Shown one piece after another: positions 1 through 55,185 of a DNA stretch of 55,185 nt. The notes beneath the pieces were generated by a model. The model had not been told where the DNA came from. It saw only the letters and a program-made list of their open reading frames with translations, and ran no database searches. How positions within the stretch are numbered: the first letter of the stretch is position 1; each line of letters begins with the position of its first letter. Source of the DNA: Parcubacteria group bacterium Greene1014_15 (GTDB lineage Bacteria; Patescibacteriota; Minisyncoccia; Phycocordibacterales; VMGT01); contig VMGT01000001.1 in assembly GCA_007376725.1 (NCBI GenBank), forward strand, positions 1-55,185. Reading direction: 5' to 3'. The translations under genes and the position numbers were made by a program.

Positions 1-1058
1 GGCTGAAGCCTGCCCGTAAACTCATCCACAATGATCACTTCGTCGTCACGCACAACATACTCTTTGTCACGTATAAAAAGCGCCTTCGCGCGAACGGCGG
101 TTTCAAGATGGTGCACATATTTGATACCTTTGTCGGTATAGATATTATCAATACCGAGCGCTTTTTCAGCTTTTTCGATCCCCGGATCCTTAATTGATAC
201 AGACTTGAACTTCTCATCAACTTCGTAGTCTTCTCCTTCAACGAAATTTTGCACGATATTCTTAAACACCGCGTATAAATTTTCAGAGTCGGCGGAAGGC
301 ATCGATATGATAAGCGGCGTCCGCGCTTCATCAATAAGAATCGAGTCAATTTCGTCAACGATCGCGTATGCGTGTTCCCTCTGACGCAGCATTTGAGATT
401 CTAAAACAGTATTGTCACGGAGATAGTCAAAACCGAATTCGCTATTTGTGCCATACGTAATATCCGCTCTATACGCTTCCTCCCGCGTACATGGACGGAG
501 AAATTCATAGACCACCTTGAACGAACCAATCTCGTCACGTTCTTCGTCACGTTCTTTGTGTGCCGGATCATAGAGATAGGTGCCGGCGCCATTGATTACA
601 CCAACGCTCAAGCCAAGAAAAGAAAAAATCTGCCCCATCCAAACGGTGTCGCGCCTCGCAAGATAATCATTTACCGTTACCACATGCACACCTTTTCCCG
701 ACAAGGCATTCAAATACGCAGGCAGTGTGGCAACAAGTGTCTTGCCTTCACCTGTTTTCATTTCTGCTATGTTTCCTTTGTGGAGCACAATACCACCAAT
801 AAGCTGCACATCAAATGGCCGCTGTTTGAGTGTCCGCTTTGTCGCTTCGCGCACAACCGCAAATGCCTCCGGAAGAAGATTGTCTAGTATCTCTCCCTTT
901 TTCAGACGCTCTTGAAATTCTGTTGTTTTTTCACGAAGTTCTTCGGTTGTAAGAGTCTCAAACTTCTTTTCAAAAGAATTGATTTGGGCAACCGAAGGAG
1001 CACACGCCTTTAGAAAGCGTGTATTTTGGTCGCCAAACATGCTCTCGAGTAAAAACAT
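1..1058 (-). CDS. secA: Preprotein translocase ATPase SecA, N-terminal ~352 codons (partial; continues past the left edge of the window)
   Basis: My translation of the minus strand from the ATG at 1058-1056 gives [17 protein letters not shown]...[56 protein letters not shown]...[18 protein letters not shown]. This includes the SecA DEAD-motor Walker A (MKTGEGKT) and the DEAD-like DEID motif. The frame is open to position 1. The ORF track misses it because there is no stop in the window. Confidence 0.92.
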
Positions 1059-1090
1059 GGGCTTAATAGTAGCGTAAAAAAACCCCGTAT

Positions 1091-1297
1091 GCGAGCTTCG
1101 TAAAAATCGATGGCATGCGAGGCGGCAAGGCAACAAAATTGCGAGACGTATTGCCTATATCGACCAGTGAGGATGCGAAATGGAAGATACTTCTTTCATT
1201 TCGTCCGAACGCCGTCGATATATAGTTACTATCTATATACGGTGAGCAATTTGGTGCCGAAGCCAACAAAGCAGGCCGCGATTTTTACGAAGCTCGC
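1091..1297. ncRNA. Candidate structured RNA or leader closed by a perfect 19-bp long-range stem (strand uncertain)
   Basis: GCGAGCTTCGTAAAAATCG (1091-1109) is the exact reverse complement of CGATTTTTACGAAGCTCGC (1279-1297). Nested helices: CTATATCGAC (1153-1162) pairs with GTCGATATATAG (about 1214-1225), and a ~15-bp hairpin lies at about 1170-1205. Read on the minus strand there is a C(UUCG)G tetraloop hairpin, and a U7 run (1082-1076) lies 8 nt past the closing stem. No coding frame. Confidence 0.35.
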
Positions 1298-1300
1298 GCA

Positions 1301-1336
1301 AAAAGAAAACAGCTCTGCGTGACGCAGGGCTGTTTT
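1301..1336. terminator. Bidirectional intrinsic-terminator-like hairpin
   Basis: CAGCTCTGCG (1310-1319), loop TGA, CGCAGGGCTG (1323-1332): a 10-bp stem with one non-Watson-Crick position. It is flanked by AAAAGAAAA on the 5' side and TTTT on the 3' side, so the minus strand reads stem + UUUUCUUUU. It lies 24 nt past the stop of the small ORF at 1356. Confidence 0.6.
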
Positions 1337-1355
1337 CGGAGAATAGAGCGAAAAA

Positions 1356-1430
1356 CTAAATTCGGCGCTTCTTTGCTGCCTTTCGCTTTGCTGGCTTTTT
1401 CGCTGCCTTTCGTCGTCTTTTTGCTGCCAT
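1356..1430 (-). CDS. Possible 24-aa Lys/Arg/Ala-rich basic peptide (MAAKRRRKAAKKPAKRKAAKKRRI)
   Basis: ATG at 1430-1428 lies inside the track ORF 1356-1574. A terminator hairpin follows. No clear SD. The composition resembles histone-H1-like or DNA/RNA-binding tails. Confidence 0.25.
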   Translation of the reverse strand: MAAKRRRKAAKKPAKRKAAKKRRI

Positions 1431-1695
1431 GCTTTTTGAGATAACTTGGTAAGAGTCTAACAGCTTCGACCAAAATCTTTTCTTAAAAACGTACGCATAC
1501 AAAGAAAAAGATTTTATTTCCTCGCTGTTATGTGCATATATAATTATCAGACAATAAAAAAACAAATACAACAACCAGTCTGGTAAAATATGTGGATAAC
1601 TTTTTTATTTTGTTTTCGCTGCGTGTAAATCAATCGCACAAAATGTTTTAAAAAAACTAGCAAGTAGAGCTTTGTGCATTTTCATATATCTTTAC

Positions 1696-1849
1696 TCACC
1701 TTACGCAACAAAATGTTTTTTCCGTCATTGCGAGGGCGGAGCCCGAAGCAATCTAGGATTCGGGCATGATACTCTAGATTGCTTCGGGCCCCGCCCTCGC
1801 AATGACGAGTATAGATAATCTCATACATAACTCATATTGCGTAAGGTGA
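1696..1849. repeat. Nested palindromic element: outer 13-bp inverted repeat enclosing a hairpin with 34-bp arms
   Basis: Inner arms are 1723-1756 (CGTCATTGCGAGGGCGGAGCCCGAAGCAATCTAG) and 1774-1807, complementary at 33/34 positions, with a 17-nt loop. The single mismatch becomes a G-U pair on the minus-strand transcript. Outer arms are TCACCTTACGCAA (1696-1708) and TTGCGTAAGGTGA (1837-1849). The element starts 5 nt past the murB stop. Confidence 0.85.
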
Positions 1850-1854
1850 CATCT

Positions 1855-2892
1855 TTATTGCACATCAAACACTCCAACAAGCTGCACTTCTCTCTCAAGC
1901 TGTATTCCTGTTTTTGCATAAATGTCATTGATAATATTGTTGCCGAATTCCATGACATCATCCGCCTTCGCATCTCCATAGTTGACAACAACAAGCGCCT
2001 GATTTTGAAAGCTGCCAACATTGCGAGACGTACTTCCCTTAAAACCACCCACATGTTCTATAAGCCAGGCAGCTGGAATCTTTGTCTTATTTTTCGAAAC
2101 TGAAAATAAAGGTATGTTTGGAAACAGTTTGCAAACTCGCGCCGCAACGGACGCAGAAACAATTGGGTTCTTGAAAAATGATCCGGCTGTTCCGTATGTC
2201 TGTAAGTCTGGAAATTTTCTGCTACGAATTTCAAGCACAGCTCTGCGCACAGACAAAAGGGTTGGTAATTCCTTATGTTCTATAAAATAATTCGTTAAAT
2301 CCTTGTATGACGTGTTCAGCCTTCCTTGCTTCTGCAGCCGAAATGTAACTTCGGAAATAATATACTTTCTGCCTACAAGCGTTTTAAAGTAACTGGTACG
2401 ATAGTCAAATTTGCATTCATCCGCAGTAAATCTGTGCCAGGTCCCCGTCTCTGCATTGCACGCCGTCACGGAAACGATCACATCCGCAACTTCCGCGCCA
2501 TACGCTCCGACATTTTGTATCGGAGTACCGCCAACACTTCCGGGAATACCGGAGAGGTTCTCTATACCGTAGACGCCACGAAGCACCGCTTCCTCTACAA
2601 AGGTGTCCCAATTTTCTCCCGCAGCAACCGATACCTCGACAAAATTCGTATCGATATCTCTTGAGAGCCGTCCTCGCAATTCAATCTTTATCACAAGACC
2701 GCGAAAACCGCTGTCAGAAATCAAAAGATTTGAGCCGCCGCCAACGATAGAGAAAGGGATGCTCTTCTTCCTGCAAAACGCAAGTGCGTCTTCAAGATCT
2801 CTTTTTGTTCGTACATTACAAAAATAATCGGCGGAACCGCCGATCTTAAACGTCGTGTATGGGGCAAGTGCCACATGTTCCTCTATTCTCAT
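1855..2892 (-). CDS. murB: UDP-N-acetylenolpyruvoylglucosamine reductase MurB
   Basis: 345-aa ORF. The N-terminus LAPYTTFKIGGSADYF...IVGGGSNLL and the GIPGSVGG motif are typical of the MurB FAD-binding domain. Confidence 0.93.
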   Translation of the reverse strand: MRIEEHVALAPYTTFKIGGSADYFCNVRTKRDLEDALAFCRKKSIPFSIVGGGSNLLISDSGFRGLVIKIELRGRLSRDIDTNFVEVSVAAGENWDTFVEEAVLRGVYGIENLSGIPGSVGGTPIQNVGAYGAEVADVIVSVTACNAETGTWHRFTADECKFDYRTSYFKTLVGRKYIISEVTFRLQKQGRLNTSYKDLTNYFIEHKELPTLLSVRRAVLEIRSRKFPDLQTYGTAGSFFKNPIVSASVAARVCKLFPNIPLFSVSKNKTKIPAAWLIEHVGGFKGSTSRNVGSFQNQALVVVNYGDAKADDVMEFGNNIINDIYAKTGIQLEREVQLVGVFDVQ

Positions 2893-2921
2893 ACCGATAG
2901 CAAGTACCTCTATTCAACAAC

Positions 2922-2988
2922 CGTGTGGTCGGCAGGTGCAAAACCCCGAAACAAAATGTTCTATGTGAGCGCAGCCGCCGACCACACG
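2922..2988. repeat. Perfect 12-bp inverted repeat (stem-loop) in the murB 5' leader / divergent promoter region
   Basis: CGTGTGGTCGGC (2922-2933) and GCCGACCACACG (2977-2988), with a 43-nt loop, starting 30 nt upstream of the murB ATG. Confidence 0.5.
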
Positions 2989-3281
2989 AGCGTGGAATGG
3001 TGCGTATAAAGTATATGTCGAAAAGGAGGGGAACGCAATCTGAAAACAAGATAGTAGACAAGCTCTAATACCCACGATAAGGTACAAGAATCTCGGAAAA
3101 CACCCCCCTTCTCAAGGTCACTCAGAATTTTGTCGCCAATTTCTTTCCTGCGAGTGCTATGTTTTCTAATCTTTTTGTCGTCATTTGCGTCTCGGTCACA
3201 ATATAACACCTATCCTATGCTCATTACAAAGGCACGAGGCAACCTTACAAGTTTCTCATGTGCTGAAAAACATGCTACAAT

Positions 3282-4019
3282 ATGACCATGTTACTGTCAT
3301 CACGTCACATAAAAAGCAAGGTTAGCAAGTGGTCCTTCAGAATACGGACATTCCACAACTGGTACACTATAGTTTTCCCCATAAACAGAATTCTCTCCAA
3401 AGAAAGAACCCTAAAAGCAAGAAACGGTATTAGGCTATTTGTGCACGATATATCATCTTCTGAAATTGGTATGACAAGGGAAGTATGGGAGAAAAATGAC
3501 TATGCAACATTACCCCCAACAGGGAACATCATTGACATTGGGGCAAATATAGGTGCATTTTCTTTACTCGCCGCAAAAAAGACAAAAGCACATATTTTTG
3601 CACTTGAGCCGATACCGGTAAATTTTCGAATATTAAAAAAGAATGTCGAGCTTAACAATTTCACATCGCGTATTAGTCCTTATTGTCTCGCTCTCGGCAT
3701 GAAAAATGAAAGACGAAATATGGTTCTGTCGAAACGCAACATGGGTGGACATTCTTTTTTTATACCAGGCACAAACACTACATCTGTCGAATGCGAAACA
3801 CTTGAAACTTTTTTGAAAAATAACAATATAGAGCATGTCGATTATATAAAATGCGACTGCGAGGGTGGGGAGTATGAGATTTTTTTAAATACACCGCGCG
3901 CAGTTTTTAATAGAATTTCGACCATAACTATCGAGCTTCATGATGTCCAAGGATATTCTTTTTCTGATCTCGAAAACCACTTTCAAAAAATGGGATATAA
4001 CTCCCCCGGCGAAATTTGA
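3282..4019 (+). CDS. FkbM-family SAM-dependent methyltransferase, probably truncated at the C-terminus next to the IS
   Basis: 245 aa. Motif I is IIDIGANIGAFSLLAA, and DYIKCDCEGGEYEIF is the FkbM signature. It is a clear paralog of 37299-38312. It ends 9 residues after the conserved MGY, whereas the paralog continues for 41. Confidence 0.8.
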   Translation: MTMLLSSRHIKSKVSKWSFRIRTFHNWYTIVFPINRILSKERTLKARNGIRLFVHDISSSEIGMTREVWEKNDYATLPPTGNIIDIGANIGAFSLLAAKKTKAHIFALEPIPVNFRILKKNVELNNFTSRISPYCLALGMKNERRNMVLSKRNMGGHSFFIPGTNTTSVECETLETFLKNNNIEHVDYIKCDCEGGEYEIFLNTPRAVFNRISTITIELHDVQGYSFSDLENHFQKMGYNSPGEI

Positions 4020-4179
4020 CTTTTAATATTCGACCTTGTGTAATTTCTCTACCGCCGCGAGACAGTTTTTTCGTTTTAGAATTGTCTCGCAATTGGTTTT
4101 GAAGCATGATAGGTATCGACTTGATTGAAAAGAATGGCCTCCTGGGCGATTGTAGCGCGTCGTTTTTTCTTTCTCATAC

Positions 4180-5025
4180 TCATTTTCCCCAATAGACGCT
4201 CTCCGGTGTTTGGTACTCTAATGATTGGTGTCTGCGCTTTGTATTGTAGAAAGAGAAGTACTCGGTCAGACCTGCGCGTGCTTCTTCGATACCCCGATAC
4301 GATTTGAGATACACATTCTCACGCTTCACGGTTCTCCACAATCGTTCGGTGAAAATATTGTCCATGCACCTGCCTCTGCCGTCCATGCTGATAGCGATAT
4401 CCTTCGCCATAAGAATGCTGGTGTAGTCTCTGTCGGTGAACTGAACGCCCTGGTCGCTGTTATGTATTTCCGGCGTAGCGATCGTCAGCGCTTGGTTAAG
4501 TGCCGCACGGCAGAAGTCTGTTTCCATCGAGAGAGAAAGCTCCCAAGACAAGACGAACCGTGAAAACCAGTCGAGAAGCGCTACAAGGTACGCCCATCCT
4601 TCTTCGAGTTTCACGTAGGTAATATCCGTACCCCAGACGTGATTTGGATGAACAACAGCAAGGTTTTTCAAGAGGTATGGATATTTTTTGTGTTCTTTAT
4701 GGGCAGTGCTCGTCTTTGGCTTTGGATAGATGGCTTCTATGCCCATCTCTCGCATAAGCCGCTGGACATGTTCGCGACAGAGGGCGACTTCGTACCGATC
4801 GAAGAGTTCAAGTCGCATTCTCCGTGATCCGTAAAAAGGATAGTCGGTGTAGATCGCGTCGATCATGTCCATGTGCTTTTTGTCTTTTGTCTTCTCTCGT
4901 TCCGTGTAGTAGAGGCTGCTGCGGGAAATAGCAAGAAGTTCAGTTTGTCGCGCGATGGAAAGGTCGGGGTGTTCTGGAGTGATGAGCGCCTTCCGTTTCT
5001 CATGACTCAAGGTGCAATTTTTTTT
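4180..5025 (-). CDS. IS3-family transposase OrfB (DDE/rve integrase domain); frame open from the A9 tract
   Basis: DDE motifs are VWGTDITY, NSDQGVQFT and TERLWRTVKRE, plus YNTKRRHQSL. The track starts it at TTG 5010. The frame is open up to the TGA at 5028-5026, immediately 5' of the A9 run. Confidence 0.9.
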   Translation of the reverse strand, partial: KKNCTLSHEKRKALITPEHPDLSIARQTELLAISRSSLYYTEREKTKDKKHMDMIDAIYTDYPFYGSRRMRLELFDRYEVALCREHVQRLMREMGIEAIYPKPKTSTAHKEHKKYPYLLKNLAVVHPNHVWGTDITYVKLEEGWAYLVALLDWFSRFVLSWELSLSMETDFCRAALNQALTIATPEIHNSDQGVQFTDRDYTSILMAKDIAISMDGRGRCMDNIFTERLWRTVKRENVYLKSYRGIEEARAGLTEYFSFYNTKRRHQSLEYQTPESVYWGK

Positions 5026-5281
5026 TCAACCAGTCGAGCTCGGTGTCTCGCTGTCCAATAATTTTGTAGAGCCGATCAACGAGGGCGCTCTGTTCCGACT
5101 CCCTTTCTTTTCGCTCGCCAGAGAAAACGAGATGTGCATTTTCAACAAGCTGCTTTTTCCAGATACCAACCTGTACGGGATGCGCTTCGTACTCGCTCCC
5201 GATCTGATTGATCGTTTTTACTCCTTTAACCGCTTCGAGAGCAATCGTTGCTTTAAGCTTTGGCGGAATGATCTTTTTCAT
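5000..5281 (-). CDS. IS3-family transposase OrfA (HTH, Transposase_8-like)
   Basis: 93 aa. MKKIIPPKLKATIALEAVKG...INQIGSEYEAHPVQVGIWKKQL plus a C-terminal leucine-zipper-like region. It overlaps orfB. Confidence 0.85.
   Translation of the reverse strand: MKKIIPPKLKATIALEAVKGVKTINQIGSEYEAHPVQVGIWKKQLVENAHLVFSGERKERESEQSALVDRLYKIIGQRDTELDWLKKKLHLES
5018..5026 (-). promoter_or_regulatory. A9 homopolymer (T9 on the plus strand) at the orfA/orfB overlap: candidate recoding or transcriptional-slippage site
   Basis: orfA reads TTG AAA AAA AAA TTG. The orfB frame reads TGA AAA AAA AAT TGC, i.e. it opens exactly at the tract. Confidence 0.55.
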
Positions 5282-5407
5282 AGGCGTGTGTTTCTTTCAG
5301 TATCTCACGCCGGGGACTTGACACAATTTCGCTGTCCAAATTTCCCAGTCCATTATAATATAAGACCTTCTGGTCGGCACCGCGAATGATACACGCCAAA
5401 CATTGGA

Positions 5408-5593
5408 TAGACCTGTCCTCAAATAGGATTTCATGACAAAATGTTCAGATTTTTAGCCCGGTAGGTGATTTTACTAAATCGCGAGACGAGGTCAAAAAAT
5501 GCGAAGAATATCAAGATATTTCAAGCAATTTTTGACGAGTCGCAGTAAAAATCTAGACACTTTTGGCAGAAAGGTTATTTGAAGACAGGTCTA
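5408..5593. repeat. Long-hairpin MITE-like element A, a divergent member of the family at 14458/49459/54041
   Basis: The 47-nt arms 5408-5454 and 5547-5593 are imperfect reverse complements; the first 18 nt are TAGACCTGTC(C/T)TCAAATA. The interior is also self-complementary (GCGAGACGAGGTCAAAAAATGC with GCAATTTTTGACGAGTCGC). It shares ACCTGTCC and GACA(C/T)TTTTGGCAGA strings with copies C and D. Confidence 0.7.
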
Positions 5594-5598
5594 ATATA

Positions 5599-5629
5599 CG
5601 AAAAGGCCCGCCGAAGCGGACCTTTTCGC
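5599..5629 (-). terminator. Intrinsic terminator downstream of the 5709-8180 gene (bidirectional architecture)
   Basis: The minus strand reads CGAAAAGGUCCGC-UUCG-GCGGGCCUUUUCG followed by UAUAUU. It has a GC-rich stem and a UUCG tetraloop. The one non-Watson-Crick position is G-U on the minus strand but C-A on the plus strand. Confidence 0.8.
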
Positions 5630-5708
5630 AGAACATTTTTATTAGAGCAAGCACTGATGTGCGCACTCACGAGGACAGTATAGCAGAGTGCTTCTAAAAA
5701 GTCAAATT

Positions 5709-8180
5709 TTACCGCACGCGAAGCCCAGCCCACACAAAGAACGTACTCTCAACATCTATTTGTTTTCCTGCACGCATGTCCTGAATCTTTGCCTCTCCCT
5801 GCTCCTTAAAATTTGGATCAAGCTTTATTGCAGATTCTATCTCCTTGATTGCCCTTCCAAGTTGTCCGTCAACATAATACGCGGCAGCAAGAGTAGTTTT
5901 TACCTTAACAAGCTGATTTTCCTCTTTATTCACTTCGGCAAGTTTTTCCCATATACGAACGACAAGATCTGTTCTTCCTGTTTTAAGATATGCAAGTATC
6001 ATTTGACGTTCAGGAACTAAAATAGTGCCAAACCGCTCTTCAAGTATCTCTTTTGCGATTGTTTCTTTCCCAATCTGTTGGGCAAAAGATGCGTAGAACA
6101 CACGAGCTTGGTCATTTTTTTCCTCAAGTTTAAATGCCTCTCTAAAAAATTCAAGCGCCTTTTCATCTTCTTTGAGCTCCGAAAGCGCTGTAGCAAGCTC
6201 CATCGTAATAATTTGCTTTCGAGGAGAGAGCTCGTGCGCCTGCGCAAGCAGTGGTACACCGGCATCAGGCTTATTGATCGCCCGCAAAAATGCTCCTAGA
6301 AAATAATAATGGCGCGTCGAGAGAGGGGTCTCTTTGAGCTGTTTGTCGAATTGCTCCATTGTTAACGTGAAAAAGTTTTGTTTCACTTCTTGCGACGGCT
6401 GTGAACTTGCGATCACTTGAAGTGTCAACTGTAATAATTGTTCGCGAGCCTCAATCGCTCCAATTGTATTGTATGCAAAAACTTTTTTGAATTTTTCAAA
6501 ATTTTGAGTAATACCCTTCTCTTGAGGAATGATGGCATCAATAAGTATAGATGCGGCAAACATCGGCCTCACGTTGATCACATATACGGTAACACCGAGA
6601 ATAATGCAAAGCACCGGGGCAACTGTTGAATCAACTACTACACGCTTCACTTCTATCCATGTCCAAACTCCTCGTTCTCGCGGGAAACTTTCCATCGTAT
6701 GCACATACGCGAGAATGGAGAAAAAAAGGACATAGCTCACAATGTTGTCAAACACAAACAAATTGTGGAAAAGATATCCTGCAAGCATGCCGGTAAGAAG
6801 AGACTTGTCCACGAGCGTAAATTTTTTGCGCGTATCTTTCCAAAGAACAAAAAGTGTAACACCAAAAAGCGAGAGGTAGCTTACAAGACCCACAACCCCG
6901 GCACTGATCGTCCAATCAAGTATTATGTTGTGTGCCCTATCAAACCACGGTTCCTGCGAATACATGCGCGGGTCATAATATTTATTGAATACAATATCAA
7001 AATTGTTTTGTCCCCAGCCAAGAATCGGGCGCTCCTGTATTCCCTTAAGAGCCATCTGCCAAACCATTGATCGAGAACCAACTTCTCGAAATGAAAGATT
7101 GGTGAAACGAGAAAGTACGGGACTATGTGTAACGAAATCCGCATCTTTAATAAGCAAAAAACCGCCAAGGCCAAGAAAAAGAAGTATGATCCCCGCCAAT
7201 GCAACTTGCCTCAAGCGTCTTCGGCTCTTCTCAAAAAAAGCAATGAGAAGAGCGGTAAGAAGAAGTCCTCCGAGAAGACCGAGGATAGCGCCGCGCGTCG
7301 CTGTGTAGTAAAGTGTTGTCACCTGCAGCAAAAAGATACCTCCAGTTACAACATATTGAACCCATTGCTTCTCCATAATTTTTCGCTGTTTCCAAAGATA
7401 ACCTGCGCCAAACAAAACCGCAACGGAGATCACTCCGAGAATATACATGTCTTTGCCCATATGTACATTGTCGCTCACACCGACATGCATGAGAAAAAGC
7501 AAAAACCAACCCCCCCCAATAAAATAGCTTACAAGCGCTTCTCTGCTGAAATGCTTCGTCCTTCGAAAAAAGAGCATGAGGAGCAAGTACATGTTGAACA
7601 ACATATATATACCCATATATGTTGCATTCCCAAGTGTTCCATCAAGACGAACACCACCTTGGTTTATCTGCAAGGCACCTGCGAGCTGGAGATATCCGTA
7701 CATGCTCAAAAAAAGACTTACGCCTATTGAGGTATAGAAAAACTTATCCCAGAGTTTCATCGAGTTGAGTATAGAACCGGTAACCAAGACATATACTGCA
7801 AGATGAAGTATAGTGACAAGTCCCTCCATGCGTTCAAAGTTGCTCCAAATACTTGTTTGAACACTCACGCCCAAAAGATCAGCTATCGTAACAACAAGAA
7901 CAAATATTCCCATTGTTGTCAGGACAGCAGAACGCCCCAGACGATACCCCTTATTTCGAAGAGCAAGAAGCAACCAGGCTGTTGCGGTAATTTCAACAAT
8001 AATGCGAAACGCAAAATTTTTCCCTGTTATAAACGGAAAAAACATGTGCGGTGCAACAATAAGGGGGACAAACGGCACCATAAAAATGCCTCCGAGCGCA
8101 ATCAGCCGCAACATTTTATTTATTTGCATGCGTTGGAGTATAGCACTATCAACCCAATTTGACCATAAAAACAGCGGCAT
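5709..8180 (-). CDS. Polytopic membrane protein with an O-antigen-ligase/Wzy_C-like domain and a C-terminal TPR region
   Basis: Many hydrophobic segments. DRAHNIILDWTISAGVVGL resembles the Wzy_C/O-antigen ligase loop-helix signature. The C-terminal ~250 aa has repeated A/L/E/K-rich TPR-like units. The start is uncertain (TTG 8189, ATG 8180, or ATG 8129). Confidence 0.7.
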   Translation of the reverse strand: MPLFLWSNWVDSAILQRMQINKMLRLIALGGIFMVPFVPLIVAPHMFFPFITGKNFAFRIIVEITATAWLLLALRNKGYRLGRSAVLTTMGIFVLVVTIADLLGVSVQTSIWSNFERMEGLVTILHLAVYVLVTGSILNSMKLWDKFFYTSIGVSLFLSMYGYLQLAGALQINQGGVRLDGTLGNATYMGIYMLFNMYLLLMLFFRRTKHFSREALVSYFIGGGWFLLFLMHVGVSDNVHMGKDMYILGVISVAVLFGAGYLWKQRKIMEKQWVQYVVTGGIFLLQVTTLYYTATRGAILGLLGGLLLTALLIAFFEKSRRRLRQVALAGIILLFLGLGGFLLIKDADFVTHSPVLSRFTNLSFREVGSRSMVWQMALKGIQERPILGWGQNNFDIVFNKYYDPRMYSQEPWFDRAHNIILDWTISAGVVGLVSYLSLFGVTLFVLWKDTRKKFTLVDKSLLTGMLAGYLFHNLFVFDNIVSYVLFFSILAYVHTMESFPRERGVWTWIEVKRVVVDSTVAPVLCIILGVTVYVINVRPMFAASILIDAIIPQEKGITQNFEKFKKVFAYNTIGAIEAREQLLQLTLQVIASSQPSQEVKQNFFTLTMEQFDKQLKETPLSTRHYYFLGAFLRAINKPDAGVPLLAQAHELSPRKQIITMELATALSELKEDEKALEFFREAFKLEEKNDQARVFYASFAQQIGKETIAKEILEERFGTILVPERQMILAYLKTGRTDLVVRIWEKLAEVNKEENQLVKVKTTLAAAYYVDGQLGRAIKEIESAIKLDPNFKEQGEAKIQDMRAGKQIDVESTFFVWAGLRVR

Positions 8181-8212
8181 GAGTACCAAGGAGTACTCAT
8201 GCCGCGTTCACA

Positions 8213-9303
8213 TCACTTCTTTGTTGCGATTTGTTCCAAAAAGACTGCTATTTTTGGCGCGGTATCCCACACTGCGGGCGGGGCAGGAAATGTCGCTTCT
8301 TGCTGCGCGCGCAGGTCTTCGCATCCTTCATCCGTGAGCAAAGCGGATACTGCCTGCACGAAACCGAAAGGCCCGGCATCAAGATCAACAACAAGATTCC
8401 CGCCGAGTTTCGCGACAAACCATTCACCTCCATCGGGAACTCCCTGCAACATATTCAATTCTCGCACAAGTTTACTCGTGCAATAGATCGCAGGCTTTCG
8501 CGCAAGCGCGTACGCGATACTATCCGTTGCTCCACCGGTAAATACTGCAATTTTTGATGCGCGCAGAATCTCCGTCAGCGAAGCAGATCCGAAATCAAGT
8601 AACCACGCACCATTAGTTGATTGTAGCATGGCATTACGCTGTTCCAATTCTGCCTCGCCAATCTTTTCATCCCCACGAGTCTTAATTGCAAGAACGATGC
8701 GACCTTGGGCAAGCAAAAAAGCAACTTGCATATGCGAAATTACAAGATTGTTCAAGCCTGCATGCTTAACGCAACCAAAAGAAACAATCATATCGTCTGG
8801 ACACACTGGCCGGTCAAGCAAAAGTGCAGACATCTTCCTCGACTTTCTGAACTCTTGCTGCATGTCGCTAGAGGTTGTTAAAGCATCATACGTCGCCTTC
8901 CAATGCTGAGGAAGACCAAAGTACTCGCTCCGAACATAGCCAAGCGCGGCTACCTGCTCGCGCCATTGTTCCATCGCGAGAATGACCGCGGTTGTACACT
9001 GCCGAAATTTCTCAAATTTCGGCCGACCTGAAGAACCTGGGGTATCTTCGAGTACAATGATTGGCACAGTGAATGAAAGGTGCCAAAGAATATCAGTTTC
9101 TTCTTCTGTGTCGTAGGAAGCGGGCCCGCCGACAACCACAACATCACACGTCGCAAGTTGTGGGCCATACTCGGACGCAAGGCCCCTCTTTTGACAGGGG
9201 GCAAAAACGATTTCATTACTGGCATCTTTCGCAGCTCATCAGCAATCATCCGATTGTATTTCGACGGACCCTTGTCATACGCAATAAAGCCATACCGCAT
9301 CAT
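8213..9303 (-). pseudogene. Frameshifted Rossmann/GT-B-like gene of unknown function (or a 1-nt assembly error)
   Basis: Frame A from ATG 9303 (MMRYGFIAYDKGPSKYNRMIADELRK) continues sensibly only in the -1 frame (AAKDASNEIVFAPCQKRGLASEYGPQLATCDVVVVGGPASYDTEEE...). That frame is the 8213-9139 ORF extended upstream without a start codon. The switch must lie between 9235 and about 9150, most simply at CGAAAG (9231-9226). Confidence 0.55.
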
Positions 9304-9360
9304 TTTACCCTTTCCAATACTCTTGACATATTGTCAATACTCATGACCTACAGGTTAAAC

Positions 9361-9381
9361 AGCCTTTCGTTCCGAAAGGTT
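9361..9381 (-). terminator. Weak hairpin after the dehydrogenase gene
   Basis: CCTTTCG (9363-9369), loop TTC, CGAAAGG (9373-9379). The minus strand follows with CUGUUUAAC, a poor U tract. Confidence 0.25.
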
Positions 9382-9411
9382 ACGAGCGCGAAAACAAGAT
9401 GCCGTAGACTC

Positions 9412-10362
9412 TTATACACTAGACGCAAGATACGCTGCCATTTTTTTGGCAATAAACACGTCAGTCGCAATACGCGACTCAACGGTCATGCCACCAATGT
9501 GGGGAAGCACGATCACATTCTCATGATTCTTCGCGTGCTCAACAAGGGGATAGCTGCTGAATGTTGTACCATCAAAGTCCAGTTCACCAGCCAACACATC
9601 TGTTCCATATCCTGCAATTTTCTTTTTCTGTATCGCCTCAAGGAGCGCGTCTTCGTTCACGATTTTACCGCGTGAAGTGTTGATCAAGTACGTGGATGGT
9701 TTCATTTTCTCAAGCGCTTTCGCATCAAACATATTCTCTGTGTCTTCTTTCAAGTGCACATGTATTGAAATTGCGTCGCTTGCTCGCAAAATTTCGTCGA
9801 AAGAAACTTTTTTATACAAAGAACTATCTACATTCGGGTCAACAAAGATCACGTTCATATTGAATGCTTTTCCATACTGCGCCATGAGTGATCCGAGGCG
9901 GCCAAGACCCACAATGCCGAGTGTCATGTAGGAGAGATTATGCCCGCGGAACAAATCGCGATCCCAGACCCCAGACTTCACAGAATCAAATGCCCAAGGA
10001 GATCGGCGCGCAAGATCAATGAGCATACCAAATGCAAGTTCCGCCGTACCGGTGATCGTCCTTAAAAATGCATCTTCTCCGCGAAGAGAAACAACTGCAA
10101 TTCCCTTCTCCTTCGCATACACAACATCAATGTGATCGAGGCCTGTCGTTGATGTTGCAATTACCTTTAAATTCTTCGCTCGGTCGAGAACGTCCTTGTG
10201 CAGATTCAAGCCGAGCTGCACAAAAATAATATCGAATTTTGAAATACACTCCAGAAGTTCATCCTGCGTTAACTGTTTATACTCGACACTCCCGAGCGTT
10301 TCAATGATCGCACGAGCTTTTGTCGGATATTCGGTAATCGTGTTGAGAATTTTATATGTCAT
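9412..10362 (-). CDS. D-isomer-specific 2-hydroxyacid dehydrogenase family, NAD-binding
   Basis: GIVGLGRLGSLMAQ (the GxGxxG motif), INTSRGKIVNEDAL and PHIGGMT are typical of this family. The ATG at 10362 (MTYKIL) is preferred; it overlaps the neuA stop by 11 nt. The track start at 10404 is possible. Confidence 0.85.
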   Translation of the reverse strand: MTYKILNTITEYPTKARAIIETLGSVEYKQLTQDELLECISKFDIIFVQLGLNLHKDVLDRAKNLKVIATSTTGLDHIDVVYAKEKGIAVVSLRGEDAFLRTITGTAELAFGMLIDLARRSPWAFDSVKSGVWDRDLFRGHNLSYMTLGIVGLGRLGSLMAQYGKAFNMNVIFVDPNVDSSLYKKVSFDEILRASDAISIHVHLKEDTENMFDAKALEKMKPSTYLINTSRGKIVNEDALLEAIQKKKIAGYGTDVLAGELDFDGTTFSSYPLVEHAKNHENVIVLPHIGGMTVESRIATDVFIAKKMAAYLASSV

Positions 10363-11080
10363 ATCCTTTTTTTCGTAACTCATGAAGCATATACTCCGCC
10401 ACAATCATATCAACAGGTTCGTCTATATCAATCGAGCGTTCCTTTGGTGTCTCGTGTCCAACAACATAATCACCGTAGAGACGATTTTTCTCCATAATAA
10501 CATCTCGACGCATCGCGTAGACGGCGCCGCTGCGCCGGTACGCAACGGGAAAATCCTGCCGACGAGTGCCCTCTTCTTCGGGAATAACATACGGAATGAT
10601 CCGATCTCCATCGAATTTTTTAATTTTTATAGGATGGTCACTCCCCACGCGAACAACGGTAACAGCGCTTTCCGCGCCGGAAGAAATGAGTTTTCGGAGC
10701 GTTTCGTCAATGTCTTCGGGAATCCGAAACGGGGAAGTCGGCTGAAGAATAACACAATAATCATACCGACAACCCTTTCTTTGTTCCATTTCTCTAAGTG
10801 CATGCTGCATCACCGGAAGATGCGGAACACGATCGCCGGCCAATTCAGGAGGACGCATGAACGGCACATGACCATTCCATTGCTTGGCGATATCCGCAAT
10901 TTCTTCGTCATCAGTAGAAATAATCAAATCAGTAATCAGGGCGCTTTTGTTGCCAACTTCAATAGAGTACGCAATGAGTGGCTTGCCTCCGATCTCCTTG
11001 ATATTTTTGCCAGGTATGCCCTTTGAGCCGCCACGAGCAGTTATAACACCTAAGATACTATATTTTTTGCTGTTTTCCAT
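10352..11080 (-). CDS. neuA: Acylneuraminate (nonulosonate) cytidylyltransferase, NeuA-type
   Basis: ILGVITARGGSKGIPGKNIK...GGKPLIAYSI...ISTDDEEI...LQPTSPFR is the classic CMP-NeuAc synthetase / CTP_transf_3 signature. Confidence 0.9.
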   Translation of the reverse strand: MENSKKYSILGVITARGGSKGIPGKNIKEIGGKPLIAYSIEVGNKSALITDLIISTDDEEIADIAKQWNGHVPFMRPPELAGDRVPHLPVMQHALREMEQRKGCRYDYCVILQPTSPFRIPEDIDETLRKLISSGAESAVTVVRVGSDHPIKIKKFDGDRIIPYVIPEEEGTRRQDFPVAYRRSGAVYAMRRDVIMEKNRLYGDYVVGHETPKERSIDIDEPVDMIVAEYMLHELRKKGYDI

Positions 11081-12276
11081 ATTTTTTCGGAAACCGCATG
11101 TTCCTCTTTTTCATAAAATATTTTTTGCGTGTAGAGCGATACCGTAGCAATTTTGTACGCAATATTCTTACTCGGTGATTCGCCAAGATACAACGACGAT
11201 GATTGATACTTGCCATGGAGAATCTGCTGACGAATCACGTTCTTGATCGCGCTACTGTCGTGCGGCACATCAACAACATTTGGACCTCGAAGACGCTGTT
11301 GTTGCCGCGTACCAATGTTCACGACAGGTACACCAAGAAACGAACATTCTTTTATACCCGCAGACGAATTTCCTACGAGAGCTTTCGCGTTGCGCAAAAG
11401 ACCGAACCATTCTTCCGGATGCAAATAACGCATAAAACGTATCTTGTGATTTTGCACTTGATCGTTAAAAATACGCAGCTGACGAGAAATCTGTTCTGAC
11501 CCAACGTCAAAATTTGGCCAAAACCACACTGTCTGCACACCGAGATCATGTACCGCGTCAAGTACTGTTTTTGTATGAGAAATACTATCATCAAATTCGC
11601 TCGCCACGGGGTGATAGAGAACAATAATATACTCTTGAGAAAGGTCGAGGGATGCACCGCTGCCCGTTACGGTAATATCAGGAGCATGCATGCCAAGTTT
11701 CGCGGGCACTTCAAGATCAGGGCTGCCGAAATTAAAAATATATTTAGGATTTTCTCCCATCTTTTGAAGCCTGTTCGCTGCATCATTATTTGTCGCAAAG
11801 TGTATATGCGAAAGTTTTGAGACCGCATGACGCACACTTTCGTCAATCGTGCCCGAGAGATCGCCTCCCTCAATATGCGCAATGGATATATTCATCAATG
11901 CCGCTGCAACCGCAGCTGACAGAACTTCGAAACGATCGCCGCGGATGACCACAACGTCAGGTTTGATCTGCTCCAACAAAGAAGAAAACTCTATAATACC
12001 GAGACCTGTTGTTTTTGTCTTTGTGGCATAATTGTCCCCCTCAAGATTGAAGTGCATTTCATGCAAATACTCAAAGCCTGCTTTCGCCAAACGCTCTTTG
12101 ATGCCAATACTTACCGATGTGTATTTAGCGGAAAGAGCTGTTCCGGCAAGAACCACATGAAGCTCGACATCGGAGCGTTTGCGCAATTCGTCAAGCACAA
12201 GAATATTGCGGCTGTAGTGTATAAAACTCGTAATGACAAAACACACGCTTCGTTTTTTGCTTGAAGACATATCCAT
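11050..12276 (-). CDS. neuC: UDP-N-acetylglucosamine 2-epimerase (hydrolysing), NeuC-type
   Basis: VVIRGDRFEVLSAAVAAALMNISIAHIEGGDLSGTIDESVRHAVSKLSHIHF and LVGNSSAGIKECSFLGVPVVNIG match NeuC. The start is taken at ATG 12276, 1 nt after the neuB stop. Confidence 0.88.
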   Translation of the reverse strand: MDMSSSKKRSVCFVITSFIHYSRNILVLDELRKRSDVELHVVLAGTALSAKYTSVSIGIKERLAKAGFEYLHEMHFNLEGDNYATKTKTTGLGIIEFSSLLEQIKPDVVVIRGDRFEVLSAAVAAALMNISIAHIEGGDLSGTIDESVRHAVSKLSHIHFATNNDAANRLQKMGENPKYIFNFGSPDLEVPAKLGMHAPDITVTGSGASLDLSQEYIIVLYHPVASEFDDSISHTKTVLDAVHDLGVQTVWFWPNFDVGSEQISRQLRIFNDQVQNHKIRFMRYLHPEEWFGLLRNAKALVGNSSAGIKECSFLGVPVVNIGTRQQQRLRGPNVVDVPHDSSAIKNVIRQQILHGKYQSSSLYLGESPSKNIAYKIATVSLYTQKIFYEKEEHAVSEKIWKTAKNIVS

Positions 12277-12277
12277 A

Positions 12278-13387
12278 TCATTCAAATACAGATTCTGCAA
12301 TTGGTTCATATTTGTGAAGTGTCCTGCGCAGTTTCTTTCCAATCACCATATCAAATTTATCTGCTGAAGTTCCTTCTATATACATCTTAGGACGCATGGC
12401 AAAGACAAGTTCTTTTGTAAGAACTGTGCCCGCAACGATATCTGCGCTAGCAACAAGCGCTTTGTTGAAATACGGACGAAAAATACTATTCGCTCCTTCG
12501 AGTTCTTTTGAACGATCACCAAAGTAGGGGGTCACATCAATTTCTTCAGCCTTACCTCCGCGTATGTCCTCTATCATGAGCCGCATTTCATCCGGTGTAA
12601 TCGAAGCTTTGTGGTCTGCGCCCCAAAGGTCGCGTGAAAAAGAAAAATGCTTTTCAATGATCCGTGCACCCAATTTAATTGCAGCAAGATCAACTTCATG
12701 TCCGTCAACCGAGTGATCAGAAAAACCAATCACCGTGTCGGGATATTTTTCACGCAAATGAGCAATGGTCGCCAAATTAAAAAGTTCTGGCGGGCAAGGA
12801 TACTGACTCACGCAATACAATACGGCGAGAGCAATACCCTTGCCCCGAATATGCGCGATCACTCCATCGAGCTCTTTGAGAGAAACCATGCCGCTTGAAA
12901 TAATAAGTGGCTTGCCGGTACTCGCAATAAAATCGAGTGTCACATGATCATGCACATCCCCGGAACCGATTTTCCAGAGAGGCACGCCAACCTCTTCAAG
13001 TTTCATTGCTGCCTTGCGACTCATCGGCGTCGAGAAGAAGACAATACCCCGATTATCGCAATGCTGTTTAATCTCTCTCCAAAACAAAAGCGGCGTTGCC
13101 TCCATATTCCTTTTGATCCAACTGTATCGATCACTACCCTTGAAATGAGGCGAGATTACGTCGACATTGATGAATTCATCTTCGAGTTCATGCGTCTGAA
13201 ATTTAACCGCGTCCGCACCGACACTCGTAGCTGCATCAACGAGATCTTTAGCATTTTGTAGATATTCTTCGACCGGGCGATCTTCTAGAGTCTGAATAAA
13301 ATTTTTCCCAATTTCAGCAATCACAAAAACATCATCTCCTCCGATGATTTTGTTTGCTCCTCTAATATATAGTGTTGGCTCTGCCAT
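12278..13387 (-). CDS. neuB: N-acetylneuraminate (nonulosonate) synthase with a C-terminal SAF domain, NeuB-type
   Basis: VFVIAEIGKNF...GADAVKFQTH...KIGSGDV...SDHS...ARIIEKHFS, plus a C-terminal SAF-like segment. Confidence 0.92.
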   Translation of the reverse strand: MAEPTLYIRGANKIIGGDDVFVIAEIGKNFIQTLEDRPVEEYLQNAKDLVDAATSVGADAVKFQTHELEDEFINVDVISPHFKGSDRYSWIKRNMEATPLLFWREIKQHCDNRGIVFFSTPMSRKAAMKLEEVGVPLWKIGSGDVHDHVTLDFIASTGKPLIISSGMVSLKELDGVIAHIRGKGIALAVLYCVSQYPCPPELFNLATIAHLREKYPDTVIGFSDHSVDGHEVDLAAIKLGARIIEKHFSFSRDLWGADHKASITPDEMRLMIEDIRGGKAEEIDVTPYFGDRSKELEGANSIFRPYFNKALVASADIVAGTVLTKELVFAMRPKMYIEGTSADKFDMVIGKKLRRTLHKYEPIAESVFE

Positions 13388-13427
13388 AACGTCTTTTTAA
13401 TGTATAACAATACAAATCATTACGAAG

Positions 13428-14453
13428 TCACCTTATGAGCATGGAAAGCCCAATTTTCTGCATATACCTTTTCCAGCCCCCATACACAATAACGTGGTAA
13501 AGCTTAAGGTATGGCAGGAAAAACTGCGCTCGAAAGAACAGGACATCGCCTTTCAATTTTTTCATATCTCTCCGCAAAACTTCCGGTCGTGTTTTCCTTA
13601 CCACGAAGCGCATGTGATGCATACTCATTCCCCGTTCTTTCTGTCTTTTGAGAACAGAGACTTTTTTATGTTCATCAACATCCATATATACAATTTCAAA
13701 TCCGACAGACTGTATCATCAGTGTAAGCGTTTCCGGCGTAAACATATAGGGATGATCTATTTGCACACTGCTGTAAATCGCCCCTGCGCGGCGGCATTGT
13801 TGACGAAAATTCTTTACAGCTAAAATGATCGTTCCGCCCATTGCAAGATGATCATGCGACCACACAAGAAATCCGCGCGGATCAAGAAGGTGATTAAAGG
13901 TCTGCACGCAAAACACCGTCGAGAGCGAGTTGATTTTGTCGTTTCTAAAATTCTCAAAGAGTGTGTTGTATGTTTCGATTCCTTGCGAGTTCGCGTACGC
14001 AGCATCTGCCGAGGACGGCTCTATGCCAACAACAGAAACTCCCCGTATAGTATCTTTGACTCCAGCAAGCAGGCCGCCGTAAGAAGAACCAACATCTAAA
14101 ATAACTCCCTTGCAAATCCATTTTCGAAAGTCTTCCGCAAGCGCTCTGCCAAACTGGTAGGCATTTTCAAACCCTCTTCCCGCAGGATCAGCATACTTTG
14201 GAGAAGTTTTGCCTTTCGTTCTCAATCGTTCCTCATGGTAGTACGTTTTATAATACCGATCATACTCAGTGCGTGTCATACGAGGATTAATAAAAATGAG
14301 TCCGCAATTTTTGCACATGCACGTCTGCACATTCATTCCGCTTGAAATCTTTCGCGCAAGAACATACAACGAATCTGCGCCGCAAAGATTGCAGGAAATT
14401 TCTTCACATACCGCTGTCTCATATTGAAACCTGCTCTTCTCAGAATGTTCCAT
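13428..14453 (-). CDS. Class I SAM-dependent methyltransferase with an N-terminal Cys4 zinc-ribbon
   Basis: CNLCGA...CKNCG zinc ribbon. Motif I is VILDVGSSYGGLL. The layout is Methyltransf_23-like. Confidence 0.8.
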   Translation of the reverse strand: MEHSEKSRFQYETAVCEEISCNLCGADSLYVLARKISSGMNVQTCMCKNCGLIFINPRMTRTEYDRYYKTYYHEERLRTKGKTSPKYADPAGRGFENAYQFGRALAEDFRKWICKGVILDVGSSYGGLLAGVKDTIRGVSVVGIEPSSADAAYANSQGIETYNTLFENFRNDKINSLSTVFCVQTFNHLLDPRGFLVWSHDHLAMGGTIILAVKNFRQQCRRAGAIYSSVQIDHPYMFTPETLTLMIQSVGFEIVYMDVDEHKKVSVLKRQKERGMSMHHMRFVVRKTRPEVLRRDMKKLKGDVLFFRAQFFLPYLKLYHVIVYGGWKRYMQKIGLSMLIR

Positions 14454-14457
14454 ATTA

Positions 14458-14526
14458 GAGCATATCCATTATCTAACGCCTCGGCGAAATGTTCAAAATT
14501 CGTTGCGGTTAAATAGTGGATAGGCC
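14458..14526. repeat. MITE-like element B (miniature copy) filling the intergenic spacer
   Basis: Termini are TATCCATTATCTAA and TTAAATAGTGGATA (14/16 complementary). The interior CGCCTCGGCGAAATGTTCAAAATTCGTTGCGG aligns at about 39/51 (by eye) with the left half of copy C. It occupies essentially the whole 74-bp gap between 14453 and 14528. Confidence 0.8.
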
Positions 14527-14527
14527 A

Positions 14528-15601
14528 TTACATACAGGCAACAGAGACACGTTCTTGAATAACGATTCTCCTCTCGGCTGTCATGCAGTTATTAAGTATA
14601 TTCATTCTTCCTGAATCGAGCTCAAAAAGAGGCGCTTTTCCCTCTGGAACATCGTTTGCATCCATGCGCCCCAATAAAAGCGGAGATTGGAGTGAAGTAT
14701 TACATGCACGCTCCATCGTAAAGCCAAATTTGAAACCCTCGTCTTCGGCAACAGCGGCACACAATTGCGACACAAGATCCGGAGCCCCAAAGGGGTACGA
14801 AATGCCCTGTATTTCGTGCGCATCACTGCCTGCAATAGCTGCAACAACATCGCGTGTTTTTGTAATTTCCATACGAAGCATAGCATCATCAAGAGATGCC
14901 ATCGGCACATGAGAATATCCATGAACCCCGAGGCTTTCCAAATGTAACAATTCTCGAAGACCCTCTCTTGGAATATACATTTGCTCACAAAATACCGCTT
15001 CATTTGGGACTAGCGCGTTGAACATTCGATTGATAATCGCATCACGAATGGTTATCGGCAATGAGCTTTTATTTAATAAAAACTTGAGTCGCGCTTCATC
15101 AATGTCATCATACAAATACTGCGATCGAATCAACGCATCTGAAACACCAAGCGAATCTAAAGAGAAAATGCTACCCGTCAAATAGAGATATTCTTCCGCA
15201 ATGATGCTTAAAAACTTTTTTGGCGAAAGTTGCGCGCGACACCAATGTATTTTGTGCACTGACAAAACACGGCGTTCCTCATAAGGCAATCCAGACACAA
15301 AAAAAATCGCAGGTATGCCATGCTTCCTTAAAAGAGGGAGCGCAAGATCATATTGACCTCGAAACCCGTCATCGAATGTCATAATTGCCGCGTATTTCGG
15401 CAAAAATTTTTCTCCGGAAAGCACAGCAAGCATCTCTCGCTGTCCGACGAAAGTAAAAACGGATTGCAAGGCCTTTATTTGGCGCTCTAATCGCTCAATT
15501 GAAACAGGATATATCCCCTGCGCGTAGGTATCTTCGTTGCCTATATAATGATAATTGATCGCGAGAAGCATACTACATTGAAATGATTGGGTATTTGGCA
15601 T
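14528..15601 (-). CDS. Polysaccharide deacetylase (NodB-homology) family protein
   Basis: MTFDDGFRGQYDLALPLLRKHGIPAIFFV and a later HGYSH histidine motif. Confidence 0.82.
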   Translation of the reverse strand: MPNTQSFQCSMLLAINYHYIGNEDTYAQGIYPVSIERLERQIKALQSVFTFVGQREMLAVLSGEKFLPKYAAIMTFDDGFRGQYDLALPLLRKHGIPAIFFVSGLPYEERRVLSVHKIHWCRAQLSPKKFLSIIAEEYLYLTGSIFSLDSLGVSDALIRSQYLYDDIDEARLKFLLNKSSLPITIRDAIINRMFNALVPNEAVFCEQMYIPREGLRELLHLESLGVHGYSHVPMASLDDAMLRMEITKTRDVVAAIAGSDAHEIQGISYPFGAPDLVSQLCAAVAEDEGFKFGFTMERACNTSLQSPLLLGRMDANDVPEGKAPLFELDSGRMNILNNCMTAERRIVIQERVSVACM

Positions 15602-16367
15602 CCCGTTCGTTTTTGTTTTCTGTATAGGTTTTCATCATACCATCGGCAAAATTTTTGCGCATCTTTTTCACCGCATCATCGCAGAAATCTCTCCTGCGGA
15701 AAACCTTACCAAAAGACAGGTCTTGCACCATCGGTATACATGTTCCTTCATGATACGCAAGAAGAGCGTCTATATAGTTTTCGGTTCCGGCGATAATGGT
15801 CTTGCACCCGAGGCTGTGGCAAGTATCATTCACTGCCGAAGCGGGGCGTATTTGTGTCAATATTGCCCCCGCATCCACCGCAGGCGTTGCGAGATGAATT
15901 GTCGTTCCGACACATTCTGGAAGAGTATCGACCAGCGGCCAAAAATTTGTGCCGGAGCCGCGATAATAGGGGGAAAGTCCCAGATGCATATTCAATATTC
16001 GTTTTTCATAAAAAGAGAGAAGTGGATTTTTTATGATCGAGGTTCCAAATAGCACAATGTATTCCGGATTGCGTGTCTTGATCCACTCGAAAACCTCACG
16101 ACTGTTGGCGCCTTCCCGGGGCATTGTGTAGGTGTCATCAGGCGAAATAACTACGTCCGCGTGGTCGGCAAAATACGTTTCTTCTGCAGCATCACGATCG
16201 CACAGGTGTTCGTCCATAATCGTCTTTTCAGTCTCGATCTCGCTCCTTTTTTGCGCGTTCTCCTTCGCTTCACGAACAAGACCTACAACGGTAAATCGCT
16301 TGGCAAAAGAGTTCACAAGAAAATTATGCCGACGCGCATTGCTTGAAAGAATTGCTATTGTGGGCAT
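15573..16367 (-). CDS. Formyltransferase-family protein (probable sugar N-formyltransferase)
   Basis: ILNMHLGLSPYYRGSGTNFWPL and TTIHLATPAVDAGAIL match the Formyl_trans_N catalytic core (the N..H..D triad region). Confidence 0.78.
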   Translation of the reverse strand: MPTIAILSSNARRHNFLVNSFAKRFTVVGLVREAKENAQKRSEIETEKTIMDEHLCDRDAAEETYFADHADVVISPDDTYTMPREGANSREVFEWIKTRNPEYIVLFGTSIIKNPLLSFYEKRILNMHLGLSPYYRGSGTNFWPLVDTLPECVGTTIHLATPAVDAGAILTQIRPASAVNDTCHSLGCKTIIAGTENYIDALLAYHEGTCIPMVQDLSFGKVFRRRDFCDDAVKKMRKNFADGMMKTYTENKNERDAKYPIISM

Positions 16368-16391
16368 AGAGTATGAAAAGACATTATGACG

Positions 16392-17759
16392 CTAAAGTTG
16401 TCCCAATAAAAACAAACCAATTCGTTCCCCCGATCGTCCATCAGTGAAGACGCACTGCGTTTCAACAAGTCTCATCCGTCCTGCGCGATCAAGTGAGGGG
16501 TCATCGAGATATCTTTTTACAGATGCGCAGAATTCCGACACCGACGACACCAATCGGATGCCACCTGTCGCAACAGCTTTTTTATAATGCTCCATTCCAT
16601 AGTACTGCATGGGCGATTCCCGGAGCATCACCTGTCCTGCGGTAAAACCGATATTGATGACCGGTGTATCAAAAAGCGCTGCGTCAATCGAGATGCTTGA
16701 TACATACGAAACGACAATATCCGCATGATAAAGCGTATCTGCGAGATGCCACACTTCCTTTTTATTCATATCCCAATCAACACTGCGGCTCTTTGTAAAA
16801 CGAACGCCAGGGTAGTCGTAACATAAGTGCGGACGAAGCTTAAGCGCCTTTTGATCAACAAAATCATTCGGCTGAAAGCGAACTAATATGTGCAGATTAT
16901 TACCGAAAGCGCCAGAGGCATTTAAGCCATAGAGCACGTCAATCATTGTCCATTCCAGATTGCTAAAGGCTTTGCCTACAGGAGCATACACCATAAGTTT
17001 TTTCCTCGGATCTGCATGAATATCTTTGAAAAAATCGTCTCTCGATTTTGGCGTATGAATATAGTATTCATCATATTGTGCAATACCCCCCACATAGATA
17101 CGCTCTGGGCTCGCATCGTGTAACTCAATCAGCTCCTGCTTAACAAGAGCATTGTAGACAACAAACCAATCTGGCAACAGACGCAGCATAGAGCGAGAAG
17201 TTGTCTGATCCCACGAATTAATAAGCCCAACACTTTTCACTCCGCGTCTTTTCGCTTCTCGAAGTATGTGTATTTCTTTGTCATCAAAAAGATGGGCAAG
17301 AAAAACAAGATCAGGCATATATGTATCAAAATATTTTGCGTACGTATGTTCTCGTACGAAAAGAAAATCAACGCGCCGAACAAACTTGCGTACGAGTGAA
17401 CGAGCCAAGAACGCATTGGTTATTTTTGCTATCCAGTGCACAAGAAGATTTCTGCCTGAATCCCGCAACATGAAACGTAAAAGATCCGTCGTATCGGTTT
17501 TAAGTAACATAAATTTTAACTTGCCGAAAAACGCATCTATATTTGGCGTATGTTGGGTGCGCACTACTTCGTAGATTAAGCGATCGTTTTGAAACTCTTT
17601 CTTATAATAATCCACACGTTCTTGACTATTGCAAAGAAGAACAATCCGAACACACACATCTTTAAGAAGTGTTTCAAGTATGGAGGTACGCAAAATATTT
17701 TTTGCTTCGACTCCCTGAAATATTGCAATTAAAATCGTTTTTTGCTGTTTGTTTTTCAT
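16392..17759 (-). CDS. Uncharacterised GT-B/TagF-like family protein, paralog 1 of 5
   Basis: 455 aa. It shares LINSWDQTTSRSMLRL, GGIAQYDEY, LVRFQPND, ADIVVSYVSSISIDAALFDTPVINIGF and the C-terminal DGRSGERI with the four other copies. Confidence 0.8.
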   Translation of the reverse strand: MKNKQQKTILIAIFQGVEAKNILRTSILETLLKDVCVRIVLLCNSQERVDYYKKEFQNDRLIYEVVRTQHTPNIDAFFGKLKFMLLKTDTTDLLRFMLRDSGRNLLVHWIAKITNAFLARSLVRKFVRRVDFLFVREHTYAKYFDTYMPDLVFLAHLFDDKEIHILREAKRRGVKSVGLINSWDQTTSRSMLRLLPDWFVVYNALVKQELIELHDASPERIYVGGIAQYDEYYIHTPKSRDDFFKDIHADPRKKLMVYAPVGKAFSNLEWTMIDVLYGLNASGAFGNNLHILVRFQPNDFVDQKALKLRPHLCYDYPGVRFTKSRSVDWDMNKKEVWHLADTLYHADIVVSYVSSISIDAALFDTPVINIGFTAGQVMLRESPMQYYGMEHYKKAVATGGIRLVSSVSEFCASVKRYLDDPSLDRAGRMRLVETQCVFTDGRSGERIGLFLLGQL

Positions 17760-19090
17760 TCTCCAGTATGTGCACGTAAAAAATCTACGAGCACTGCGGC
17801 AAGATTCTGACTTGCCTGTCCCAATAATCCTCCTGTTTGCTCATCAATAATTTTTTTCCTGCCTTCTGCATGCAGGGCAGGATTTACACGATATGCCGCA
17901 AGAGCTTCGCCAAGTTCGTCAGCGCTTTTTACATACCACACACCCTTGCTTGCTAGGATACTCTTAAAATGGTCGTAATCGTAGTAACGCGCAATGCTCT
18001 CCTTGTATAAACGCTTATGCGTACCGTCAAAACCAACGAGAATAACAGGTGTATTAAACAGCGCGGCATCAACACACATCGTTGAAGGACCTGTTACAAC
18101 GATATCAGCGCAGCAAAGCAGGTTTTGCAAATGCATGTCGTCTGCTCTCGAAAGTTCAACAAACTTCCGGCGGGCAAAACGCTGCTTGTCCACCTGTTCA
18201 AAAAAAATACCGTCATGCGCAGAATCCGTGGAAAGACACTGCACAGTATCTGCAACCGGCAATCGCACGATAATGCATTCATCTTTCGAGCGCAGTGATG
18301 CGAGTATGTCAAGGAGCTCGCAGTCCACGGTATTATTCTTAATATAACGGTCACCGGTTGCAATATACAACAGGATTCTTTTTGACAAAGCGGACACATC
18401 GGGCATAAGCTTCTCGTGATCGCAGGTCTTCTGCTCACAATAGGCATCATAGTGTGGAACGCCCACAACTTTTAGTTTGTTGCGCGCTATGCCATGGTAA
18501 GCAATTGCATCAGATTCCGTAAGTTTATTTTGAACAAGGAGCACGTCCGGCACAAGGCGCAAAAGTCCCTTGATCGTCAAATTATCCCACGAACGCACCA
18601 TGCCAATCAAGGGCACTTTTCTCCTTCGTGCTTCATGCATGAGTCGAACATCAATTTCATTTTGCACATCTGTAGAACATACAACATTCGGGGCATATTT
18701 CTTGAATAAGCCATCGAATAAGCCACGAGGTGTCAAAAACAAACTAAGAAACCGTACGAACCAACGGCCAAAATGCGATTGCAGCAGAACAGAAAAATAC
18801 GCGCCTCTCCCATTCATATCCGACATGCGCTTGATTGCTACAGATCGAGTTGCGAGCGCCGCAAGAGAAAGATTCCGCATCCAGATATCACGAGCCGAAA
18901 GAGCAACATCGATACCTTCTACAATAATGCGATCGCCGCCATATTCCTTCTGCATATATACTTCGCTTCTCCTCGGACAAAGAATTACAATTCGCACGTC
19001 CGCTGAAGAAACAAGCCGTTTCGGCACCGATGTCGCAAATATATTTCTCGATATAAGAGGGTGAAAACTTGATATGAATATGGTCTTCAT
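17756..19090 (-). CDS. Uncharacterised GT-B/TagF-like family protein, paralog 2 of 5
   Basis: 444 aa. MKTIFISSFH, MVRSWDNLTIKGLLRL, VGVPHYDAY, IVRLPVAD, ADIVVTGPSTMCVDAALFNTPVILVGF. It has ATGA overlaps with both neighbouring genes. Confidence 0.8.
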   Translation of the reverse strand: MKTIFISSFHPLISRNIFATSVPKRLVSSADVRIVILCPRRSEVYMQKEYGGDRIIVEGIDVALSARDIWMRNLSLAALATRSVAIKRMSDMNGRGAYFSVLLQSHFGRWFVRFLSLFLTPRGLFDGLFKKYAPNVVCSTDVQNEIDVRLMHEARRRKVPLIGMVRSWDNLTIKGLLRLVPDVLLVQNKLTESDAIAYHGIARNKLKVVGVPHYDAYCEQKTCDHEKLMPDVSALSKRILLYIATGDRYIKNNTVDCELLDILASLRSKDECIIVRLPVADTVQCLSTDSAHDGIFFEQVDKQRFARRKFVELSRADDMHLQNLLCCADIVVTGPSTMCVDAALFNTPVILVGFDGTHKRLYKESIARYYDYDHFKSILASKGVWYVKSADELGEALAAYRVNPALHAEGRKKIIDEQTGGLLGQASQNLAAVLVDFLRAHTGE

Positions 19091-20097
19091 GCAGTTGCTT
19101 TTTCTCGTGAAGCATGCATGCCCGTATCGAGAAAAGGTTTATCTTCCCAATTATACACCCACACTCCATCTACTCCCGGACTTGCAAAACGACCTCGATA
19201 ATAGTCACGGTTCAGGAGTTCTGTCGATGTCATTTTTCGCTGTGGCGTACCGAGCAAACTTTGCCATGCGGGTATCTCTTTTTCAACAAGTGTTTTTTGC
19301 TGTTCTTTTGATAGAATTCTAAAATCATTCAATTCTTTAAGAAGCGCAGGTGTGATCGAAACAGGCCCATCTTTTGTTTGATCTTTTTCAAGAATTGTAA
19401 AATGGCGTTCCACAAAATCGGCACCGAGCATAATCGCAACTTTTGCCGCCTTAATGCCATCACGCTCGACATGTGTATGATCCGACCATCCAACTTTATT
19501 TGTAAATGCACGAAGCCATTTCATTCGCGAAAGATTTGCGCTATCAAGCGCATTTGGATAACTCGTCACACAGTGCAAAAAAGAAAACTCTTTACCGAGA
19601 CTCGTTAGCAATTTTGCCGCTTGGCGAATTTCCTCATCATGCGTTGCTCCCGTAGAAACGATAAGGTGCTCGAAATGATCTGCGAGTTCACGCAACATCG
19701 GAAGACTCGCGCAATCATAGCTTGCCACCTTAACAGTCCGTTCCGGCCAAGGCAAACCAGCTATAATCGGAATCGTATGGCGGGAAAAAATTGTCGTTAG
19801 AGGCACGACACCAAACTCCTGACATTTCTCAATGAAAAAAAGGTGATCATCCAAAGAAAGATCGAGCTTTGACAAACGCGCTTTCTCGGCGTTATATGGA
19901 CGCTTAATCGCCTGTACTGTCCCATCAGCAAAAGTGACTCCCTCTTCGAAACGATCCCGCTTTGTTACATCGCTCGAAAATATTGACTGCATTTTCACGT
20001 AGTCCGCGCCACTATCCGCTGCGGCCTTAATCATGCGCCCAAAGAGTTCGCGATCGCCGTTGTGATTCTGGCATAGCTCGACAATAAGTTTTGTCAT
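19087..20097 (-). CDS. NeuB-family (sialic-acid-synthase-like / SpsE-like) aldolase-type synthase, second copy
   Basis: LIVELCQNHNGDRELFGRMIKAAADSGADYVKMQ...VKVASYDC...WSDHT...GADFVERHFT. It is divergent from the 12278-13387 copy and has an atypical C-terminus. Confidence 0.8.
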   Translation of the reverse strand: MTKLIVELCQNHNGDRELFGRMIKAAADSGADYVKMQSIFSSDVTKRDRFEEGVTFADGTVQAIKRPYNAEKARLSKLDLSLDDHLFFIEKCQEFGVVPLTTIFSRHTIPIIAGLPWPERTVKVASYDCASLPMLRELADHFEHLIVSTGATHDEEIRQAAKLLTSLGKEFSFLHCVTSYPNALDSANLSRMKWLRAFTNKVGWSDHTHVERDGIKAAKVAIMLGADFVERHFTILEKDQTKDGPVSITPALLKELNDFRILSKEQQKTLVEKEIPAWQSLLGTPQRKMTSTELLNRDYYRGRFASPGVDGVWVYNWEDKPFLDTGMHASREKATA

Positions 20098-20107
20098 ACA
20101 AAAAAAA

Positions 20108-21286
20108 TTAGTTAATCGATAAAAAATCTTTCACAAATATCTCCGCGCACACTTGATTTCCATCAAGTGTTCCCCATCGTTTTAGTATTTTCTCACGCAT
20201 CTCTGCATACTTCTTTCGCACCACATCTCCTTTTGCAAGTATCTCCGCAAGCGGTTGCCCGCGATACACCGTTCCGAAACCAAGCTCCTCAACCATTTTG
20301 TTATTGAAATAAATTTCAGGATCATCCAGCGGATCAAAGTCAGGCACCAGAATCGGTGTTCCGCAAAGCATGGACAGCCACACCGACCCCCACCCTGAAC
20401 GCGCAAAGTGAAGGACAATATTTTTGTTCAGTCCGTGATTCGGTGAAAATCGCTGAACACTCCCCGGCACGCTGTCTAAATCATTCGCATAGAGCCGTAG
20501 TCCAAAATCCCGCGCCTCCCTGTATAACCTTTCTAACCCCGGAATTCCTGTGACGGTTACAAATATCCCCGGTTCTATTTCTTCGTTATTCTGAATCATA
20601 CGCGCATCGCGAATCGGTGGCACAAGAATTTCCGAAGGATATTTGGGAAGATATGATTCTCTTCCGGAAAAAGTGCCGGGAAACGCAACAGCATGCACAC
20701 GCTGTTCTTTTTCAATAGAATGAGCAACCTCGATTCCTCGTTCAAGCACTGCAGGTTCTACATTCACCTTTGTTCTTCCAGCCTCGAGTGCGCCGCGAAG
20801 AATGTCTTCGATATATCCAAACGTTGTAAAGTATGACGGCGCCACGCCAAAGCGAATTCTTGGCGAGCGATTGATCTCAACGACAATGTTTTTACCTTCG
20901 ATTGAAACATGCTCGCCAGAAAGCGTCTGGGCATCGATTATCCCCGAAAGGTGCTCGCGCGCTTGTTTCGAAACTTCTTGTGCGGTACGCACCCACACAG
21001 CAAGAGCAACTGTATATGTATTGTCCCCATAAAAAACACTTCGCAAAATACCGCCAAGTTTTTCATCAAGAAGCAATTCACCTGGATATTTTTTTTCGTG
21101 TTCGCCAAATTCCTCGAGCATAATACACCTCTGCTTTTCTCCATACACCCATGGGATAAGACAAACGAGTCGTGGGCGGCCTTCCCGTTCAAGAACGTCG
21201 TTGAATGCAAGTGCGAGCTCGGTCGTACGCAGAAAAGGACCAATGCCATACGCAAAATTTGTCACGAGCAGTTGCTGTGATGTCAT
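20108..21286 (-). CDS. Hypothetical GT-B glycosyltransferase-like protein (GT1/GT28-type C-terminal motif)
   Basis: 392 aa. The C-terminal HFARSGWGSVWLSMLCGTPILVPDFDP..DPEIYFNNKMVEELGFG resembles the GT1/GT28 nucleotide-sugar-binding motif (H.G.G...E....G.P....P...DQ..N). I do not recognise the N-terminal half. Confidence 0.45.
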   Translation of the reverse strand: MTSQQLLVTNFAYGIGPFLRTTELALAFNDVLEREGRPRLVCLIPWVYGEKQRCIMLEEFGEHEKKYPGELLLDEKLGGILRSVFYGDNTYTVALAVWVRTAQEVSKQAREHLSGIIDAQTLSGEHVSIEGKNIVVEINRSPRIRFGVAPSYFTTFGYIEDILRGALEAGRTKVNVEPAVLERGIEVAHSIEKEQRVHAVAFPGTFSGRESYLPKYPSEILVPPIRDARMIQNNEEIEPGIFVTVTGIPGLERLYREARDFGLRLYANDLDSVPGSVQRFSPNHGLNKNIVLHFARSGWGSVWLSMLCGTPILVPDFDPLDDPEIYFNNKMVEELGFGTVYRGQPLAEILAKGDVVRKKYAEMREKILKRWGTLDGNQVCAEIFVKDFLSIN

Positions 21287-21295
21287 AGGATAGTA

Positions 21296-23050
21296 TCAGA
21301 GCCTTCGATATGAGATTCCTTTCGTCTTGAGAACCTCCTCTTTATTATACAACGCCCACGTGTCAAAAAGAGCAGCGCCGATATGCGCTTTTGTCATGAG
21401 CGAGCGCACAGAAAGTTCTTCAAGTGCCGGATGGTTATTCATGACGAGGACAGCATCCGCATTTTGAAAACCGTCTTCAACTTTCCGCACAACCTTCACG
21501 CCAAGTTGCTCAATTTCTTCCTTCGAAACAACGGGGTCATACCCATGTATATTTGCATATCCCCGTTCAACCAAATACTTTGCGAGCGCGACCGTCGTCG
21601 AGCCGCGCAGATCAGACGTTGGCGGATTTCCCTTGAACGCAAAGCCAAGAATAAAAATTTTGGATTTCTGTTTCGATGTGAGATAATCAAGATGCTTGAT
21701 CACATCTTCCGCGAGATTTGTAAGAATCGTTTCATTTACTCGCCGCGCATATTCAAAAAGTTTCGGTTCATATCCGACAACCCGCGCTCCATATGCAAAA
21801 ATAAGCGGATCCTTCACGAGACAATAACCGCCAACTCCTGGAGAAGGCTTGGGTACATTACTGCGAGCGTATCCCATGTTGGCTGCCTCGATTACTTTAT
21901 TCGTATCAATATTCCACTTCTGGCATACCATAGAGACTTCGTTCGCAAAAGCAAACGTCACGTCCCGATACGTGTTGTTGATAAGTTTCACCGCCTCCGC
22001 TTCTTCTGTCGAATCAACGACCGCAAGAGATTTTGTCATCATACTGAAAATGCTTGCCGCAAGGTTGCTACTCGCCTGATTGATACCGCCGATCACCTGC
22101 GGCAGGGTCCGCAACTCCGCAAGCGCCTTTCCTTCAATCGTTCTCTCTGGAGCAAAGACCGCAAAGAAACCTTCTCCACCGCGAAGCCCCGACGCAGCTT
22201 CAAGAATTGGAACAATTATATTTCTCGTCGTTCCGAGTGGCACAGTCGAACGCAGAATCACAATATCACCACGCTTAAGAACTTTGCCAATATTGCGTGC
22301 GGCATCTTTAAGATACGTCATATCGGGGACATTGTCTTCGCCAATCGGCGTTCCAACAGCAATGAAATATACATCGCATCTGTTGTTCAATTCAAAATTT
22401 TCGCTCACAACAAATTTTTTACCAACGTGATCCTGAAGCAACACATCAATCCCTTCTTCATAAAAAGGAGTTTTTTTCTGCTTGATACTATCGCGCGTCC
22501 TCTCGTTCACATCGACACCAACAACTTTAAATCCAAGGTCAGCAAGTGTCAGAGCGAGTGTTAAACCCACATACCCAAGTCCGGCGACACCGATCCTCTT
22601 GAAACGTACGTCGCTTCCCTGCCAGAGATCATAAAAAGAAAGAACATCGGTCACACGTTTTGCTTCGTCCACCATAATGATCTTATCGTAACGATGCTCG
22701 TGCACACCGCGATTCCTAATTTCCTCATTCACAAGAGAAAAAATGCCGGCATTGTCCATCGGACCAACAATTACAAAAGCATCTTTATTCATAATATCCG
22801 CAAGCGGCGCTGTGATGCGCGCGCCTTTCGCAAGAGCTCGGCGAATATCACCATCTGTCACTAGGCCGAGGAGCTTACCACTCGTCTCTGTCACGAGCGC
22901 AATTCCCGCCGGAATATTTGTCTCCTTTGGATTATTCTTCGTCATAGCACGCAAAGCATCTTTGACTAATGCCGTTCGCCGCAAACTAATATCGCGGATA
23001 TTTTTTTCTTTTTTTGAAAGCAATGCAACGTTTTGTACAATTGTTGCCAT
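21296..23050 (-). CDS. CBS-pair domain fused to a UDP-glucose/GDP-mannose-dehydrogenase-family nucleotide-sugar dehydrogenase
   Basis: The N-terminal ~150 aa has CBS-like repeats (GIALVTETSGKLLGLVTDGDIRRAL...IIMVDEAKRVTDVLSFYDL). This is followed by IGVAGLGYVGLTLAL, FIAVGTP, the catalytic-Cys region GVGGYCLVKDP and GFAFKGNPPTSDLRGS. Confidence 0.88.
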   Translation of the reverse strand: MATIVQNVALLSKKEKNIRDISLRRTALVKDALRAMTKNNPKETNIPAGIALVTETSGKLLGLVTDGDIRRALAKGARITAPLADIMNKDAFVIVGPMDNAGIFSLVNEEIRNRGVHEHRYDKIIMVDEAKRVTDVLSFYDLWQGSDVRFKRIGVAGLGYVGLTLALTLADLGFKVVGVDVNERTRDSIKQKKTPFYEEGIDVLLQDHVGKKFVVSENFELNNRCDVYFIAVGTPIGEDNVPDMTYLKDAARNIGKVLKRGDIVILRSTVPLGTTRNIIVPILEAASGLRGGEGFFAVFAPERTIEGKALAELRTLPQVIGGINQASSNLAASIFSMMTKSLAVVDSTEEAEAVKLINNTYRDVTFAFANEVSMVCQKWNIDTNKVIEAANMGYARSNVPKPSPGVGGYCLVKDPLIFAYGARVVGYEPKLFEYARRVNETILTNLAEDVIKHLDYLTSKQKSKIFILGFAFKGNPPTSDLRGSTTVALAKYLVERGYANIHGYDPVVSKEEIEQLGVKVVRKVEDGFQNADAVLVMNNHPALEELSVRSLMTKAHIGAALFDTWALYNKEEVLKTKGISYRRL

Positions 23051-23051
23051 A

Positions 23052-23843
23052 TTATTTTTTATTAAGCCTCATGTTCTTTAAAACCGCCTCAGCCGTCCAA
23101 AAATCAATAATACTATTCATATCAACCGATTTTTCAGAAGGCATTACATACGGCAACACATGGTCGCCAAACACACGTCCGTGTTCCATGATAACTTCGC
23201 GCCTGGAAGCGTAGAGTCCACCGTTACGCCAATACACAGGCGGGAGATCCTGACGTCGCACTGTTGAGCGTTCTTCAAGACCTTCGACATACTGAACTAA
23301 CCTGCCATCGGTAATTTTTTTCAATTTGATTGGATGATATTCATTAACCTGACACACACTCACAATGGACTGCGCATTAGATTGCAAAAGCATTCTAAGC
23401 GCCCTATCTATATCTTCGCTTGATACAAAGGGTGTCGTAACATGTAGTTGCACGACATAATCAAACATGCACTTCTCGATTTTCTCGACTGCTTTTACCG
23501 CATGTTGCAACATCGGCACATCGGGCGTTTTGTCCAGCGCGAGCTTTTTCGGACGCCGGAGTAATACCTCATTGCCACCATATTTCTTCGCGATGCGCAG
23601 GATTTCATCATCTTCAGACGAAACAACAACACGGTCAAGCAATACGCTCCCGAGAGCTGCAGTAAGCATATAATACAGCAATGGCTTTCCTCCCAAAAGT
23701 TTGATGTTTTTGCGGGGAACACTTTTTGAACCGCCGCGTGCAGGAATAACACCAAGAATGAGAGGCTTCTTTGCCTCCTCTCCTCCTGTTTTCTTGTGAG
23801 ATGTTATTTTTGTTATTTTTGTATTCGTATAGTGCATACACAC
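23052..23843 (-). CDS. Acylneuraminate cytidylyltransferase-family protein, second copy
   Basis: ILGVIPARGGSKSVPRKNIKLLGGKPLLYYML...VSSEDDEI...LHVTTPF. The N-terminal ~25 residues are of uncertain reality. Confidence 0.87.
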   Translation of the reverse strand: MCMHYTNTKITKITSHKKTGGEEAKKPLILGVIPARGGSKSVPRKNIKLLGGKPLLYYMLTAALGSVLLDRVVVSSEDDEILRIAKKYGGNEVLLRRPKKLALDKTPDVPMLQHAVKAVEKIEKCMFDYVVQLHVTTPFVSSEDIDRALRMLLQSNAQSIVSVCQVNEYHPIKLKKITDGRLVQYVEGLEERSTVRRQDLPPVYWRNGGLYASRREVIMEHGRVFGDHVLPYVMPSEKSVDMNSIIDFWTAEAVLKNMRLNKK

Positions 23844-23987
23844 CTGTAGCGGACTTCTGTGCTTCTGTTAAAACATGCTCACTATACCATAACCTTGTAT
23901 AACTCATAAAAGATACGTTGTAATTCCTCAAATTTTGACTTCTCTGTCAGAGAACGGTATGATTGGCACACTTTTTGCCCAGCCGGT

Positions 23988-25079
23988 ATGAAACATTTTA
24001 CCAACACTATAGAATGTCTTGGAAACGGAGCTCCGCACACCAAAGAGGCCGCGGCATTCGATGCTTTTTTTAAAAAAATGGGCAATAACCCAAATCTGCA
24101 TTTTGTACGAGTATTCATTACATTTGATCTTTCCCATAAAACTGAGAAGTTACAAGACAATATATATTTCATGATGTCTCAATACCAAGAATTGTTGTCT
24201 GATGAGGTGCGCCTTGCAATGTCTCTAGCTCGTTCCTTGGGTCAATATCAAAAAAAGCTGCACATCGATACAGCAAATCCAGAAGCCGATGATCGACTAT
24301 ATACCCAAGCACACTATGGAACTCTCTTTAAAAATTTGAATGCGTACGCGCATTATGATGAAGCGTATGCATTACTCAACACACGACTGACCAGAAACAA
24401 CATTAAACTGGAAACAAAAGGAAAGATTGCCTTAGATGTAGGTTGTGGCGGAGGCAGATATACACTTGCTTTGAAAAAACTGGGCTTTGAAAAGGTATAT
24501 GGGGTTGATTATAGTTCCATGAATATTGATACTGCTGGGCTTCGCGCAAAAAAAATCAGAAATGTTTTTTTTAAAAAGGCCGACGCACATGCGCTTCCGT
24601 TCAAAAACAATATGTTTGATTTTGTTTTTTGCAATGGTGTGCTTCATCATTCTCACTCGATTAGAGACGGAGTAAAGGAAATAGTGCGAGTCATGAAACC
24701 AAATGGATATGGATGGCTCTATCTTATCAATAAACCCGGGGGGATTCATTGGGACACCGTTGAATTGTTGAGACGCGTCATGCGGCCAGTACAACCAGAA
24801 TATGCAAGAAATACACTGCGACTGCTCGGGGTCCCAGAAAACAGAATTTTTTTTATTCTTGACCATATTATGGTTCCGATAAATATATTGAGCTCAAGCA
24901 ATGAAATCGAAAGAATGATTAAGGAAAACAACATCACTGATTTCAAAAGATTGGAAAGGGGCGCTGACACCGATATGATCGAGAAATTATGGAAGCTCAA
25001 AAAAACCGGCAACGATGACAAGGAAATGATTTGGAAATATGGTTCAGGAGAACACCGATATTATTTTCGCAAAAGCTAA
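23988..25079 (+). CDS. Class I SAM-dependent methyltransferase (Methyltransf_11/25-like)
   Basis: IALDVGCGGGRYTLALKKLGFEKVYGVDYS...FDFVFCNGVLHHS...MKPNGYGWL. An alternative start at ATG 24171 (MMSQYQELL) is possible. Confidence 0.8.
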   Translation: MKHFTNTIECLGNGAPHTKEAAAFDAFFKKMGNNPNLHFVRVFITFDLSHKTEKLQDNIYFMMSQYQELLSDEVRLAMSLARSLGQYQKKLHIDTANPEADDRLYTQAHYGTLFKNLNAYAHYDEAYALLNTRLTRNNIKLETKGKIALDVGCGGGRYTLALKKLGFEKVYGVDYSSMNIDTAGLRAKKIRNVFFKKADAHALPFKNNMFDFVFCNGVLHHSHSIRDGVKEIVRVMKPNGYGWLYLINKPGGIHWDTVELLRRVMRPVQPEYARNTLRLLGVPENRIFFILDHIMVPINILSSSNEIERMIKENNITDFKRLERGADTDMIEKLWKLKKTGNDDKEMIWKYGSGEHRYYFRKS

Positions 25080-25100
25080 ATCCGAGAACCTATTCACTTA

Positions 25101-26453
25101 TTATTTCAAGATACTGTCTAAAAAATCAACACTTCGTTTATATGAGTACATATCACGGAAGCGTACATACTCGTCGAGAACACGCGTACGCCCCTCTCGA
25201 TCGCAAGCAGGATGTGCAAGATACTCATTGATCTGTGCAACCATTTCATCAAAGCTTCCCGCAAGCGCAACCGCATGCATATGGAGAATTGGTTCATAGT
25301 GGCGATGTAAATATCCCTGCCGATACTTTTCCGGATAATAGATATTGATCACCGGTTTGTCGAAGATCATCGCCTCAAGCGACATAGTCGAGCGGTAATT
25401 GATTACCACATCAGAATACATAAGCGTGTATTTCGTGTTGAGCAAATCATCTTCTTCCATTTCAACATTCGTTGCCAGACGCACATTCCGATCCTTTCCC
25501 GCAGTCTCTATGTGGAAATTTTTGTATGACGATCCGTCCATAAATTTCTTGAATTTATCAATCTCTTCCTTCGGATGGAGTCGTACAAAGATATTCGGAT
25601 ATCCTGAAAATTTTCCTGCGGCGCGCGCCTCGATCAGATCCTCAAGCAGAATATGATCGCGATCGTAATTTCCTGCGGTCACTGTCGTCAGCAAAATTGT
25701 TTTCTCCGCAGGATCGAGGCCTTTGCTGTTAAGAAACGCTTCTCTGCTTGGTTCATTCGATTGTTTTTGAAAGTATTTATCAAAACGTATGATGCCCGAT
25801 ACGAACACATGGTCATCTGGATACAAGTATTCGCGCACAGCAATATCTTTGATGATACGCGTCCACACAATCATATAGTCCACACGGCGAAAATGTATGC
25901 CGCCGTTGTGGAGATTGTCCCAACTGAAATCAATGCACACGGTCGGTATCTTGTTCTGTTTGGCGAGAATGACTGCCTGTGCGTCATAGTGTGTAAAGCC
26001 TGGAGTCGGCGTTATTGAGAGAACCGGCTGGTATTTTTGTACATACTCTGTAAATTTCTTGCATTTCGGTAAAAAACGCACTTCAAGAGCAGTAAACAGT
26101 TCGGGTGTGATCCAGCCAGACGGCACGAGGAGCCCAATCATTCGCATCACTTTTCGCCTCCAATCAGCATATCCGCGATTCCGATGCTTTCTGATAACTG
26201 GTTCAAAATCATATTTGCGTATGAGGGGATTTCGCAAGAAGTCACCAAAAAGAATCCAGAACTTGGGCTGGTACAGTTCCCAAGGAATATATGTTGCATG
26301 AGCAAGTTTTGGATAGGGCTTGCCACCATGCAAAATTTCAGGCAAAGCAAAAACAATGACGCGATACTTTGTCGATAAATACTGTATATATTCCGTTCTT
26401 AATAGATCGGAAGAGTAGATGAAGTTGGGAATAAAAAGAAAAACAGTTTTCAT
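25101..26453 (-). CDS. Uncharacterised GT-B/TagF-like family protein, paralog 3 of 5 (most divergent; retains the HP motif)
   Basis: 450 aa. MKTVFLFIPNF, IDFSWDNLHNGG, SGIIRFDKY, FVRLHPKEE, SDVVINYRSTMSLEAMIFDKPVINIYY. Confidence 0.75.
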   Translation of the reverse strand: MKTVFLFIPNFIYSSDLLRTEYIQYLSTKYRVIVFALPEILHGGKPYPKLAHATYIPWELYQPKFWILFGDFLRNPLIRKYDFEPVIRKHRNRGYADWRRKVMRMIGLLVPSGWITPELFTALEVRFLPKCKKFTEYVQKYQPVLSITPTPGFTHYDAQAVILAKQNKIPTVCIDFSWDNLHNGGIHFRRVDYMIVWTRIIKDIAVREYLYPDDHVFVSGIIRFDKYFQKQSNEPSREAFLNSKGLDPAEKTILLTTVTAGNYDRDHILLEDLIEARAAGKFSGYPNIFVRLHPKEEIDKFKKFMDGSSYKNFHIETAGKDRNVRLATNVEMEEDDLLNTKYTLMYSDVVINYRSTMSLEAMIFDKPVINIYYPEKYRQGYLHRHYEPILHMHAVALAGSFDEMVAQINEYLAHPACDREGRTRVLDEYVRFRDMYSYKRSVDFLDSILK

Positions 26454-26466
26454 GAATTCTAAAGAA

Positions 26467-27156
26467 TTATCTTCTATCTGATAGTAAAGGGAGCGCTTTG
26501 GGTGGTTTTATTTTGCTGAAGTATTTTTCAAGACGTGGGTGTTCCCGTATCTCATTCCATCCATTCTTGATCTCCCGTATGATCCATGGTGCGCGATAAC
26601 AATAATACAGTGTCCCGCCCTTATATTCTCCCCTATAGAGTATTTTTTTCACCCATAAGGCGTAGCGGCCGCGAAGAGTCTCGCGAATCATTCTGCGCTG
26701 TGGTCGGCGAACTCCTTCAATGTAAACAATCTTTGGATAGACACCAGAGAATAAATCATGAATGAATCTCTTATAACCTCCATCATGATTCTGGCCATTT
26801 GCACCATCAACAATCACAAGATCAAAATGCCGCGATGAAGGCATCTGCATGTATGAAGTAAGAAGCTTGAATCGCCCATCAAACATCTGTAAATTCTTTT
26901 TCAATTGTTCGATGCAAAAAAAGTTGTCTTCATACGTCGTCAGCGCTGCGCGCGAGTGCGCAAGAATAGCGTATGAAAGCGTTCCAATCCCGGCGCCAAT
27001 TTCAAGAACGTTTTCTGACTTCGCAGCAAGTTTAAGAACAGCACAAATAGAAAGAGGGGTAGCAATATGCTCCGAACCCTCTTTTTCCTTGAAAGCTTCG
27101 TATATTTCCATAGCATCCTCCTCAAACTGCTTTTCTGATATATCTTTTGTAAGCAT
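26467..27156 (-). CDS. Probable SAM-dependent methyltransferase-fold protein
   Basis: VLEIGAGIGTLSYAIL (motif I-like) and DLVIVDGANG. I do not recognise the rest. Confidence 0.5.
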   Translation of the reverse strand: MLTKDISEKQFEEDAMEIYEAFKEKEGSEHIATPLSICAVLKLAAKSENVLEIGAGIGTLSYAILAHSRAALTTYEDNFFCIEQLKKNLQMFDGRFKLLTSYMQMPSSRHFDLVIVDGANGQNHDGGYKRFIHDLFSGVYPKIVYIEGVRRPQRRMIRETLRGRYALWVKKILYRGEYKGGTLYYCYRAPWIIREIKNGWNEIREHPRLEKYFSKIKPPKALPLLSDRR

Positions 27157-27162
27157 TCAATG

Positions 27163-28689
27163 TTATTTATACTGAACAATATCAGTCGCCTCAATAAAAC
27201 CTGGAACATCAGTCACTTTAAAAAAGTTCTTGTTCGGAAGCATGTCTAAATTTGTCCCAAAGTATTCGTTAAGCACAATTCTGACCACGTTTACAGGCGT
27301 CAATGTTTCGGACAAAACAAGATGTCTTTTGCCCGGTAAAAAAAGCGCGCTGAAATTACGCATACCTTCCTGAAAGATAAAGTCGCGACGAGCTCCTTCA
27401 AGCGTAAGGACACCATTGTCAGGAGTAATACCCGACCCGTGATCGGATTGTATAATAATAATAGGAGATGTATCTGATTCTTCAAAAATATGATCAACGA
27501 GTCGCGTAAGCTTTGTGTTCAAATAGCGCACCTGCCGAACATAATTTTCTTTTTCCTCGCGCCCGTTTTCAATATTCGCCGGCACAAAAGATCCATCTGT
27601 ATCAAATACATACGGATGATGGGGTATCTCAAGATGCGCAAAAACATACGTTGATTCTGGCCGAGAAGCGATACGTTCCAACTCGTCGAATTCATGTTGA
27701 ATTCGTTTCCACTGGACCTTTCGATGATCCAAAAGATCCATTGCTTCAGTAACCGTTTCGAGCACTGTCGTATTATAAAGAATGAGAGAAAATTCGGTCC
27801 CGAACGGCACAGGTTGATAGTTAATATTTTCATCTGCATACCTGTTGTTCAATGTTGGCGTCCATGGTGATCCTATATGAATAGTGTGGTATCCTTGTTG
27901 ATTCATAAAGTGAATCAACCTGTTATTTTCCAAGAGTTTACCTAACTTTTCTTCTTCATAGCGCAGACCGACGATTGTATCGAGATACTCCATATTAAGC
28001 TGAGAGGAAAGCGAGTAGATGGTTTTTGAGTAGTTACTCGTACTTTTTGGCACAACATAAAAACCGAGACGAGTAAGATATGACGTAAATTCAGAAATGT
28101 CAAAATTAAAAAATTCCTTAAATGACCATTCGCTCGCATACGCATCGATAATAATGTAATAGATATCAGGCAAAACTTCTGGTCGCGTAACTATGCCATA
28201 ATCAAATGCCGCAATGTGGTCAGAAAGCGGTGGATCCGTAATGAATGTTCTAATTTTATAGGCAGCTATTTGCAAGAGAGAGAGAGCAACAAGCACGACC
28301 GCCATGATGTTCGCGATCATGGTTATTGTTCTATGAGATGCCTTCGGGCGATATGCATAAAACACGCCTCCACACAACAACAACCCCCATAGAGCAAGAA
28401 CATATCTGTGTCGAACGGTTTCACCAATAAGTGTATAAAAGTATCCGTAGGAAAAAAACAGTACAAGGAACCATGATACAGCGAGCGCAGACGTTCTATA
28501 TGAGCGCGTCATGATGTATAAGACACCCCATACAACGAGTGCCCCGAGCATCGAGACAAGCGCTGGATTGATCGCATGCGAGACGGGTGTTTTGTCAATA
28601 TTTGCCGCAAGCAGGGCAATGACGGGAAAAAGAGCTACAAACAACGGATGCAGCGGGTATTTTTTAAAAATATACTTGATGCTTTGCAT
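27163..28689 (-). CDS. Membrane-anchored sulfatase / LtaS / phosphotransferase-like enzyme (alkaline-phosphatase superfamily)
   Basis: About 5 N-terminal TM segments, then DIYYIIIDAYAS (metal-binding Asp region) and IIIIQSDHGSG (SDHG motif), as in LTA synthase / phosphoglycerol or phosphoethanolamine transferases. Confidence 0.72.
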   Translation of the reverse strand: MQSIKYIFKKYPLHPLFVALFPVIALLAANIDKTPVSHAINPALVSMLGALVVWGVLYIMTRSYRTSALAVSWFLVLFFSYGYFYTLIGETVRHRYVLALWGLLLCGGVFYAYRPKASHRTITMIANIMAVVLVALSLLQIAAYKIRTFITDPPLSDHIAAFDYGIVTRPEVLPDIYYIIIDAYASEWSFKEFFNFDISEFTSYLTRLGFYVVPKSTSNYSKTIYSLSSQLNMEYLDTIVGLRYEEEKLGKLLENNRLIHFMNQQGYHTIHIGSPWTPTLNNRYADENINYQPVPFGTEFSLILYNTTVLETVTEAMDLLDHRKVQWKRIQHEFDELERIASRPESTYVFAHLEIPHHPYVFDTDGSFVPANIENGREEKENYVRQVRYLNTKLTRLVDHIFEESDTSPIIIIQSDHGSGITPDNGVLTLEGARRDFIFQEGMRNFSALFLPGKRHLVLSETLTPVNVVRIVLNEYFGTNLDMLPNKNFFKVTDVPGFIEATDIVQYK

Positions 28690-28704
28690 ATACTACAAAA
28701 ATTA

Positions 28705-30090
28705 TTACTTCAGTGCCGGTTTTTTTCTCATAAGATAGAGTACGCGCTCGGTACCATCAATATGCCGTTCCTGTTCTATTACAAAAAACTCCCCGAATGA
28801 ATCTCGAAAATCTTTCTCTGTATACGCAGGGAAAATATCCTCTCTTGTGCGCAAGAGCCGCTTCACCTGTGAATCGTTTTTAGGCACAAACTCGATAATA
28901 AGATAGTGCGTCACACGAGAAAAAAACTGCGCAATCATAGAAAATGGCACGTTGTTTCCTATGGCAAGATGATGCACAAGGGCGAGAGCGAACGCACAGT
29001 CTACGGGGGCCCGCTCTATAATCGACATCCGCTCTTCGCTTCCCCATCCGAGCGCCGGACTTGGATTCGCCATGTCAAGAATAAGCGGAAGTAAAAATTC
29101 CTCATTCTTAGAACGTACTGTACGGTAATTCTTTTCAATAGCAGCCGGATCGTTATCAAAACAAATCGTAGCGATTTTACGATCGCTTGCGCGTCTACTG
29201 AAACGACCATCGTTCCCCCCAAAATCCCACACTGTTTTTGGTGAAATCATTGAAAGAAATGAATCCACAATGGCAACTTTGCCGAGCAATGCTTCATTGG
29301 AGTAATTAGTATCGGTATAATAGTCCGCCCATTCAGTTCCTGCAGGATTCCACGTAAGATTCCTTACAGCGCGTTCCAAACTTTCAATGATTCCAAGAAA
29401 CGAAGCGCGCGACATGCGGAGACTCCTGCGCGGCGCATCTTTATCAGCAAAGTAGTTTTGACTTTTCGCATGCAGATGGATATGAGACAATAACGAAAAG
29501 CGCCCATACGTCCACGTAGGAAGTAGCTTGCTCGCAAGATCAAGGGGAACGCCGTCTACATACAAACGCAAAAGAGAGGAAAGACGCACATCAATGTAAC
29601 TCATAAGAGCAAGGGGTGCAAGAAAATGCTGACAAAATTGACGATATGCAATCCATGGAAAACCCTCACGGTATCGTTCAAAAGACAATGTATCAATCAG
29701 AAGCGGTTTTCCCCCAACAAATTGTATATTGTACGCACTGGCATCTTTGAGCGACATCCCGTGCATAAGCGCTCTCTTTTGTATCGCCAGGATTGCACGT
29801 GCGGCATCTTGCAACTGGCCAAAGCACCACTCATACGGATAGGATATGAATGGTATAAAAAGCGGCTTGATGACCGCGCATGCATCCTTTGAAAACGCAT
29901 GTTCAAGCGAGGCATTTTCGTGAGCAATAAGCAATCGATCACCGACTAATTCGCGGTAAAGACCGGAATTCATGAGCATCTCAAAATCTTCCCTGTAGGA
30001 AGTGTGTATTTGGCGATAGAGAATGCCCTCGCGAATGAACAAAAGACCACTTGGATCGCGGAATGAACTAGTGAGTTTTCTCATCGCCAT
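28705..30090 (-). CDS. Two-domain protein: uncharacterised N-terminal domain (SFRDPSG...) plus a C-terminal class I SAM methyltransferase fold
   Basis: N-terminus: SFRDPSGLLFIREGILYRQI...LKDASAYNIQFVGGKPLLIDTLSFE. C-terminus: VWDFGGNDGRFSRRAS (motif I-like) ...ALALVHHL. Confidence 0.6.
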   Translation of the reverse strand: MAMRKLTSSFRDPSGLLFIREGILYRQIHTSYREDFEMLMNSGLYRELVGDRLLIAHENASLEHAFSKDACAVIKPLFIPFISYPYEWCFGQLQDAARAILAIQKRALMHGMSLKDASAYNIQFVGGKPLLIDTLSFERYREGFPWIAYRQFCQHFLAPLALMSYIDVRLSSLLRLYVDGVPLDLASKLLPTWTYGRFSLLSHIHLHAKSQNYFADKDAPRRSLRMSRASFLGIIESLERAVRNLTWNPAGTEWADYYTDTNYSNEALLGKVAIVDSFLSMISPKTVWDFGGNDGRFSRRASDRKIATICFDNDPAAIEKNYRTVRSKNEEFLLPLILDMANPSPALGWGSEERMSIIERAPVDCAFALALVHHLAIGNNVPFSMIAQFFSRVTHYLIIEFVPKNDSQVKRLLRTREDIFPAYTEKDFRDSFGEFFVIEQERHIDGTERVLYLMRKKPALK

Positions 30091-30331
30091 GAGTTTCTTC
30101 TGGTTGCGCCAACTGGGCAGGTTGCGCCGATTTCCTTACAAAAAATCGTTTGATAGTTCCCCAAGATGCCCGCATGGTAAAAGAAAGCCCGACAGCACTT
30201 GCAATGATCATCTGGATAAAAAAACTGCCCGTGCCTGGATCTATATATGCAAATGTTTGTAGTGGTTCAATGAACACCAGCACGGTGAAAACAAAGAAAA
30301 TTTTTGAATATTTCTTGTTATATATGCGCAT
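30068..30331 (-). CDS. Small secreted/membrane protein with a YIDPGTGS motif
   Basis: From ATG 30331: MRIYNKKYSKIFFVFTVLVFIEPLQTFA (signal-peptide-like), then YIDPGTGSFFIQMIIASAVGLSF (a TM segment), then a basic tail. It overlaps the next gene by 23 nt. Confidence 0.5.
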   Translation of the reverse strand: MRIYNKKYSKIFFVFTVLVFIEPLQTFAYIDPGTGSFFIQMIIASAVGLSFTMRASWGTIKRFFVRKSAQPAQLAQPEETHGDEKTH

Positions 30332-30396
30332 GACTACCATATTAGTGAGAAACCAAGGCATTGTCAATTTTTATTGTAGTTACCAAGCTCACCGTT

Positions 30397-30559
30397 CTAG
30401 TACTCTGTTAATTTAATTTTCAGCCCTACAATTCCTAAATTTCGGCTGCAAATGGAGTTTCAGTCGTCATTGAATCTGGATTCAATTCCTTCCTCATCCT
30501 CCATTTTCGCTCAATTTAGGAAGTCTAGTGGACCGAAAATTAAATTAACAGAGTACTAG
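30397..30559. repeat. 163-bp palindromic element E with perfect 25-bp terminal inverted repeats
   Basis: CTAGTACTCTGTTAATTTAATTTTC (30397-30421) is the exact reverse complement of 30535-30559. The interior is also self-complementary (TTCCTAAATT/AATTTAGGAA, GCAAATGGAG/CTCCATTTTCGC, central TGAATCTGGATTCA). The right arm overlaps the asnB-like stop codon (30556-30558). Confidence 0.85.
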
Positions 30560-32316
30560 CTTTTAGAATCAATGAACGCACGAAACCAAAGTTCCAAATT
30601 GATACACTGCCAGAGAAAAAAAGAATTGCTTCCAACACCCTCATAGAATGCATCAACTTTTGCCATAAGTGCGCGGTGATCGAAGTAGCCGCGACGACGA
30701 AATGAGGGTGACATGAGGAGCGAAAAAATTTCATCTCGATAGTGATTTTGTCGAAGCCATTCCACTTGCACAGCAGTAAAGGTATTTTTAGGACGCGTTC
30801 GAATAATCTCTGGCACATAGTAGCCGAGAACATCGCGAGCAAGCGCCTTATGTATACCATTTCGAATCTTATATTCTAATGGCAAAAAAAAGCAGAACTC
30901 GACCAACCGATGATCGAGATACGGCACGCGAAGTTCCCTGCTCGCATGCATACTTGCGTGGTCTTTGAAACGAAGGTCACGCAATAAACGTGTATGCTTT
31001 ATATCGCGATACTGGGCATTTTGAAGCGCGGAGTTAAATGGAGTAGTAAAATCTAGGTGCCGGCCTGCGTATTCTCTTGTGAATGTAGAAGAAAGAATGG
31101 TGTGATCAAGAAACACCGACGTGTCCTGGCTCATACTGCCAGAAACAGGAATCCTACCAGAATCTCTTGCAAGATCGAGTTCATAATATTTATACCCAGC
31201 AAGTATCTCATCAAGTCCATCGCCATCAAGAAGCACGGTGATCCCCTCTGCGCGCGCGCGTTCATACATAAAAAGCAAGCCTGTAGTCGCAATGCCGCCG
31301 TAGGGCTGATCTTCAATCTTCATCATTTCCTGCACGCGCGCAAAGACATCCGCCGGCTTAAGATAGTGCGGATGCCACCTTGTACGCTGTGAAGCAGTGA
31401 GCGAGGCGTCAAGCAGAGTACATTCATCGTATGTAGCGCTTTGGTAACACGCCGACACCATCTGTGGCACGCGCGGAGTTTTCCGCTCTGCAAAATAGAG
31501 GAGTCCGTTTGAATCCATGCCGCTGGTGAGACTAATGCCCACGGGAACATCGCTTCGAAATTGCAGACGAATAGCATCCGATAAAAGTTCCTCAAAACGA
31601 TCTCGTATATCCGTTTCCGACAAACTCATTTCAGGTGGACGCATCTCCGCAAGATCCCAATATTTTTTAATCGTTATTTTTCCTTTTTTCCACGTGAGAA
31701 AGTGGCCTGGCCGCAAACAATCAATGTTCTTAAAAAAAGTCTGCGAGCTATGATCGTAGAAGCCATAGTACAAGTAATCGTAGATAATACCGTCATTTTG
31801 CGCATAGTGCACACCAAGAGCGCCGAGTCCTTTAATTTCGGATGAAAAAAAGAACGTCCCATTGGGTGCATGGTGATAAAAAAGAGGTTTAATACCAAGA
31901 CGATCGCGAGCACAGAAAAGCACGCGTTCTTTTCTGTCCCAGATCGCAAATGCATACATGCCGTTGAGCCGCTTGAGACACCTTTCTCCCCATGTTGCAT
32001 ACGCTGCAAGCAAGACTTCTGTATCGGTCTTCGTCTTAAAGGGATACGACTTCACAAGCTCCTCCTTTAGTTCAAGATAATTATATATCTCGCCGTTAAA
32101 TGTGATCACAAACCTTTCGTCATGCGAATGCATCGGTTGCTTCCCTGCATCCGATAGGTCAATGATTGAGAGCCGCCGATGCCCAAGCGCTATTCCCTCT
32201 ATAGCATCATAGTAGGCGCCGCTACCATCAGGACCGCGATGCGCAAGCAAATCGCGAGCGCTTGTACATAAGCGCTCTCCTGGGATTTTGCCTGCAACAC
32301 CAATAATTCCACACAT
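30556..32316 (-). CDS. asnB: Asparagine synthase (glutamine-hydrolysing) family amidotransferase
   Basis: The N-terminal MCGIIG nucleophile, HRGPDG, HRRLSIID, and the synthetase-domain PP-loop-like region SLTSGMDS. Confidence 0.9.
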   Translation of the reverse strand: MCGIIGVAGKIPGERLCTSARDLLAHRGPDGSGAYYDAIEGIALGHRRLSIIDLSDAGKQPMHSHDERFVITFNGEIYNYLELKEELVKSYPFKTKTDTEVLLAAYATWGERCLKRLNGMYAFAIWDRKERVLFCARDRLGIKPLFYHHAPNGTFFFSSEIKGLGALGVHYAQNDGIIYDYLYYGFYDHSSQTFFKNIDCLRPGHFLTWKKGKITIKKYWDLAEMRPPEMSLSETDIRDRFEELLSDAIRLQFRSDVPVGISLTSGMDSNGLLYFAERKTPRVPQMVSACYQSATYDECTLLDASLTASQRTRWHPHYLKPADVFARVQEMMKIEDQPYGGIATTGLLFMYERARAEGITVLLDGDGLDEILAGYKYYELDLARDSGRIPVSGSMSQDTSVFLDHTILSSTFTREYAGRHLDFTTPFNSALQNAQYRDIKHTRLLRDLRFKDHASMHASRELRVPYLDHRLVEFCFFLPLEYKIRNGIHKALARDVLGYYVPEIIRTRPKNTFTAVQVEWLRQNHYRDEIFSLLMSPSFRRRGYFDHRALMAKVDAFYEGVGSNSFFLWQCINLELWFRAFIDSKS

Positions 32317-32329
32317 GTATTTGTGTTAT

Positions 32330-33712
32330 TTATGTCATTTCTCGTTTATTCAAAAAGTGCGCAAATTTCCTATCGAGCACGCTCCGTATTTGATCTTTTA
32401 GTAATTTTAAAAATTGCGCATCCTCATGATCAAATACAAAAAAACGATTCCATGCAATCGGTATATCATGCTTCATGCGTGAAAGATATACAAGAAATAT
32501 CAGGAGCATAATCGTCATCATGAATAATTTGTCAAACACCATCCCCCATAATCCCAAAAGTGGGAGAAGGATAAGGAGGGACGGAATCCGCAGTATCGTT
32601 TTGAACATATCGTGGAAAAACCAAAATTTCTGCTTTCTTAAAGCATGCACATACAGTGCGGGAATTATCACAAGAGCGTTCATGGGCAGTGTAATAAGAA
32701 GCGCGTAGAAATACGGCAATGCTCCCTCGTAGGGAACAAAAAATGTGCGGATAACAGGCGGCGCCAAAACAAACGAGAGACATCCGACAACAAACATAAG
32801 CGCCACAAAATACTTTGTTCCATAGGTAAGAATACGCCTCGCCATTACCCTATCATGCACCCTAAGGGGAATAATCGAAGAAAGTGTGCTTGTTGGAAAA
32901 AGCTTTCGAATAATGCCCACCATCGTATCAGCAATCGAATAGATGGCAACCGCCTCCGTACTGATAAATATTTTTATGAGCCAAGGCTGAATACGGTCAG
33001 TGAACAACCCAAGAAATTGACCGGCAAGAAACCATTTGCCATGCGCACGAAGCAATCGCCAGAACACAGGTCCTCGTTCAGCAGTGACGAGCCGCCATGG
33101 TTTATAGGCGCGCACTGTGCCTGGGAGAAGAAACAACACTGATGCATACGAAGAAATGACGATTGATAGAAGTACTTCGCGAATACCAATACTTCCAAAA
33201 AACAAAAAATAGAGAAGGATGCCACATTGAATGATTTTCTGTATCGAACTCCGACGCGCAAATGTTCCAAAATCCAGACGATACGCCATAAGTTTCTTGC
33301 CAAAGGCGATAAGTTCATCAGACACAAACAAAAAAGAAAAGATTTTGAAAAATGCAAGAAATGTGTCGTCGTACTTAAAGGACACGAGCGGCGTTCCAAA
33401 ATAGAATATACCTGCAGCTAGGAGCGAAAACAACAAACGAACACCATGGGTTTGCAAAAAAATACGTTTTGCCCTCGCCTCATTGCCATCTCCCATAGCG
33501 CAAGAAACATCCGTTCCCGCAAAACTGACACCTATCCCTGTCAACCCGCTAAAAAAGCCATACCCCGATAGTAAAAGCTGGAAAACTCCGTACTGGTAGA
33601 CCGAAAGCGCCGAGAGGGTTATGACCGTATTAATAAAACCAATGCCCTTTGAGACAAATCCCCAGCTTGCAATCACAAGCTCGCCTTCAATATACTTTTT
33701 TGTGTACGACAT
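32330..33712 (-). CDS. Wzx-like polysaccharide flippase (MOP superfamily) membrane protein
   Basis: About 12-14 hydrophobic segments in the typical Polysacc_synt layout. The start is taken at ATG 33712 (MSYTKKY), because the longer track ORF overlaps the upstream gene by ~200 nt. Confidence 0.72.
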   Translation of the reverse strand: MSYTKKYIEGELVIASWGFVSKGIGFINTVITLSALSVYQYGVFQLLLSGYGFFSGLTGIGVSFAGTDVSCAMGDGNEARAKRIFLQTHGVRLLFSLLAAGIFYFGTPLVSFKYDDTFLAFFKIFSFLFVSDELIAFGKKLMAYRLDFGTFARRSSIQKIIQCGILLYFLFFGSIGIREVLLSIVISSYASVLFLLPGTVRAYKPWRLVTAERGPVFWRLLRAHGKWFLAGQFLGLFTDRIQPWLIKIFISTEAVAIYSIADTMVGIIRKLFPTSTLSSIIPLRVHDRVMARRILTYGTKYFVALMFVVGCLSFVLAPPVIRTFFVPYEGALPYFYALLITLPMNALVIIPALYVHALRKQKFWFFHDMFKTILRIPSLLILLPLLGLWGMVFDKLFMMTIMLLIFLVYLSRMKHDIPIAWNRFFVFDHEDAQFLKLLKDQIRSVLDRKFAHFLNKREMT

Positions 33713-33722
33713 ATCGTGTGAG

Positions 33723-35114
33723 CTATTCTCCACGAAGTTTTGAGAGAATGATTCCCGTAAGACGTCCCGCCGTTCTTCCATCCGGAGCATAACAGAGTTT
33801 CTCGACCAAGAGCGCGCGCTTATCTTTATCGAGCTGTGGATTATCGAGGTATGCTTCCACTTTATCATGCAGTTCTTTAAAACTGCGCATGATAGGCACG
33901 CCTCCCGTATCAATGACATTCTTAAAATAGGTCAGTTTTTCAAGACGAGTGATGGAGAGATGCGGTGGATATTGTTTGTATCCGTCAAATCCGACTGTCA
34001 AAGTCGGTTTGTCGAAAACAGCCGCTTCAAGCGCCGTTGTCGAAAAAAGAGATATAACCACATCCGCGTAATACATCATGCTTATAAAAAAACGCGAGCT
34101 TTCTTCTTGTTCGTCAATTTTTCGCCAGTTAAATCGTATGTCCGGATTGCCTTGCAGTTTTTCATATTTTTTTTCTTCAAGCGCCATGCTGCGGGGGCTC
34201 ACATAGGGTCGCACCAAAAGTTGCACATCGTGCGTCCATGCACCATCGCGAATCCAATGAGCAATTTCCTGTAAAATATCACCTTCGTTCATCGTAAAAG
34301 CGCTGTTTGAAAAATATGCAATCACTTTACGATTGGTATCAAGACCCATTTCCTTAAAGTATTCATCGCGCGGCAGCACATACTTATCGTGTGGCACATA
34401 CTTATCAAATTGCAGAAAACCGAGAAGCGCGACCTGCTCATCCCGATATGCGTGAAGCGTGATTGCCTCGAGCTTCATGGGCATATTCTGCACGAGAAGA
34501 GTATCAACATGTTGCGGAATATAATACTTATTGAGATGATCCCAATTCGGCGTCATACCGAGCGTCGGAATGCTCCTGCGTTTCGCTTCAGCGACAACTT
34601 CTATATCAGGGTAGAATGCAAGCGCAGAAACAAATACAAGACTTGGCGCATAGTGATCAAAGATTTTCCGGTAGGGCCGCGCGCGAAAAACACGATCGTA
34701 TAACCAGGGAACAAGGGTTATTTTTACCCATCGCGATCTTCCAAATGTTCTTGCAATTCCTTGTTTCAAAAACACCAAATACTGATTTCCACCTGCTGGA
34801 GTAATATCCGCTCGAGCGCCTATCGTCGCAAGAACCTCGGTCGTACCAGTGAAAATAAGATAGGCATAAAAAAAGTGAAAGAGTTTCTGTAAAAACCCTC
34901 TTGGGAGATGCTGGTCAATATACTCAATGGAAACAAATTCGTTGGCCGGATGTTTCGCCAGATATCGATCTATTCCGCTGTTTGTTAAAATGACAATGCG
35001 AAGATTTTCATTCGCATGCGGCAATAGCTGTGACAATACTGAATCCCCAATTTCAATAAATTTCCCGAGAGCCGCACCTGTATATAAACACATTAAAAGC
35101 GTTTTTTTCTCCAT
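33723..35114 (-). CDS. Uncharacterised GT-B/TagF-like family protein, paralog 4 of 5
   Basis: 463 aa. AEAKRRSIPTLGMTPNWDHLNKY, LLVQN, LGFLQFDKY, ADVVISLFSTTALEAAVFDKPTLTVGFDG, DGRTAGRL. Confidence 0.78.
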   Translation of the reverse strand: MEKKTLLMCLYTGAALGKFIEIGDSVLSQLLPHANENLRIVILTNSGIDRYLAKHPANEFVSIEYIDQHLPRGFLQKLFHFFYAYLIFTGTTEVLATIGARADITPAGGNQYLVFLKQGIARTFGRSRWVKITLVPWLYDRVFRARPYRKIFDHYAPSLVFVSALAFYPDIEVVAEAKRRSIPTLGMTPNWDHLNKYYIPQHVDTLLVQNMPMKLEAITLHAYRDEQVALLGFLQFDKYVPHDKYVLPRDEYFKEMGLDTNRKVIAYFSNSAFTMNEGDILQEIAHWIRDGAWTHDVQLLVRPYVSPRSMALEEKKYEKLQGNPDIRFNWRKIDEQEESSRFFISMMYYADVVISLFSTTALEAAVFDKPTLTVGFDGYKQYPPHLSITRLEKLTYFKNVIDTGGVPIMRSFKELHDKVEAYLDNPQLDKDKRALLVEKLCYAPDGRTAGRLTGIILSKLRGE

Positions 35115-35207
35115 ATAACAAAAGTCCTGCAGGCAACAGGATCACCATATACTACTACGAAACCTCCCTCTTTGTTACAGGTTGTAGACATGATACACTG
35201 GGCTATT

Positions 35208-36446
35208 ATGAAAATAGGTATCATTCTTCATCAGCATAAATTTTTTGGAGGCGGTCCTCGTATCGCGCTTGAGCTTGCGCAATCTTTGCAAAAGAAAGGA
35301 CATGCGATAACTCTCTACGCCTTCCGACATGTTGATGATGGCAAGGCAACATTTGATAACCGAGCACAGGGGCTTCGAATCATCACCTTGCCCTCCGGAA
35401 CTAATTTCAAACGCAGGCCGTTCCTCGGCCTGTTCTATGTGCCAGGAACAAGCGCGATCTTTCAATATCTGCAAGAAAACAGGTTGGCAAAAATGCTTGC
35501 GAAAAAAATTGATCCGGCAACAGACGCTCTCCTTCCGCAAACATCCAAGCTCGACCTTGTCACCGCATATCACTTCACACATCTTCACAAAAAACAGGTG
35601 CCGATTATTTGGCAAATGAACGACATGACAACACATACGTTTAAGGTCTGTCACGCAGTGTCATGGACAGAGAGTTCTTGTTCTCTCCCAGAGAAACTCT
35701 GGTACGGATTTCTCGATCGGCTCGATCGACGCTACTTTGCCGCCGCGGATGAAATCACCGTTCTCGCGGATATGATCAAGAAACAGGCAAGAGACGGACT
35801 AGGTCGGGAAGCGACGGTTGCGCGCGTCGGCGTCAACACTGACCAATTTACGTATAAAGAGAGAAAAGCTCCACAGGAAAAAACCCGCATTTTAGGACAC
35901 GCGCAATTCTACCGACATCGACGTTTTGAAGACGCAGTGGAAGCAGTTGCTCTCCTTATCAAAAAGGGATATGACATAGATTTAACGCTCTCTGGAGACT
36001 CTGAAACATACGAGGCATATAGAAAATACCGCGATGAAATAGCCGACAAAGCGCGCGTGCTTGGCATAGCTCACCGTGTTCATTTTCCCGGACGGCTCAC
36101 AGATGAAGCATATCTCAAAATACTGCACGCATCCGATATATTCATCTTTCCACACGTCCGCCAGAGCTGGGGGCTTGTTCCGTTTGAAGCCATGGCTACA
36201 GGACTTCCAATTGTTGCAAGCAACGAAACAGGCGCGAGCGAGGTTCTCATTGATGGCGAGACTGCACTGATTGTAAAAGCCGAGGACCCGCAAGCCATTG
36301 CGAAAGCAATCGCGAATCTTGTCGACAATCCCGATCTTTACGCCAAATTAAGTCGAAATGGGGCAGTGTGGGTTAGAAAAGAATTAACGTGGGATCATTA
36401 CGCTGAAACTATCATACGATTAATTAAAAAACATCGCTCATGTTAA
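35208..36446 (+). CDS. Glycosyltransferase family 4 (GT-B, retaining type)
   Basis: MKIGIILHQHKFFGGGPRIALELAQSLQKKGH, RRFEDAVEA, FPHVRQSWGLVPFEAMATGLPIVASNETGASEVL (the EX7E region). Confidence 0.88.
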   Translation: MKIGIILHQHKFFGGGPRIALELAQSLQKKGHAITLYAFRHVDDGKATFDNRAQGLRIITLPSGTNFKRRPFLGLFYVPGTSAIFQYLQENRLAKMLAKKIDPATDALLPQTSKLDLVTAYHFTHLHKKQVPIIWQMNDMTTHTFKVCHAVSWTESSCSLPEKLWYGFLDRLDRRYFAAADEITVLADMIKKQARDGLGREATVARVGVNTDQFTYKERKAPQEKTRILGHAQFYRHRRFEDAVEAVALLIKKGYDIDLTLSGDSETYEAYRKYRDEIADKARVLGIAHRVHFPGRLTDEAYLKILHASDIFIFPHVRQSWGLVPFEAMATGLPIVASNETGASEVLIDGETALIVKAEDPQAIAKAIANLVDNPDLYAKLSRNGAVWVRKELTWDHYAETIIRLIKKHRSC

Positions 36447-37369
36447 ACAGGATCAAACAAAGTATTCGTTTCAAATATTACAACTTGCGCATGAGCAGGC
36501 TAGTGTGGTTGCATGTCTTCAATCGCAGAGGTCGCATACTTTTCAAGCGTAATCTAAACAAAAATCTACATGAAATACAAAAAAAAATCCTCAAAGACTT
36601 GCGCAAAAACGGTATCGTGTTTGTAAAGATTACTGATCTTATCTCGGAACAAGAATGGGAAAGTCTTCGGTTGTATGTAATGAACAAAGTCAACGAGCCA
36701 GGCGTGCAGAAGCGCATCAAACAAAACCGCAGCGCTGCATACAAGGGAGACGAGAAATACTACAACATTGACCTTATCGAGAGCAAGGTGCTTGATCTCA
36801 AAAATCCCATATACACATGGGCGCTTAACGAAAAAATTTTACAGATCGCAAATGAATATATGGGAATGTATGTCAAATTCCGCGGCGTGCGTTTGTGGGC
36901 ATCTCTCCCCGTTCCTCCAGGAGCCCCAGAAACTGCCTCGCAGCGGTGGCATCGCGATCTTGATGACCGCCAGCTCATGAAAACTTTCGTCTACTTTGAC
37001 GACGTCGATGAAACGGCAGGACCGCTCCACTACATTCGCGAGTCGCACGGAGCAGGCACATGGAACAGTGTCTTTCCGACACCGTTTCCTCTTGGCTCAT
37101 ATCCACCTCCCGGCGCAATTGAAAAAGTCATACCAAAGGAATACATCACCAAAGCGGTCGGCAAAGCGGGAACGCTCATTTTCTGCGACACAAGCGGCTT
37201 CCATAAAGGCGGCTACTGCACAAAAAAAAATCGTTACATGCTCTTCTGCCTCTACGCGTCTGCCGCGACTATAGACCCACTCGGATACATCTATCCTTCT
37301 ACGTTAGATACTTCAAATCTCTCTCCTCGCGCCCGTTTTGCGCTTGAAAATGAGGGTATGCCGTCGTAA
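36440..37369 (+). CDS. Phytanoyl-CoA dioxygenase (PhyH)-like Fe(II)/2-oxoglutarate-dependent oxygenase
   Basis: WHRDLDD (the HxD facial-triad region) and a distal His in DTSGFHKGG. The size and layout fit PhyH. Confidence 0.65.
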   Translation: MLNRIKQSIRFKYYNLRMSRLVWLHVFNRRGRILFKRNLNKNLHEIQKKILKDLRKNGIVFVKITDLISEQEWESLRLYVMNKVNEPGVQKRIKQNRSAAYKGDEKYYNIDLIESKVLDLKNPIYTWALNEKILQIANEYMGMYVKFRGVRLWASLPVPPGAPETASQRWHRDLDDRQLMKTFVYFDDVDETAGPLHYIRESHGAGTWNSVFPTPFPLGSYPPPGAIEKVIPKEYITKAVGKAGTLIFCDTSGFHKGGYCTKKNRYMLFCLYASAATIDPLGYIYPSTLDTSNLSPRARFALENEGMPS

Positions 37370-38312
37370 CTCGCGATGCGCGCAACATCTTCCGCCCGGA
37401 AGCGCACGGGGCCCATTCTGTTGTATATCCCATGCGATCCAAAAATATCTTTGCGTCTTCGTATACATATGGAGGATTCGTATGCAATTCGACAACTATT
37501 CGCTTGATCTTTAAAAAACACTCCGGGAATGTATTGAATAGCATTGCATACTCTGAACCTTCAATATCGCATTTCATAAACGCAACTTCACGTATATGTT
37601 GCTCGTTCAAAAAATCCTCGAGTTTTTTCACCTGTACATTGATTGATTTCATCATCACCGATGCAAGCGCTTTCGGGGGAGCAAAACCATGCCCTGCTGA
37701 ATTAATCGAGTTAAGAAAGATTTTTTCTGTGCCGGTATTTCCACCAAGAGCAATTTCGCAGGCAGTAATTCGATGTGCTAAATTATTCAAAACAATATTT
37801 TTCTGTACTATCGCAAAATTTTCAGGTACTGGTTCTAGCGCAAAGATATGCGCACGTGTTTTGAGAGCCGCAAGAAGACTAAAGACACCGATATGCGCCC
37901 CGACATCAAGAATAACGCCTTGGTTGGGGAGTTCGCCGTAATCATTTGCCACCCAATCCTCAATTACCATTGCGAGATCGTTGGAGTAAACATCAGATAC
38001 AAACATCTGAAGACCATTACGAAAGCGCACTATACGCTCCTTGGGGTATAGTCGATTAAAAGGAAAGACAAGTGTATACCAATTTTTGAAGAGTCTCAAC
38101 CTGCGGAAAACATGCCTCGCTCGTTTCCATTCTCTTCTAAAAATCTTTCTGTACCTTGAATTACGAAACTCTTTCCTCGGCGCATTTTTCCAAAGGGTAC
38201 GGATTTTTTCTGCTGAAAAAATCCTGAAATTGCGCCGCCAGTCGCGCCGTAAGCCACCTTTGGAAGAAGCGCCTCGATGAGTTTCGTCATTCACAGTTCT
38301 GTAGATATTCAT
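37299..38312 (-). CDS. FkbM-family SAM-dependent methyltransferase (full-length paralog of 3282-4019)
   Basis: ILDVGAHIGVFSLLAA, FALEPVPENF, FMKCDIEGSEYAML. It has a basic N-terminal extension. The 3' 71 nt overlap the convergent 36440-37369 gene. Confidence 0.85.
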   Translation of the reverse strand: MNIYRTVNDETHRGASSKGGLRRDWRRNFRIFSAEKIRTLWKNAPRKEFRNSRYRKIFRREWKRARHVFRRLRLFKNWYTLVFPFNRLYPKERIVRFRNGLQMFVSDVYSNDLAMVIEDWVANDYGELPNQGVILDVGAHIGVFSLLAALKTRAHIFALEPVPENFAIVQKNIVLNNLAHRITACEIALGGNTGTEKIFLNSINSAGHGFAPPKALASVMMKSINVQVKKLEDFLNEQHIREVAFMKCDIEGSEYAMLFNTFPECFLKIKRIVVELHTNPPYVYEDAKIFLDRMGYTTEWAPCASGRKMLRASRVTTAYPHFQAQNGREERDLKYLT

Positions 38313-38332
38313 GAGAATAGGTCTATTATCTA

Positions 38333-39019
38333 CTAATCACGAAATAATATAAAGCGCTGGAATAGAAAATTCCATACCATTCCGACTAAAACTGCGATCA
38401 ACACGCTATAGTTGACCCAAAGGACTGTCGGCATTCCATCAGGCGCGGGAACGACCGACACGAGAAACGTCGCAGTACTTATATTAATTAAAAATCCCCA
38501 AAAACCTGAAACAATAAAAACACCGAATTCTTGAAAAGATGCACGCGTACGACTCACAAATGTCCAATTTCGGTTCCAAAAGTAAGCGCTCCCGGCCGCC
38601 ACAATAAAAGATGCGGTCTTGAACAGCACAAAGAGGATTCCCGTTGCTGCATCAAAAATCACAATAAGAACATTAATGATCGACAACTCGAGCATCGTAT
38701 TGAATCCACCTACCATTCCAAATTTCACGATTTGAAAAAAGATCGGTCTTGTGCGAGCGAGAATAAACCCCATCATGATACCAATGCCCGTGAGAACGGG
38801 AAAGAGAATCCATGCAAAAAATAATGCCGCAAGAGTAAGTCGGGCTTCGATACATGCAAGAGAAACGATTGCAAAAAAACCTGAAGAAAAACCAATGATC
38901 TCCGCAAGGAGAAAATCGTCCTTGCGTGTGGAAGAAATGCTCTTTCTCGCATGAACGTCGCATACCGTCTTTGCATCATCCCTCGAAACAGTGCTAACTG
39001 CTGCGCGTTGCATGGTCAA
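38333..39019 (-). CDS. GtrA-family membrane protein (polyprenyl-phosphate-sugar translocation family) with an extra N-terminal TM region
   Basis: FFQIVKFGMVGGFNTMLELSIINVL...AGSAYFWNRNWTF...FLFQRFILF matches the GtrA-like PF04138 pattern. Confidence 0.78.
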   Translation of the reverse strand: MTMQRAAVSTVSRDDAKTVCDVHARKSISSTRKDDFLLAEIIGFSSGFFAIVSLACIEARLTLAALFFAWILFPVLTGIGIMMGFILARTRPIFFQIVKFGMVGGFNTMLELSIINVLIVIFDAATGILFVLFKTASFIVAAGSAYFWNRNWTFVSRTRASFQEFGVFIVSGFWGFLINISTATFLVSVVPAPDGMPTVLWVNYSVLIAVLVGMVWNFLFQRFILFRD

Positions 39020-39590
39020 AATAATCTTGAAAATATTGCGTAATCAAGTGTAATATCATGGCATGTATTCCTTCCACAATGCTATATCTGCCTTTTTCCG
39101 TCTTTACGCAAATTTTAACCTCGGCTAATTGATTAAGCGCACCACCATCAAAACCAGACAAACCAATCACTGCCACATTGTGTTTTTGAGCAAGTTCTAC
39201 GGCTTGTATGATATTTGTGGAATTACCCGAACTTGAGATCGCTATAACACAATCGTTTTCTTGAATATAATTTGAGAGTGGTCCTGCAAATACCATCTCG
39301 TATCCCACATCATTCGCCCATGCTGAAAGTTCTTCTTCGGTTGATGGCAGACGAATAGCCTGAAATCGACGCGTTTGTTTTTCGAGATTATGACTAAAGA
39401 CAGTTTTATTGAAGTCACTCACCCAGTGTGTTGCGAGCGCAAGCGATCCGCCATTGCCGAAAATATAAATCCGTCCATCGCGCTCATAAGTTGCATGAAT
39501 CACATTAATCGCGCGGGCAATTTCTTTAATCGGAAGTGTTTGTAATGTGTTTTCCACATCACTGATAAATTTTTTGATGTATGTTTCCAT
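38994..39590 (-). CDS. gmhA: SIS-domain D-sedoheptulose-7-phosphate isomerase
   Basis: IYIFGNGGSLALATHWVSDF...VIAISSSGNSTNII...VIGLSGFDGG. Confidence 0.87.
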   Translation of the reverse strand: METYIKKFISDVENTLQTLPIKEIARAINVIHATYERDGRIYIFGNGGSLALATHWVSDFNKTVFSHNLEKQTRRFQAIRLPSTEEELSAWANDVGYEMVFAGPLSNYIQENDCVIAISSSGNSTNIIQAVELAQKHNVAVIGLSGFDGGALNQLAEVKICVKTEKGRYSIVEGIHAMILHLITQYFQDYFDHATRSS

Positions 39591-40626
39591 ACGTTCGATG
39601 AGATAAAAAAGATGAGACCTGCTGGTGATTGTTCAAAAGAACTCCTGAACCTGCCTGTACAAATTGAACGGGTATTTCACGAAAACCACGGAGCTCCTTT
39701 CTTTCCGCAACATAGTTTACGTTCTTTCGAATCTCGCGGTGACAGAGCGGCGGCGCAAAAACAAGGAGGCATCCGCCACCGCCAGCGCCGAGCACTTTAC
39801 CTCCCCATGCACCGCCGCGGCGCGATGCAGTGTAAAGAGAATCAAGCACTTCATTAGAAATACCCTCCGAGAGGCTTTTTTTGGCAAGCCATCCGGTATG
39901 AAGCATATCTCCCAAGTCGCGCACATTCCCATCGAGCAAAAGTTTTTCAAAATCAGGTACCGAGTCCGACATTTTTTTGTATGTTTCAAAATGCGTATCA
40001 ATTTTTTTTCTTTGTTCGCTCAAAATACTTGATGCCGCGCGCGTAATACCGGTAAAAAAGAGCAGCAAATGTTCTTCTAGAAGCGATTTCTTCTTGTAAT
40101 CAAGAAACACGGGGGAAACTGCGACCGTAGCGTCAGTGTTAAATTGAAATACATTGAAACCGCCGTATGCTGCCGCATATTGATCTTGTTTACCGATCGG
40201 TTCCTTGAGCAGTTCAATCTCAAGATGACATGCCGCTCTCGCCGCTTCCTCCGCGCTCATCTTTTTAAGAAGCAATGCATGGAGCCCTTTGAGGAGTGCA
40301 ACCGCAAAGCTCGATGAGGATCCAAGCCCTGTTTTGCTCGGCAAATCCGCAAATGATCCAATTTCGATTCCTTTTCGAGTAATGCCAAGGTAAAGGAGCG
40401 CTTCGCGAATACTCGGATGCTCAAAGTACGAAGGATGCGACACGGATTCGGTTTTCGAGTATTTCGCCGTAAGACGATCCATGAGGGGTGACTCATTGAT
40501 GACCACATACACATATTTGTTAATGGTTGCTGAAAGAACTCTTCCGGGGTAACGGTTATAAAAGTCGGGTAAATCGGTTCCGCCACCAACAAAACTAATG
40601 CGCAATGGTGCTCGTACAAGAATCAT
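39559..40626 (-). CDS. hddA: GHMP-family D-glycero-alpha-D-manno-heptose-7-phosphate kinase
   Basis: RAPLRISFVGGGTDLPDFY...SFADLPSKTGLGSSSSFAVAL...GKVLGAGGGGCLL. Confidence 0.85.
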   Translation of the reverse strand: MILVRAPLRISFVGGGTDLPDFYNRYPGRVLSATINKYVYVVINESPLMDRLTAKYSKTESVSHPSYFEHPSIREALLYLGITRKGIEIGSFADLPSKTGLGSSSSFAVALLKGLHALLLKKMSAEEAARAACHLEIELLKEPIGKQDQYAAAYGGFNVFQFNTDATVAVSPVFLDYKKKSLLEEHLLLFFTGITRAASSILSEQRKKIDTHFETYKKMSDSVPDFEKLLLDGNVRDLGDMLHTGWLAKKSLSEGISNEVLDSLYTASRRGGAWGGKVLGAGGGGCLLVFAPPLCHREIRKNVNYVAERKELRGFREIPVQFVQAGSGVLLNNHQQVSSFLSHRTYGNIHQKIYQ

Positions 40627-41354
40627 ACTGAATGTCTTTTAAATCTTCGTATATCTTTTTTAATCTGAACAAAACCCAAGAGTATATAAAAAATGATTCG
40701 TGGAAGTTTTTTTGTTGGAAGACCTCGTGATTCCCCAAATTCACGCGGAAAATGGGTGATAGGAACTTCCGCAATTCGAAATCCTCGTTCCCGCGCTTTC
40801 ACCGTAAGCTCCGCCGCAACACAATGAGTAAGACGCCACGGCTGCAAAAGAAGAAAATCAACAACTTCTTTTCGCAGTATACGAAACCCACAATCAATAT
40901 CGTGCATTCGCACACCAAAGACAACTCCAATAATGATATTAAAGACACGTGCCAAGAAAAGCCGCAAGATGCTGTCTTTACGGTTCTTTTTCCATCCGAT
41001 CACCATATCAGCGCCCGTAAGCACAGGCAGAAGCTTCCAAAAATCATTCGGATCGTGCTGGCCATCGGAATCGCTGAAAAAAATGATCGGATTCTTGGCA
41101 AGCTGAAACGCTTCTTTCATCGCACGTGTATATCCTCGTTTCACACTACTTATATGAAGCGTTAGATGAAAATTTTTTTTCATACGTGTGAGAATTTCTT
41201 TCGTACCATCCGTACTGCCATCTTCACAGACAATAAATTCAGAGCCGGGAATCTTTGACGTAACCTTCGTGTAAAAATCCTCAATAACACGTTCTATCAC
41301 GTCCGCTTCTTGGTGAATAAGCAAAATAAGAGAGATCGGTTTTTGATTCATCAT
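40623..41354 (-). CDS. Glycosyltransferase family 2, polyprenyl-phosphate glycosyltransferase-like (GtrB/ArnC/DPM1-type)
   Basis: ISLILLIHQEADVIERVI...EFIVCEDGSTDGT...FSDSDGQHDP (the DxD region), with a C-terminal amphipathic/TM tail. Confidence 0.85.
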   Translation of the reverse strand: MMNQKPISLILLIHQEADVIERVIEDFYTKVTSKIPGSEFIVCEDGSTDGTKEILTRMKKNFHLTLHISSVKRGYTRAMKEAFQLAKNPIIFFSDSDGQHDPNDFWKLLPVLTGADMVIGWKKNRKDSILRLFLARVFNIIIGVVFGVRMHDIDCGFRILRKEVVDFLLLQPWRLTHCVAAELTVKARERGFRIAEVPITHFPREFGESRGLPTKKLPRIIFYILLGFVQIKKDIRRFKRHSV

Positions 41355-42676
41355 AACTTCTTCGCAATTTCCATAGCGCTTTTGATGCAGTCATTCATGT
41401 TGATGTACCGAAATTCCGCAAACCGTCCACACGAATACAGATTTGGAAACGACGTGAGCGCACCATAGACTTTTTTGGTATACGGTGCATAGTTGAAATC
41501 ATACACGGGATATTCATAGGTGATTCGAAGTACGTCTTTCAGAAGAACGGTTCTGCGATCGATAATGCCTTTTGCATGTAGCTCATGTACACAATGTTGT
41601 GTAAGCGTTGCATCAGTCATTTTTGAAATCACATCGCCCGGACGATACGTAATCTCGGCAGTCACCGACGACCTATCCTTCGGTGAAAGGTGCGGCGACA
41701 CATAGTCATTATAGCTTACTCGATGAAATAATGTATCTTCTTCAGGAAAATAGATTGCAAATCTATCGGTGCGCTTAGGAGCTTCAAGACCGAGAAAAAC
41801 AAGTGCGAGAGAATTATAGCGAAGATGTAGAACATCCTGCCGCGTTTCCTTGCTGATAAACTTGGCAATCTTTCCTACAAAAACATGCACCGGCATCGTA
41901 TTTACAAGGATATCAAAGACCCGTTCGTTTCCACTATTGTCCATTACAACCCACTCTTCTCCGCGGCGGATAACTGATACAACAGTACAGTTCGTGACAA
42001 TCATGAGATTCTTGCCATGACGCGCCTCGGCCTTCCGCAGGATATTGTTTACAAAACTTTGCACTCCACCCTTCAAAGGATAGTAAAAATGCAGCTGGTG
42101 CGTATATCCTTCCGTCTCGATTCCGATCGCTGACTTGATAATATCTTCAATCGGGGGCTTTGGCACACGCCCTCCTACCCAGTCGGTTGTGAGTTTCGAA
42201 GGATCAATCTTCCATATTTTTTTATTATAAGGAATGAGATATTTTTCGGCAATTCCTTTCCCAAATGTCGCATACATCCATTCCTTGAAATTCTTCGGCT
42301 CGCCAGTGAAATTATTATTGATAAAATGATAAAGACATTCGAACAAATCTTCCTTGGGCAACGCAGCAAGTCCGTTTTCAAAAGGATACTTGATGAATCG
42401 ACCTCTGTAGAACGAGCAATTATTACGATACAGACGATGCTTGTTTTCTCCAAGCATCGCAACCATCCAGTGGAGTATTTTTTTATCCTTTGCAAAAATA
42501 ATATGAGGACCTACATCAAACACAAAGCCTTCTTTGTTGAAACTCCGCGCCAAACCGCCAATCGTATTTTCCTTTTCTAAAATAGTCGTCTCAAATTTCC
42601 CCCGCGGAACAAGGTAGGAAAGAGAGACCGCACTGATACCTCCGCCCAAAATACCGAGTCGTTTCTTCTGTCTCAT
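41351..42676 (-). CDS. FAD-dependent oxidoreductase (amine-oxidase / UDP-galactopyranose-mutase-like fold)
   Basis: LGILGGGISAVSLSY...LEKENTIGGLARSF...GFVFDVGPHIIF is the dinucleotide-binding plus GG-motif pattern. Confidence 0.65.
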   Translation of the reverse strand: MRQKKRLGILGGGISAVSLSYLVPRGKFETTILEKENTIGGLARSFNKEGFVFDVGPHIIFAKDKKILHWMVAMLGENKHRLYRNNCSFYRGRFIKYPFENGLAALPKEDLFECLYHFINNNFTGEPKNFKEWMYATFGKGIAEKYLIPYNKKIWKIDPSKLTTDWVGGRVPKPPIEDIIKSAIGIETEGYTHQLHFYYPLKGGVQSFVNNILRKAEARHGKNLMIVTNCTVVSVIRRGEEWVVMDNSGNERVFDILVNTMPVHVFVGKIAKFISKETRQDVLHLRYNSLALVFLGLEAPKRTDRFAIYFPEEDTLFHRVSYNDYVSPHLSPKDRSSVTAEITYRPGDVISKMTDATLTQHCVHELHAKGIIDRRTVLLKDVLRITYEYPVYDFNYAPYTKKVYGALTSFPNLYSCGRFAEFRYINMNDCIKSAMEIAKKL

Positions 42677-43386
42677 TGCAATACCTTAAAATAATCCATC
42701 GCTTTCTGCAACCGCACGGGCGTACCTATATCATAAAAACGCTTGTTTGTCACATACGCCTGCAATTCACGCCCTGCAATTAACGCTGGAAATAATACGC
42801 TTCCCAGAGAATTTTCATGTCTTTCCGGCAACAGGGATACTGTTTCTTTTTTGAGCGCAAGCGCACCACTTTCAACGTATGCGTTCGCGCTCGCTATGCC
42901 CTGTTGATTAAAGTCTATCACCAGCCCCTCATCATCTACACACAAGTTATGCGCTGCATCGTCTCCGCGATCTGTGCTATCACGATAACGATAGACTGCT
43001 ACAGCCGCCCTTTTTTGAGAATCCAAAAAACAGCGAGTGAAATCGTGATAATCAATCGGAAGATAGGTATCTCCATAGAGCAACAAAAATACATCATCAA
43101 GTTGCTCGAATGCCGCACGCAACGCTCCTCCATTCCCCAGAGGTGTTGTTTCTTCAGCATACGAAATGTGAACTCCTAACGACTTCCCATCTCCGAAATG
43201 TGAGATAATTTTATGCCGCAGATGCCCAACCAAAAGCAAAAAAGTGGTAAAACCGCTGTCACGCAAGAAAACAATGAGGTAGTCAAGAAATGGCCGATTG
43301 TGAATTGGCACCATCGGTTTTGGTATGTGTTCTGTAATCGGCCGCAGACGCGTCCCTAAACCTCCTGCGAGAATAACAACTTGCAT
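42673..43386 (-). CDS. hddC: Sugar-1-phosphate nucleotidyltransferase, D-glycero-alpha-D-manno-heptose-1-phosphate guanylyltransferase-like
   Basis: From ATG 43386: MQVVILAGGLGTRLRPITEHIPKPMVPIHNRPFLDYL...LLYGDTY...DIGTP. Confidence 0.82.
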   Translation of the reverse strand: MQVVILAGGLGTRLRPITEHIPKPMVPIHNRPFLDYLIVFLRDSGFTTFLLLVGHLRHKIISHFGDGKSLGVHISYAEETTPLGNGGALRAAFEQLDDVFLLLYGDTYLPIDYHDFTRCFLDSQKRAAVAVYRYRDSTDRGDDAAHNLCVDDEGLVIDFNQQGIASANAYVESGALALKKETVSLLPERHENSLGSVLFPALIAGRELQAYVTNKRFYDIGTPVRLQKAMDYFKVLQ

Positions 43387-43424
43387 ACTACTCAATCCTA
43401 CCACAACAACCGAAAACAACGTAT

Positions 43425-44375
43425 TTACTTTAAAGAGAGCTCGTCAAGTAATGCACGCACGGTATGCCGCACCGCTTCAGTCGATCCAAGCTTTGCGCGC
43501 CAGCCTAATTTTGAAACTTTTGAAATATCGTATTGGAAACGTGGAACATCCCCCCGCCAGCCTTGCGCTCCTCCTGTATATACAATAGAAACAGGTGGGA
43601 GTTTCATTTCCTCTATCACGATACGAGCAATATCTGAAACACGTGTCGCATCCAAAACTCCAAGATGAAAATAGTTACGTGCCTCGTCGGTACGTTTGAA
43701 AACGAACAAAATCCCATCGATAAGATCACTCACATGCATATAGGGCTTTTCCTGCTTACCATCGCCTAGAACAGTAAGTTCGCTCGGAACATCGCGCAGG
43801 TTTTTTATAAAGTCAAAAATGACACCGTGCGTTAAACGTTCTCCGATCACATTGGGAAAACGAAAAATCCACGCCTGCATGGAGGCTAATTCTACGAAAG
43901 CGCTGATATAGGCCTCTGAAGCAAGTTTCGCGGCACCATATAAAGAAATGGGAAAAAGGGGACCCGTATCTTCTCCCACTGGCCATTCTTGCATTCCATA
44001 CACAGCCGGAGTTGAGGCAAAAACAATCTTTTTCACTCCATACTTTTGCATGCAGACAAGAACCGTATACGTTGAAAAAAATGTCCTCTCGAGATCAATC
44101 GATGGATCCCGCATACCCGCCTGTATATCAGAGTTTGCTGCCAGATGAAAAACAACATCAAACGCATATCTTTCAAATAGGGGGGCAAGCAAGTTGTGTT
44201 TCCGAACATCACACTCCACAAATACGAAACGCTCGCTGTTCAAATGATGATGAATATAGTCTTTTCTCCCCAGACTCAAGTCATCAGCACATACAACAAA
44301 AGAGCCCTCTTCCATGAGACGGTCAACGAGATGACTGCCAATAAAACCTGCGCCACCGGTGATTAATGCTCGCAT
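43425..44375 (-). CDS. NAD-dependent epimerase/dehydratase (extended SDR)
   Basis: From ATG 44375: MRALITGGAGFIGSHLVDRL...STPAVYG...YGAAKLASE (the YxxxK motif). Confidence 0.9.
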   Translation of the reverse strand: MRALITGGAGFIGSHLVDRLMEEGSFVVCADDLSLGRKDYIHHHLNSERFVFVECDVRKHNLLAPLFERYAFDVVFHLAANSDIQAGMRDPSIDLERTFFSTYTVLVCMQKYGVKKIVFASTPAVYGMQEWPVGEDTGPLFPISLYGAAKLASEAYISAFVELASMQAWIFRFPNVIGERLTHGVIFDFIKNLRDVPSELTVLGDGKQEKPYMHVSDLIDGILFVFKRTDEARNYFHLGVLDATRVSDIARIVIEEMKLPPVSIVYTGGAQGWRGDVPRFQYDISKVSKLGWRAKLGSTEAVRHTVRALLDELSLK

Positions 44376-44418
44376 ACCTACACAGTCTATCATAACCTTG
44401 AATGACGAAACTCTTTCC

Positions 44419-46221
44419 TCAACGAGTTTCGTCATTCAAGGGTGGATAGGCTCTTAGGCTATAGATAGTAATACCATTGTCGCTATAGACAACCGTTCCT
44501 GTCGCAGACATATTCTCTCCCAATCGCTCGTCCGTATAAAGATAATCAAGCGTGTAAGGGATGGGAAATGCAATCGGCATCTTAAAACGCTTAACATTGC
44601 TTTGTATAATTTCTTCCGGCGCCTGCAGACTCGTGTCGCCTCTCATAAAACTATCGAGTGAGAGATCACTGCGATAGACGTTATGAAATAGGAAATTCAG
44701 ATTGCGTTCCGCATTTACATACCATATAAAATTTTCTTCCCGCATACCAAAAAGTTTTCCAAGAATCACAACCCTGTCCCATATCTCTTCATTCGAGGCA
44801 AGAGAGTGTAATCCTGTGGGCAAAAAAGAATGGTTATGCGTATAGAGTATGAGCTCAATATTAGTTATGGGCGAAAGCGCTCCCACCACAGAACCTGCCG
44901 GCGTATGCTTGATAAGCCATGCATAACTTTTCTCATGCGATGCGTCAATCGTATATGCTGGAGCGCGAATGCGACTCATCGCAATTTGCCCATGAAATTG
45001 TAAGCCGAGAAAAAGCACAAGTATCGTCCACACCGCTCGCTTCGCATTTTTCGAGAAAAGTGACGGAACATATCGTTTGCAAATCCACGCAACCATCACA
45101 ATCATCGCAAGAAAGAACGGGAGAAATTGCACACGATGCCAGTGGTCTGGTTGTGGATTAAAACCCGCAAATACCTGCATATTAAGTACAATGAACGGAG
45201 AAAGAAGAAATGCCACGAGATATATCGTATGCATGTAGTCATTTCGACGAAACAACAGCACTACCATTCCTACAAAACCAATGGAACGCACATAGGTAGT
45301 CCATGCTCGAAAGCGAAAGGAGCGAGAAATTTCCACGCCCGAGCGCCGTATCAGGTCAGAATACTGCGGAAGTGCGTGCAAATAGACAAAGTTGATCCAA
45401 TAGGGAACCGATACAAGAAAGCCGATCCCTGTGATTGCAAAAATTTTCTGCGCATAGTTGTATCTTTTTCCAAGAATAAAAAAGACGCACATAAAAACAA
45501 GCGCGGTAAGCATATACGCCCAATCATAAAAGTAGGTATAAAACAAAAGTCCGAAACTGACTCCGGCGCTTAGTGTCCACACGTATGCATCTCTCTTGAG
45601 AGCTCGCAGTATAAAAAAGAACGCCGGTATATAGAAAAGATAAGTTATTTGCGGATAGTCGAAACGAGAAAAATACAATTCATCAACTTTTCCAATACTC
45701 GGCACTATATCACGAAATAACTCATGCGCACCTGACATGGAAAGTGGCGGAATGGCGAGCGCGAATCGCGGCACAAACATAAATACTGCCGCTCCAACAA
45801 TGGAAAAAGTTTTTCTCCCAGTCAATTCGAAAAGAAGTATATAGAGAAAAATAAAAATAAGTGCTGGAAAAAGAAAATCGGAAACAATAAATGCCCGATC
45901 TAGAGAACCAAGTATCCGTCCAAGTCCTCCCATCACAATCGGATTCAAAGGGGGCATCGGTGAAATTCTATCCTTCTCGTGTTCGAGAAGCGCTGTATCA
46001 ACGACTGGAAACTGCCCAGTATAGAACGCCTTTGCGCGAGAGCCATAGCCAGCAGCTTCATCATAGCTCGCTTCGAAGGTAATTGGGTGATATATCTGTC
46101 CCGTCGTCAAATATGTTCGAAGCAGAACATGATGACTCACATGTATGCCCCCAATAAGCAGCGCCATAAGAAGCACGACCCACTCTCTGTAAAGCGCCTG
46201 CTTCAAAAAAACACCTTTCAT
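44419..46221 (-). CDS. Polytopic membrane protein with a C-terminal soluble domain, GT-C (ArnT/PMT)-like candidate
   Basis: 600 aa with about 11-13 hydrophobic segments. An acidic SYDEAAGYG motif sits in the first predicted extracytoplasmic loop, as in the GT-C D/E motifs. I see no recognisable soluble-enzyme motif. The assignment is inferential. Confidence 0.5.
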   Translation of the reverse strand: MKGVFLKQALYREWVVLLMALLIGGIHVSHHVLLRTYLTTGQIYHPITFEASYDEAAGYGSRAKAFYTGQFPVVDTALLEHEKDRISPMPPLNPIVMGGLGRILGSLDRAFIVSDFLFPALIFIFLYILLFELTGRKTFSIVGAAVFMFVPRFALAIPPLSMSGAHELFRDIVPSIGKVDELYFSRFDYPQITYLFYIPAFFFILRALKRDAYVWTLSAGVSFGLLFYTYFYDWAYMLTALVFMCVFFILGKRYNYAQKIFAITGIGFLVSVPYWINFVYLHALPQYSDLIRRSGVEISRSFRFRAWTTYVRSIGFVGMVVLLFRRNDYMHTIYLVAFLLSPFIVLNMQVFAGFNPQPDHWHRVQFLPFFLAMIVMVAWICKRYVPSLFSKNAKRAVWTILVLFLGLQFHGQIAMSRIRAPAYTIDASHEKSYAWLIKHTPAGSVVGALSPITNIELILYTHNHSFLPTGLHSLASNEEIWDRVVILGKLFGMREENFIWYVNAERNLNFLFHNVYRSDLSLDSFMRGDTSLQAPEEIIQSNVKRFKMPIAFPIPYTLDYLYTDERLGENMSATGTVVYSDNGITIYSLRAYPPLNDETR

Positions 46222-46260
46222 AACTTGTGTAGTTCGAGGCTTGCCCCGAGAACAGGTCTT

Positions 46261-47382
46261 TTATGTATCTCGCGACAAAATTTTCTTAAGCGTGCTCACA
46301 ACAACTTCAACTTGTTTATTTTTCATGCCATAAAAAATAGGCAAACACAAGTGTCTCGCACTATAATGCTCGGTCTTGGGAAGAGAGAGCCCGTGCATAG
46401 ACGGAAACACCGGCTGTTTATGAAGCGGAATTTCATAGACATAGCCGCTCGGGCCGATTCCCTCTTTTTGAAGCGCCTTATGCACTCGTGCGCGATCGTG
46501 ATTTGAAAGTATGATCATGTATTTAAAATAATTATGCGTTCTTGCTCCTGTCGGCTTCACAATCTGAATATCTGGATGTCCTCGAAGCAGTTTATCATAC
46601 AAAACAGCAATCTCCCGGCGACGCTTCAAAAAAAGAGGCAGTGCTTTGAGCTGTCGCAAACCCATCAAAGCCGCCACTTCTGGCATGCGCCAGTTATAGC
46701 CGATCGAGGTATGATGATTAATGTAGATGTCCTTTTTCTCTTTACCAAACTCACGCATAGATTTCATCTTCGAAACAAGCGTCACGTCATTCGTCGTCAC
46801 CATGCCACCCTCGCCCGTGGTCATCACTTTGGTTGAAAAGAAACTAAACCCCGCAGCAGTACCAAAAGCGCCCGCCTTTATACCGCCAAGTGAGGACCCG
46901 TGTGCCTGCGCGGCATCTTCGAGCAAATGAATGCCTCTCTTTTCGCAGAAATCACGCAGTTTCACGATGCTCGGAGATACAATGCCGCCTATGTGCACAT
47001 GCATAATCGCGGCGGTATTTTTCGTCACACGAGAAATAGCATCAGGAGCATCCATGCACATATCGTCTCCGCAATCGGCGAACACAGGCTTTCCTCCAGC
47101 ATTTAGTATTGCATTTGCAGTTGCGATAAAAGTATTCGACGGAAGAATCACTTCTTTTCCTGCCACATCAATCGCGCGACAAATGAGCTCAAGCGCAGAG
47201 GTGCCACTATTACAACCAACGGCATATTTTACGCCAATATATGCAGCAAATTTCTTCTCAAATTCTTCCGTGTAAATATGAGTGGAAAAAAAAGATTTTC
47301 CCTGAAGAATGCCACGAAATCTTGCGAGAATCCATCTGATATCTGTTTCAAAAAAATATGGCTGTACGGGGGGGACTTTCAT
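46261..47382 (-). CDS. DegT/DnrJ/EryC1/StrS-family PLP-dependent sugar aminotransferase
   Basis: FEKKFAAYIGVKYAVGCNSGTSALEL...FSFFSTKVMTTGEGGMV (the Lys-PLP region). Confidence 0.9.
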   Translation of the reverse strand: MKVPPVQPYFFETDIRWILARFRGILQGKSFFSTHIYTEEFEKKFAAYIGVKYAVGCNSGTSALELICRAIDVAGKEVILPSNTFIATANAILNAGGKPVFADCGDDMCMDAPDAISRVTKNTAAIMHVHIGGIVSPSIVKLRDFCEKRGIHLLEDAAQAHGSSLGGIKAGAFGTAAGFSFFSTKVMTTGEGGMVTTNDVTLVSKMKSMREFGKEKKDIYINHHTSIGYNWRMPEVAALMGLRQLKALPLFLKRRREIAVLYDKLLRGHPDIQIVKPTGARTHNYFKYMIILSNHDRARVHKALQKEGIGPSGYVYEIPLHKQPVFPSMHGLSLPKTEHYSARHLCLPIFYGMKNKQVEVVVSTLKKILSRDT

Positions 47383-48479
47383 ATTCGAAGATAAAAATTT
47401 TTAATAATTTCACACACAAAACCAACCTGCTCGTCTCGCAAACTCGGCGCCGAAGGCAGACATACGCCAGTTTTATAGAGCTTTTCTGTCATCGGAAATT
47501 TTTCTCCTGTATTGTAACAGGGTTGAGAATGCATCGGCATAAAGAGCGTCCGCGCGCCTATGCCGCGCGCCACAAGATGTTTGATAAGTGGCTCTGCCTC
47601 CGGCACAAATATGACAACACGATGCGGACAAATATCACTCTCGTTCGCGAAATCAAACACGCGCACTTCAGAAACTCCCTTGAGTCGTTTCGTATACGCT
47701 TTGAGTATCGCCCTTTTACGGAACACAAACCGCGGCGCTTTCTTGAGCTGCGCAACTCCAACAGCGCTCTGCAATTCTGTAATACGAAAGTTATATCCTC
47801 GCCGCTCAATGAGATCAACTCCGCGCTCGCGCCTGCCGTCATGCTTGTATATATTTGCTTCATCGATAAGACTGCTTTTATCTGTAAGAAGCATTCCACC
47901 CTCACCAGTGGTGATCGTTTTGTCCGCAAAAAAAGAAAGCATGGAAAACTCTCCGTACGAGGCGATGGAACGCTTTTTATAGACACCAAAAAGTGCTGGA
48001 GCACAGTCGTTCACAAGATACAACTTCTCGCGGCGGGCGTAAGATGAGACTGCATCAATCCCCTTCGCACTCCCATAGAGCGCGATAAAAAGAATCGCCT
48101 TGGTCTTATCTGTGCGCACCTTTTGAATAGTAGCAACGTTGAGACACATCGTGTTTTCGTCCACATCCGCGAAGATGGGAGTAGCGCCTGTCGCGGCAAT
48201 GGCATTCGGGTCAGCCGAGTGCGCGAGAGAAGGCACGATCACTTCATCGCCTTCGCCTATGCCGAGCGCTTTCATTCCTGTAATGAGAGCATCTGTGCCG
48301 TGTGAGAACGCGAGAGCATGCAAGCGCCCGCATATTCGTGCGAGTTTTTCCTCAAACTCTCGTGTGAAATTTTTTTCAGAAAGCCAACCATTTTTGATAA
48401 CCTTCGTTAGGAGAATAATCTCTTCCTGGCCAAACGATGGTTCGTAACATGGAATAGTTTCACGACCAACACGAGACAT
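47379..48479 (-). CDS. DegT/DnrJ/EryC1/StrS-family PLP-dependent sugar aminotransferase, second copy
   Basis: From ATG 48479: MSRVGRETIPCYEPSFGQEEI...FEEKLARICGRLHALAFSHGTDAL...LSFFADKTITTGEGGML. ATG 48524 is an alternative start. Confidence 0.87.
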   Translation of the reverse strand: MSRVGRETIPCYEPSFGQEEIILLTKVIKNGWLSEKNFTREFEEKLARICGRLHALAFSHGTDALITGMKALGIGEGDEVIVPSLAHSADPNAIAATGATPIFADVDENTMCLNVATIQKVRTDKTKAILFIALYGSAKGIDAVSSYARREKLYLVNDCAPALFGVYKKRSIASYGEFSMLSFFADKTITTGEGGMLLTDKSSLIDEANIYKHDGRRERGVDLIERRGYNFRITELQSAVGVAQLKKAPRFVFRKRAILKAYTKRLKGVSEVRVFDFANESDICPHRVVIFVPEAEPLIKHLVARGIGARTLFMPMHSQPCYNTGEKFPMTEKLYKTGVCLPSAPSLRDEQVGFVCEIIKNFYLRI

Positions 48480-48504
48480 GTAGTCGGAGTATGCTGATGA
48501 AGCT

Positions 48505-49431
48505 TCACGTTTTGACTTTTGCATTTTGATTTTTTGCTTTATGCAGCGCTTTATGGAGATACACCTCAAGCGCACTCTCGAGCGGCGTAAACTTCTCTTG
48601 CGGTACGACAGCGCGAATTTTTCCGAGCAACATGAACGGCAAAGTCTCACCTTCTGTTTTGTCCTTCAAAAATACACACGGAACCCCAAAAAACCGAGCA
48701 ATTTGGGAAGCTACGTCAGCAACGGAACTATACTCCTCTCCGCCAAGATTGTATATCCCTGCGGGAAGCGCTCTTCCCGAGAAAACCACACGCACCACAT
48801 CCGGCAAGTATACATACTGCATCATACGCGTCCCGGCGCCCCAGATCGTAATCTTGCCTGTCCCTTGCGCCTCTTGTGCAAGTGCAAGAATGGCATTTGG
48901 GTGCTGACTTTGTCCTTCTCCAAAAACCGATGAGAGTCGAAACACAATGCTTTCTCCATGATTGCGCAAAAGATACTGTTCAAAGAACATTTTACCGACA
49001 CCAAAGTGATGCTTCGGCAGAAGCATCGAATTTTCAGTAACCTTTACATCACGCGGCAGGCCACTGTAGACATAGCTTGAACTGAAATAGACTACGCGAC
49101 AGAGAGGCAAATCATGAAGAGCAGACACCAAAGAGTGGAGCGCATCAAAATCCTGCTGAAAAGATGTAAAAAAATTCTCGCGATATGCAAGCGCTGAATG
49201 CGTGCCACAATGAAGGAGTAGCGTCGGACGCAGATCGCGCAAAAGTACTCTTGTCGCCTCGTGATCGGAAAGATTAAGAGTTATATGGCCATCTATCCTG
49301 CCACGCATATCTATGCGCGTGCACGAAATTCCCGCTTCTTTGAGTGTCGAAGCAAGCACAGAACCGATGTAGCCTCGACTACCAAGTATCACAATGCGTT
49401 CTGTGTCTAGGGATGACCTATTCAAATGCAT
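48505..49431 (-). CDS. NAD-dependent epimerase/dehydratase/reductase (SDR)
   Basis: IVILGSRGYIGSVLASTL (Rossmann motif) and FSSSYVYS, with the usual SDR layout. Confidence 0.82.
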   Translation of the reverse strand: MHLNRSSLDTERIVILGSRGYIGSVLASTLKEAGISCTRIDMRGRIDGHITLNLSDHEATRVLLRDLRPTLLLHCGTHSALAYRENFFTSFQQDFDALHSLVSALHDLPLCRVVYFSSSYVYSGLPRDVKVTENSMLLPKHHFGVGKMFFEQYLLRNHGESIVFRLSSVFGEGQSQHPNAILALAQEAQGTGKITIWGAGTRMMQYVYLPDVVRVVFSGRALPAGIYNLGGEEYSSVADVASQIARFFGVPCVFLKDKTEGETLPFMLLGKIRAVVPQEKFTPLESALEVYLHKALHKAKNQNAKVKT

Positions 49432-49458
49432 GGTTGCGTAAGATGAGATGATAATTTA

Positions 49459-49639
49459 GAACCTGTCCACTATCTAATGCCGTAGCGAAATGATCAAAAT
49501 TCGTTGTGAAAATTGCGTATTTTGAGGAAGTATGAGGGGAAACTGACGAGAAAGACGCAATTTGCAACAGAATTTTGGTCATTTCGGTAGGCAAGCTCTA
49601 TTTTGTTTCATATTTTGCGGTTAGATAGTGGATAGGTTC
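49459..49639. repeat. MITE-like element C (longest copy) filling the intergenic spacer
   Basis: Termini are GAACCTGTCCACTATCTAA (49459-49477) and TTAGATAGTGGATAGGTTC (49621-49639), complementary at 18/19. The sub-terminal arms TGCCGTAGCGAAATGATCAAAATTCGTTGTGAAAATTGCG and CGCAATTTGCAACAGAATTTTGGTCATTTCGGTAGGCA are also complementary. It ends 1 nt before the stop codon of 49640-50962. Confidence 0.88.
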
Positions 49640-50962
49640 TTAGAGAGTGTTTGCGCGCAAGAACGAGCATACCAGTGCATAGAGTCTCTCGCTCGCATGA
49701 CCATCATAGCCAGAGACGAGTGTATCTCGAATTTTCTGCCTTCCCGTTCGATCTTGTGATACGTCATGGATATAACGCTCAATACCAAATTTGAGCTCCA
49801 TGGGAGTTCTTGCAATATATATTCCTCCACTCCTAAGGAGCGGCTGTAAATGATTGAATTGAAGAGTCCACTCCAGTCCTCCAAAACCAACCGTTATTGT
49901 CGGCCGATCACAAAGCGTCGCATCACAAAAAAGTGATGTCGACACTGATATCACCACAGAACTATAATAAAGCGTATCAATAAGATGGTCGTCATCTTCA
50001 ATACACAATTCGTTTTTCTTAATTTTTTTCATATCAGAATCGAACACCATGCCAGGCTGATCAAAGAGTACCTTACGGGCATGGCGCAATCCCCCAAGAT
50101 ACACAGTGTCCGCAATTGGAAGCCGAACTAGAAGTTCGTGTGTCGCAGGAATCATTTCTGCCAAGGAGTTGATCATGTTTTGATCAAATGTGTTTGTTGT
50201 ATTCTTAAAATGACGATCACCCTGTGCGGCATAGAGAATAATTTTTTTTGAGGAGTCGCCACCGATCGAAGCAATAAACTCACTCCATGAATGTTTTGGG
50301 CCATTGACATATCGATCATGGTGAGGTATACCGATCGGTCTCACGTCTTCCTCGCGCATACCATGTAAATCAACCGCCTCTTTTTTCATCATTTCATTTT
50401 GCACGACAAGTATGTTCGGCCGTACGCGCAGTGGTCCTTTCGTTGTCAAATTATCCCATGAACGCACTATACCAATAATCGGTATGTTTCGAAATCGAGC
50501 TTCATGCATCAATCGATTGTCTGTCGCGCTGAAAACATCAGAAGCGAGCAAGAGCGACGGAGCATATAGTTCAAACACGTCAGCGTACGTTCGGCGCGGC
50601 ACAAGATACGCATACAAAAATGGAATAAACCTTTGTATAATGGGCGCCCAGAAAAGGAGCTTTTGCGACCACAAACGCTCGATGCCGATATTGTGAGATC
50701 GCATAATGCCAAGAGATTTCGTTCGCATAGAAGCAAATGCTAAATCCTTAAGAAACGCGTCTATGTGGCGCAATCGACCTGGAACTCCATGTACAATGAC
50801 ATTTTTCCCTCCAAATGATGTTTCATAAAATGGAACTTTTCCTTCGGGCACAACAACAACAACGCGGATATCTCCTGCTTCTGTCAGCAATTTTAGAAAT
50901 GGCGCCACAAGAATATTTCGCGCAGTAAAATTGTGAAAACTTGTAATAAGAATTGTTTTCAT
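49640..50962 (-). CDS. Uncharacterised GT-B/TagF-like family protein, paralog 5 of 5
   Basis: 440 aa. MKTILITSFHNF, IVRSWDNLTTKGPLRV, LVVQN, IGIPHHDRY, LVRLPIAD, SSVVISVSTSLFCDATLCDRPTITVGF, DGHASERL. It is closest to paralog 2. Confidence 0.8.
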   Translation of the reverse strand: MKTILITSFHNFTARNILVAPFLKLLTEAGDIRVVVVVPEGKVPFYETSFGGKNVIVHGVPGRLRHIDAFLKDLAFASMRTKSLGIMRSHNIGIERLWSQKLLFWAPIIQRFIPFLYAYLVPRRTYADVFELYAPSLLLASDVFSATDNRLMHEARFRNIPIIGIVRSWDNLTTKGPLRVRPNILVVQNEMMKKEAVDLHGMREEDVRPIGIPHHDRYVNGPKHSWSEFIASIGGDSSKKIILYAAQGDRHFKNTTNTFDQNMINSLAEMIPATHELLVRLPIADTVYLGGLRHARKVLFDQPGMVFDSDMKKIKKNELCIEDDDHLIDTLYYSSVVISVSTSLFCDATLCDRPTITVGFGGLEWTLQFNHLQPLLRSGGIYIARTPMELKFGIERYIHDVSQDRTGRQKIRDTLVSGYDGHASERLYALVCSFLRANTL

Positions 50963-50978
50963 ACCTAACGTTTAGAAT

Positions 50979-52205
50979 CTATCCAGGGTCTAATGCATCA
51001 GCAAAAAATCGCTCGAAGTCATTAGCGTAACGCTGCCACGTTATGGTCGTTCGCACAAAATCACTTCCTGCATTACTTAATTTCTCATACAACTTTGGTT
51101 CTTGCATAAGCCGGTAGAGCTTGGCCGCAAGAACTTCATGATTGAGCGCGGGAAATAAAAGAACATTCTCGCCATCCGTCAGAACTTCATGTGCACCCGC
51201 CGTATCAGAGAGCACCACGGGAAGACCCGTCGCCATCGCCTCAAAAACGGCAATTCCCCATGTCTGCATATGGCTCGCAAAAACAAAAACATCCGCCGAG
51301 TAATACGCATCAAGCAACTCTTTTTCACTGACAACACCTCTAAATGTGACGAACGAGGAAAGAGAAAGATCGCGTACGAGTTTCTGTAAATCTGCATAGT
51401 ACTTTCTTGCCGTATCTTTATGCTCATGGTCGCCGATAATTGAAAGAGAGACATCGTATCCTTCTTTTCGTAAAATATGCACGGCACGAATGACATCTTC
51501 AAATCGACGATGAATATAAAAGATGCCATGACACAAGATGTTGATTTTTTTGCCCAACGGAGAAACACGCTCGTGATAGGGAAAATTGTTTGCATCTACA
51601 CCGCTTCGCGTCACTTCCATACGATGGCCTAAAAAAGCGCCCGCGATATGCGCAGTCCGGTAATTCAAAACCGCAATCGTATCTTGGGCGGCAATAAATT
51701 TCCGTATTTCATAGTCATCTCGGAGCCAGTTCAAAAGCCGTTTCAAAAAGGTACGTTTCGGCGGACGAAGCGCTGGATCATCAAAAAGCGACCATCCTGC
51801 AAGCGTCATATCGCTCATCATCGCGACAGAGGGTATATTTTTTACCAGCTTCTTGTAATAGTACGCCACGCGCATCGAGATCTGTTCGTGTGGATTGAGT
51901 ATCTCAGTATCACTCCTAATGCGGAGCGCGAGCATTCTGCATCTGCGGTTTTCCATATACTGATGCACGAATGTCCCCAAAAATCGTATGCGAAAAAAAC
52001 TTGACAAGATTGGCAGATACTCTGCGTTGAGCGCCACAACAGGCAAATCTTTAAAAAAATCTGGAAAACAAAGTTCTTTATCGTAAGCAAACGTATAGAC
52101 CGTCACCGCATGTCCTCGGCGCACAAATTCTCGGCCAAGCATCACCACTTGGCGAGCAGTTCCTCCAGATATCGTGAGAGACTGTATAATCATTGCTATG
52201 TTCAT
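50979..52205 (-). CDS. Glycosyltransferase family 4
   Basis: From ATG 52205 (ATGA overlap with the upstream stop): MNIAMIIQSLTISGGTARQVVMLGREFVRRGH...RRFEDVIRA...QTWGIAVFEAMATGLPVVLSDTAGAHEVL. Confidence 0.87.
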   Translation of the reverse strand: MNIAMIIQSLTISGGTARQVVMLGREFVRRGHAVTVYTFAYDKELCFPDFFKDLPVVALNAEYLPILSSFFRIRFLGTFVHQYMENRRCRMLALRIRSDTEILNPHEQISMRVAYYYKKLVKNIPSVAMMSDMTLAGWSLFDDPALRPPKRTFLKRLLNWLRDDYEIRKFIAAQDTIAVLNYRTAHIAGAFLGHRMEVTRSGVDANNFPYHERVSPLGKKINILCHGIFYIHRRFEDVIRAVHILRKEGYDVSLSIIGDHEHKDTARKYYADLQKLVRDLSLSSFVTFRGVVSEKELLDAYYSADVFVFASHMQTWGIAVFEAMATGLPVVLSDTAGAHEVLTDGENVLLFPALNHEVLAAKLYRLMQEPKLYEKLSNAGSDFVRTTITWQRYANDFERFFADALDPG

Positions 52206-53428
52206 ATTTTCGTAGCGTGAATCTGTGAATTCATTACTTCTAAGACGCTCTTTGCCTGTCGATTCCACGAAAAATTCTCTGCCATGTGACGCGCTCCCGT
52301 ACGGCTTATAGCCTGATACAGCTCTGGCGAATCTACGAGTTTTTCAATCGCGTGAGCAAGAGCCTGCGGATTTCTCGGTTCAGCAAATACAGCATCTACC
52401 CCATCATGAAGCGTTTCGTATGTCCCTGCAAGCGGCGTAACAATCGTTGGAATTCCGCTCGCAATCGTTTCATTTACCGCAACCCCCTGCGACTGCAAGT
52501 GCGGATAGACGAAAATATGACTTTCTCTAAAGAAATGCTTGAGCTCTGCGTCAGAATATCTTCCAAAAAACGTCACCCTCTGCACAACCCCCCGATCTTT
52601 GCAGAGTTTTTTCAGTTGTTGATAATACTTAATGTCAGTACTATATTCTCCAAGAATTACAAGATACGGGTCCATTCCGTGCTCGACGATTAGTGCCATT
52701 GCCTCGATACTATCTTCAAATCGGCGATAGGAAAGAAAGATACCACTTGAAAGCAAATTAAGCCGCTCGCGACGACGAGGCGACATTTTTTCTATATAGG
52801 GAAATTCCACCGTATCAAGACCGGAGGGAATAATAATGCTCTCGCAGTTGGCGTATCTTCGGAGCATCATCTTATGAAATTCATCGAATACAATGATAGC
52901 ATTCTGGGCACGAATGAACTTTCGTTCGTAAAGTGTCTTAAGCAGTATCATCGCTTTCTTGAGAAAAAGAGGACGCCAGGGAATATCATGGAATGCGGCA
53001 TTTTCAATGATAGGCAACATCTCAAGAGGCCACCGCATGGTCGGTAACTCATTCATATTCCAAACAGAAGGAATATTTCTTATATATTTTTTATAATAGT
53101 ACGCCACATGATGCGCCGGGCCATCGTCAGGATACAAAATATCGGTGGCACGATCAATCATGTATGCCATATCCCGCGCCATCCGGTCCTCCAAAAGAAA
53201 GCCCAAAAACCGAAACGTCTCCCGGTAACGATTCTTGGGAAGCACTACAACAGTGAACTTTTTGAGCAATTCGGGAAAACATTTTTCAACGTCACAGAAA
53301 AAAGTATAGAGAATAACCTCGTTCCCCGCTTTCTGTAGCTCGTATGCCACATTGAGTGCAATGCGTTGTGCCCCACCAGAAACACTGAGTTTTCGTATAA
53401 TAACCGCGATTTTCACAATACTTGACAT
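52202..53428 (-). CDS. Glycosyltransferase family 4
   Basis: From ATG 53428: MSSIVKIAVIIRKLSVSGGAQRIALNVAYELQKAGNE...RRFEDSIEA...QSQGVAVNETIASGIPTIVTPLAGTYETL. The track start at 53473 is possible. Confidence 0.85.
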   Translation of the reverse strand: MSSIVKIAVIIRKLSVSGGAQRIALNVAYELQKAGNEVILYTFFCDVEKCFPELLKKFTVVVLPKNRYRETFRFLGFLLEDRMARDMAYMIDRATDILYPDDGPAHHVAYYYKKYIRNIPSVWNMNELPTMRWPLEMLPIIENAAFHDIPWRPLFLKKAMILLKTLYERKFIRAQNAIIVFDEFHKMMLRRYANCESIIIPSGLDTVEFPYIEKMSPRRRERLNLLSSGIFLSYRRFEDSIEAMALIVEHGMDPYLVILGEYSTDIKYYQQLKKLCKDRGVVQRVTFFGRYSDAELKHFFRESHIFVYPHLQSQGVAVNETIASGIPTIVTPLAGTYETLHDGVDAVFAEPRNPQALAHAIEKLVDSPELYQAISRTGARHMAENFSWNRQAKSVLEVMNSQIHATKI

Positions 53429-53475
53429 TATTAGTGAGTTTGCTACGCTATCATCATATTTGGCATTCGCCACGA

Positions 53476-53496
53476 CTCCGCCCCAAAAGGGCGGAG
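53476..53496. other. Short GC-rich hairpin between the pemK-like stop and the GT4 start
   Basis: CTCCGCCC (53476-53483), a 5-nt loop, GGGCGGAG (53489-53496). No U tract on either strand, so terminator function is doubtful. Confidence 0.3.
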
Positions 53497-53498
53497 GT

Positions 53499-53888
53499 CT
53501 ATATATGAAGCTCCAGAAAGGCCTTTTTTATGTTACGATAATCATTGCTATCAACTTTTCCAACTAATTCTTTCAGTCTTTTGTAATTGATAATTCTTGT
53601 TTGCGACAATACCGCTGTCTGTTTTTTGCCATTATGAAGAAAGGTAAAGTACCATGTACCTTCTTTGGTTTTGGTTGTTAATGGAACAGCCAAGAATGAA
53701 AATTTGTCATATTTCTTCAGTATAAGAACTGGTCTTGTGAAAAAATCTCCTTTCCCATTCATTTCTGTTCCAATATTTTTGCCAAAATAACTCCACCAAA
53801 TCTCTCCTTCTTTAAAAAGAGGTGGAGTATGTTCTTTCGTATGTAATTTTTCTTTCAACCCTATCCACTCAAGAAATTCTTTGATCAT
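53499..53888 (-). CDS. PemK/MazF-family toxin-like protein (mRNA-interferase fold), no cognate antitoxin gene seen
   Basis: 129 aa. GEIWWSYFGKNIGTEMNGKGDFFTRPVLIL...SFLAVPLTTKTK...AVLSQTRIINYKRL fits the PemK/MazF pattern G.I....F....G.E..G.RP.L.L....(P)(L/I)T(T/S)....V...Q.R.I...RL. Confidence 0.8.
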   Translation of the reverse strand: MIKEFLEWIGLKEKLHTKEHTPPLFKEGEIWWSYFGKNIGTEMNGKGDFFTRPVLILKKYDKFSFLAVPLTTKTKEGTWYFTFLHNGKKQTAVLSQTRIINYKRLKELVGKVDSNDYRNIKKAFLELHI

Positions 53889-53908
53889 ATATTTTCATTA
53901 TTTGCACG

Positions 53909-53992
53909 AGTAACTCCTCACACTCTTCGGAAAATCCGCCCCATATCCCTCCATTGCAAAAGGATGGGGGATTTGAGGTGTGAGGAGTTACT
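53909..53992. other. 84-nt hairpin in the pemK-like 5' leader
   Basis: AGTAACTCCTCACAC (53909-53923) is the exact reverse complement of GTGTGAGGAGTTACT (53978-53992). There is inner pairing of AAATCCGCCCCAT with ATGGGGGATTT. It is flanked by the direct repeat TTGCACGA. On the minus strand it contains a possible 18-codon ORF (53954-53898, MEGYGADFPKSVRSYSCK). Confidence 0.6.
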
Positions 53993-54040
53993 TGCACGAT
54001 ATTTGACATACTAGCACAAAAGTGCTAAACATAAAAGCAG

Positions 54041-54138
54041 GAGCCTATCCACTATCTAATGCCTAGACGAATTTTGGACATTTTGGCAGACAAGCTATCT
54101 TTTGCTTCATATTTTGCGGTTAGATAGTGGATAGGCTC
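54041..54138. repeat. MITE-like element D (internally deleted copy of C)
   Basis: Perfect 19-bp terminal inverted repeats GAGCCTATCCACTATCTAA (54041-54059) and TTAGATAGTGGATAGGCTC (54120-54138). The interior GAATTTTGGACATTTTGGCAGACAAGCTATCTTTTGCTTCATATTTTGCGG is nearly colinear with the right half of copy C. Confidence 0.88.
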
Positions 54139-54176
54139 TAAGATTCGTTGACCTACGTATACAGGGAGTATAACTT

Positions 54177-54494
54177 GTGGCAAAATTTGAAGTAAGGGCT
54201 GGTAGTACTCATCAGGAACCGATTTATATTATCGAGGCAGATAATACGAGCCACGTCAATACGCTGATACAGCGTCATCTGGTAAAAACAACCGGAGGAA
54301 AGCTTAGTCGTCTCGTCGCATTCTTTTTTCCTCCAAAAATCCTCGCCTCGGAACTGGAGTCACATTCGTATGTGTTTGCTCAAAAAGAGTCCGTGCACCC
54401 ACTTCTCCACGATACCTTCTACACATGCGGTAGATTCGTGGATGTTGCATTCCAAGGAAAGCACTTTGAGTACATTGTGAACAGATTGCCGTAG
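54177..54494 (+). CDS. Hypothetical protein (105 aa)
   Basis: GTG start, preceded by AGGGAG with an 8-nt spacer. I recognise no motifs. Confidence 0.5.
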   Translation: MAKFEVRAGSTHQEPIYIIEADNTSHVNTLIQRHLVKTTGGKLSRLVAFFFPPKILASELESHSYVFAQKESVHPLLHDTFYTCGRFVDVAFQGKHFEYIVNRLP

Positions 54495-54534
54495 TTCACA
54501 AATTCACCATAGTCCACACAAAGAGGAGATTGCT

Positions 54535-55029
54535 TTGGATCTTACAAATGTCAAGACACACGCCTTACTAAAAGAATTGCTTGCGCGCAAAGATCTCATC
54601 AACGAACAAGGTATGACGGTGTATCCAGAAGGATACTCGCTCATCACCAAAATGACACCACTTCCGTGCACCGATGGCGTGCCTGTGCGCATGCGGCAAG
54701 ATGGCACCGTCGAGGGAGCACTCATCGTTCGAGGCAGCGGATTCTACAAAGGAAAGTACACCATGATCGGCGGCCGTGTTGCGTACGGACGTACGCTTGC
54801 GAGTGCCCTCAAAGCTCACTTCAAAACCGATCTCGGGGTACAACTTCAAATGCTTTCTGATTGGACTCATCCTGACTTTGTGTTTCAATACTTTCCCCAA
54901 AAACAAGAGGGTTGCGGTCTCACGGCGGGCAAGAAGCACTCGGACTTCAGTGGTTTTCTTTTCGAAATCGTCCACCATCAGATGAATTCGGATACAATCA
55001 TGACGTGTCGTGGACAACATGTCTTTTGA
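54535..55029 (+). CDS. Hypothetical protein (164 aa), possibly a degenerate Nudix-like fold
   Basis: TTG start, preceded by GAGGAG with a 6-nt spacer. IGGRVAYGRTLASALKAHFKTDLGV loosely resembles a Nudix box (GGx5Ex7REUxEExGU) but lacks the catalytic glutamates. The antisense 195-aa ORF looks non-coding. Confidence 0.45.
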   Translation: MDLTNVKTHALLKELLARKDLINEQGMTVYPEGYSLITKMTPLPCTDGVPVRMRQDGTVEGALIVRGSGFYKGKYTMIGGRVAYGRTLASALKAHFKTDLGVQLQMLSDWTHPDFVFQYFPQKQEGCGLTAGKKHSDFSGFLFEIVHHQMNSDTIMTCRGQHVF

Positions 55030-55094
55030 AAGCCATGCGCAGTCCGGACATACGGCGATTGCTTCCTTTGGTTGATTAAGCCTCGCTCCATCAG

Positions 55095-55128
55095 ACGGAC
55101 GCACCAAACGTGCGTCCGTTATCTTTTC
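55095..55128 (+). terminator. Intrinsic terminator after 54535-55029
   Basis: ACGGACGCAC (55095-55104), loop CAAAC, GTGCGTCCGT (55110-55119): a perfect 10-bp GC-rich stem followed by TATCTTTTC. Confidence 0.7.
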
Positions 55129-55185
55129 ATACGACAGAGAGTATCTATTTCTCAAGAGAAAAAACGATAGTATCCGGATTCGCAG

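Follow-up and report, generated by a model that had tools for sequence, protein, structure and literature searches.

The five related proteins, A to E, encoded in the window analysed here (the whole 55,185-nucleotide stretch of contig VMGT01000001.1 from Parcubacteria group bacterium Greene1014_15) are probably CMP-nonulosonate (CMP-NulO) glycosyltransferases of differing specificity that act on a surface glycan. We infer their donor, acceptor and chemistry from their paralogy, fold, superfamily membership, loss of catalytic histidines and conserved gene linkage, and we call their family the SWDN clade, for the motif that is invariant in it. Few transferases are known for legionaminic, pseudaminic and related nonulosonic acids, namely Maf and FlmG proteins, KpsS1 and enzymes of Tannerella forsythia that genetic work has implicated. 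This shortage hampers both the prediction of glycan structures and the enzymatic synthesis of these sugars.

Five paralogs in a nonulosonic acid locus

All five are minus-strand ORFs of 440–463 aa in the ORF list of the window (Table 1). By BLASTP they share 23–34% pairwise identity, mostly across their full length, with E-values from 7e-11 (C versus E) to 5e-80 (B versus E, at 34% identity the nearest relative of E). This similarity is far above chance, and A–E are true paralogs, as the original prediction had proposed for the same five ORFs after alignment by eye. The motifs that it quoted are present in a MAFFT alignment of A–E, namely SWD(N/Q/H), a VQN-type motif, G..(Y/F/H)D, VR.., the AD(I/V)V...P(V/T)I block and DG(R/H)..(E/G)R, and the ATGA overlap that it described at the B/A junction is found on the coding strand. 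The NeuB2/B junction (19087–19090) is an ATGA overlap as well. NeuB2, B and A are thus chained, with B downstream of NeuB2 and A downstream of B, and they have a NulO cassette on either side, in a single tightly packed array of genes in the same direction that runs from 23843 to 5709. D is flanked by Wzx and GT4 genes and E by GT4 and aminotransferase genes, and neither adjoins NulO genes.

Pfam and NCBIfam scans agree with the earlier description of the locus as one with two ulosonic acid routes, a heptose set and an LtaS-like ORF. The window encodes two NeuB-type synthases, two CTP_transf_3 cytidylyltransferases and one NeuC (330 bits against an NCBIfam cut-off of 236 bits), together with a heptose-type set of SIS, GHMP kinase and NTP_transferase proteins and a Sulfatase/LtaS-like ORF whose match is weak. 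Five candidate transferases stand against two NulO synthases. The window gave no match to a TagD probe (best E 0.27), and Pfam scans of the window ORFs tested showed neither a CTP_transf_like nor an IspD domain; CMP-NulOs are the only cytidylyl-activated donors encoded among the scanned ORFs.

Table 1 Coordinates of the paralogs and associated genes in the window
Feature	Coordinates	Strand	Remarks
Wzy_C + TPR protein	5709–8189	−	826 aa; O-antigen-ligase/O-oligosaccharyltransferase-like; end of conserved module
NulO cassette 1	9412–13387	−	
2-hydroxyacid dehydrogenase	9412–10404	−	Cassette 1
CMP-NulO synthetase 1	10352–11080	−	Cassette 1
NeuC	11050–12342	−	Cassette 1; Pfam, NCBIfam
NeuB1	12278–13387	−	Cassette 1; Pfam, NCBIfam
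Tailoring genes, cassette 1 to A	13428–16367	−	Methyltransferase, polysaccharide deacetylase, formyltransferase
Paralog A	16392–17759	−	455 aa; A-type, 'SWDN' TagF-like GT-B family; key residues W183-D184, R294-F-Q296-P
Paralog B	17756–19090	−	444 aa; B-type; SWDN, R-L-P-V
NulO cassette 2	19087–23843	−	
NeuB2	19087–20097	−	Cassette 2
Unknown ORF	20108–21286	−	Cassette 2, middle
CBS-UDP-Glc/GDP-Man dehydrogenase	21296–23050	−	Cassette 2, middle
CMP-NulO synthetase 2	23052–23843	−	Cassette 2
Paralog C	25101–26453	−	450 aa; C-type; R-L-H-P
Wzx-type flippase (Polysacc_synt)	32330–33919	−	Listed ORF overlaps D by 197 nt
Paralog D	33723–35114	−	463 aa; rarer D-type; NWDH; adjoins Wzx flippase
Paralog E	49640–50962	−	440 aa; adjoins two GT4 genes

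Fold and catalytic residues compared with TagF-type enzymes

The AlphaFold model of A (pLDDT 94.4, pTM 0.92) consists of two Rossmann-like domains in a GT-B arrangement, and on the strength of this modelling A–E are GT-B proteins. The Foldseek matches to the model are all GT-B structures, TarL and TagF among them, with generic NDP-sugar GT-B enzymes and epimerases at the top ranks. A deep profile–profile comparison of the SWDN clade with 145 TagF-family representatives gives an hhalign probability of 99.5% (E 2.6e-23) over the N-domain strands β6 and β7 and the whole C-domain, and TarL is the sole PDB sequence match at E ≤ 0.001. Judged by these profiles A–E belong within the TagF-like superfamily, in line with the GT-B/TagF-like resemblance noted in the original prediction. 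That prediction could not place the family in a named CAZy or Pfam family from sequence alone, a view that the Pfam scan does not support: all five give partial matches to PF04464 (Glyphos_transf), of which B (22.8 bits), D (23.5), E (24.5) and C (27.0) lie barely above the gathering cut-off of 22.1 bits and A (19.4) just below it. Homologs form 541 clusters for A and 325 for C, and hundreds of public orthologs bear the Glyphos_transf domain or are named 'CDP-glycerol glycerophosphotransferase family protein'.

Two other families that had been suggested for comparison fared poorly. Capsule_synth (KpsC/KpsS-type; GT107, GT118) gave no match at E ≤ 1 in a Pfam scan of all five paralogs, and a KpsC structure is absent from the PDB sequence matches and the Foldseek matches listed. 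Identity with UDP-GlcNAc 2-epimerase (Epimerase_2/NeuC) found no support in sequence, the match reaching an E-value of only 0.039 and 12.8 bits against the 236-bit cut-off, although Foldseek places epimerases high for the A model with a TM-score of about 0.55. The genuine NeuC of the window is encoded apart from the paralogs.

TagB, TagF and TarL require two invariant histidines (PMC10901376). The catalytic base (TagF H444, TarL H300) follows a tryptophan, and this W-H pair is present in 145 of 145 TagF representatives, while the second histidine (TagF H584, TarL H433), which contacts the α-phosphate, is present in 144 of them. The SWDN clade (n = 160) contains no conserved histidine anywhere in the N-domain. 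Instead, W-D is invariant (160/160), and the residues invariant throughout are P149, W183, D184, G225, D230 and R294. At the position of the second histidine the alignment has RFQP in A, RLPV in B, RLHP in C, RLPI in E and a gap or PYV in D, which upholds the earlier remark that only C keeps the His-Pro pair. C-type proteins retain this histidine in 42 of 42 and 26 of 26 sequences, whereas it is usually missing from A-type proteins and replaced by proline in 26 of 26 B-type sequences; 12 of these 26 also have His391 changed to Asn, yet the clade-invariant W183, D184, D230 and R294 are all kept. Conservation within the family is highest in the C-terminal block, which in TagF and TarL binds the cytidine nucleotide.

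The equivalence of W-D and W-H is suggested by an ungapped profile scan, in which 'SVGLINSWDQ', tried along the entire TagF profile, fits best on TarL 'SQEVIQVWHA' (z = 4.3), and by the order of secondary-structure elements in the models, the TarL model being a poor one (pLDDT 61); the gapped aligners hhalign and MAFFT do not put W-D on W-H. Because canonical TagF keeps two catalytic histidines and the SWDN clade lacks both, except that C keeps the second, the annotation 'CDP-glycerol glycerophosphotransferase' is probably wrong for this clade.

The clade otherwise shares with TagB/TarB, TarF, TagF and TarL (PDB 3L7I, 8VA1) the GT-B fold, the G.P..D motif, the (K/R)-x-[H]-P position, a DYSS-like nucleotide block, the C-terminal DG..S.R motif and a basic amphipathic insertion in the N-domain, which in A is helical, spans residues 73–134 and contains 12 K/R. 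It differs in its invariant Asp in place of the catalytic-base His, in the loss of the second His from four of the five paralogs, in being shorter by about 22 residues from the W-H/D motif to the strand that follows, in having no CDP-polyol genes nearby and in its likely chemistry, glycosyl transfer rather than phosphodiester formation. TagF-like polymerases carry an extra N-terminal domain (PMC10901376), and A–E are bare GT-B proteins without it. For this reason, of the 'linkage-specific transferases or polymerases' originally envisaged, the transferases are still the best reading and polymerases have become less likely.

Known nonulosonate transferases and conserved gene linkage

The closest described relatives are in T. 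forsythia, where genes of the BFO_1060 family are needed for the transfer of Pse and Leg derivatives, as established by knock-out, complementation and MS (Tomek et al. 2017, PMC5420450). On purely genetic evidence, Tanf_01245 was assigned as a Pse5Am7Gra transferase and TFUB4_00887/BFO_1060 as a Leg-derivative transferase (PMC5420450). The corresponding NCBIfam model, NF046086, is the top match for A, C, D and E and for all ten relatives tested from other phyla (E 2e-4 to 2e-21 including the relatives), whereas B matches TarB best, weakly, with NF046086 a weak second (E 5e-3). Scores against NF046086 are 16–76 bits for A–E (A 46, C 76) and 38–65 bits for the ten distant relatives; C scores 44 bits against TIGR04396, and the TarB, TarL and TarF models reach only about 1e-3 to 1e-4. 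Since 16–76 bits is far under the curated cut-off of 200 bits, below which the ten relatives also fall, the SWDN clade is, by these profile scores, a separate clade and sister to BFO_1060. To speak of enzymes of an undescribed kind, as the original prediction did, was therefore an overstatement, given the TagB-like NulO transferases of 2017 and their NCBIfam model; what appears new here, as far as sequences tell, is the clade variant, of a kind known but barely characterised.

Proteins of both groups are TagB-like GT-B enzymes without a transmembrane segment, of similar length (442–445 aa in T. forsythia). Their genes are neighbours of those for CMP-NulO biosynthesis, from which a methyltransferase gene separates them, and some NF046086 matches cover nearly the whole profile. 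The described proteins, however, come from a single Bacteroidota species with one such protein per locus, while the SWDN clade is mainly patescibacterial and has two to five paralogs per locus. A cautionary counter-example, by analogy, is B. subtilis SpsB (TagB/SpsB family, COG1887), which from its description is a TagB-like protein within the Leg sps operon. Deletion of SpsB leaves Leg transfer to the spore surface in place (PMC7439481), and therefore TagB-likeness and NulO context are not sufficient proof. JGI labels several A orthologs 'TagB/SpsB family'.

GT-B bacterial sialyltransferases (GT80 PmST1, GT52, the GT38 polysialyltransferase) are characterised by D/E-D/E-G and HP motifs (Freiberger 2007, as cited by others). 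The SWDN clade may follow the same principle, with a CMP-NulO donor, metal-independent catalysis, an N-domain carboxylate as the base and, in the R-x-H-P of the C-type, a C-domain His-Pro contacting the CMP phosphate. This histidine is present in C and all C-type orthologs but missing from A, B, D and E, and GT38, GT52 and GT80 sialyltransferases gave no Pfam match at E < 1, no PDB sequence match and no entry in the Foldseek top 50.

Although mainly patescibacterial, the SWDN clade extends to Thaumarchaeota, Acidobacteriota and other phyla. Many Patescibacteria loci share a module of the form Wzx-C-(MT)-B-A-(FormT)-MT-NeuC-NeuB-CMPsyn-2HADH-WzyTPR: B and A are adjacent 20 times in other loci, the gene order of cassette 1 is kept downstream of B-A in many of the patescibacterial ones, FormT and MT recur at the same position, the Wzy_C-TPR gene closes the module elsewhere too, and in many loci besides this one Wzx has a family member, mostly of C-type, as its neighbour. 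D-type relatives are rarer (seven in other loci), and E-type relatives number only two. When loci of 15 kb or more are considered, a CMP-synthetase is found no further than 10 kb away in 27 of 35 from Patescibacteria, 5 of 5 from Thaumarchaeota and 3 of 6 from other phyla; it is directly adjacent in a gammaproteobacterial locus and about 2.7 kb away in a planctomycete one. In the five Thaumarchaeota loci cassette 2 adjoins a family member, and NeuB2 is 49–52% identical. The linkage to NulO genes is found in only one of eight Acidobacteriota relatives, and the TagD probe matched in one of 54 related loci.

Proposed mechanism and alternative readings

We tentatively propose the following mechanism. 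A–E would be cytoplasmic, probably membrane-peripheral, single-domain GT-B enzymes whose C-terminal domain retains the TagF-type cytidine-nucleotide pocket in its (Y)xS(S/T)...(D/E)A..FDKP block, and their donors would be the CMP-nonulosonic acids that the two NeuB/CMP-synthetase cassettes of the same operon-like array produce. Asp184, packed on Trp183, may stand in for the catalytic-base His of TagF and activate an acceptor hydroxyl for attack on C2 of the CMP-sugar. Departure of CMP could be aided by Arg294 and the residue two positions on, which would be subtype-specific (His in C-type proteins; Gln, His or Pro in others), and perhaps by His391. The paralogs would differ from one another in acceptor or in linkage, each attaching a NulO or a NulO with its own tailoring. 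The acceptor would be an undecaprenyl-linked oligosaccharide built together with GT4 and GT2 enzymes, and the finished glycan would be flipped by Wzx and then passed on by the Wzy_C-TPR protein.

A broader reading, which is quite possible but which we hold with some reserve, is that the SWDN clade represents a new family, at CAZy level, of CMP-NulO glycosyltransferases, descended from TagF-like phosphotransferases through a His-to-Asp exchange at the catalytic position, that it supplies the main NulO transferases of Patescibacteria (CPR) and ammonia-oxidising Thaumarchaeota, that the NeuB/CMP-synthetase cassette travels with it and is common to both domains, and that the C-B-A trio builds a multi-NulO or multiply sialylated surface glycan, which could matter for the host-facing presentation of these ultra-small, mostly episymbiotic cells. 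If the members of the clade are indeed CMP-NulO glycosyltransferases, as the main reading has it, they would provide candidate enzymes by the hundred, of three or more conserved subtypes, correct a systematic mis-annotation as 'CDP-glycerol glycerophosphotransferase' in CPR and archaeal genomes, and offer in W-D versus W-H a simple sequence rule for glycosyl transfer versus phosphotransfer within the TagF superfamily. Many Parcubacteria would then be predicted to display elaborately tailored sialic-acid-like glycans.

The B-A adjacency, with its ATGA overlap in the window, could also reflect a hetero-oligomer in which B-type proteins are catalytically weakened scaffold or acceptor-binding partners, an arrangement compatible with NulO transfer. 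TagF and TarL are obligate oligomers (PMC10901376), and the B-type proline at the second-His position and the frequent change of His391 to Asn would fit; B-type proteins nevertheless keep W183, D184, D230 and R294, and A-type proteins likewise usually lack the second His, and we consider such an oligomer very unlikely. Quite unlikely, too, is that A–E are CDP-glycerol or CDP-ribitol polyol-phosphate transferases making a teichoic-acid-like polymer with Asp184 replacing His as the base. An Asp could in principle serve as base in phosphotransfer too, and the PF04464 matches near the gathering score, the firm hhalign homology, TarL as the only PDB sequence match and the weak LtaS/Sulfatase-like gene all point in this direction, as do the envelopes of Patescibacteria, which are thought to be Gram-positive-like. 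Against it stand the absence of both essential histidines of TagB, TagF and TarL (C keeping the second only), the lack of a TagD-like gene in the window and its near-absence from related loci, the much higher scores of the BFO_1060 model than of the TarB, TarL and TarF models, and operonic partners that are NulO genes. Were CMP-NulO transfer to prove wrong, a TagF-like group operating without the two 'invariant' histidines would still be mechanistically informative.

It is also unlikely that some or all paralogs, especially D and E, use other donors such as the heptose nucleotide or NDP-sugars of the locus, so that the NulO linkage would reflect a shared glycan island only. The neighbours of D and E, the excess of transferases over NulO synthases, the Acidobacteriota relatives mostly without nearby NulO genes and the generic NDP-sugar GT-B enzymes and epimerases that lead the Foldseek ranks are consistent with this. 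However, the block conserved best in the family is the one that binds a cytidine nucleotide in TagF and TarL, CMP-NulOs are the sole cytidylyl-activated donors encoded among the scanned window ORFs, and linkage to NeuB and CMP-synthetase genes, often adjacent or nearly so, is seen independently in four groups, namely Patescibacteria, Thaumarchaeota, a gammaproteobacterium and a planctomycete. As to the gene next to D, the true start of Wzx is probably the ATG at 33712.

A divergent clade of the TagF-like superfamily

The five GT-B/TagF-like ORFs, here called A to E, all lie on the minus strand where the original prediction had them, align over their full length and carry every motif that had been quoted for them. 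Since pairwise BLASTP returns E-values of 7e-11 to 5e-80 at 23–34% identity, with B and E as the closest pair, A–E are real, old paralogs. The ATGA overlap reported for the B/A junction is present, and the NeuB2/B junction likewise reads ATGA. An identical copy of A occurs in NCBI assembly GCA_007375765.1. In NCBI record VMEX01000001.1 (our locus L001), a 399-residue protein is annotated upstream of A at 805–2004, i.e., B minus 45 residues; because the 444-residue ORF begins with the family consensus MKTIFI and shares an ATGA with the NeuB2 stop, the start as deposited is probably incorrect.

All five proteins match Pfam Glyphos_transf weakly (19–27 bits against a cut-off of 22.1 bits), and a five-paralog profile searched against PDB sequences has TarL as its sole match, over the C-domain only (E 2e-4). 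The AlphaFold model of A (pLDDT 94.4, pTM 0.92) is of GT-B fold, a basic helical insertion occupying residues 73–134. Foldseek against the PDB confirms GT-B and does not discriminate within it, with MshA and the UDP-GlcNAc 2-epimerases ranked top, TarL 30th and TagF 48th, all at a TM of ~0.5; an epimerase reading of the top ranks was rejected, having negligible sequence support alongside a genuine, separately encoded NeuC. Deep profile–profile comparison of 160 clade members with 145 diverse TagF-family representatives gives a probability of 99.5% (E 2.6e-23). Taken together, the Pfam, PDB sequence, model and profile–profile results place the family, as judged from profiles and predicted fold, as a clade of the TagF-like superfamily, which we call the SWDN clade after its W-D motif. 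The resemblance to TagF-type enzymes pointed out in the original prediction was therefore right, and the statement that the proteins could not be placed in a named family falls, given the weak Glyphos_transf matches and this placement.

The 541 homolog clusters of A and the 325 of C derive almost entirely from Patescibacteria/Parcubacteria metagenome-assembled genomes. PF04464 is present in the majority, and some go under the name ‘CDP-glycerol glycerophosphotransferase family protein’ or ‘TagB/SpsB family’. Further relatives turned up when species-representative genomes were scanned, namely in Acidobacteriota, Acidimicrobiia, Thaumarchaeota, Cyanobacteriota, Planctomycetia and Gammaproteobacteria, and S/G-W-D-N is kept in every non-Patescibacteria relative examined with a clean ORF. 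A tblastn search of PLSDB plasmids with C gave no match.

Divergence at the catalytic histidines

TagB, TagF and TarL each require a pair of invariant histidines. The first (TagF H444, TarL H300) serves as the base, activating the hydroxyl of the acceptor, and is stacked on the preceding Trp, while the second (TagF H584, TarL H433) touches the alpha-phosphate (PMC10901376). PDB mutant entries confirm the identity of the TagF and TarL histidines, which are conserved in 145 (first) and 144 (second) of the 145 TagF-family representatives; these came from a search of representatives, a TarL-query homolog search having returned only near-identical TarL orthologs. The SWDN clade differs at both positions. 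Where the alignment is secure, at the second histidine, A has Q, B and E have P, D has lost the position and only C retains H. This residue is subtype-specific and conserved within a subtype, being H in C-type proteins (42/42 and 26/26) and P in B-type proteins (26/26). In the N-domain, no column of the 160-member alignment holds a conserved histidine. The residues invariant across these 160 sequences are P149, W183, D184, G225, D230 and R294 (numbering of A), of which D230 belongs to a G.P..D motif common to the clade and TagF, whereas D184 is found in the SWDN clade only.

Whether W183-D184 corresponds to the W-H of TagF depends on the aligner. MAFFT in three modes places W-D opposite a TagF insertion rather than W-H, and gapped deep hhalign also sets it elsewhere, because the TagF enzymes have ~22 extra residues after the motif; a shallow hhalign against TagF and TarL aligned the C-domain only, and setting mact low gave an N-domain alignment that could not be relied on. 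The deep hhalign placement sets the TarL WH β-strand onto a helix that is modelled with confidence in A, and we judged it structurally inconsistent. In an ungapped profile–profile scan, ‘SVGLINSWDQ’ falls best on TarL ‘SQEVIQVWHA’ (z=4.3), with the hhalign alternative fourth (z=2.6), and in the models of A and TarL the strand order agrees (strand, ~20 residues, strand, then W-D/H), which is partial support only given a poor TarL model (pLDDT 61, and <50 over residues 299–348). Because of the strand-on-helix conflict, and of the ungapped scan with its agreeing strand order, W183-D184 is likely, though not proven, to be the structural equivalent of the TagF-family W-H, i.e., a His-to-Asp replacement. 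The absence of a conserved N-domain histidine holds whichever mapping is adopted, and the public annotation ‘CDP-glycerol glycerophosphotransferase’ is probably wrong.

A nonulosonic acid locus and its counterparts

The neighbours, scanned with Pfam and NCBIfam, form a surface-glycan locus of ~50 kb, nearly all on the minus strand. Within it, one tightly packed array runs from 23843 down to 5709 in the order CMP-synthetase 2, CBS-UDP-Glc/GDP-Man dehydrogenase, unknown ORF, NeuB2, B, A, formyltransferase, deacetylase, methyltransferase, NeuB1, NeuC, CMP-synthetase 1, 2-hydroxyacid dehydrogenase, unknown ORF and Wzy_C-TPR. NeuC scores above its own NCBIfam equivalog cut-off. Both NeuB proteins and both cytidylyltransferases are clearly enzymes of a nonulosonic acid (NulO) pathway, although all four stay under the Neu- and Pse-specific cut-offs; sequence does not suffice to name the NulO species they make, which may be unusual. 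Elsewhere, C follows a methyltransferase, with a gene weakly resembling LtaS/Sulfatase beside it, D borders directly on the Wzx flippase gene, and E has an epimerase/aminotransferase set on one side and two GT4 genes on the other. The locus also contains a set of heptose type (SIS, GHMP kinase, NTP_transferase) and GT2, GT4, AsnB and FkbM methyltransferase genes.

Coordinates of the paralogs and of other features of the locus
Feature	Position	Strand	Length (aa)	Remark
A	16392-17759	-	455	
B	17756-19090	-	444	
C	25101-26453	-	450	
D	33723-35114	-	463	
E	49640-50962	-	440	
NeuB1	12278-13387	-		NeuB-type synthase, well below NeuB/PseI equivalog cut-offs
NeuB2	19087-20097	-		NeuB-type synthase, well below NeuB/PseI equivalog cut-offs
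Cytidylyltransferase	10352-11080	-		well below PseF equivalog cut-off
Cytidylyltransferase	23052-23843	-		well below PseF equivalog cut-off
D-2-hydroxyacid dehydrogenase	9412-10404	-		
Wzx, as listed	32330-33919	-		
ORF, no Pfam or NCBIfam match	8213-9139	-	308	
ORF, no Pfam or NCBIfam match	20108-21286	-	392	
ORF, no Pfam or NCBIfam match	28705-30090	-	461	
ORF, no Pfam or NCBIfam match	44419-46221	-	600	
IS3-type transposase (rve, rve_3, HTH_21)	4180-5010	-		between FkbM methyltransferase and Wzy_C-TPR gene
PemK/MazF-type toxin	53499-53888	-		directly downstream of last GT4

The transposase borders the conserved NulO module, and the toxin gene lies at the far end of the glycan locus. As listed, the Wzx ORF overlaps D by 197 nt; its real start is probably further downstream, since an ATG at 33712 (residue 70) avoids the overlap and the Pfam match does not start before residue 81. 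In other Patescibacteria loci (L017, L028, L034, L039, L046, L049 and L083), homologs of the unmatched 392- and 600-residue ORFs adjoin either family members or NulO genes.

A co-directional module, Wzx–C–(MT)–B–A–(FormT)–MT–NeuC–NeuB–CMP-synthetase–2-HADH–WzyC-TPR, recurs in many Patescibacteria loci. By raw counts, 27 of the 35 Patescibacteria loci that reach 15 kb and 5/5 thaumarchaeal loci have a CMP-synthetase within 10 kb of the family gene. The synthetase directly adjoins the family gene in a gammaproteobacterial locus, with NeuB past an intervening gap, and in a planctomycete locus both CMP-synthetase and NeuB are ~2.7 kb upstream; the Acidobacteriota relatives mostly show no linkage to NulO genes. 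Because the thaumarchaeal family gene adjoins homologs of the CBS-dehydrogenase (41–42% identity) and NeuB2 (49–52%) of the window, the comparison points to a NulO cassette shared across domains and suggests inter-domain transfer of the whole cassette. In the five Thaumarchaeota genomes (L066, L067, L069, L070 and L085), the genes adjoining the family member are the CBS-fused UDP-Glc/GDP-Man dehydrogenase, a gap of ~0.9 kb, NeuB2 and CMP-synthetase, comparable to 19087–23843 (-) here.

Predicted function and alternatives

CMP-NulOs are the only cytidine-activated donors made by the operon, and what is conserved in the protein is the half predicted to bind the cytidine nucleotide; for these reasons we consider that A–E are probably CMP-NulO glycosyltransferases of differing specificity, a role with which the gene context agrees strongly and which is a prediction for every clade member. 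In the mechanism we propose, Asp184 would act as the base, and handling of the CMP phosphate would fall to R294 with the subtype-specific residue 296, perhaps also to H391. Differences in donor, acceptor or linkage specificity would set apart the A, B and C subtypes, as well as the rarer D and E, in their action on a lipid-linked oligosaccharide, which Wzx and Wzy_C-TPR would then export and transfer.

A TagB-like NulO transferase is already known as a kind, described in 2017 and provided with an NCBIfam model. Deletion of BFO_1060, Tanf_01245 or TFUB4_00887 in Tannerella forsythia leaves the O-glycan without its terminal pseudaminic or legionaminic acid derivative (PMC5420450); the T. forsythia BFO_1060 proteins are likewise TagB-like (442–445 aa) and are encoded beside CMP-NulO genes with a methyltransferase between. 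Their model, NF046086, comes first in NCBIfam for A, C, D and E and for ten relatives belonging to other phyla (only a weak second match for B), with E-values down to 2e-21 and a near-full profile span in some relatives, all scores being far below the 200-bit cut-off, whereas teichoic-acid models reach ~1e-3 to 1e-4 at best. The likeness is one of profile scores, and the SWDN clade differs in falling below the model cut-off, in its distribution over CPR bacteria and archaea and in having several paralogs per locus. Literature searches on NulOs in Patescibacteria/CPR and on glycerophosphotransferases with Leg/Pse found nothing on the clade. In Bacillus subtilis, Leg transfer does not need the TagB-like SpsB encoded in the Leg operon (PMC7439481).

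That the proteins are genuine polyol-phosphate transferases, as their superfamily might imply, is quite improbable, considering that both TagF-type histidines are missing (C retains the second only) and that a TagD probe found no match in the window and one in only 1 of 54 loci; the TagB and TagD probes were approximate sequences that served only as search bait, the conclusions resting on authentic sequences retrieved or on the absence of matches. Use of other donors is a little less improbable, though still unlikely, and applies especially to D and E, neither of which is adjacent to NulO genes in the window. A B–A hetero-oligomer with a weakened B subunit is the least probable of these alternatives and would be compatible with CMP-NulO transfer. 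If CMP-NulO transfer is the correct reading, a correction of the annotation of clade members is plausible, and the clade would offer a useful pool of enzymes and a testable His-to-Asp rule.

The gene immediately after the CMP-NulO synthetase encodes a D-2-hydroxyacid dehydrogenase in most copies of the module (L008–L016, L031, L079 and others). This enzyme, we speculate, may supply a hydroxyacyl N-substituent analogous to the glyceroyl group of T. forsythia Pse5Am7Gra.

What the first reader, a model, noticed from the sequence alone, without database searches (positions are those of the whole stretch)
19087..23843. Second ulosonic-acid-type module: NeuB-like synthase, orphan GT-B, CBS-fused sugar dehydrogenase and a second cytidylyltransferase
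A second, divergent NeuB-family synthase (19087-20097) and a second NeuA-family cytidylyltransferase (23052-23843) bracket two genes: a CBS-fused nucleotide-sugar dehydrogenase (21296-23050) and a 392-aa protein whose only recognisable feature is a GT1/GT28-like C-terminal motif (20108-21286). Two synthase plus cytidylyltransferase pairs in one locus imply two chemically distinct CMP-activated keto-sugars. The second NeuB-like protein has an unusual C-terminal region (TSTELLNRDYYRGRFASPGVDGVWVYNWEDKPFLD). There is no accompanying 2-epimerase, so its aldose substrate is not obvious from the window.
Basis: partly seen in the sequence, partly recalled or inferred. Interest (0 to 1): 0.65.

Follow-up and report, generated by a model that had tools for sequence, protein, structure and literature searches.

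The report
Conserved uronate-to-CMP-keto-sugar gene cassette
Four adjacent genes in a groundwater ultra-small bacterium form a widely conserved but uncharacterised pathway that probably makes a second, unknown CMP-activated acidic sugar for the cell surface, using a new enzyme family in place of the usual sugar-releasing step.

Summary
All four ORFs exist as described, on the minus strand. They are a cytidylyltransferase, a CBS-fused nucleotide-sugar 6-dehydrogenase, a 392-aa protein with no family hit, and a SAF-less NeuB. The block is not a recent duplicate: NeuB2 and NeuB1 share 30% identity. NeuB2 is not a pseudoenzyme, because every NeuB catalytic residue checked is kept.

The 392-aa protein is predicted with confidence to have a GT-B fold and a MurG-like donor motif. 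It belongs to a small isolated family of 260 representatives among 1.84 billion.

In 36 species-level loci with a close relative of the 392-aa protein:
- 34 have a cytidylyltransferase, 29 the CBS-dehydrogenase and 28 a NeuB2-type synthase within 6 kb.
- A minimal, translationally coupled DH–GT-B–NeuB2–cytidylyltransferase operon occurs outside the Patescibacteria.
- One protein fuses the GT-B protein to the CBS-dehydrogenase.
- Two different dehydrogenase subfamilies occupy the same slot.

Best reading (about 0.5): UDP-sugar → UDP-uronate → free uronate, released by the GT-B protein acting like PseG or NeuC → PEP condensation → CMP activation. The product would be a dicarboxylic nonulosonic-type sugar. 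The chemistry is inferred, not shown.

The parts
23052..23843 (-). CMPT2: CMP-ulosonic acid synthetase (cytidylyltransferase) and first gene of the block. The real start is probably the ATG at 23837.
   Evidence: Pfam CTP_transf_3 4.4e-23; TIGR03584 PseF 142.7 bits, below the 205.7 cut-off. The closest solved structure is V. cholerae CMP-Neu5Ac synthetase 6ifd, 7e-28. It is 45% identical to the other cytidylyltransferase at 10352-11080. CMPT2-type orthologues (>=300 bits) directly follow NeuB2 in non-Patescibacteria cassettes L078, L079 and L081.
21296..23050 (-). CBS-fused nucleotide-sugar 6-dehydrogenase. The CBS region covers about residues 1-145 and the dehydrogenase residues 152-569.
   Evidence: Pfam CBS plus UDPG_MGDP_dh_N, central and C domains; TIGR03026 373 bits, above the 189.8 cut-off. 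The best equivalogs are UDP-ManNAc dehydrogenases, but below their cut-offs. The closest structure is P. horikoshii UDP-ManNAc DH 4r16, 1e-55. The catalytic Cys lies in GVGGYCLVKDP. A relative is present within 6 kb of the GT-B protein's relative in 29 of 36 loci.
20108..21286 (-). 392-aa GT-B protein, the founding member here of an unannotated family. Proposed role: UDP-uronate hydrolase that supplies the free aldose, as a functional analogue of PseG or NeuC.
   Evidence: No Pfam or NCBIfam hit. AF2 model pLDDT 92.7. Foldseek places it in the GT-B fold nearest GT1 (CalG3, OleD, UGTs), E about 1e-9, TM 0.55-0.6. Weak Glyco_tran_28_C hits appear in 10 of 37 relatives. The MurG-like motif aligns by hhalign. 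There are 68 invariant columns across 37 homologues. The family has only 260 members at E<=1e-3 among 1.84e9 representatives, and one of them (P0264) is fused to a CBS-dehydrogenase.
19087..20097 (-). NeuB2: a SAF-less NeuB-family PEP:aldose condensing synthase.
   Evidence: Pfam NeuB 1.6e-46 with no SAF domain; below the NeuB and PseI equivalog cut-offs. Catalytic residues are conserved against NmNeuB: E7, K35, Q37, T102, K123, S126, S148, Y180, S205, H207, E230, H232, D243. AF2 pLDDT 91.6; the best folds are the Leptospira short NeuB 6ncs and SpsE 1vli. A NeuB2-type gene lies directly next to the GT-B gene on the same strand in 22 of 36 loci.
19138..19227 (-). NeuB2 C-terminal signature (residues 291-320): ELLNRDYYRGRFAS...YNWE, a remnant of the first SAF strand followed by a new hairpin.
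   Evidence: E293, N296, R297, Y299, Y300, R301, G302, R303, F304, A305, N316 and W317 are invariant in 25 homologues. The stretch aligns to the start of the SpsE SAF domain. It lacks the KRPG/Arg314 segment of NmNeuB.
19858..19983 (-). Family-specific insert after strand beta2 of NeuB2 (residues 39-80), carrying the motif I64-K65-R66-P67, in which R66 and P67 are invariant and I64 and K65 nearly so.
   Evidence: D43, R47, F50, E51, G53, G59, R66, P67, E71 and R74 are invariant. The KRP motif resembles the SAF-domain KRPG motif that carries the essential Arg314 in NmNeuB. That it replaces Arg314 in cis is inference only.
23844..23987 (.). Divergent intergenic region upstream of CMPT2 and of the plus-strand methyltransferase at 23988-25079. 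It is the likely promoter region of the long minus-strand operon.
   Evidence: This is the only sizeable gap. Downstream genes abut or overlap by 1-10 bp gaps or a 4 bp overlap. Promoter-like matches occur here but are not evidence of function.
9412..10404 (-). D-2-hydroxyacid dehydrogenase, a probable accessory or tailoring enzyme of the cassette that sits 9 kb away in this window.
   Evidence: Pfam 2-Hacid_dh and 2-Hacid_dh_C; PGDH- and glyoxylate-reductase-like, below cut-offs. In other genomes it lies inside the cassette (CBS-DH, CMPT, HacidDH, GT-B, NeuB2) or right after NeuB2. It is within 6 kb in 17 of 36 loci.
10352..13387 (-). Module 1, shown for contrast: NeuB1 with SAF (12278-13387), NeuC-type hydrolysing 2-epimerase (11050-12342) and cytidylyltransferase 1 (10352-11080).
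   Evidence: NeuB plus SAF. Epimerase_2 passes the TIGR03568 NeuC cut-off, 329.8 against 235.9. CTP_transf_3.
16392..19090 (-). Two TagB/F-like (Glyphos_transf / BFO_1060-like) GT-B proteins immediately downstream of NeuB2. They are candidate transferases for the CMP-activated sugars.
   Evidence: Pfam Glyphos_transf 5e-5 and 6e-4; NCBIfam BFO_1060_trans 3e-12. Relatives lie within 6 kb of the cassette in 14 of 36 loci.

Best explanation
The four genes are a self-contained pathway from a common UDP-sugar to a second CMP-activated ulosonic acid.

1. The dehydrogenase oxidises C6 of a UDP-hexose or UDP-HexNAc to the UDP-uronic acid. Its CBS pair is probably an allosteric sensor at this first committed step.
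2. The 392-aa GT-B protein binds the UDP-uronate through its MurG-like donor motif and releases the free uronic acid, with or without 2-epimerisation. This is the job NeuC does in sialic acid synthesis and PseG does in pseudaminic acid synthesis.
3. NeuB2 condenses the aldehyde with PEP. Its truncated SAF domain, arginine-rich C-terminal motif and KRP insert rebuild the sugar pocket for an anionic substrate.
4. CMPT2 activates the product with CTP. TagB/F-like transferases then add it to the envelope glycan.

The product would be a 3-deoxy-non-2-ulosaric (9-carboxy) acid. A 2-hydroxyacid dehydrogenase and, in some genomes, an AsnB-type amidotransferase could tailor its second carboxyl end.

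Shown: gene identities, intact active sites, the fold, conserved synteny, and the fusion. Inferred: the order of steps, hydrolase activity of the GT-B protein, the substrate and the product.
For: - Cassette conservation: in 36 GTDB species loci with a close relative of the GT-B protein and at least 4 kb of flank, 34 have a cytidylyltransferase, 29 the CBS-dehydrogenase and 28 a NeuB2-type synthase within 6 kb. NeuB2 is directly adjacent on the same strand in 22.
- Searching from the NeuB2 side finds the same neighbours.
- A minimal operon DH-GT-B-NeuB2-CMPT with overlapping stops and starts occurs in L081. It needs no further enzyme to get from a UDP-sugar to a CMP-sugar.
- Natural fusion: P0264 (985 aa) joins the GT-B protein to the CBS domain and dehydrogenase.
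- Two different dehydrogenase subfamilies fill the slot next to the GT-B protein: WecC-like with CBS in Patescibacteria, and AglM/TuaD-like without CBS in L079 and L081. The oxidation step itself therefore appears to be required.
- Epimerase_2 genes are present near only 8 of 36 cassettes, so another enzyme must supply the aldose.
- The GT-B protein has the same fold class as NeuC and PseG. Its only Pfam signal is Glyco_tran_28_C, the family that includes MurG and, from my own knowledge, PseG.
- The GT-B family is acidic (median pI 5.7), which fits a soluble enzyme.
- NeuB2 catalytic residues are intact.
- NeuB2 has invariant extra arginines: R47, R66, R74, R297, R301, R303.
- The CBS region resembles that of the KpsF/GutQ sugar-phosphate isomerases.
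Against: - No activity has been tested.
- The GT-B protein gives no match to Pfam Epimerase_2 (the NeuC fold family) or to any NCBIfam family even at a permissive threshold, and so to no PseG model if that library holds one.
- Its best structural matches are true transferases of family GT1.
- Its N-terminal (acceptor-side) domain is very highly conserved, which could mean a defined acceptor rather than water.
- It lacks the catalytic His of GT1 and PseG (Tyr13 instead) and the ribose-binding Glu (Leu304).
- Some loci have the GT-B protein and the dehydrogenase but no NeuB within 10 kb (L007, L025, L052). Others pair the GT-B protein with a NeuB1-type synthase (L019, L023, L048), and 7 of 36 lack the dehydrogenase nearby.
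- No nonulosaric acid is reported in the searched literature.
Confidence: 0.5

Rival explanations
1. The GT-B protein is a genuine glycosyltransferase. It uses the dehydrogenase's UDP-uronic acid as donor and adds a uronic acid residue to the growing, lipid-linked or protein-linked glycan. NeuB2 and CMPT2 make an ulosonic acid from an aldose supplied by central metabolism, for example a sugar phosphate. The genes travel together only because both sugars belong to one conserved glycan unit.
For: - The best Foldseek hits are GT1 transferases.
- The donor motif is MurG-like.
- The N-domain is strongly conserved, suggesting a defined acceptor.
- A fusion with the donor-making dehydrogenase also fits this reading.
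- The GT-B protein and dehydrogenase occur without NeuB in L007 and L052.
- The conserved arginines of NeuB2 could bind a phosphate.
Against: - It leaves NeuB2 with no dedicated aldose supply and, for a phosphorylated substrate, no conserved phosphatase in the cassette.
- The GT-B protein lacks the catalytic His and the ribose-binding Glu of GT1/GT28 transferases.
- The family is acidic, unlike membrane-associated MurG-type enzymes (with my own knowledge of MurG).
- Immediate translational coupling with NeuB2 in distant phyla is tighter than expected for two independent sugars.
Confidence: 0.25
2. The end product is the same but the order differs. The GT-B protein hydrolyses an unoxidised UDP-sugar such as UDP-GlcNAc. 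NeuB2 and CMPT2 then make a conventional CMP-nonulosonate, and the dehydrogenase oxidises its terminal C9 alcohol at the nucleotide-sugar stage.
For: - Nucleotide-sugar dehydrogenases act only on nucleotide-linked sugars, and a CMP-nonulosonate has a primary alcohol at C9 (established knowledge).
- Cassettes that lack a nearby dehydrogenase would still make a CMP-sugar (7 of 36 loci).
- Gene order does not fix the reaction order.
Against: - Two unrelated dehydrogenase subfamilies would each have had to switch from UDP-hexose to CMP-nonulosonate substrates.
- The UDP-binding domain is canonical.
- The anionic-substrate features of NeuB2 would be left unexplained.
Confidence: 0.1
3. The GT-B protein is the transferase for the CMP-activated product, a sialyltransferase analogue, and the dehydrogenase serves another sugar.
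For: - Several bacterial sialyltransferase families are GT-B (established knowledge).
- Its adjacency to NeuB2 and the cytidylyltransferase is strong.
- The loss of the ribose-binding Glu could reflect a different nucleotide.
Against: - The locus already holds five TagB/F-like candidate transferases.
- The GT-B protein is fused to the dehydrogenase, not to a synthase or cytidylyltransferase.
- The donor motif aligns with the UDP-GlcNAc enzyme MurG.
- About 55% identity across phyla is unusual for a transferase with lineage-specific acceptors.
Confidence: 0.08
4. Module 2 is a redundant or decaying copy of module 1, with no distinct product.
For: Both modules carry a NeuB-family and a CTP_transf_3 gene.
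Against: - The two NeuB proteins share only 30% identity.
- Active-site residues are intact.
- About 65% identity and invariant signature motifs are maintained across hundreds of genomes.
- Module 2 often occurs alone.
Confidence: 0.02

Closest known systems
NeuC-NeuB-NeuA sialic acid pathway (N. meningitidis SiaA/SiaC/SiaB, E. coli K1)
   Same: The logic is the same. A GT-B-fold enzyme frees an aldose from a UDP-sugar, a NeuB-family TIM-barrel synthase condenses it with PEP, and a CTP_transf_3 enzyme makes the CMP-sugar. NeuB2 keeps the metal-binding, PEP-binding and catalytic residues of NeuB.
   Different: There is an extra nucleotide-sugar 6-dehydrogenase step. The GT-B enzyme is not an Epimerase_2 member. 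NeuB2 lacks the SAF domain and its essential Arg314. All equivalog cut-offs are failed.
PseG, the UDP-sugar hydrolase of the pseudaminic acid pathway (GT-B, MurG-like)
   Same: It is a GT-B-fold protein with a GT28-type C-terminal nucleotide-sugar motif, encoded next to the synthase and proposed to use water as acceptor (PseG properties from established knowledge).
   Different: No sequence match to any annotated NCBIfam or Pfam family. It is about 120 residues longer, with a large conserved insertion in the N-domain. Tyr13 stands where GT1 and PseG have the catalytic His. Hydrolase activity is untested.
UDP-HexNAc 6-dehydrogenases (WecC, Cap5O, P. horikoshii 4r16) and UDP-glucose dehydrogenases
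   Same: Full three-domain architecture, a catalytic Cys, and a pass of the TIGR03026 cut-off.
   Different: It is fused to an N-terminal CBS pair, fails every equivalog cut-off, and sits in a CMP-ulosonic acid cassette rather than with WecB or a uronic acid transferase.
SAF-less or atypical NeuB homologues: Leptospira borgpetersenii 6ncs (290 aa) and B. subtilis SpsE 1vli
   Same: These are the best sequence and fold matches. 6ncs also lacks the SAF domain.
   Different: Identity is only 24-25%. The NeuB2 family has its own invariant insert (IKRP) and C-terminal ELLNRDYYRGRFAS...YNWE motif.
MurG (GT28)
   Same: hhalign aligns residues 295-341 of the GT-B protein with MurG 259-304: RSG...G.P..VP...D...Y(F/W)N. 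Both have the GT-B fold.
   Different: The match is not statistically significant (E 0.089). The G-loop His and the ribose-binding Glu are absent, and the protein is acidic with no sign of membrane association.

Membership tests
NeuB family (PF03102) PEP-condensing synthases | TIM-barrel NeuB domain above the Pfam gathering score | tested here: met
   159.2 bits against a cut-off of 22.1. Foldseek top hits are NeuB, PseI and SpsE structures.
NeuB family (PF03102) PEP-condensing synthases | Metal-binding His pair and the PEP-binding and catalytic residues (NmNeuB E25, K53, Q55, T110, K129, S132, S154, Y186, S213, H215, E234, H236, D247) | tested here: met
   All are conserved in the phmmer alignment to 1xuu. 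Most are invariant in 25 family members.
N-acetylneuraminate synthase / pseudaminate synthase equivalogs (TIGR03569, TIGR03586) | Score above the curated equivalog cut-off | tested here: not met
   146.3 against 399.65, and 123.3 against 340.25.
N-acetylneuraminate synthase / pseudaminate synthase equivalogs (TIGR03569, TIGR03586) | C-terminal SAF (antifreeze-like) domain carrying the essential Arg (NmNeuB R314 in KRPG) | tested here: not met
   No SAF hit. The sequence ends after the first SAF strand, and the KRPG segment is absent.
CMP-nonulosonate / CMP-Kdo synthetases (CTP_transf_3, PF02348) | Pfam domain above the gathering score; homology to solved CMP-Neu5Ac synthetases | tested here: met
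   82.7 bits against 22.6. 6ifd 7e-28 and 1eyr 7e-20.
PseF equivalog (TIGR03584) | Score above the curated cut-off | tested here: not met
   142.7 against 205.7.
Nucleotide-sugar 6-dehydrogenases (TIGR03026) | Subfamily cut-off, three domains and a catalytic Cys | tested here: met
   373 bits against 189.8. All three Pfam domains are present. The Cys lies in GVGGYCLVKDP, aligned to GVGGHCLPKDP of 4r16.
UDP-ManNAc dehydrogenase WecC equivalog (NF008286) | Score above the curated cut-off | tested here: not met
   232.1 against 459. The substrate is therefore undetermined.
GT-B glycosyltransferase superfamily (GT1/GT28-like) | Two Rossmann-like domains with a C-terminal nucleotide-sugar binding motif | tested here: met
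   AF2 pLDDT 92.7. Foldseek gives GT1 structures at E about 1e-9 and TM 0.55-0.6. The motif aligns to MurG.
GT28 / Glyco_tran_28_C (PF04101; MurG, PseG) | Pfam score above the gathering threshold | tested here: not met
   The window protein gives no hit. Ten of 37 relatives give weak hits (best E 0.0055). One distant relative, P0353, reaches 27.1 bits against 22.
GT1/GT28 inverting transferases and PseG | Catalytic His in the loop after strand beta1, and a ribose-binding Glu after the RSG/HCGWNS motif | tested here: not met
   The loop reads NFAYGxGP with invariant Tyr13. The Glu position (MurG E269) is Leu304. Residue roles are taken from established knowledge of MurG, UGTs and PseG.
NeuC / UDP-GlcNAc 2-epimerase (Epimerase_2, PF02350) | Sequence membership | tested here: not met
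   No Pfam hit. hhalign against the window's own NeuC gives probability 0.1%.
UDP-sugar hydrolase activity (functional class of PseG/NeuC) | Release of UDP and a free reducing sugar | not testable with these tools
   Needs an enzyme assay. It is inferred only from pathway logic and synteny.

The most novel reading that the evidence does not exclude
The cassette makes a CMP-activated 3-deoxy-non-2-ulosaric acid, a nine-carbon keto-sugar with carboxyl groups at both ends. This sugar class has not been reported in nature. It would be made by a new UDP-uronate hydrolase family and a SAF-less NeuB. It would be a widespread envelope component of the ultra-small, host-dependent Patescibacteria and some DPANN archaea, and so a candidate determinant of their attachment to hosts.
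Probability: 0.3. Interest if true: 0.85.

Novelty: new variant of a known kind. Interest (0 to 1): 0.68.

Why it matters
Patescibacteria (CPR) and DPANN archaea are a large part of microbial diversity, live attached to other cells, and have almost no characterised surface chemistry. This cassette is one of the most conserved parts of their glycan loci, with about 55-65% identity across classes. It contains an enzyme family with no annotation at all.

If the proposed pathway is right, three things follow:
- It adds a new acidic sugar, and a new route to it, to the nonulosonic acid family.
- It defines a new GT-B hydrolase family and shows how NeuB can work without its SAF domain.
- It gives a concrete, mass-spectrometry-testable marker for the envelope of uncultured episymbionts.

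Even if the exact product is wrong, the four-gene unit is a clean, expressible target for discovering a new CMP-sugar.

Tried and rejected
- Pfam, NCBIfam and PDB sequence searches of the 392-aa protein gave nothing usable.
- Scanning 37 relatives at a permissive threshold gave only weak Glyco_tran_28_C signals.
- hhalign of the family profile against the window's own NeuC found nothing. Against E. coli MurG it gave only a motif-level, non-significant match.
- An exhaustive profile search of 1.84 billion representatives did not bridge to any large glycosyltransferase family. It gave 260 hits.
- A distant subgroup of the family (23-28% identity, L066-L072) lies among unrelated genes (D-Ala-D-Ala carboxypeptidase, AI-2E transporter, exonuclease, NAD synthase). 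It gave no functional clue.
- Literature searches for nonulosonic acids in CPR, for NeuB in Parcubacteria, and for 'nonulosaric' or 'ulosaric' acids found nothing relevant. The only hits concerned the plant and algal heptulosaric acid Dha.
- The SugarBase preprint reports new higher-carbon CMP-ulosonic acids in Magnetospirillum, but nothing I could tie to this cassette.
- The T. forsythia nonulosonic acid paper gave no role for a 2-hydroxyacid dehydrogenase.
- Cluster look-ups gave no names or accession numbers for the closest relatives.
- I first thought the NeuB2 'YRGRF' arginine was the equivalent of NmNeuB Arg314. I rejected this after one search showed that Arg314 lies later, in the KRPG motif.
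- I could not inspect model coordinates, so I made no pocket or distance analysis.

Full report
**Observation.** The window is a 55-kb glycan-biosynthesis locus found in groundwater metagenomes. Nearly all genes are on the minus strand.
- 23052-23843: a CTP_transf_3 cytidylyltransferase.
- 21296-23050: a CBS domain fused to a complete nucleotide-sugar 6-dehydrogenase (TIGR03026, 373 bits).
- 20108-21286: a 392-aa protein with no Pfam or NCBIfam hit.
- 19087-20097: a NeuB-family protein whose Pfam match stops at residue 257 and which has no SAF domain.

The genes abut each other, with a 1-10 bp gap or a 4-bp overlap. They follow the only sizeable intergenic gap (23844-23987), so they head a long operon. 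That operon continues through two TagB/F-like transferases, a formyltransferase-like gene, a deacetylase, a methyltransferase, NeuB1, NeuC, a second cytidylyltransferase, a 2-hydroxyacid dehydrogenase and a Wzy_C-TPR protein. The cytidylyltransferase probably starts at the ATG at 23837 rather than the GTG at 23843.

**Is module 2 a duplicate or a dead copy?** It is neither. NeuB2 and NeuB1 share 30% identity over 166 residues. The two cytidylyltransferases share 45%. I mapped NeuB2 onto N. meningitidis NeuB through the phmmer alignment. Every residue known (from the NmNeuB literature) to bind the metal or PEP, or to act in catalysis, has its counterpart: E7, K35, Q37, T102, K123, S126, S148, Y180, S205, H207, E230, H232 and D243. 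NeuB2 belongs to a tight subfamily, with about 65% identity among 25 sampled members. In that subfamily the 'unusual' C-terminus is an invariant signature, E-L-L-N-R-D-Y-Y-R-G-R-F-A-S...Y-N-W-E. The signature aligns with the first strand of the SAF domain of SpsE. It stops before the KRPG segment that carries the essential Arg314 of NmNeuB. The subfamily also has its own conserved insert after strand beta2, containing an I-K-R-P motif. The AF2 model is confident (pLDDT 91.6) and is closest to the short Leptospira NeuB 6ncs and to SpsE.

**The 392-aa protein.** With 37 homologues the AF2 model reaches pLDDT 92.7. Foldseek places it in the GT-B fold, nearest GT1 enzymes (CalG3, OleD, plant UGTs) at E about 1e-9, TM 0.55-0.6 and 10-15% identity.

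At sequence level the only signals are weak. Glyco_tran_28_C hits appear in 10 of 37 relatives. A motif-level hhalign match puts residues 295-341 against MurG 259-304. The loop after strand beta1 reads NFAYGxGP, where GT1 and PseG carry their catalytic His. The ribose-binding Glu of MurG and UGTs is a Leu here (residue roles from established knowledge).

An exhaustive profile search of 1.84 billion representative proteins finds only 260 relatives, so this is a small, isolated family. Its members are annotated 'hypothetical' wherever a name exists. The family is acidic, with a median pI of 5.7.

**Co-occurrence.** A scan of one genome per GTDB species found 72 loci. Most are Patescibacteria. 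Woesearchaeota and other DPANN archaea also appear, as do single MAGs of Bdellovibrio, Acidobacteriota and Elusimicrobia. I searched the window's proteins against six-frame ORFs of these loci. Among the 36 loci with a close relative of the 392-aa protein and at least 4 kb of flank on each side:
- 34 have a cytidylyltransferase, 29 the CBS-dehydrogenase, 28 a NeuB2-type synthase and 17 the 2-hydroxyacid dehydrogenase within 6 kb.
- Only 8 have an Epimerase_2 gene.
- NeuB2 is directly adjacent on the same strand in 22.
- 33 have some NeuB within 10 kb.

Starting instead from NeuB2 homologues recovers the same neighbours. The full two-module order seen here also recurs: CBS-DH, CMPT, HacidDH, GT-B protein, NeuB2, NeuB1, NeuC, CMPT, Wzy-TPR in L017, L021, L026 and L028.

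Three further observations matter.
1. L081 carries a minimal operon of dehydrogenase, GT-B protein, NeuB2 and cytidylyltransferase, with overlapping stops and starts.
2. One protein, P0264 (985 aa), is a natural fusion of the GT-B protein with the CBS-dehydrogenase.
3. In the Methylomirabilis locus and in L081, the dehydrogenase next to the GT-B protein belongs to a different subfamily. It is AglM/TuaD-like and has no CBS domain, whereas the Patescibacteria enzyme is WecC-like. The GT-B protein, NeuB2 and the cytidylyltransferase remain orthologous. A 6-dehydrogenase has therefore been recruited twice, which argues that the oxidation is an integral step.

**Most likely mechanism.** The cassette reads as a complete route from a UDP-sugar to a CMP-sugar.
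1. The dehydrogenase makes a UDP-uronic acid.
2. The GT-B protein releases the free uronic acid from UDP. NeuC (GT-B, Epimerase_2) and PseG (GT-B, GT28-like) play this role in the known pathways.
3. NeuB2 condenses it with PEP.
4. The cytidylyltransferase activates the product.

This accounts for all four conserved genes, the fusion, the absence of an epimerase or phosphatase, and the extra invariant arginines of NeuB2, which suggest an anionic substrate. It also explains why a regulatory CBS pair, similar to that of KpsF/GutQ, sits on the first enzyme. The product would be a nine-carbon 2-keto-3-deoxy acid with a second carboxyl at C9. Its C8-C9 end is a 2-hydroxyacid. That would give the frequently associated D-2-hydroxyacid dehydrogenase a substrate. 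The same holds for the AsnB-type amidotransferase next to the cassette in the Bdellovibrio and Methylomirabilis loci. All of this chemistry is inference, and I put it at about 0.5.

**Rivals.**
- The GT-B protein may be a real transferase that uses the UDP-uronate as donor. This fits its GT1-like fold and strongly conserved N-domain, but leaves NeuB2 without a substrate supply. About 0.25.
- The dehydrogenase may act last, on the CMP-sugar. The product is the same. About 0.1.
- The GT-B protein may be the transferase for the CMP-sugar. About 0.08.

Three exceptions keep the main model from being secure. Three loci have the GT-B protein and dehydrogenase but no NeuB nearby. A few loci pair the GT-B protein with a NeuB1-type synthase. 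Seven of 36 lack the dehydrogenase nearby.

**Comparison with what is known.** The cassette works like the NeuC-NeuB-NeuA and PseG-PseI-PseF modules. It is not a member of their equivalog families. NeuB2, the cytidylyltransferase and the dehydrogenase all fail the curated equivalog cut-offs. NeuB2 lacks the SAF domain. The GT-B protein belongs to no annotated family. I found no literature on this cassette, on nonulosonic acids in Patescibacteria, or on nonulosaric acids. I therefore class it as a new variant of a known kind of pathway, containing one new enzyme family.

**Verdict.** Interest is 0.68. The finding is a conserved, expressible four-gene unit in poorly understood organisms, with a specific prediction that mass spectrometry can test.

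Noticed in passing
window 14528-16367 (-): A polysaccharide deacetylase (14528-15601) and a formyltransferase-like gene (15573-16367) sit between the two synthase modules. The SugarBase preprint describes the same pairing inside a legionaminic-acid-type cluster of Ca. Kuenenia stuttgartiensis and links it to free-amine or N-formyl nonulosonic acids.
   Followed up: partly
window 16392-17759, 17756-19090, 25101-26453, 33723-35114, 49640-50962 (all -): Five paralogous TagB/F-like (Glyphos_transf) proteins are present. Three of them (16392-17759, 25101-26453 and 33723-35114) also match the BFO_1060 family weakly, and 17756-19090 only marginally (E 0.005). No TagD-type CDP-glycerol synthase was seen in the ORFs I scanned. 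They may transfer CMP-activated sugars rather than glycerol phosphate.
   Followed up: no
window 42673-49431 (-): This stretch holds two DegT-type aminotransferases, two SDR epimerase/dehydratases, a nucleotidyltransferase and a 600-aa protein with no Pfam hit. They could supply a 2,4-diamino sugar to NeuC/NeuB1. Module 1 may therefore make a legionaminic-type acid rather than Neu5Ac. NeuB1 itself fails the NeuB equivalog cut-off.
   Followed up: no
window 38994-40626 and 42673-43419 (-): A SIS isomerase, a GHMP kinase and a nucleotidyltransferase resemble a nucleotide-activated heptose pathway. The same trio, plus a HAD phosphatase, is seen in related locus L005.
   Followed up: no
window 4180-5010 (-): A transposase/integrase gene (rve core with HTH_21) lies just beyond the Wzy_C-TPR end of the glycan locus, next to MurB.
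   Followed up: no
window 21383-22564 (+): A 393-aa open frame lies antisense to the dehydrogenase gene. It is probably a shadow ORF of the strongly skewed coding strand and was not examined further.
   Followed up: no
window 19858-19983 (-), NeuB2 residues 64-67: The I-K-R-P motif in the barrel insert (R66 and P67 invariant, I64 and K65 nearly so) resembles the V-K-R-P-G motif of the missing SAF domain, which carries the essential Arg314 in NmNeuB. The arginine may have been relocated in cis.
   Followed up: partly
P0264 (985 aa) and P0366 (790 aa): P0264 fuses the GT-B protein to the CBS-dehydrogenase. P0366 carries an unrelated 385-aa N-terminal region with no Pfam hit in front of a domain of the same GT-B family.
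   Followed up: partly
L003 4890-6530 and L004 3714-5435: In two related loci the dehydrogenase slot holds a 546-573 aa protein. It combines a partial UDPG_MGDP_dh domain with a class I methyltransferase domain.
   Followed up: no
L066-L072: A distant branch of the GT-B family (23-28% identity) sits among unrelated housekeeping genes, so the family has at least one other function. Several of these MAGs are labelled Gammaproteobacteria.
   Followed up: partly
window 8213-9139, 28705-30090, 44419-46221 (-): Three sizeable ORFs (308, 461 and 600 aa) inside the glycan locus have no Pfam hit. The first two also have no NCBIfam hit. A weak relative of the 308-aa protein occupies the same position before Wzy-TPR in L080.
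   Followed up: no

Follow-up and report, generated by a model that had tools for sequence, protein, structure and literature searches.

The palindromic repeat that we observed in three copies (B, C and D) in the window, by which we mean the whole analysed stretch of 55,185 nt, is very probably a non-autonomous MITE that was derived from an IS1031/IS427-like DDE transposase of the IS5 family and is mobilised by it in trans. The repeat forms a family with terminal inverted repeats and target-site duplications; it is present in multiple copies at intergenic locations, includes deletion derivatives, has a conserved hairpin and is related in its ends to a clade of insertion sequences (ISs). Its trans-mobilisation by an IS5-family transposase is the step that we infer. 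The original prediction, made from this DNA alone, had described a MITE-like, non-autonomous mobile family favouring intergenic sites, and this description is supported by the further copies, the TWA duplications, the near-identical copies, the IS clade and the lack of a match in Rfam. The copies in the window are as follows.

Copy C, 49459..49639, plus strand (the 'top' orientation of the family model): full-length MITE, 181 bp, a single long imperfect hairpin
Left terminal inverted repeat of C, 49459..49477, plus strand: GAACCTGTCCACTATCTAA
Right terminal inverted repeat of C, 49621..49639, plus strand: TTAGATAGTGGATAGGTTC
Left target-site duplication of C, 49456..49458, unstranded: TTA
Right target-site duplication of C, 49640..49642, minus strand: TTA, doubling as the TAA stop codon of the glycerophosphotransferase-like gene
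Copy B, 14458..14527, plus strand: 70 bp, internally deleted, retaining model positions 1-50 and the right terminus
Left target-site duplication of B, 14455..14457, unstranded: TTA, 1 nt off the ATG of the methyltransferase gene (14453-14451)
Right target-site duplication of B, 14528..14530, minus strand: TTA, doubling as the TAA stop codon of the polysaccharide-deacetylase gene (14528-15601, minus strand)
Copy D, 54041..54138, plus strand: 98 bp, internally deleted, retaining model positions 1-31 and 110-183

All three copies lie where they had been placed originally, apart from the right end of B, which is at 14527 and not at 14526. Copy C matched a 183-position family profile over the whole of the profile (nhmmer, E-value 1.9e-48) and showed 74-90% identity to copies at other loci; a profile of 35 full copies recovered B, C and D in the window, and in the loci it recovered copies that are partial or interrupted. 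The family has 19-bp terminal inverted repeats, which read GAGCCTATCCACTATCTAA. For the terminal 16-mer TTAGATAGTGGATAGG six matches with ≤3 mismatches were found in the window versus 0.25 expected, and none of 100 shuffles reached six.

The likeness of B to the left half of C, which had been judged by eye, was 82% over 51 nt according to a repeat finder, and D was collinear with the right half of C (88% over 75 nt); in a three-way alignment both appear as C without internal blocks. The inverted repeats of D are perfect over 19 bp, as had been stated. Outside the window, paired termini were almost always 176-185 bp apart, which is the modal length of the family, in agreement with the earlier view that B and D derive by deletion from an element with a long hairpin; other internally deleted forms are one of 113 bp and one of 43 bp with 'two ends only' (locus L095). 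The deletion junction of B is at a TTGCG microhomology, its right terminus having decayed to GGCCA, and that of D, read directly from the sequence, is at the short direct repeat GAA; both junctions fit slippage across the hairpin. A full element of about 180 bp, nearly all of it self-complementary, would have given rise to B and D through internal deletions, with short direct repeats recombining across the hairpin. The RNA fold of C is one long hairpin (dG -63.5 kcal/mol, z = -10.9), while the folds of B and D have z values of -3.2 to -3.5 and -6.9 / -7.6, respectively.

The window carries a large gene cluster for surface polysaccharide and nonulosonic acid, with most genes on the minus strand; the cluster includes genes for glycosyltransferases, NeuB, a cytidylyltransferase, UDP-GlcNAc 2-epimerase, aminotransferases, a Wzy-like protein and MurB. 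A scan for tRNA and tmRNA found none. Copy B is located between the polysaccharide deacetylase and methyltransferase genes, and copy C between the glycerophosphotransferase-like gene upstream of it (440 aa; 49640-50962, minus strand) and an epimerase gene; both are inside a co-directional gene string. Copy D is in a divergent intergenic spacer, upstream of a MazF-like gene. B and C had been described as elements that fill an entire spacer and end 1 nt from a stop codon. What we observed instead is that the 3-bp duplication TTA is itself the TAA stop codon at both copies, and that 24 nt plus the left TTA separate C from the next start codon. In both cases the element would have landed in the stop codon itself, with the duplication restoring the stop. 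Removal of B with one TTA leaves TAA-T-ATG, a gene junction of 1 nt.

The pre-insertion arrangement of the deacetylase stop and the methyltransferase start (window 14451-14530) was probably translationally coupled; the two genes are now separated by a hairpin of 70 nt, and the sole Shine-Dalgarno-like bases upstream of the methyltransferase ATG (GGAT) are supplied by the inverted repeat of B.

To find copies elsewhere, we scanned one genome per species (185,579 species) and metagenome contigs for exact matches to the 19-mer TTAGATAGTGGATAGGYTC. In all, 12 contigs belonging to about 10 GTDB-representative MAGs carry the repeat, as do 86 metagenome contigs, so that the further copies for which the original prediction had proposed to search number more than 100 in other genomes and metagenomes. 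One of the carriers is the MAG 'Parcubacteria group bacterium Greene0416_79' (VMES). The carrier MAGs named by lineage, a taxonomy that depends on the binning of short contigs, all belong to CPR (Vogelbacteria, Nomurabacteria, Taylorbacteria, Parcubacteria, Peregrinibacteria and Saccharibacteria), with two more labelled just 'bacterium'; their GC content ranges from 39 to 53%. The copies are dispersed over about 100 contigs at non-homologous sites with unrelated flanks, and they can be dense: three in the 55 kb of the window and six in about 30 kb of one contig. Many metagenome matches lie no more than about 150 nt from a contig end, with contigs breaking inside the repeat, as is expected of a repeat that breaks assemblies. 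The 19-bp inverted repeats are nearly invariant across 36 copies and the terminal helix is 99% paired; no ORF is conserved in the family and indels are frequent.

As the copies are 74-90% identical across MAGs that differ widely in GC content and lineage, exchange of DNA between CPR bacteria is indicated, and we infer that the element has spread horizontally among CPR lineages. Searches of plasmid and phage collections (blastn, distant mode) gave no match. Two viral contigs share a solo 22-nt string without the element; we treated this as chance or a relic and did not count them as carriers. At L004:250-669 a remnant of the right end of the MITE adjoins a tRNA gene, and after this tRNA gene come duplicates of its 3′ end; the pattern suggests that another mobile element has its integration site there.

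A direct 3-bp duplication was present in 38 of 48 non-redundant full copies, with TTA/TTA being the commonest pair (22 copies) and TAA/TAA accounting for 16. In the remaining copies the flanking triplets were either inverted (3/48) or different, mostly by one base (7/48). As the triplet is direct rather than inverted, it represents a target-site duplication and not a part of the inverted repeat. The flanking duplications that had been proposed as a check of mobility are thus of TWA type and are seen at B and C; D, flanked by CAG and TAA, has no matching duplication and, together with the 7/48 other copies of this kind, speaks against the MITE reading. REP/RAYT and IS200/IS605-derived elements lack terminal inverted repeats of the MITE kind, make no target-site duplication, carry sub-terminal hairpins and depend on an HUH nuclease. 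One could think of such a palindrome, moved as single-stranded DNA, because the family is hairpin-rich and intergenic and its hairpin is asymmetric between strands; still, 19-bp inverted repeats with a direct TWA duplication are the rule here and the termini look like IS5-family ends. We give this origin hardly any credence, and membership in either group is ruled out by the inverted repeats and the duplications.

Copies are intergenic and often occupy a spacer up to a few bases from the next gene. The gene arrangement around them was co-directional in 22 cases, convergent in 5 and divergent in 3; with respect to co-directional flanking genes, 11 copies had the same orientation and 11 the opposite one. 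We considered stop-codon targeting as a rule and rejected it: only for 7 of 49 copies was the site the stop codon that ends an ORF of ≥80 codons, against a background of 4.5% of all TAA triplets. Stop codons are therefore one kind of tolerated TWA site rather than a specific target.

Empty-site polymorphism had also been proposed as a check. Exact-protein look-ups with the flanking genes (in these look-ups the window matched GCA_007375765.1, contig VMEX01000001.1, at 99.95-100%) revealed no empty site at B, C or D: every same-organism contig from other samples carries the insertion or breaks inside it, with contig ends falling within B and within the inverted repeat of C. The joined flanks of 72 elements, compared with all loci, likewise gave no empty site; the hits were only to other repeat families adjoining the elements. 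Locus L037, considered as an orthologous occupied site of B, has genes of the same sizes but was rejected, its flanking proteins being unrelated. At window 54917/54918, inside a DUF4916 gene, the window lacks 79 nt that two related contigs (L118, L119) contain, and the ORF is thereby cut from 207 to 164 aa; this gap reflects either an indel polymorphism or a difference between assemblies.

A subfamily of 161 bp has 17-nt termini as in the window family and an unrelated body. Its copies are:

161-bp subfamily copy, L072:967-1127
161-bp subfamily copy, L072:12346-12506
161-bp subfamily copy, L056:13328-13488
161-bp subfamily copy, L032:10387-10546

Three copies of this subfamily occupy different sites of one 74.7-kb contig, are 98.8-100% identical and are each flanked by TAA/TAA. 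Judging from sequence, such near-identical copies at different sites point to recent transposition and are the best evidence here for recent activity. In another subfamily, of L003 type, the loop motifs described below have been lost. At L007:318-547 (also in L013, L019, L032, L062 and L078, and similarly in L026) an insert of ~50 nt forming a double hairpin makes a 230-bp subfamily; it is placed in the conserved GGCAAGC motif of the MITE, with a GCTTGCC duplication on its flanks, and is possibly itself a mobile element of even smaller size.

The origin of the transposase was addressed by a search of all loci for elements of 600-3500 bp. None with the MITE termini turned up, but among elements with inverted repeats starting with G and with TWA duplications the search revealed, at L050, an insertion sequence of 907 bp that has perfect inverted repeats GAGCCCACCGAATAACCC and is flanked by a TTA duplication; the single transposase of 266 aa has DUF4096 and DDE_Tnp_1 domains and matches NF033580 (IS5 family) with E-value 3.8e-58. 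Homologues of this transposase are very numerous in metagenomes, with 7,925 at E-value ≤1e-20, mostly on contigs of ~1 kb; those fetched were elements of 888-898 bp with ends GAGCCCATCAACTAACCCC, GAGCCCATCCAATAACCC, GAACCCATCAACTAACCC and GAGCCCGTTGAATAACCC, most of them flanked by TAA/TAA. Members of the clade, all assigned to NCBIfam NF033580, are:

IS clade member, L050:8012-8918
IS clade member, L104:527-1423
IS clade member, L105:512-1409
IS clade member, L107:157-1044

The clade is characterized by a length of 888-907 bp, one DDE transposase of 263-271 aa, ends GAGCCC...TAACCC and, mostly, matching TWA duplications. These ISs occur in the same host group as the MITE, and the MITE terminus GAGCCTATCCACTATC, anchored at the tip, is identical in 13 of 16 positions to the IS ends GAGCCCATCCAATAAC and GAGCCCATCAACTAAC; the alternation of GAG and GAA is common to the ends of both. 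A variant MITE terminus in L083 (GAGCCTGTTCAAGATC) has 12/16 identities to the GAGCCCGTTGAATAAC type. Thus, of the transposase with matching ends that the original prediction had suggested looking for, a related IS5-family clade was found and the exact partner was not: among about 120 loci no insertion sequence had the exact MITE termini, with 13/16 being the closest, and the L050 transposase in a tblastn search against all loci and the window matched itself alone. The remark that the IS3 element of the window (orfAB, 4180-5281) is not the partner of the repeat was right. Alignment of the MITE arms with the IS ends gave no convincing homology past the inverted repeat; as its interior cannot be aligned, the MITE did not arise simply by internal deletion from any of the ISs recovered here.

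Elements of the IS1031 group are characterized by one ORF and by a target of 3 nt, and IS1237 duplicates TAA (PMC2516522). The CPR ISs, with one ORF, a length of ~900 bp and a 3-nt target of TAA type, have the features given for elements of the IS1031 group and similar to IS1237 (PMC2516522). The MITE shares with IS1031/IS427-like elements (e.g. IS1237 and ISLxx6), as with the CPR clade, the 3-bp duplication of a TNA/TWA target (TAA/TTA) and the GAG/GAA ends; it differs from the IS1031/IS427-like elements in having no transposase, in being 181 bp long instead of about 900 bp and in an interior that does not align. At the level of sequence comparison the assignment of the MITE to the IS5 family, through the related CPR clade, is well supported.

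The combination of an IS5-family IS with TWA duplications and ends identical in 13/16 positions characterizes the repeat as a Tourist-like MITE of this family. Tourist MITEs of the PIF-Harbinger superfamily are eukaryotic, related to IS5, small and non-coding, with inverted repeats, a TWA duplication, fold-back structure and subfamilies sharing the same termini. The family described here is like them in these features, by which, and not by sequence, the two are likened; its host is bacterial. Under the IS5-family reading the transposase would recognise the 19-bp terminal inverted repeats GA(G/A)CCTATCCACTATCTAA and insert the element at a TWA trinucleotide, and repair of the staggered cut would duplicate the triplet. 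Surviving copies would accumulate in the intergenic spacers, which are very short in CPR genomes, because TAA serves as target and as stop codon alike and because insertions within genes would be selected against.

Among bacterial elements, Correia of Neisseria and ERIC/IRU of enterobacteria are likewise intergenic inverted-repeat elements of 100-200 bp with full and internally deleted forms, and ERIC is, like this family, an imperfect palindrome over its entire length. They duplicate TA, whereas the duplication here is TWA (3 bp); with no sequence match and hosts from other phyla than CPR, membership in these families is ruled out. Chunjie, a MITE found in Geobacter uraniireducens, has variants of 178-235 bp, conserved inverted and direct repeats and a mainly intergenic location, with one copy inside an operon (PMC10969869). 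It is similar to our family in size and in the operon copy; it differs in sequence and host, and the insertions here are exactly in stop codons regenerated by the duplication.

The interior of the element is conserved as well. In an alignment of 36 distinct full copies the consensus is one long hairpin made of the inverted-repeat stem, an asymmetric bulge of ~35 nt in the right arm (GGCAAGC...TTGCGG) and three further stems. We observed compensatory double changes in 29 of the 58 pairs; the fraction of paired cells was 97.3%, versus 89.6% in shuffles and 31-45% with the partners slid, and none of 500 shuffles reached the alignment in any of five pairing measures. These covariation results indicate that conservation of the potential to fold back extends from the termini to the interior. 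Since a DDE transposase requires just the termini, covariation along the whole body is not explained by transposition alone. In quasi-palindromes, compensatory changes can arise without selection by template-switch correction, a known mutational process. The conserved body could be read in two ways, as selection on a single-stranded form or as non-selective template-switch correction of a quasi-palindrome.

Copies B and C, being in a co-directional gene string with likely read-through transcription, can reasonably be taken as co-transcribed with their operon, and together with the conservation of the long hairpin this raises the question of whether the element is primarily a functional cis-acting RNA, cut by RNase III or RNase E or serving in mRNA stabilisation or attenuation, with mobility being secondary. 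Precedents are Correia (NEMIS) and ERIC/IRU, which are co-transcribed as RNA hairpins and for which processing by RNase III / RNase E has been demonstrated (PMC10969869). We consider such a primary role improbable, as the orientation of copies relative to co-directional genes is even, copies are present in convergent and divergent spacers too, and the mRNA of the genes flanking B and C would hold the less stable bottom strand. Furthermore, template-switch correction may have produced the compensatory changes without selection, and terminator-like signals were not found: a scan for promoters and terminators gave one weak hybrid promoter-like site (9/12), no terminator and no U-tract. An Rfam hit, which the original prediction had said would reclassify the element as a known RNA, was not obtained either; Rfam 15 gave no matches for the whole window at gathering thresholds, and in permissive E-value mode the best sub-threshold match of the element was to a miRNA model (E-value 0.1).

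The two strands of the hairpin are not equivalent. In the top orientation, G.T mismatches in the stems (82 cells in 30 pairs) are far more numerous than A.C mismatches (14 cells in 13 pairs), and the top-strand fold is more stable than the bottom-strand one in 35 of 36 copies, by 13.3 kcal/mol on average. The loop motifs GAGGAAG / CTGACGA are common to the MITE and to an element of the window with different termini:

Related but distinct palindromic element, 30397..30559, minus strand: core 30429-30511 homologous to the family core (E-value 7.6e-5)

This element has 30-nt arms that are 93% complementary, termini of its own (CTAGTACTCTGTTAATT...) and core motifs GAGGAAG / TGACGA as in the MITE; one core module appears to ride on different ends. 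One could speculate that a small structured RNA gene borne by the element, or a strand-specific single-stranded DNA intermediate, arises from the top strand and is preserved by selection, and the strand bias, the conserved bulge and the shared loop motifs speak for such a form. This is very improbable, considering that 40 of the 82 G.T cells trace to two ancestral positions inherited by descent, that the element has no convincing internal promoter or terminator and no Rfam family, and that the L003-type subfamily lacks the loop motifs. The more general proposition, that one single-stranded form (a structured RNA borne by the MITE or a strand-specific DNA intermediate) is under selection in an element that spread horizontally across several CPR phyla, draws on the compensatory changes, the more stable top strand and the core common to a different-ended element; we hold it to be rather unlikely. 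As half of the G.T cells are ancestral, the orientation is 11:11 and the less stable strand is in the mRNA, we do not regard an RNA function as supported; an RNA role of the element is possible but unsupported.

Several other palindromic sequences were observed in the window. A MITE-like element at 5408-5593, directly adjoining the IS3 orfAB, has 48-nt arms that are 75% complementary, ends GACCTGTCC... and TA on its flanks; its ends and an arm motif (AAAATGTTCAGATTT) are weakly like those of the MITE family, and no relatives of it were found among the fetched loci. A third repeat family, at 1091-1297, has a perfect 19-nt inverted repeat GCGAGCTTCGTAAAAATCG with the arms 169 nt apart; stretches 80-84% similar to it are present at L039:2768-2890 and L018:3360-3429, in the two loci that carry the MITE copies closest to copy C. 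Just 3′ of murB, at 1723-1807, there is a 34-nt inverted repeat CGTCATTGCGAGGGCGGAGCCCGAAGCAATCTAG, 97% complementary and with a loop of 17 nt, for which no relatives were found among the fetched loci. Finally, an imperfect hairpin of about 90 nt (~53902-54000), with outer arms TTGCACGAGTAACTCCTCACAC / GTGTGAGGAGTTACT..., is located between the start of the MazF-like gene and copy D.

We found no mention of MITEs in CPR/Patescibacteria in the open literature searched, including a 2024 review of prokaryotic MITEs. The element is of an ordinary kind, an IS5-family MITE, apparently not yet described in CPR bacteria, and the points of modest note are its breadth across CPR lineages, the intra-operon insertions in stop codons and the conservation of the body hairpin. 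Its effect on short-read assemblies, in which contigs end inside the inverted repeat, matters for the closing and binning of CPR genomes. Genomes of CPR/Patescibacteria are small and compact and are usually described as poor in mobile DNA; yet a window of 55 kb contains three copies of the family along with several other palindromic elements, and a related contig contains six copies in about 30 kb. The stop-codon insertions in packed operons would represent a case of a TWA-targeting element colonising a genome with almost no intergenic space.
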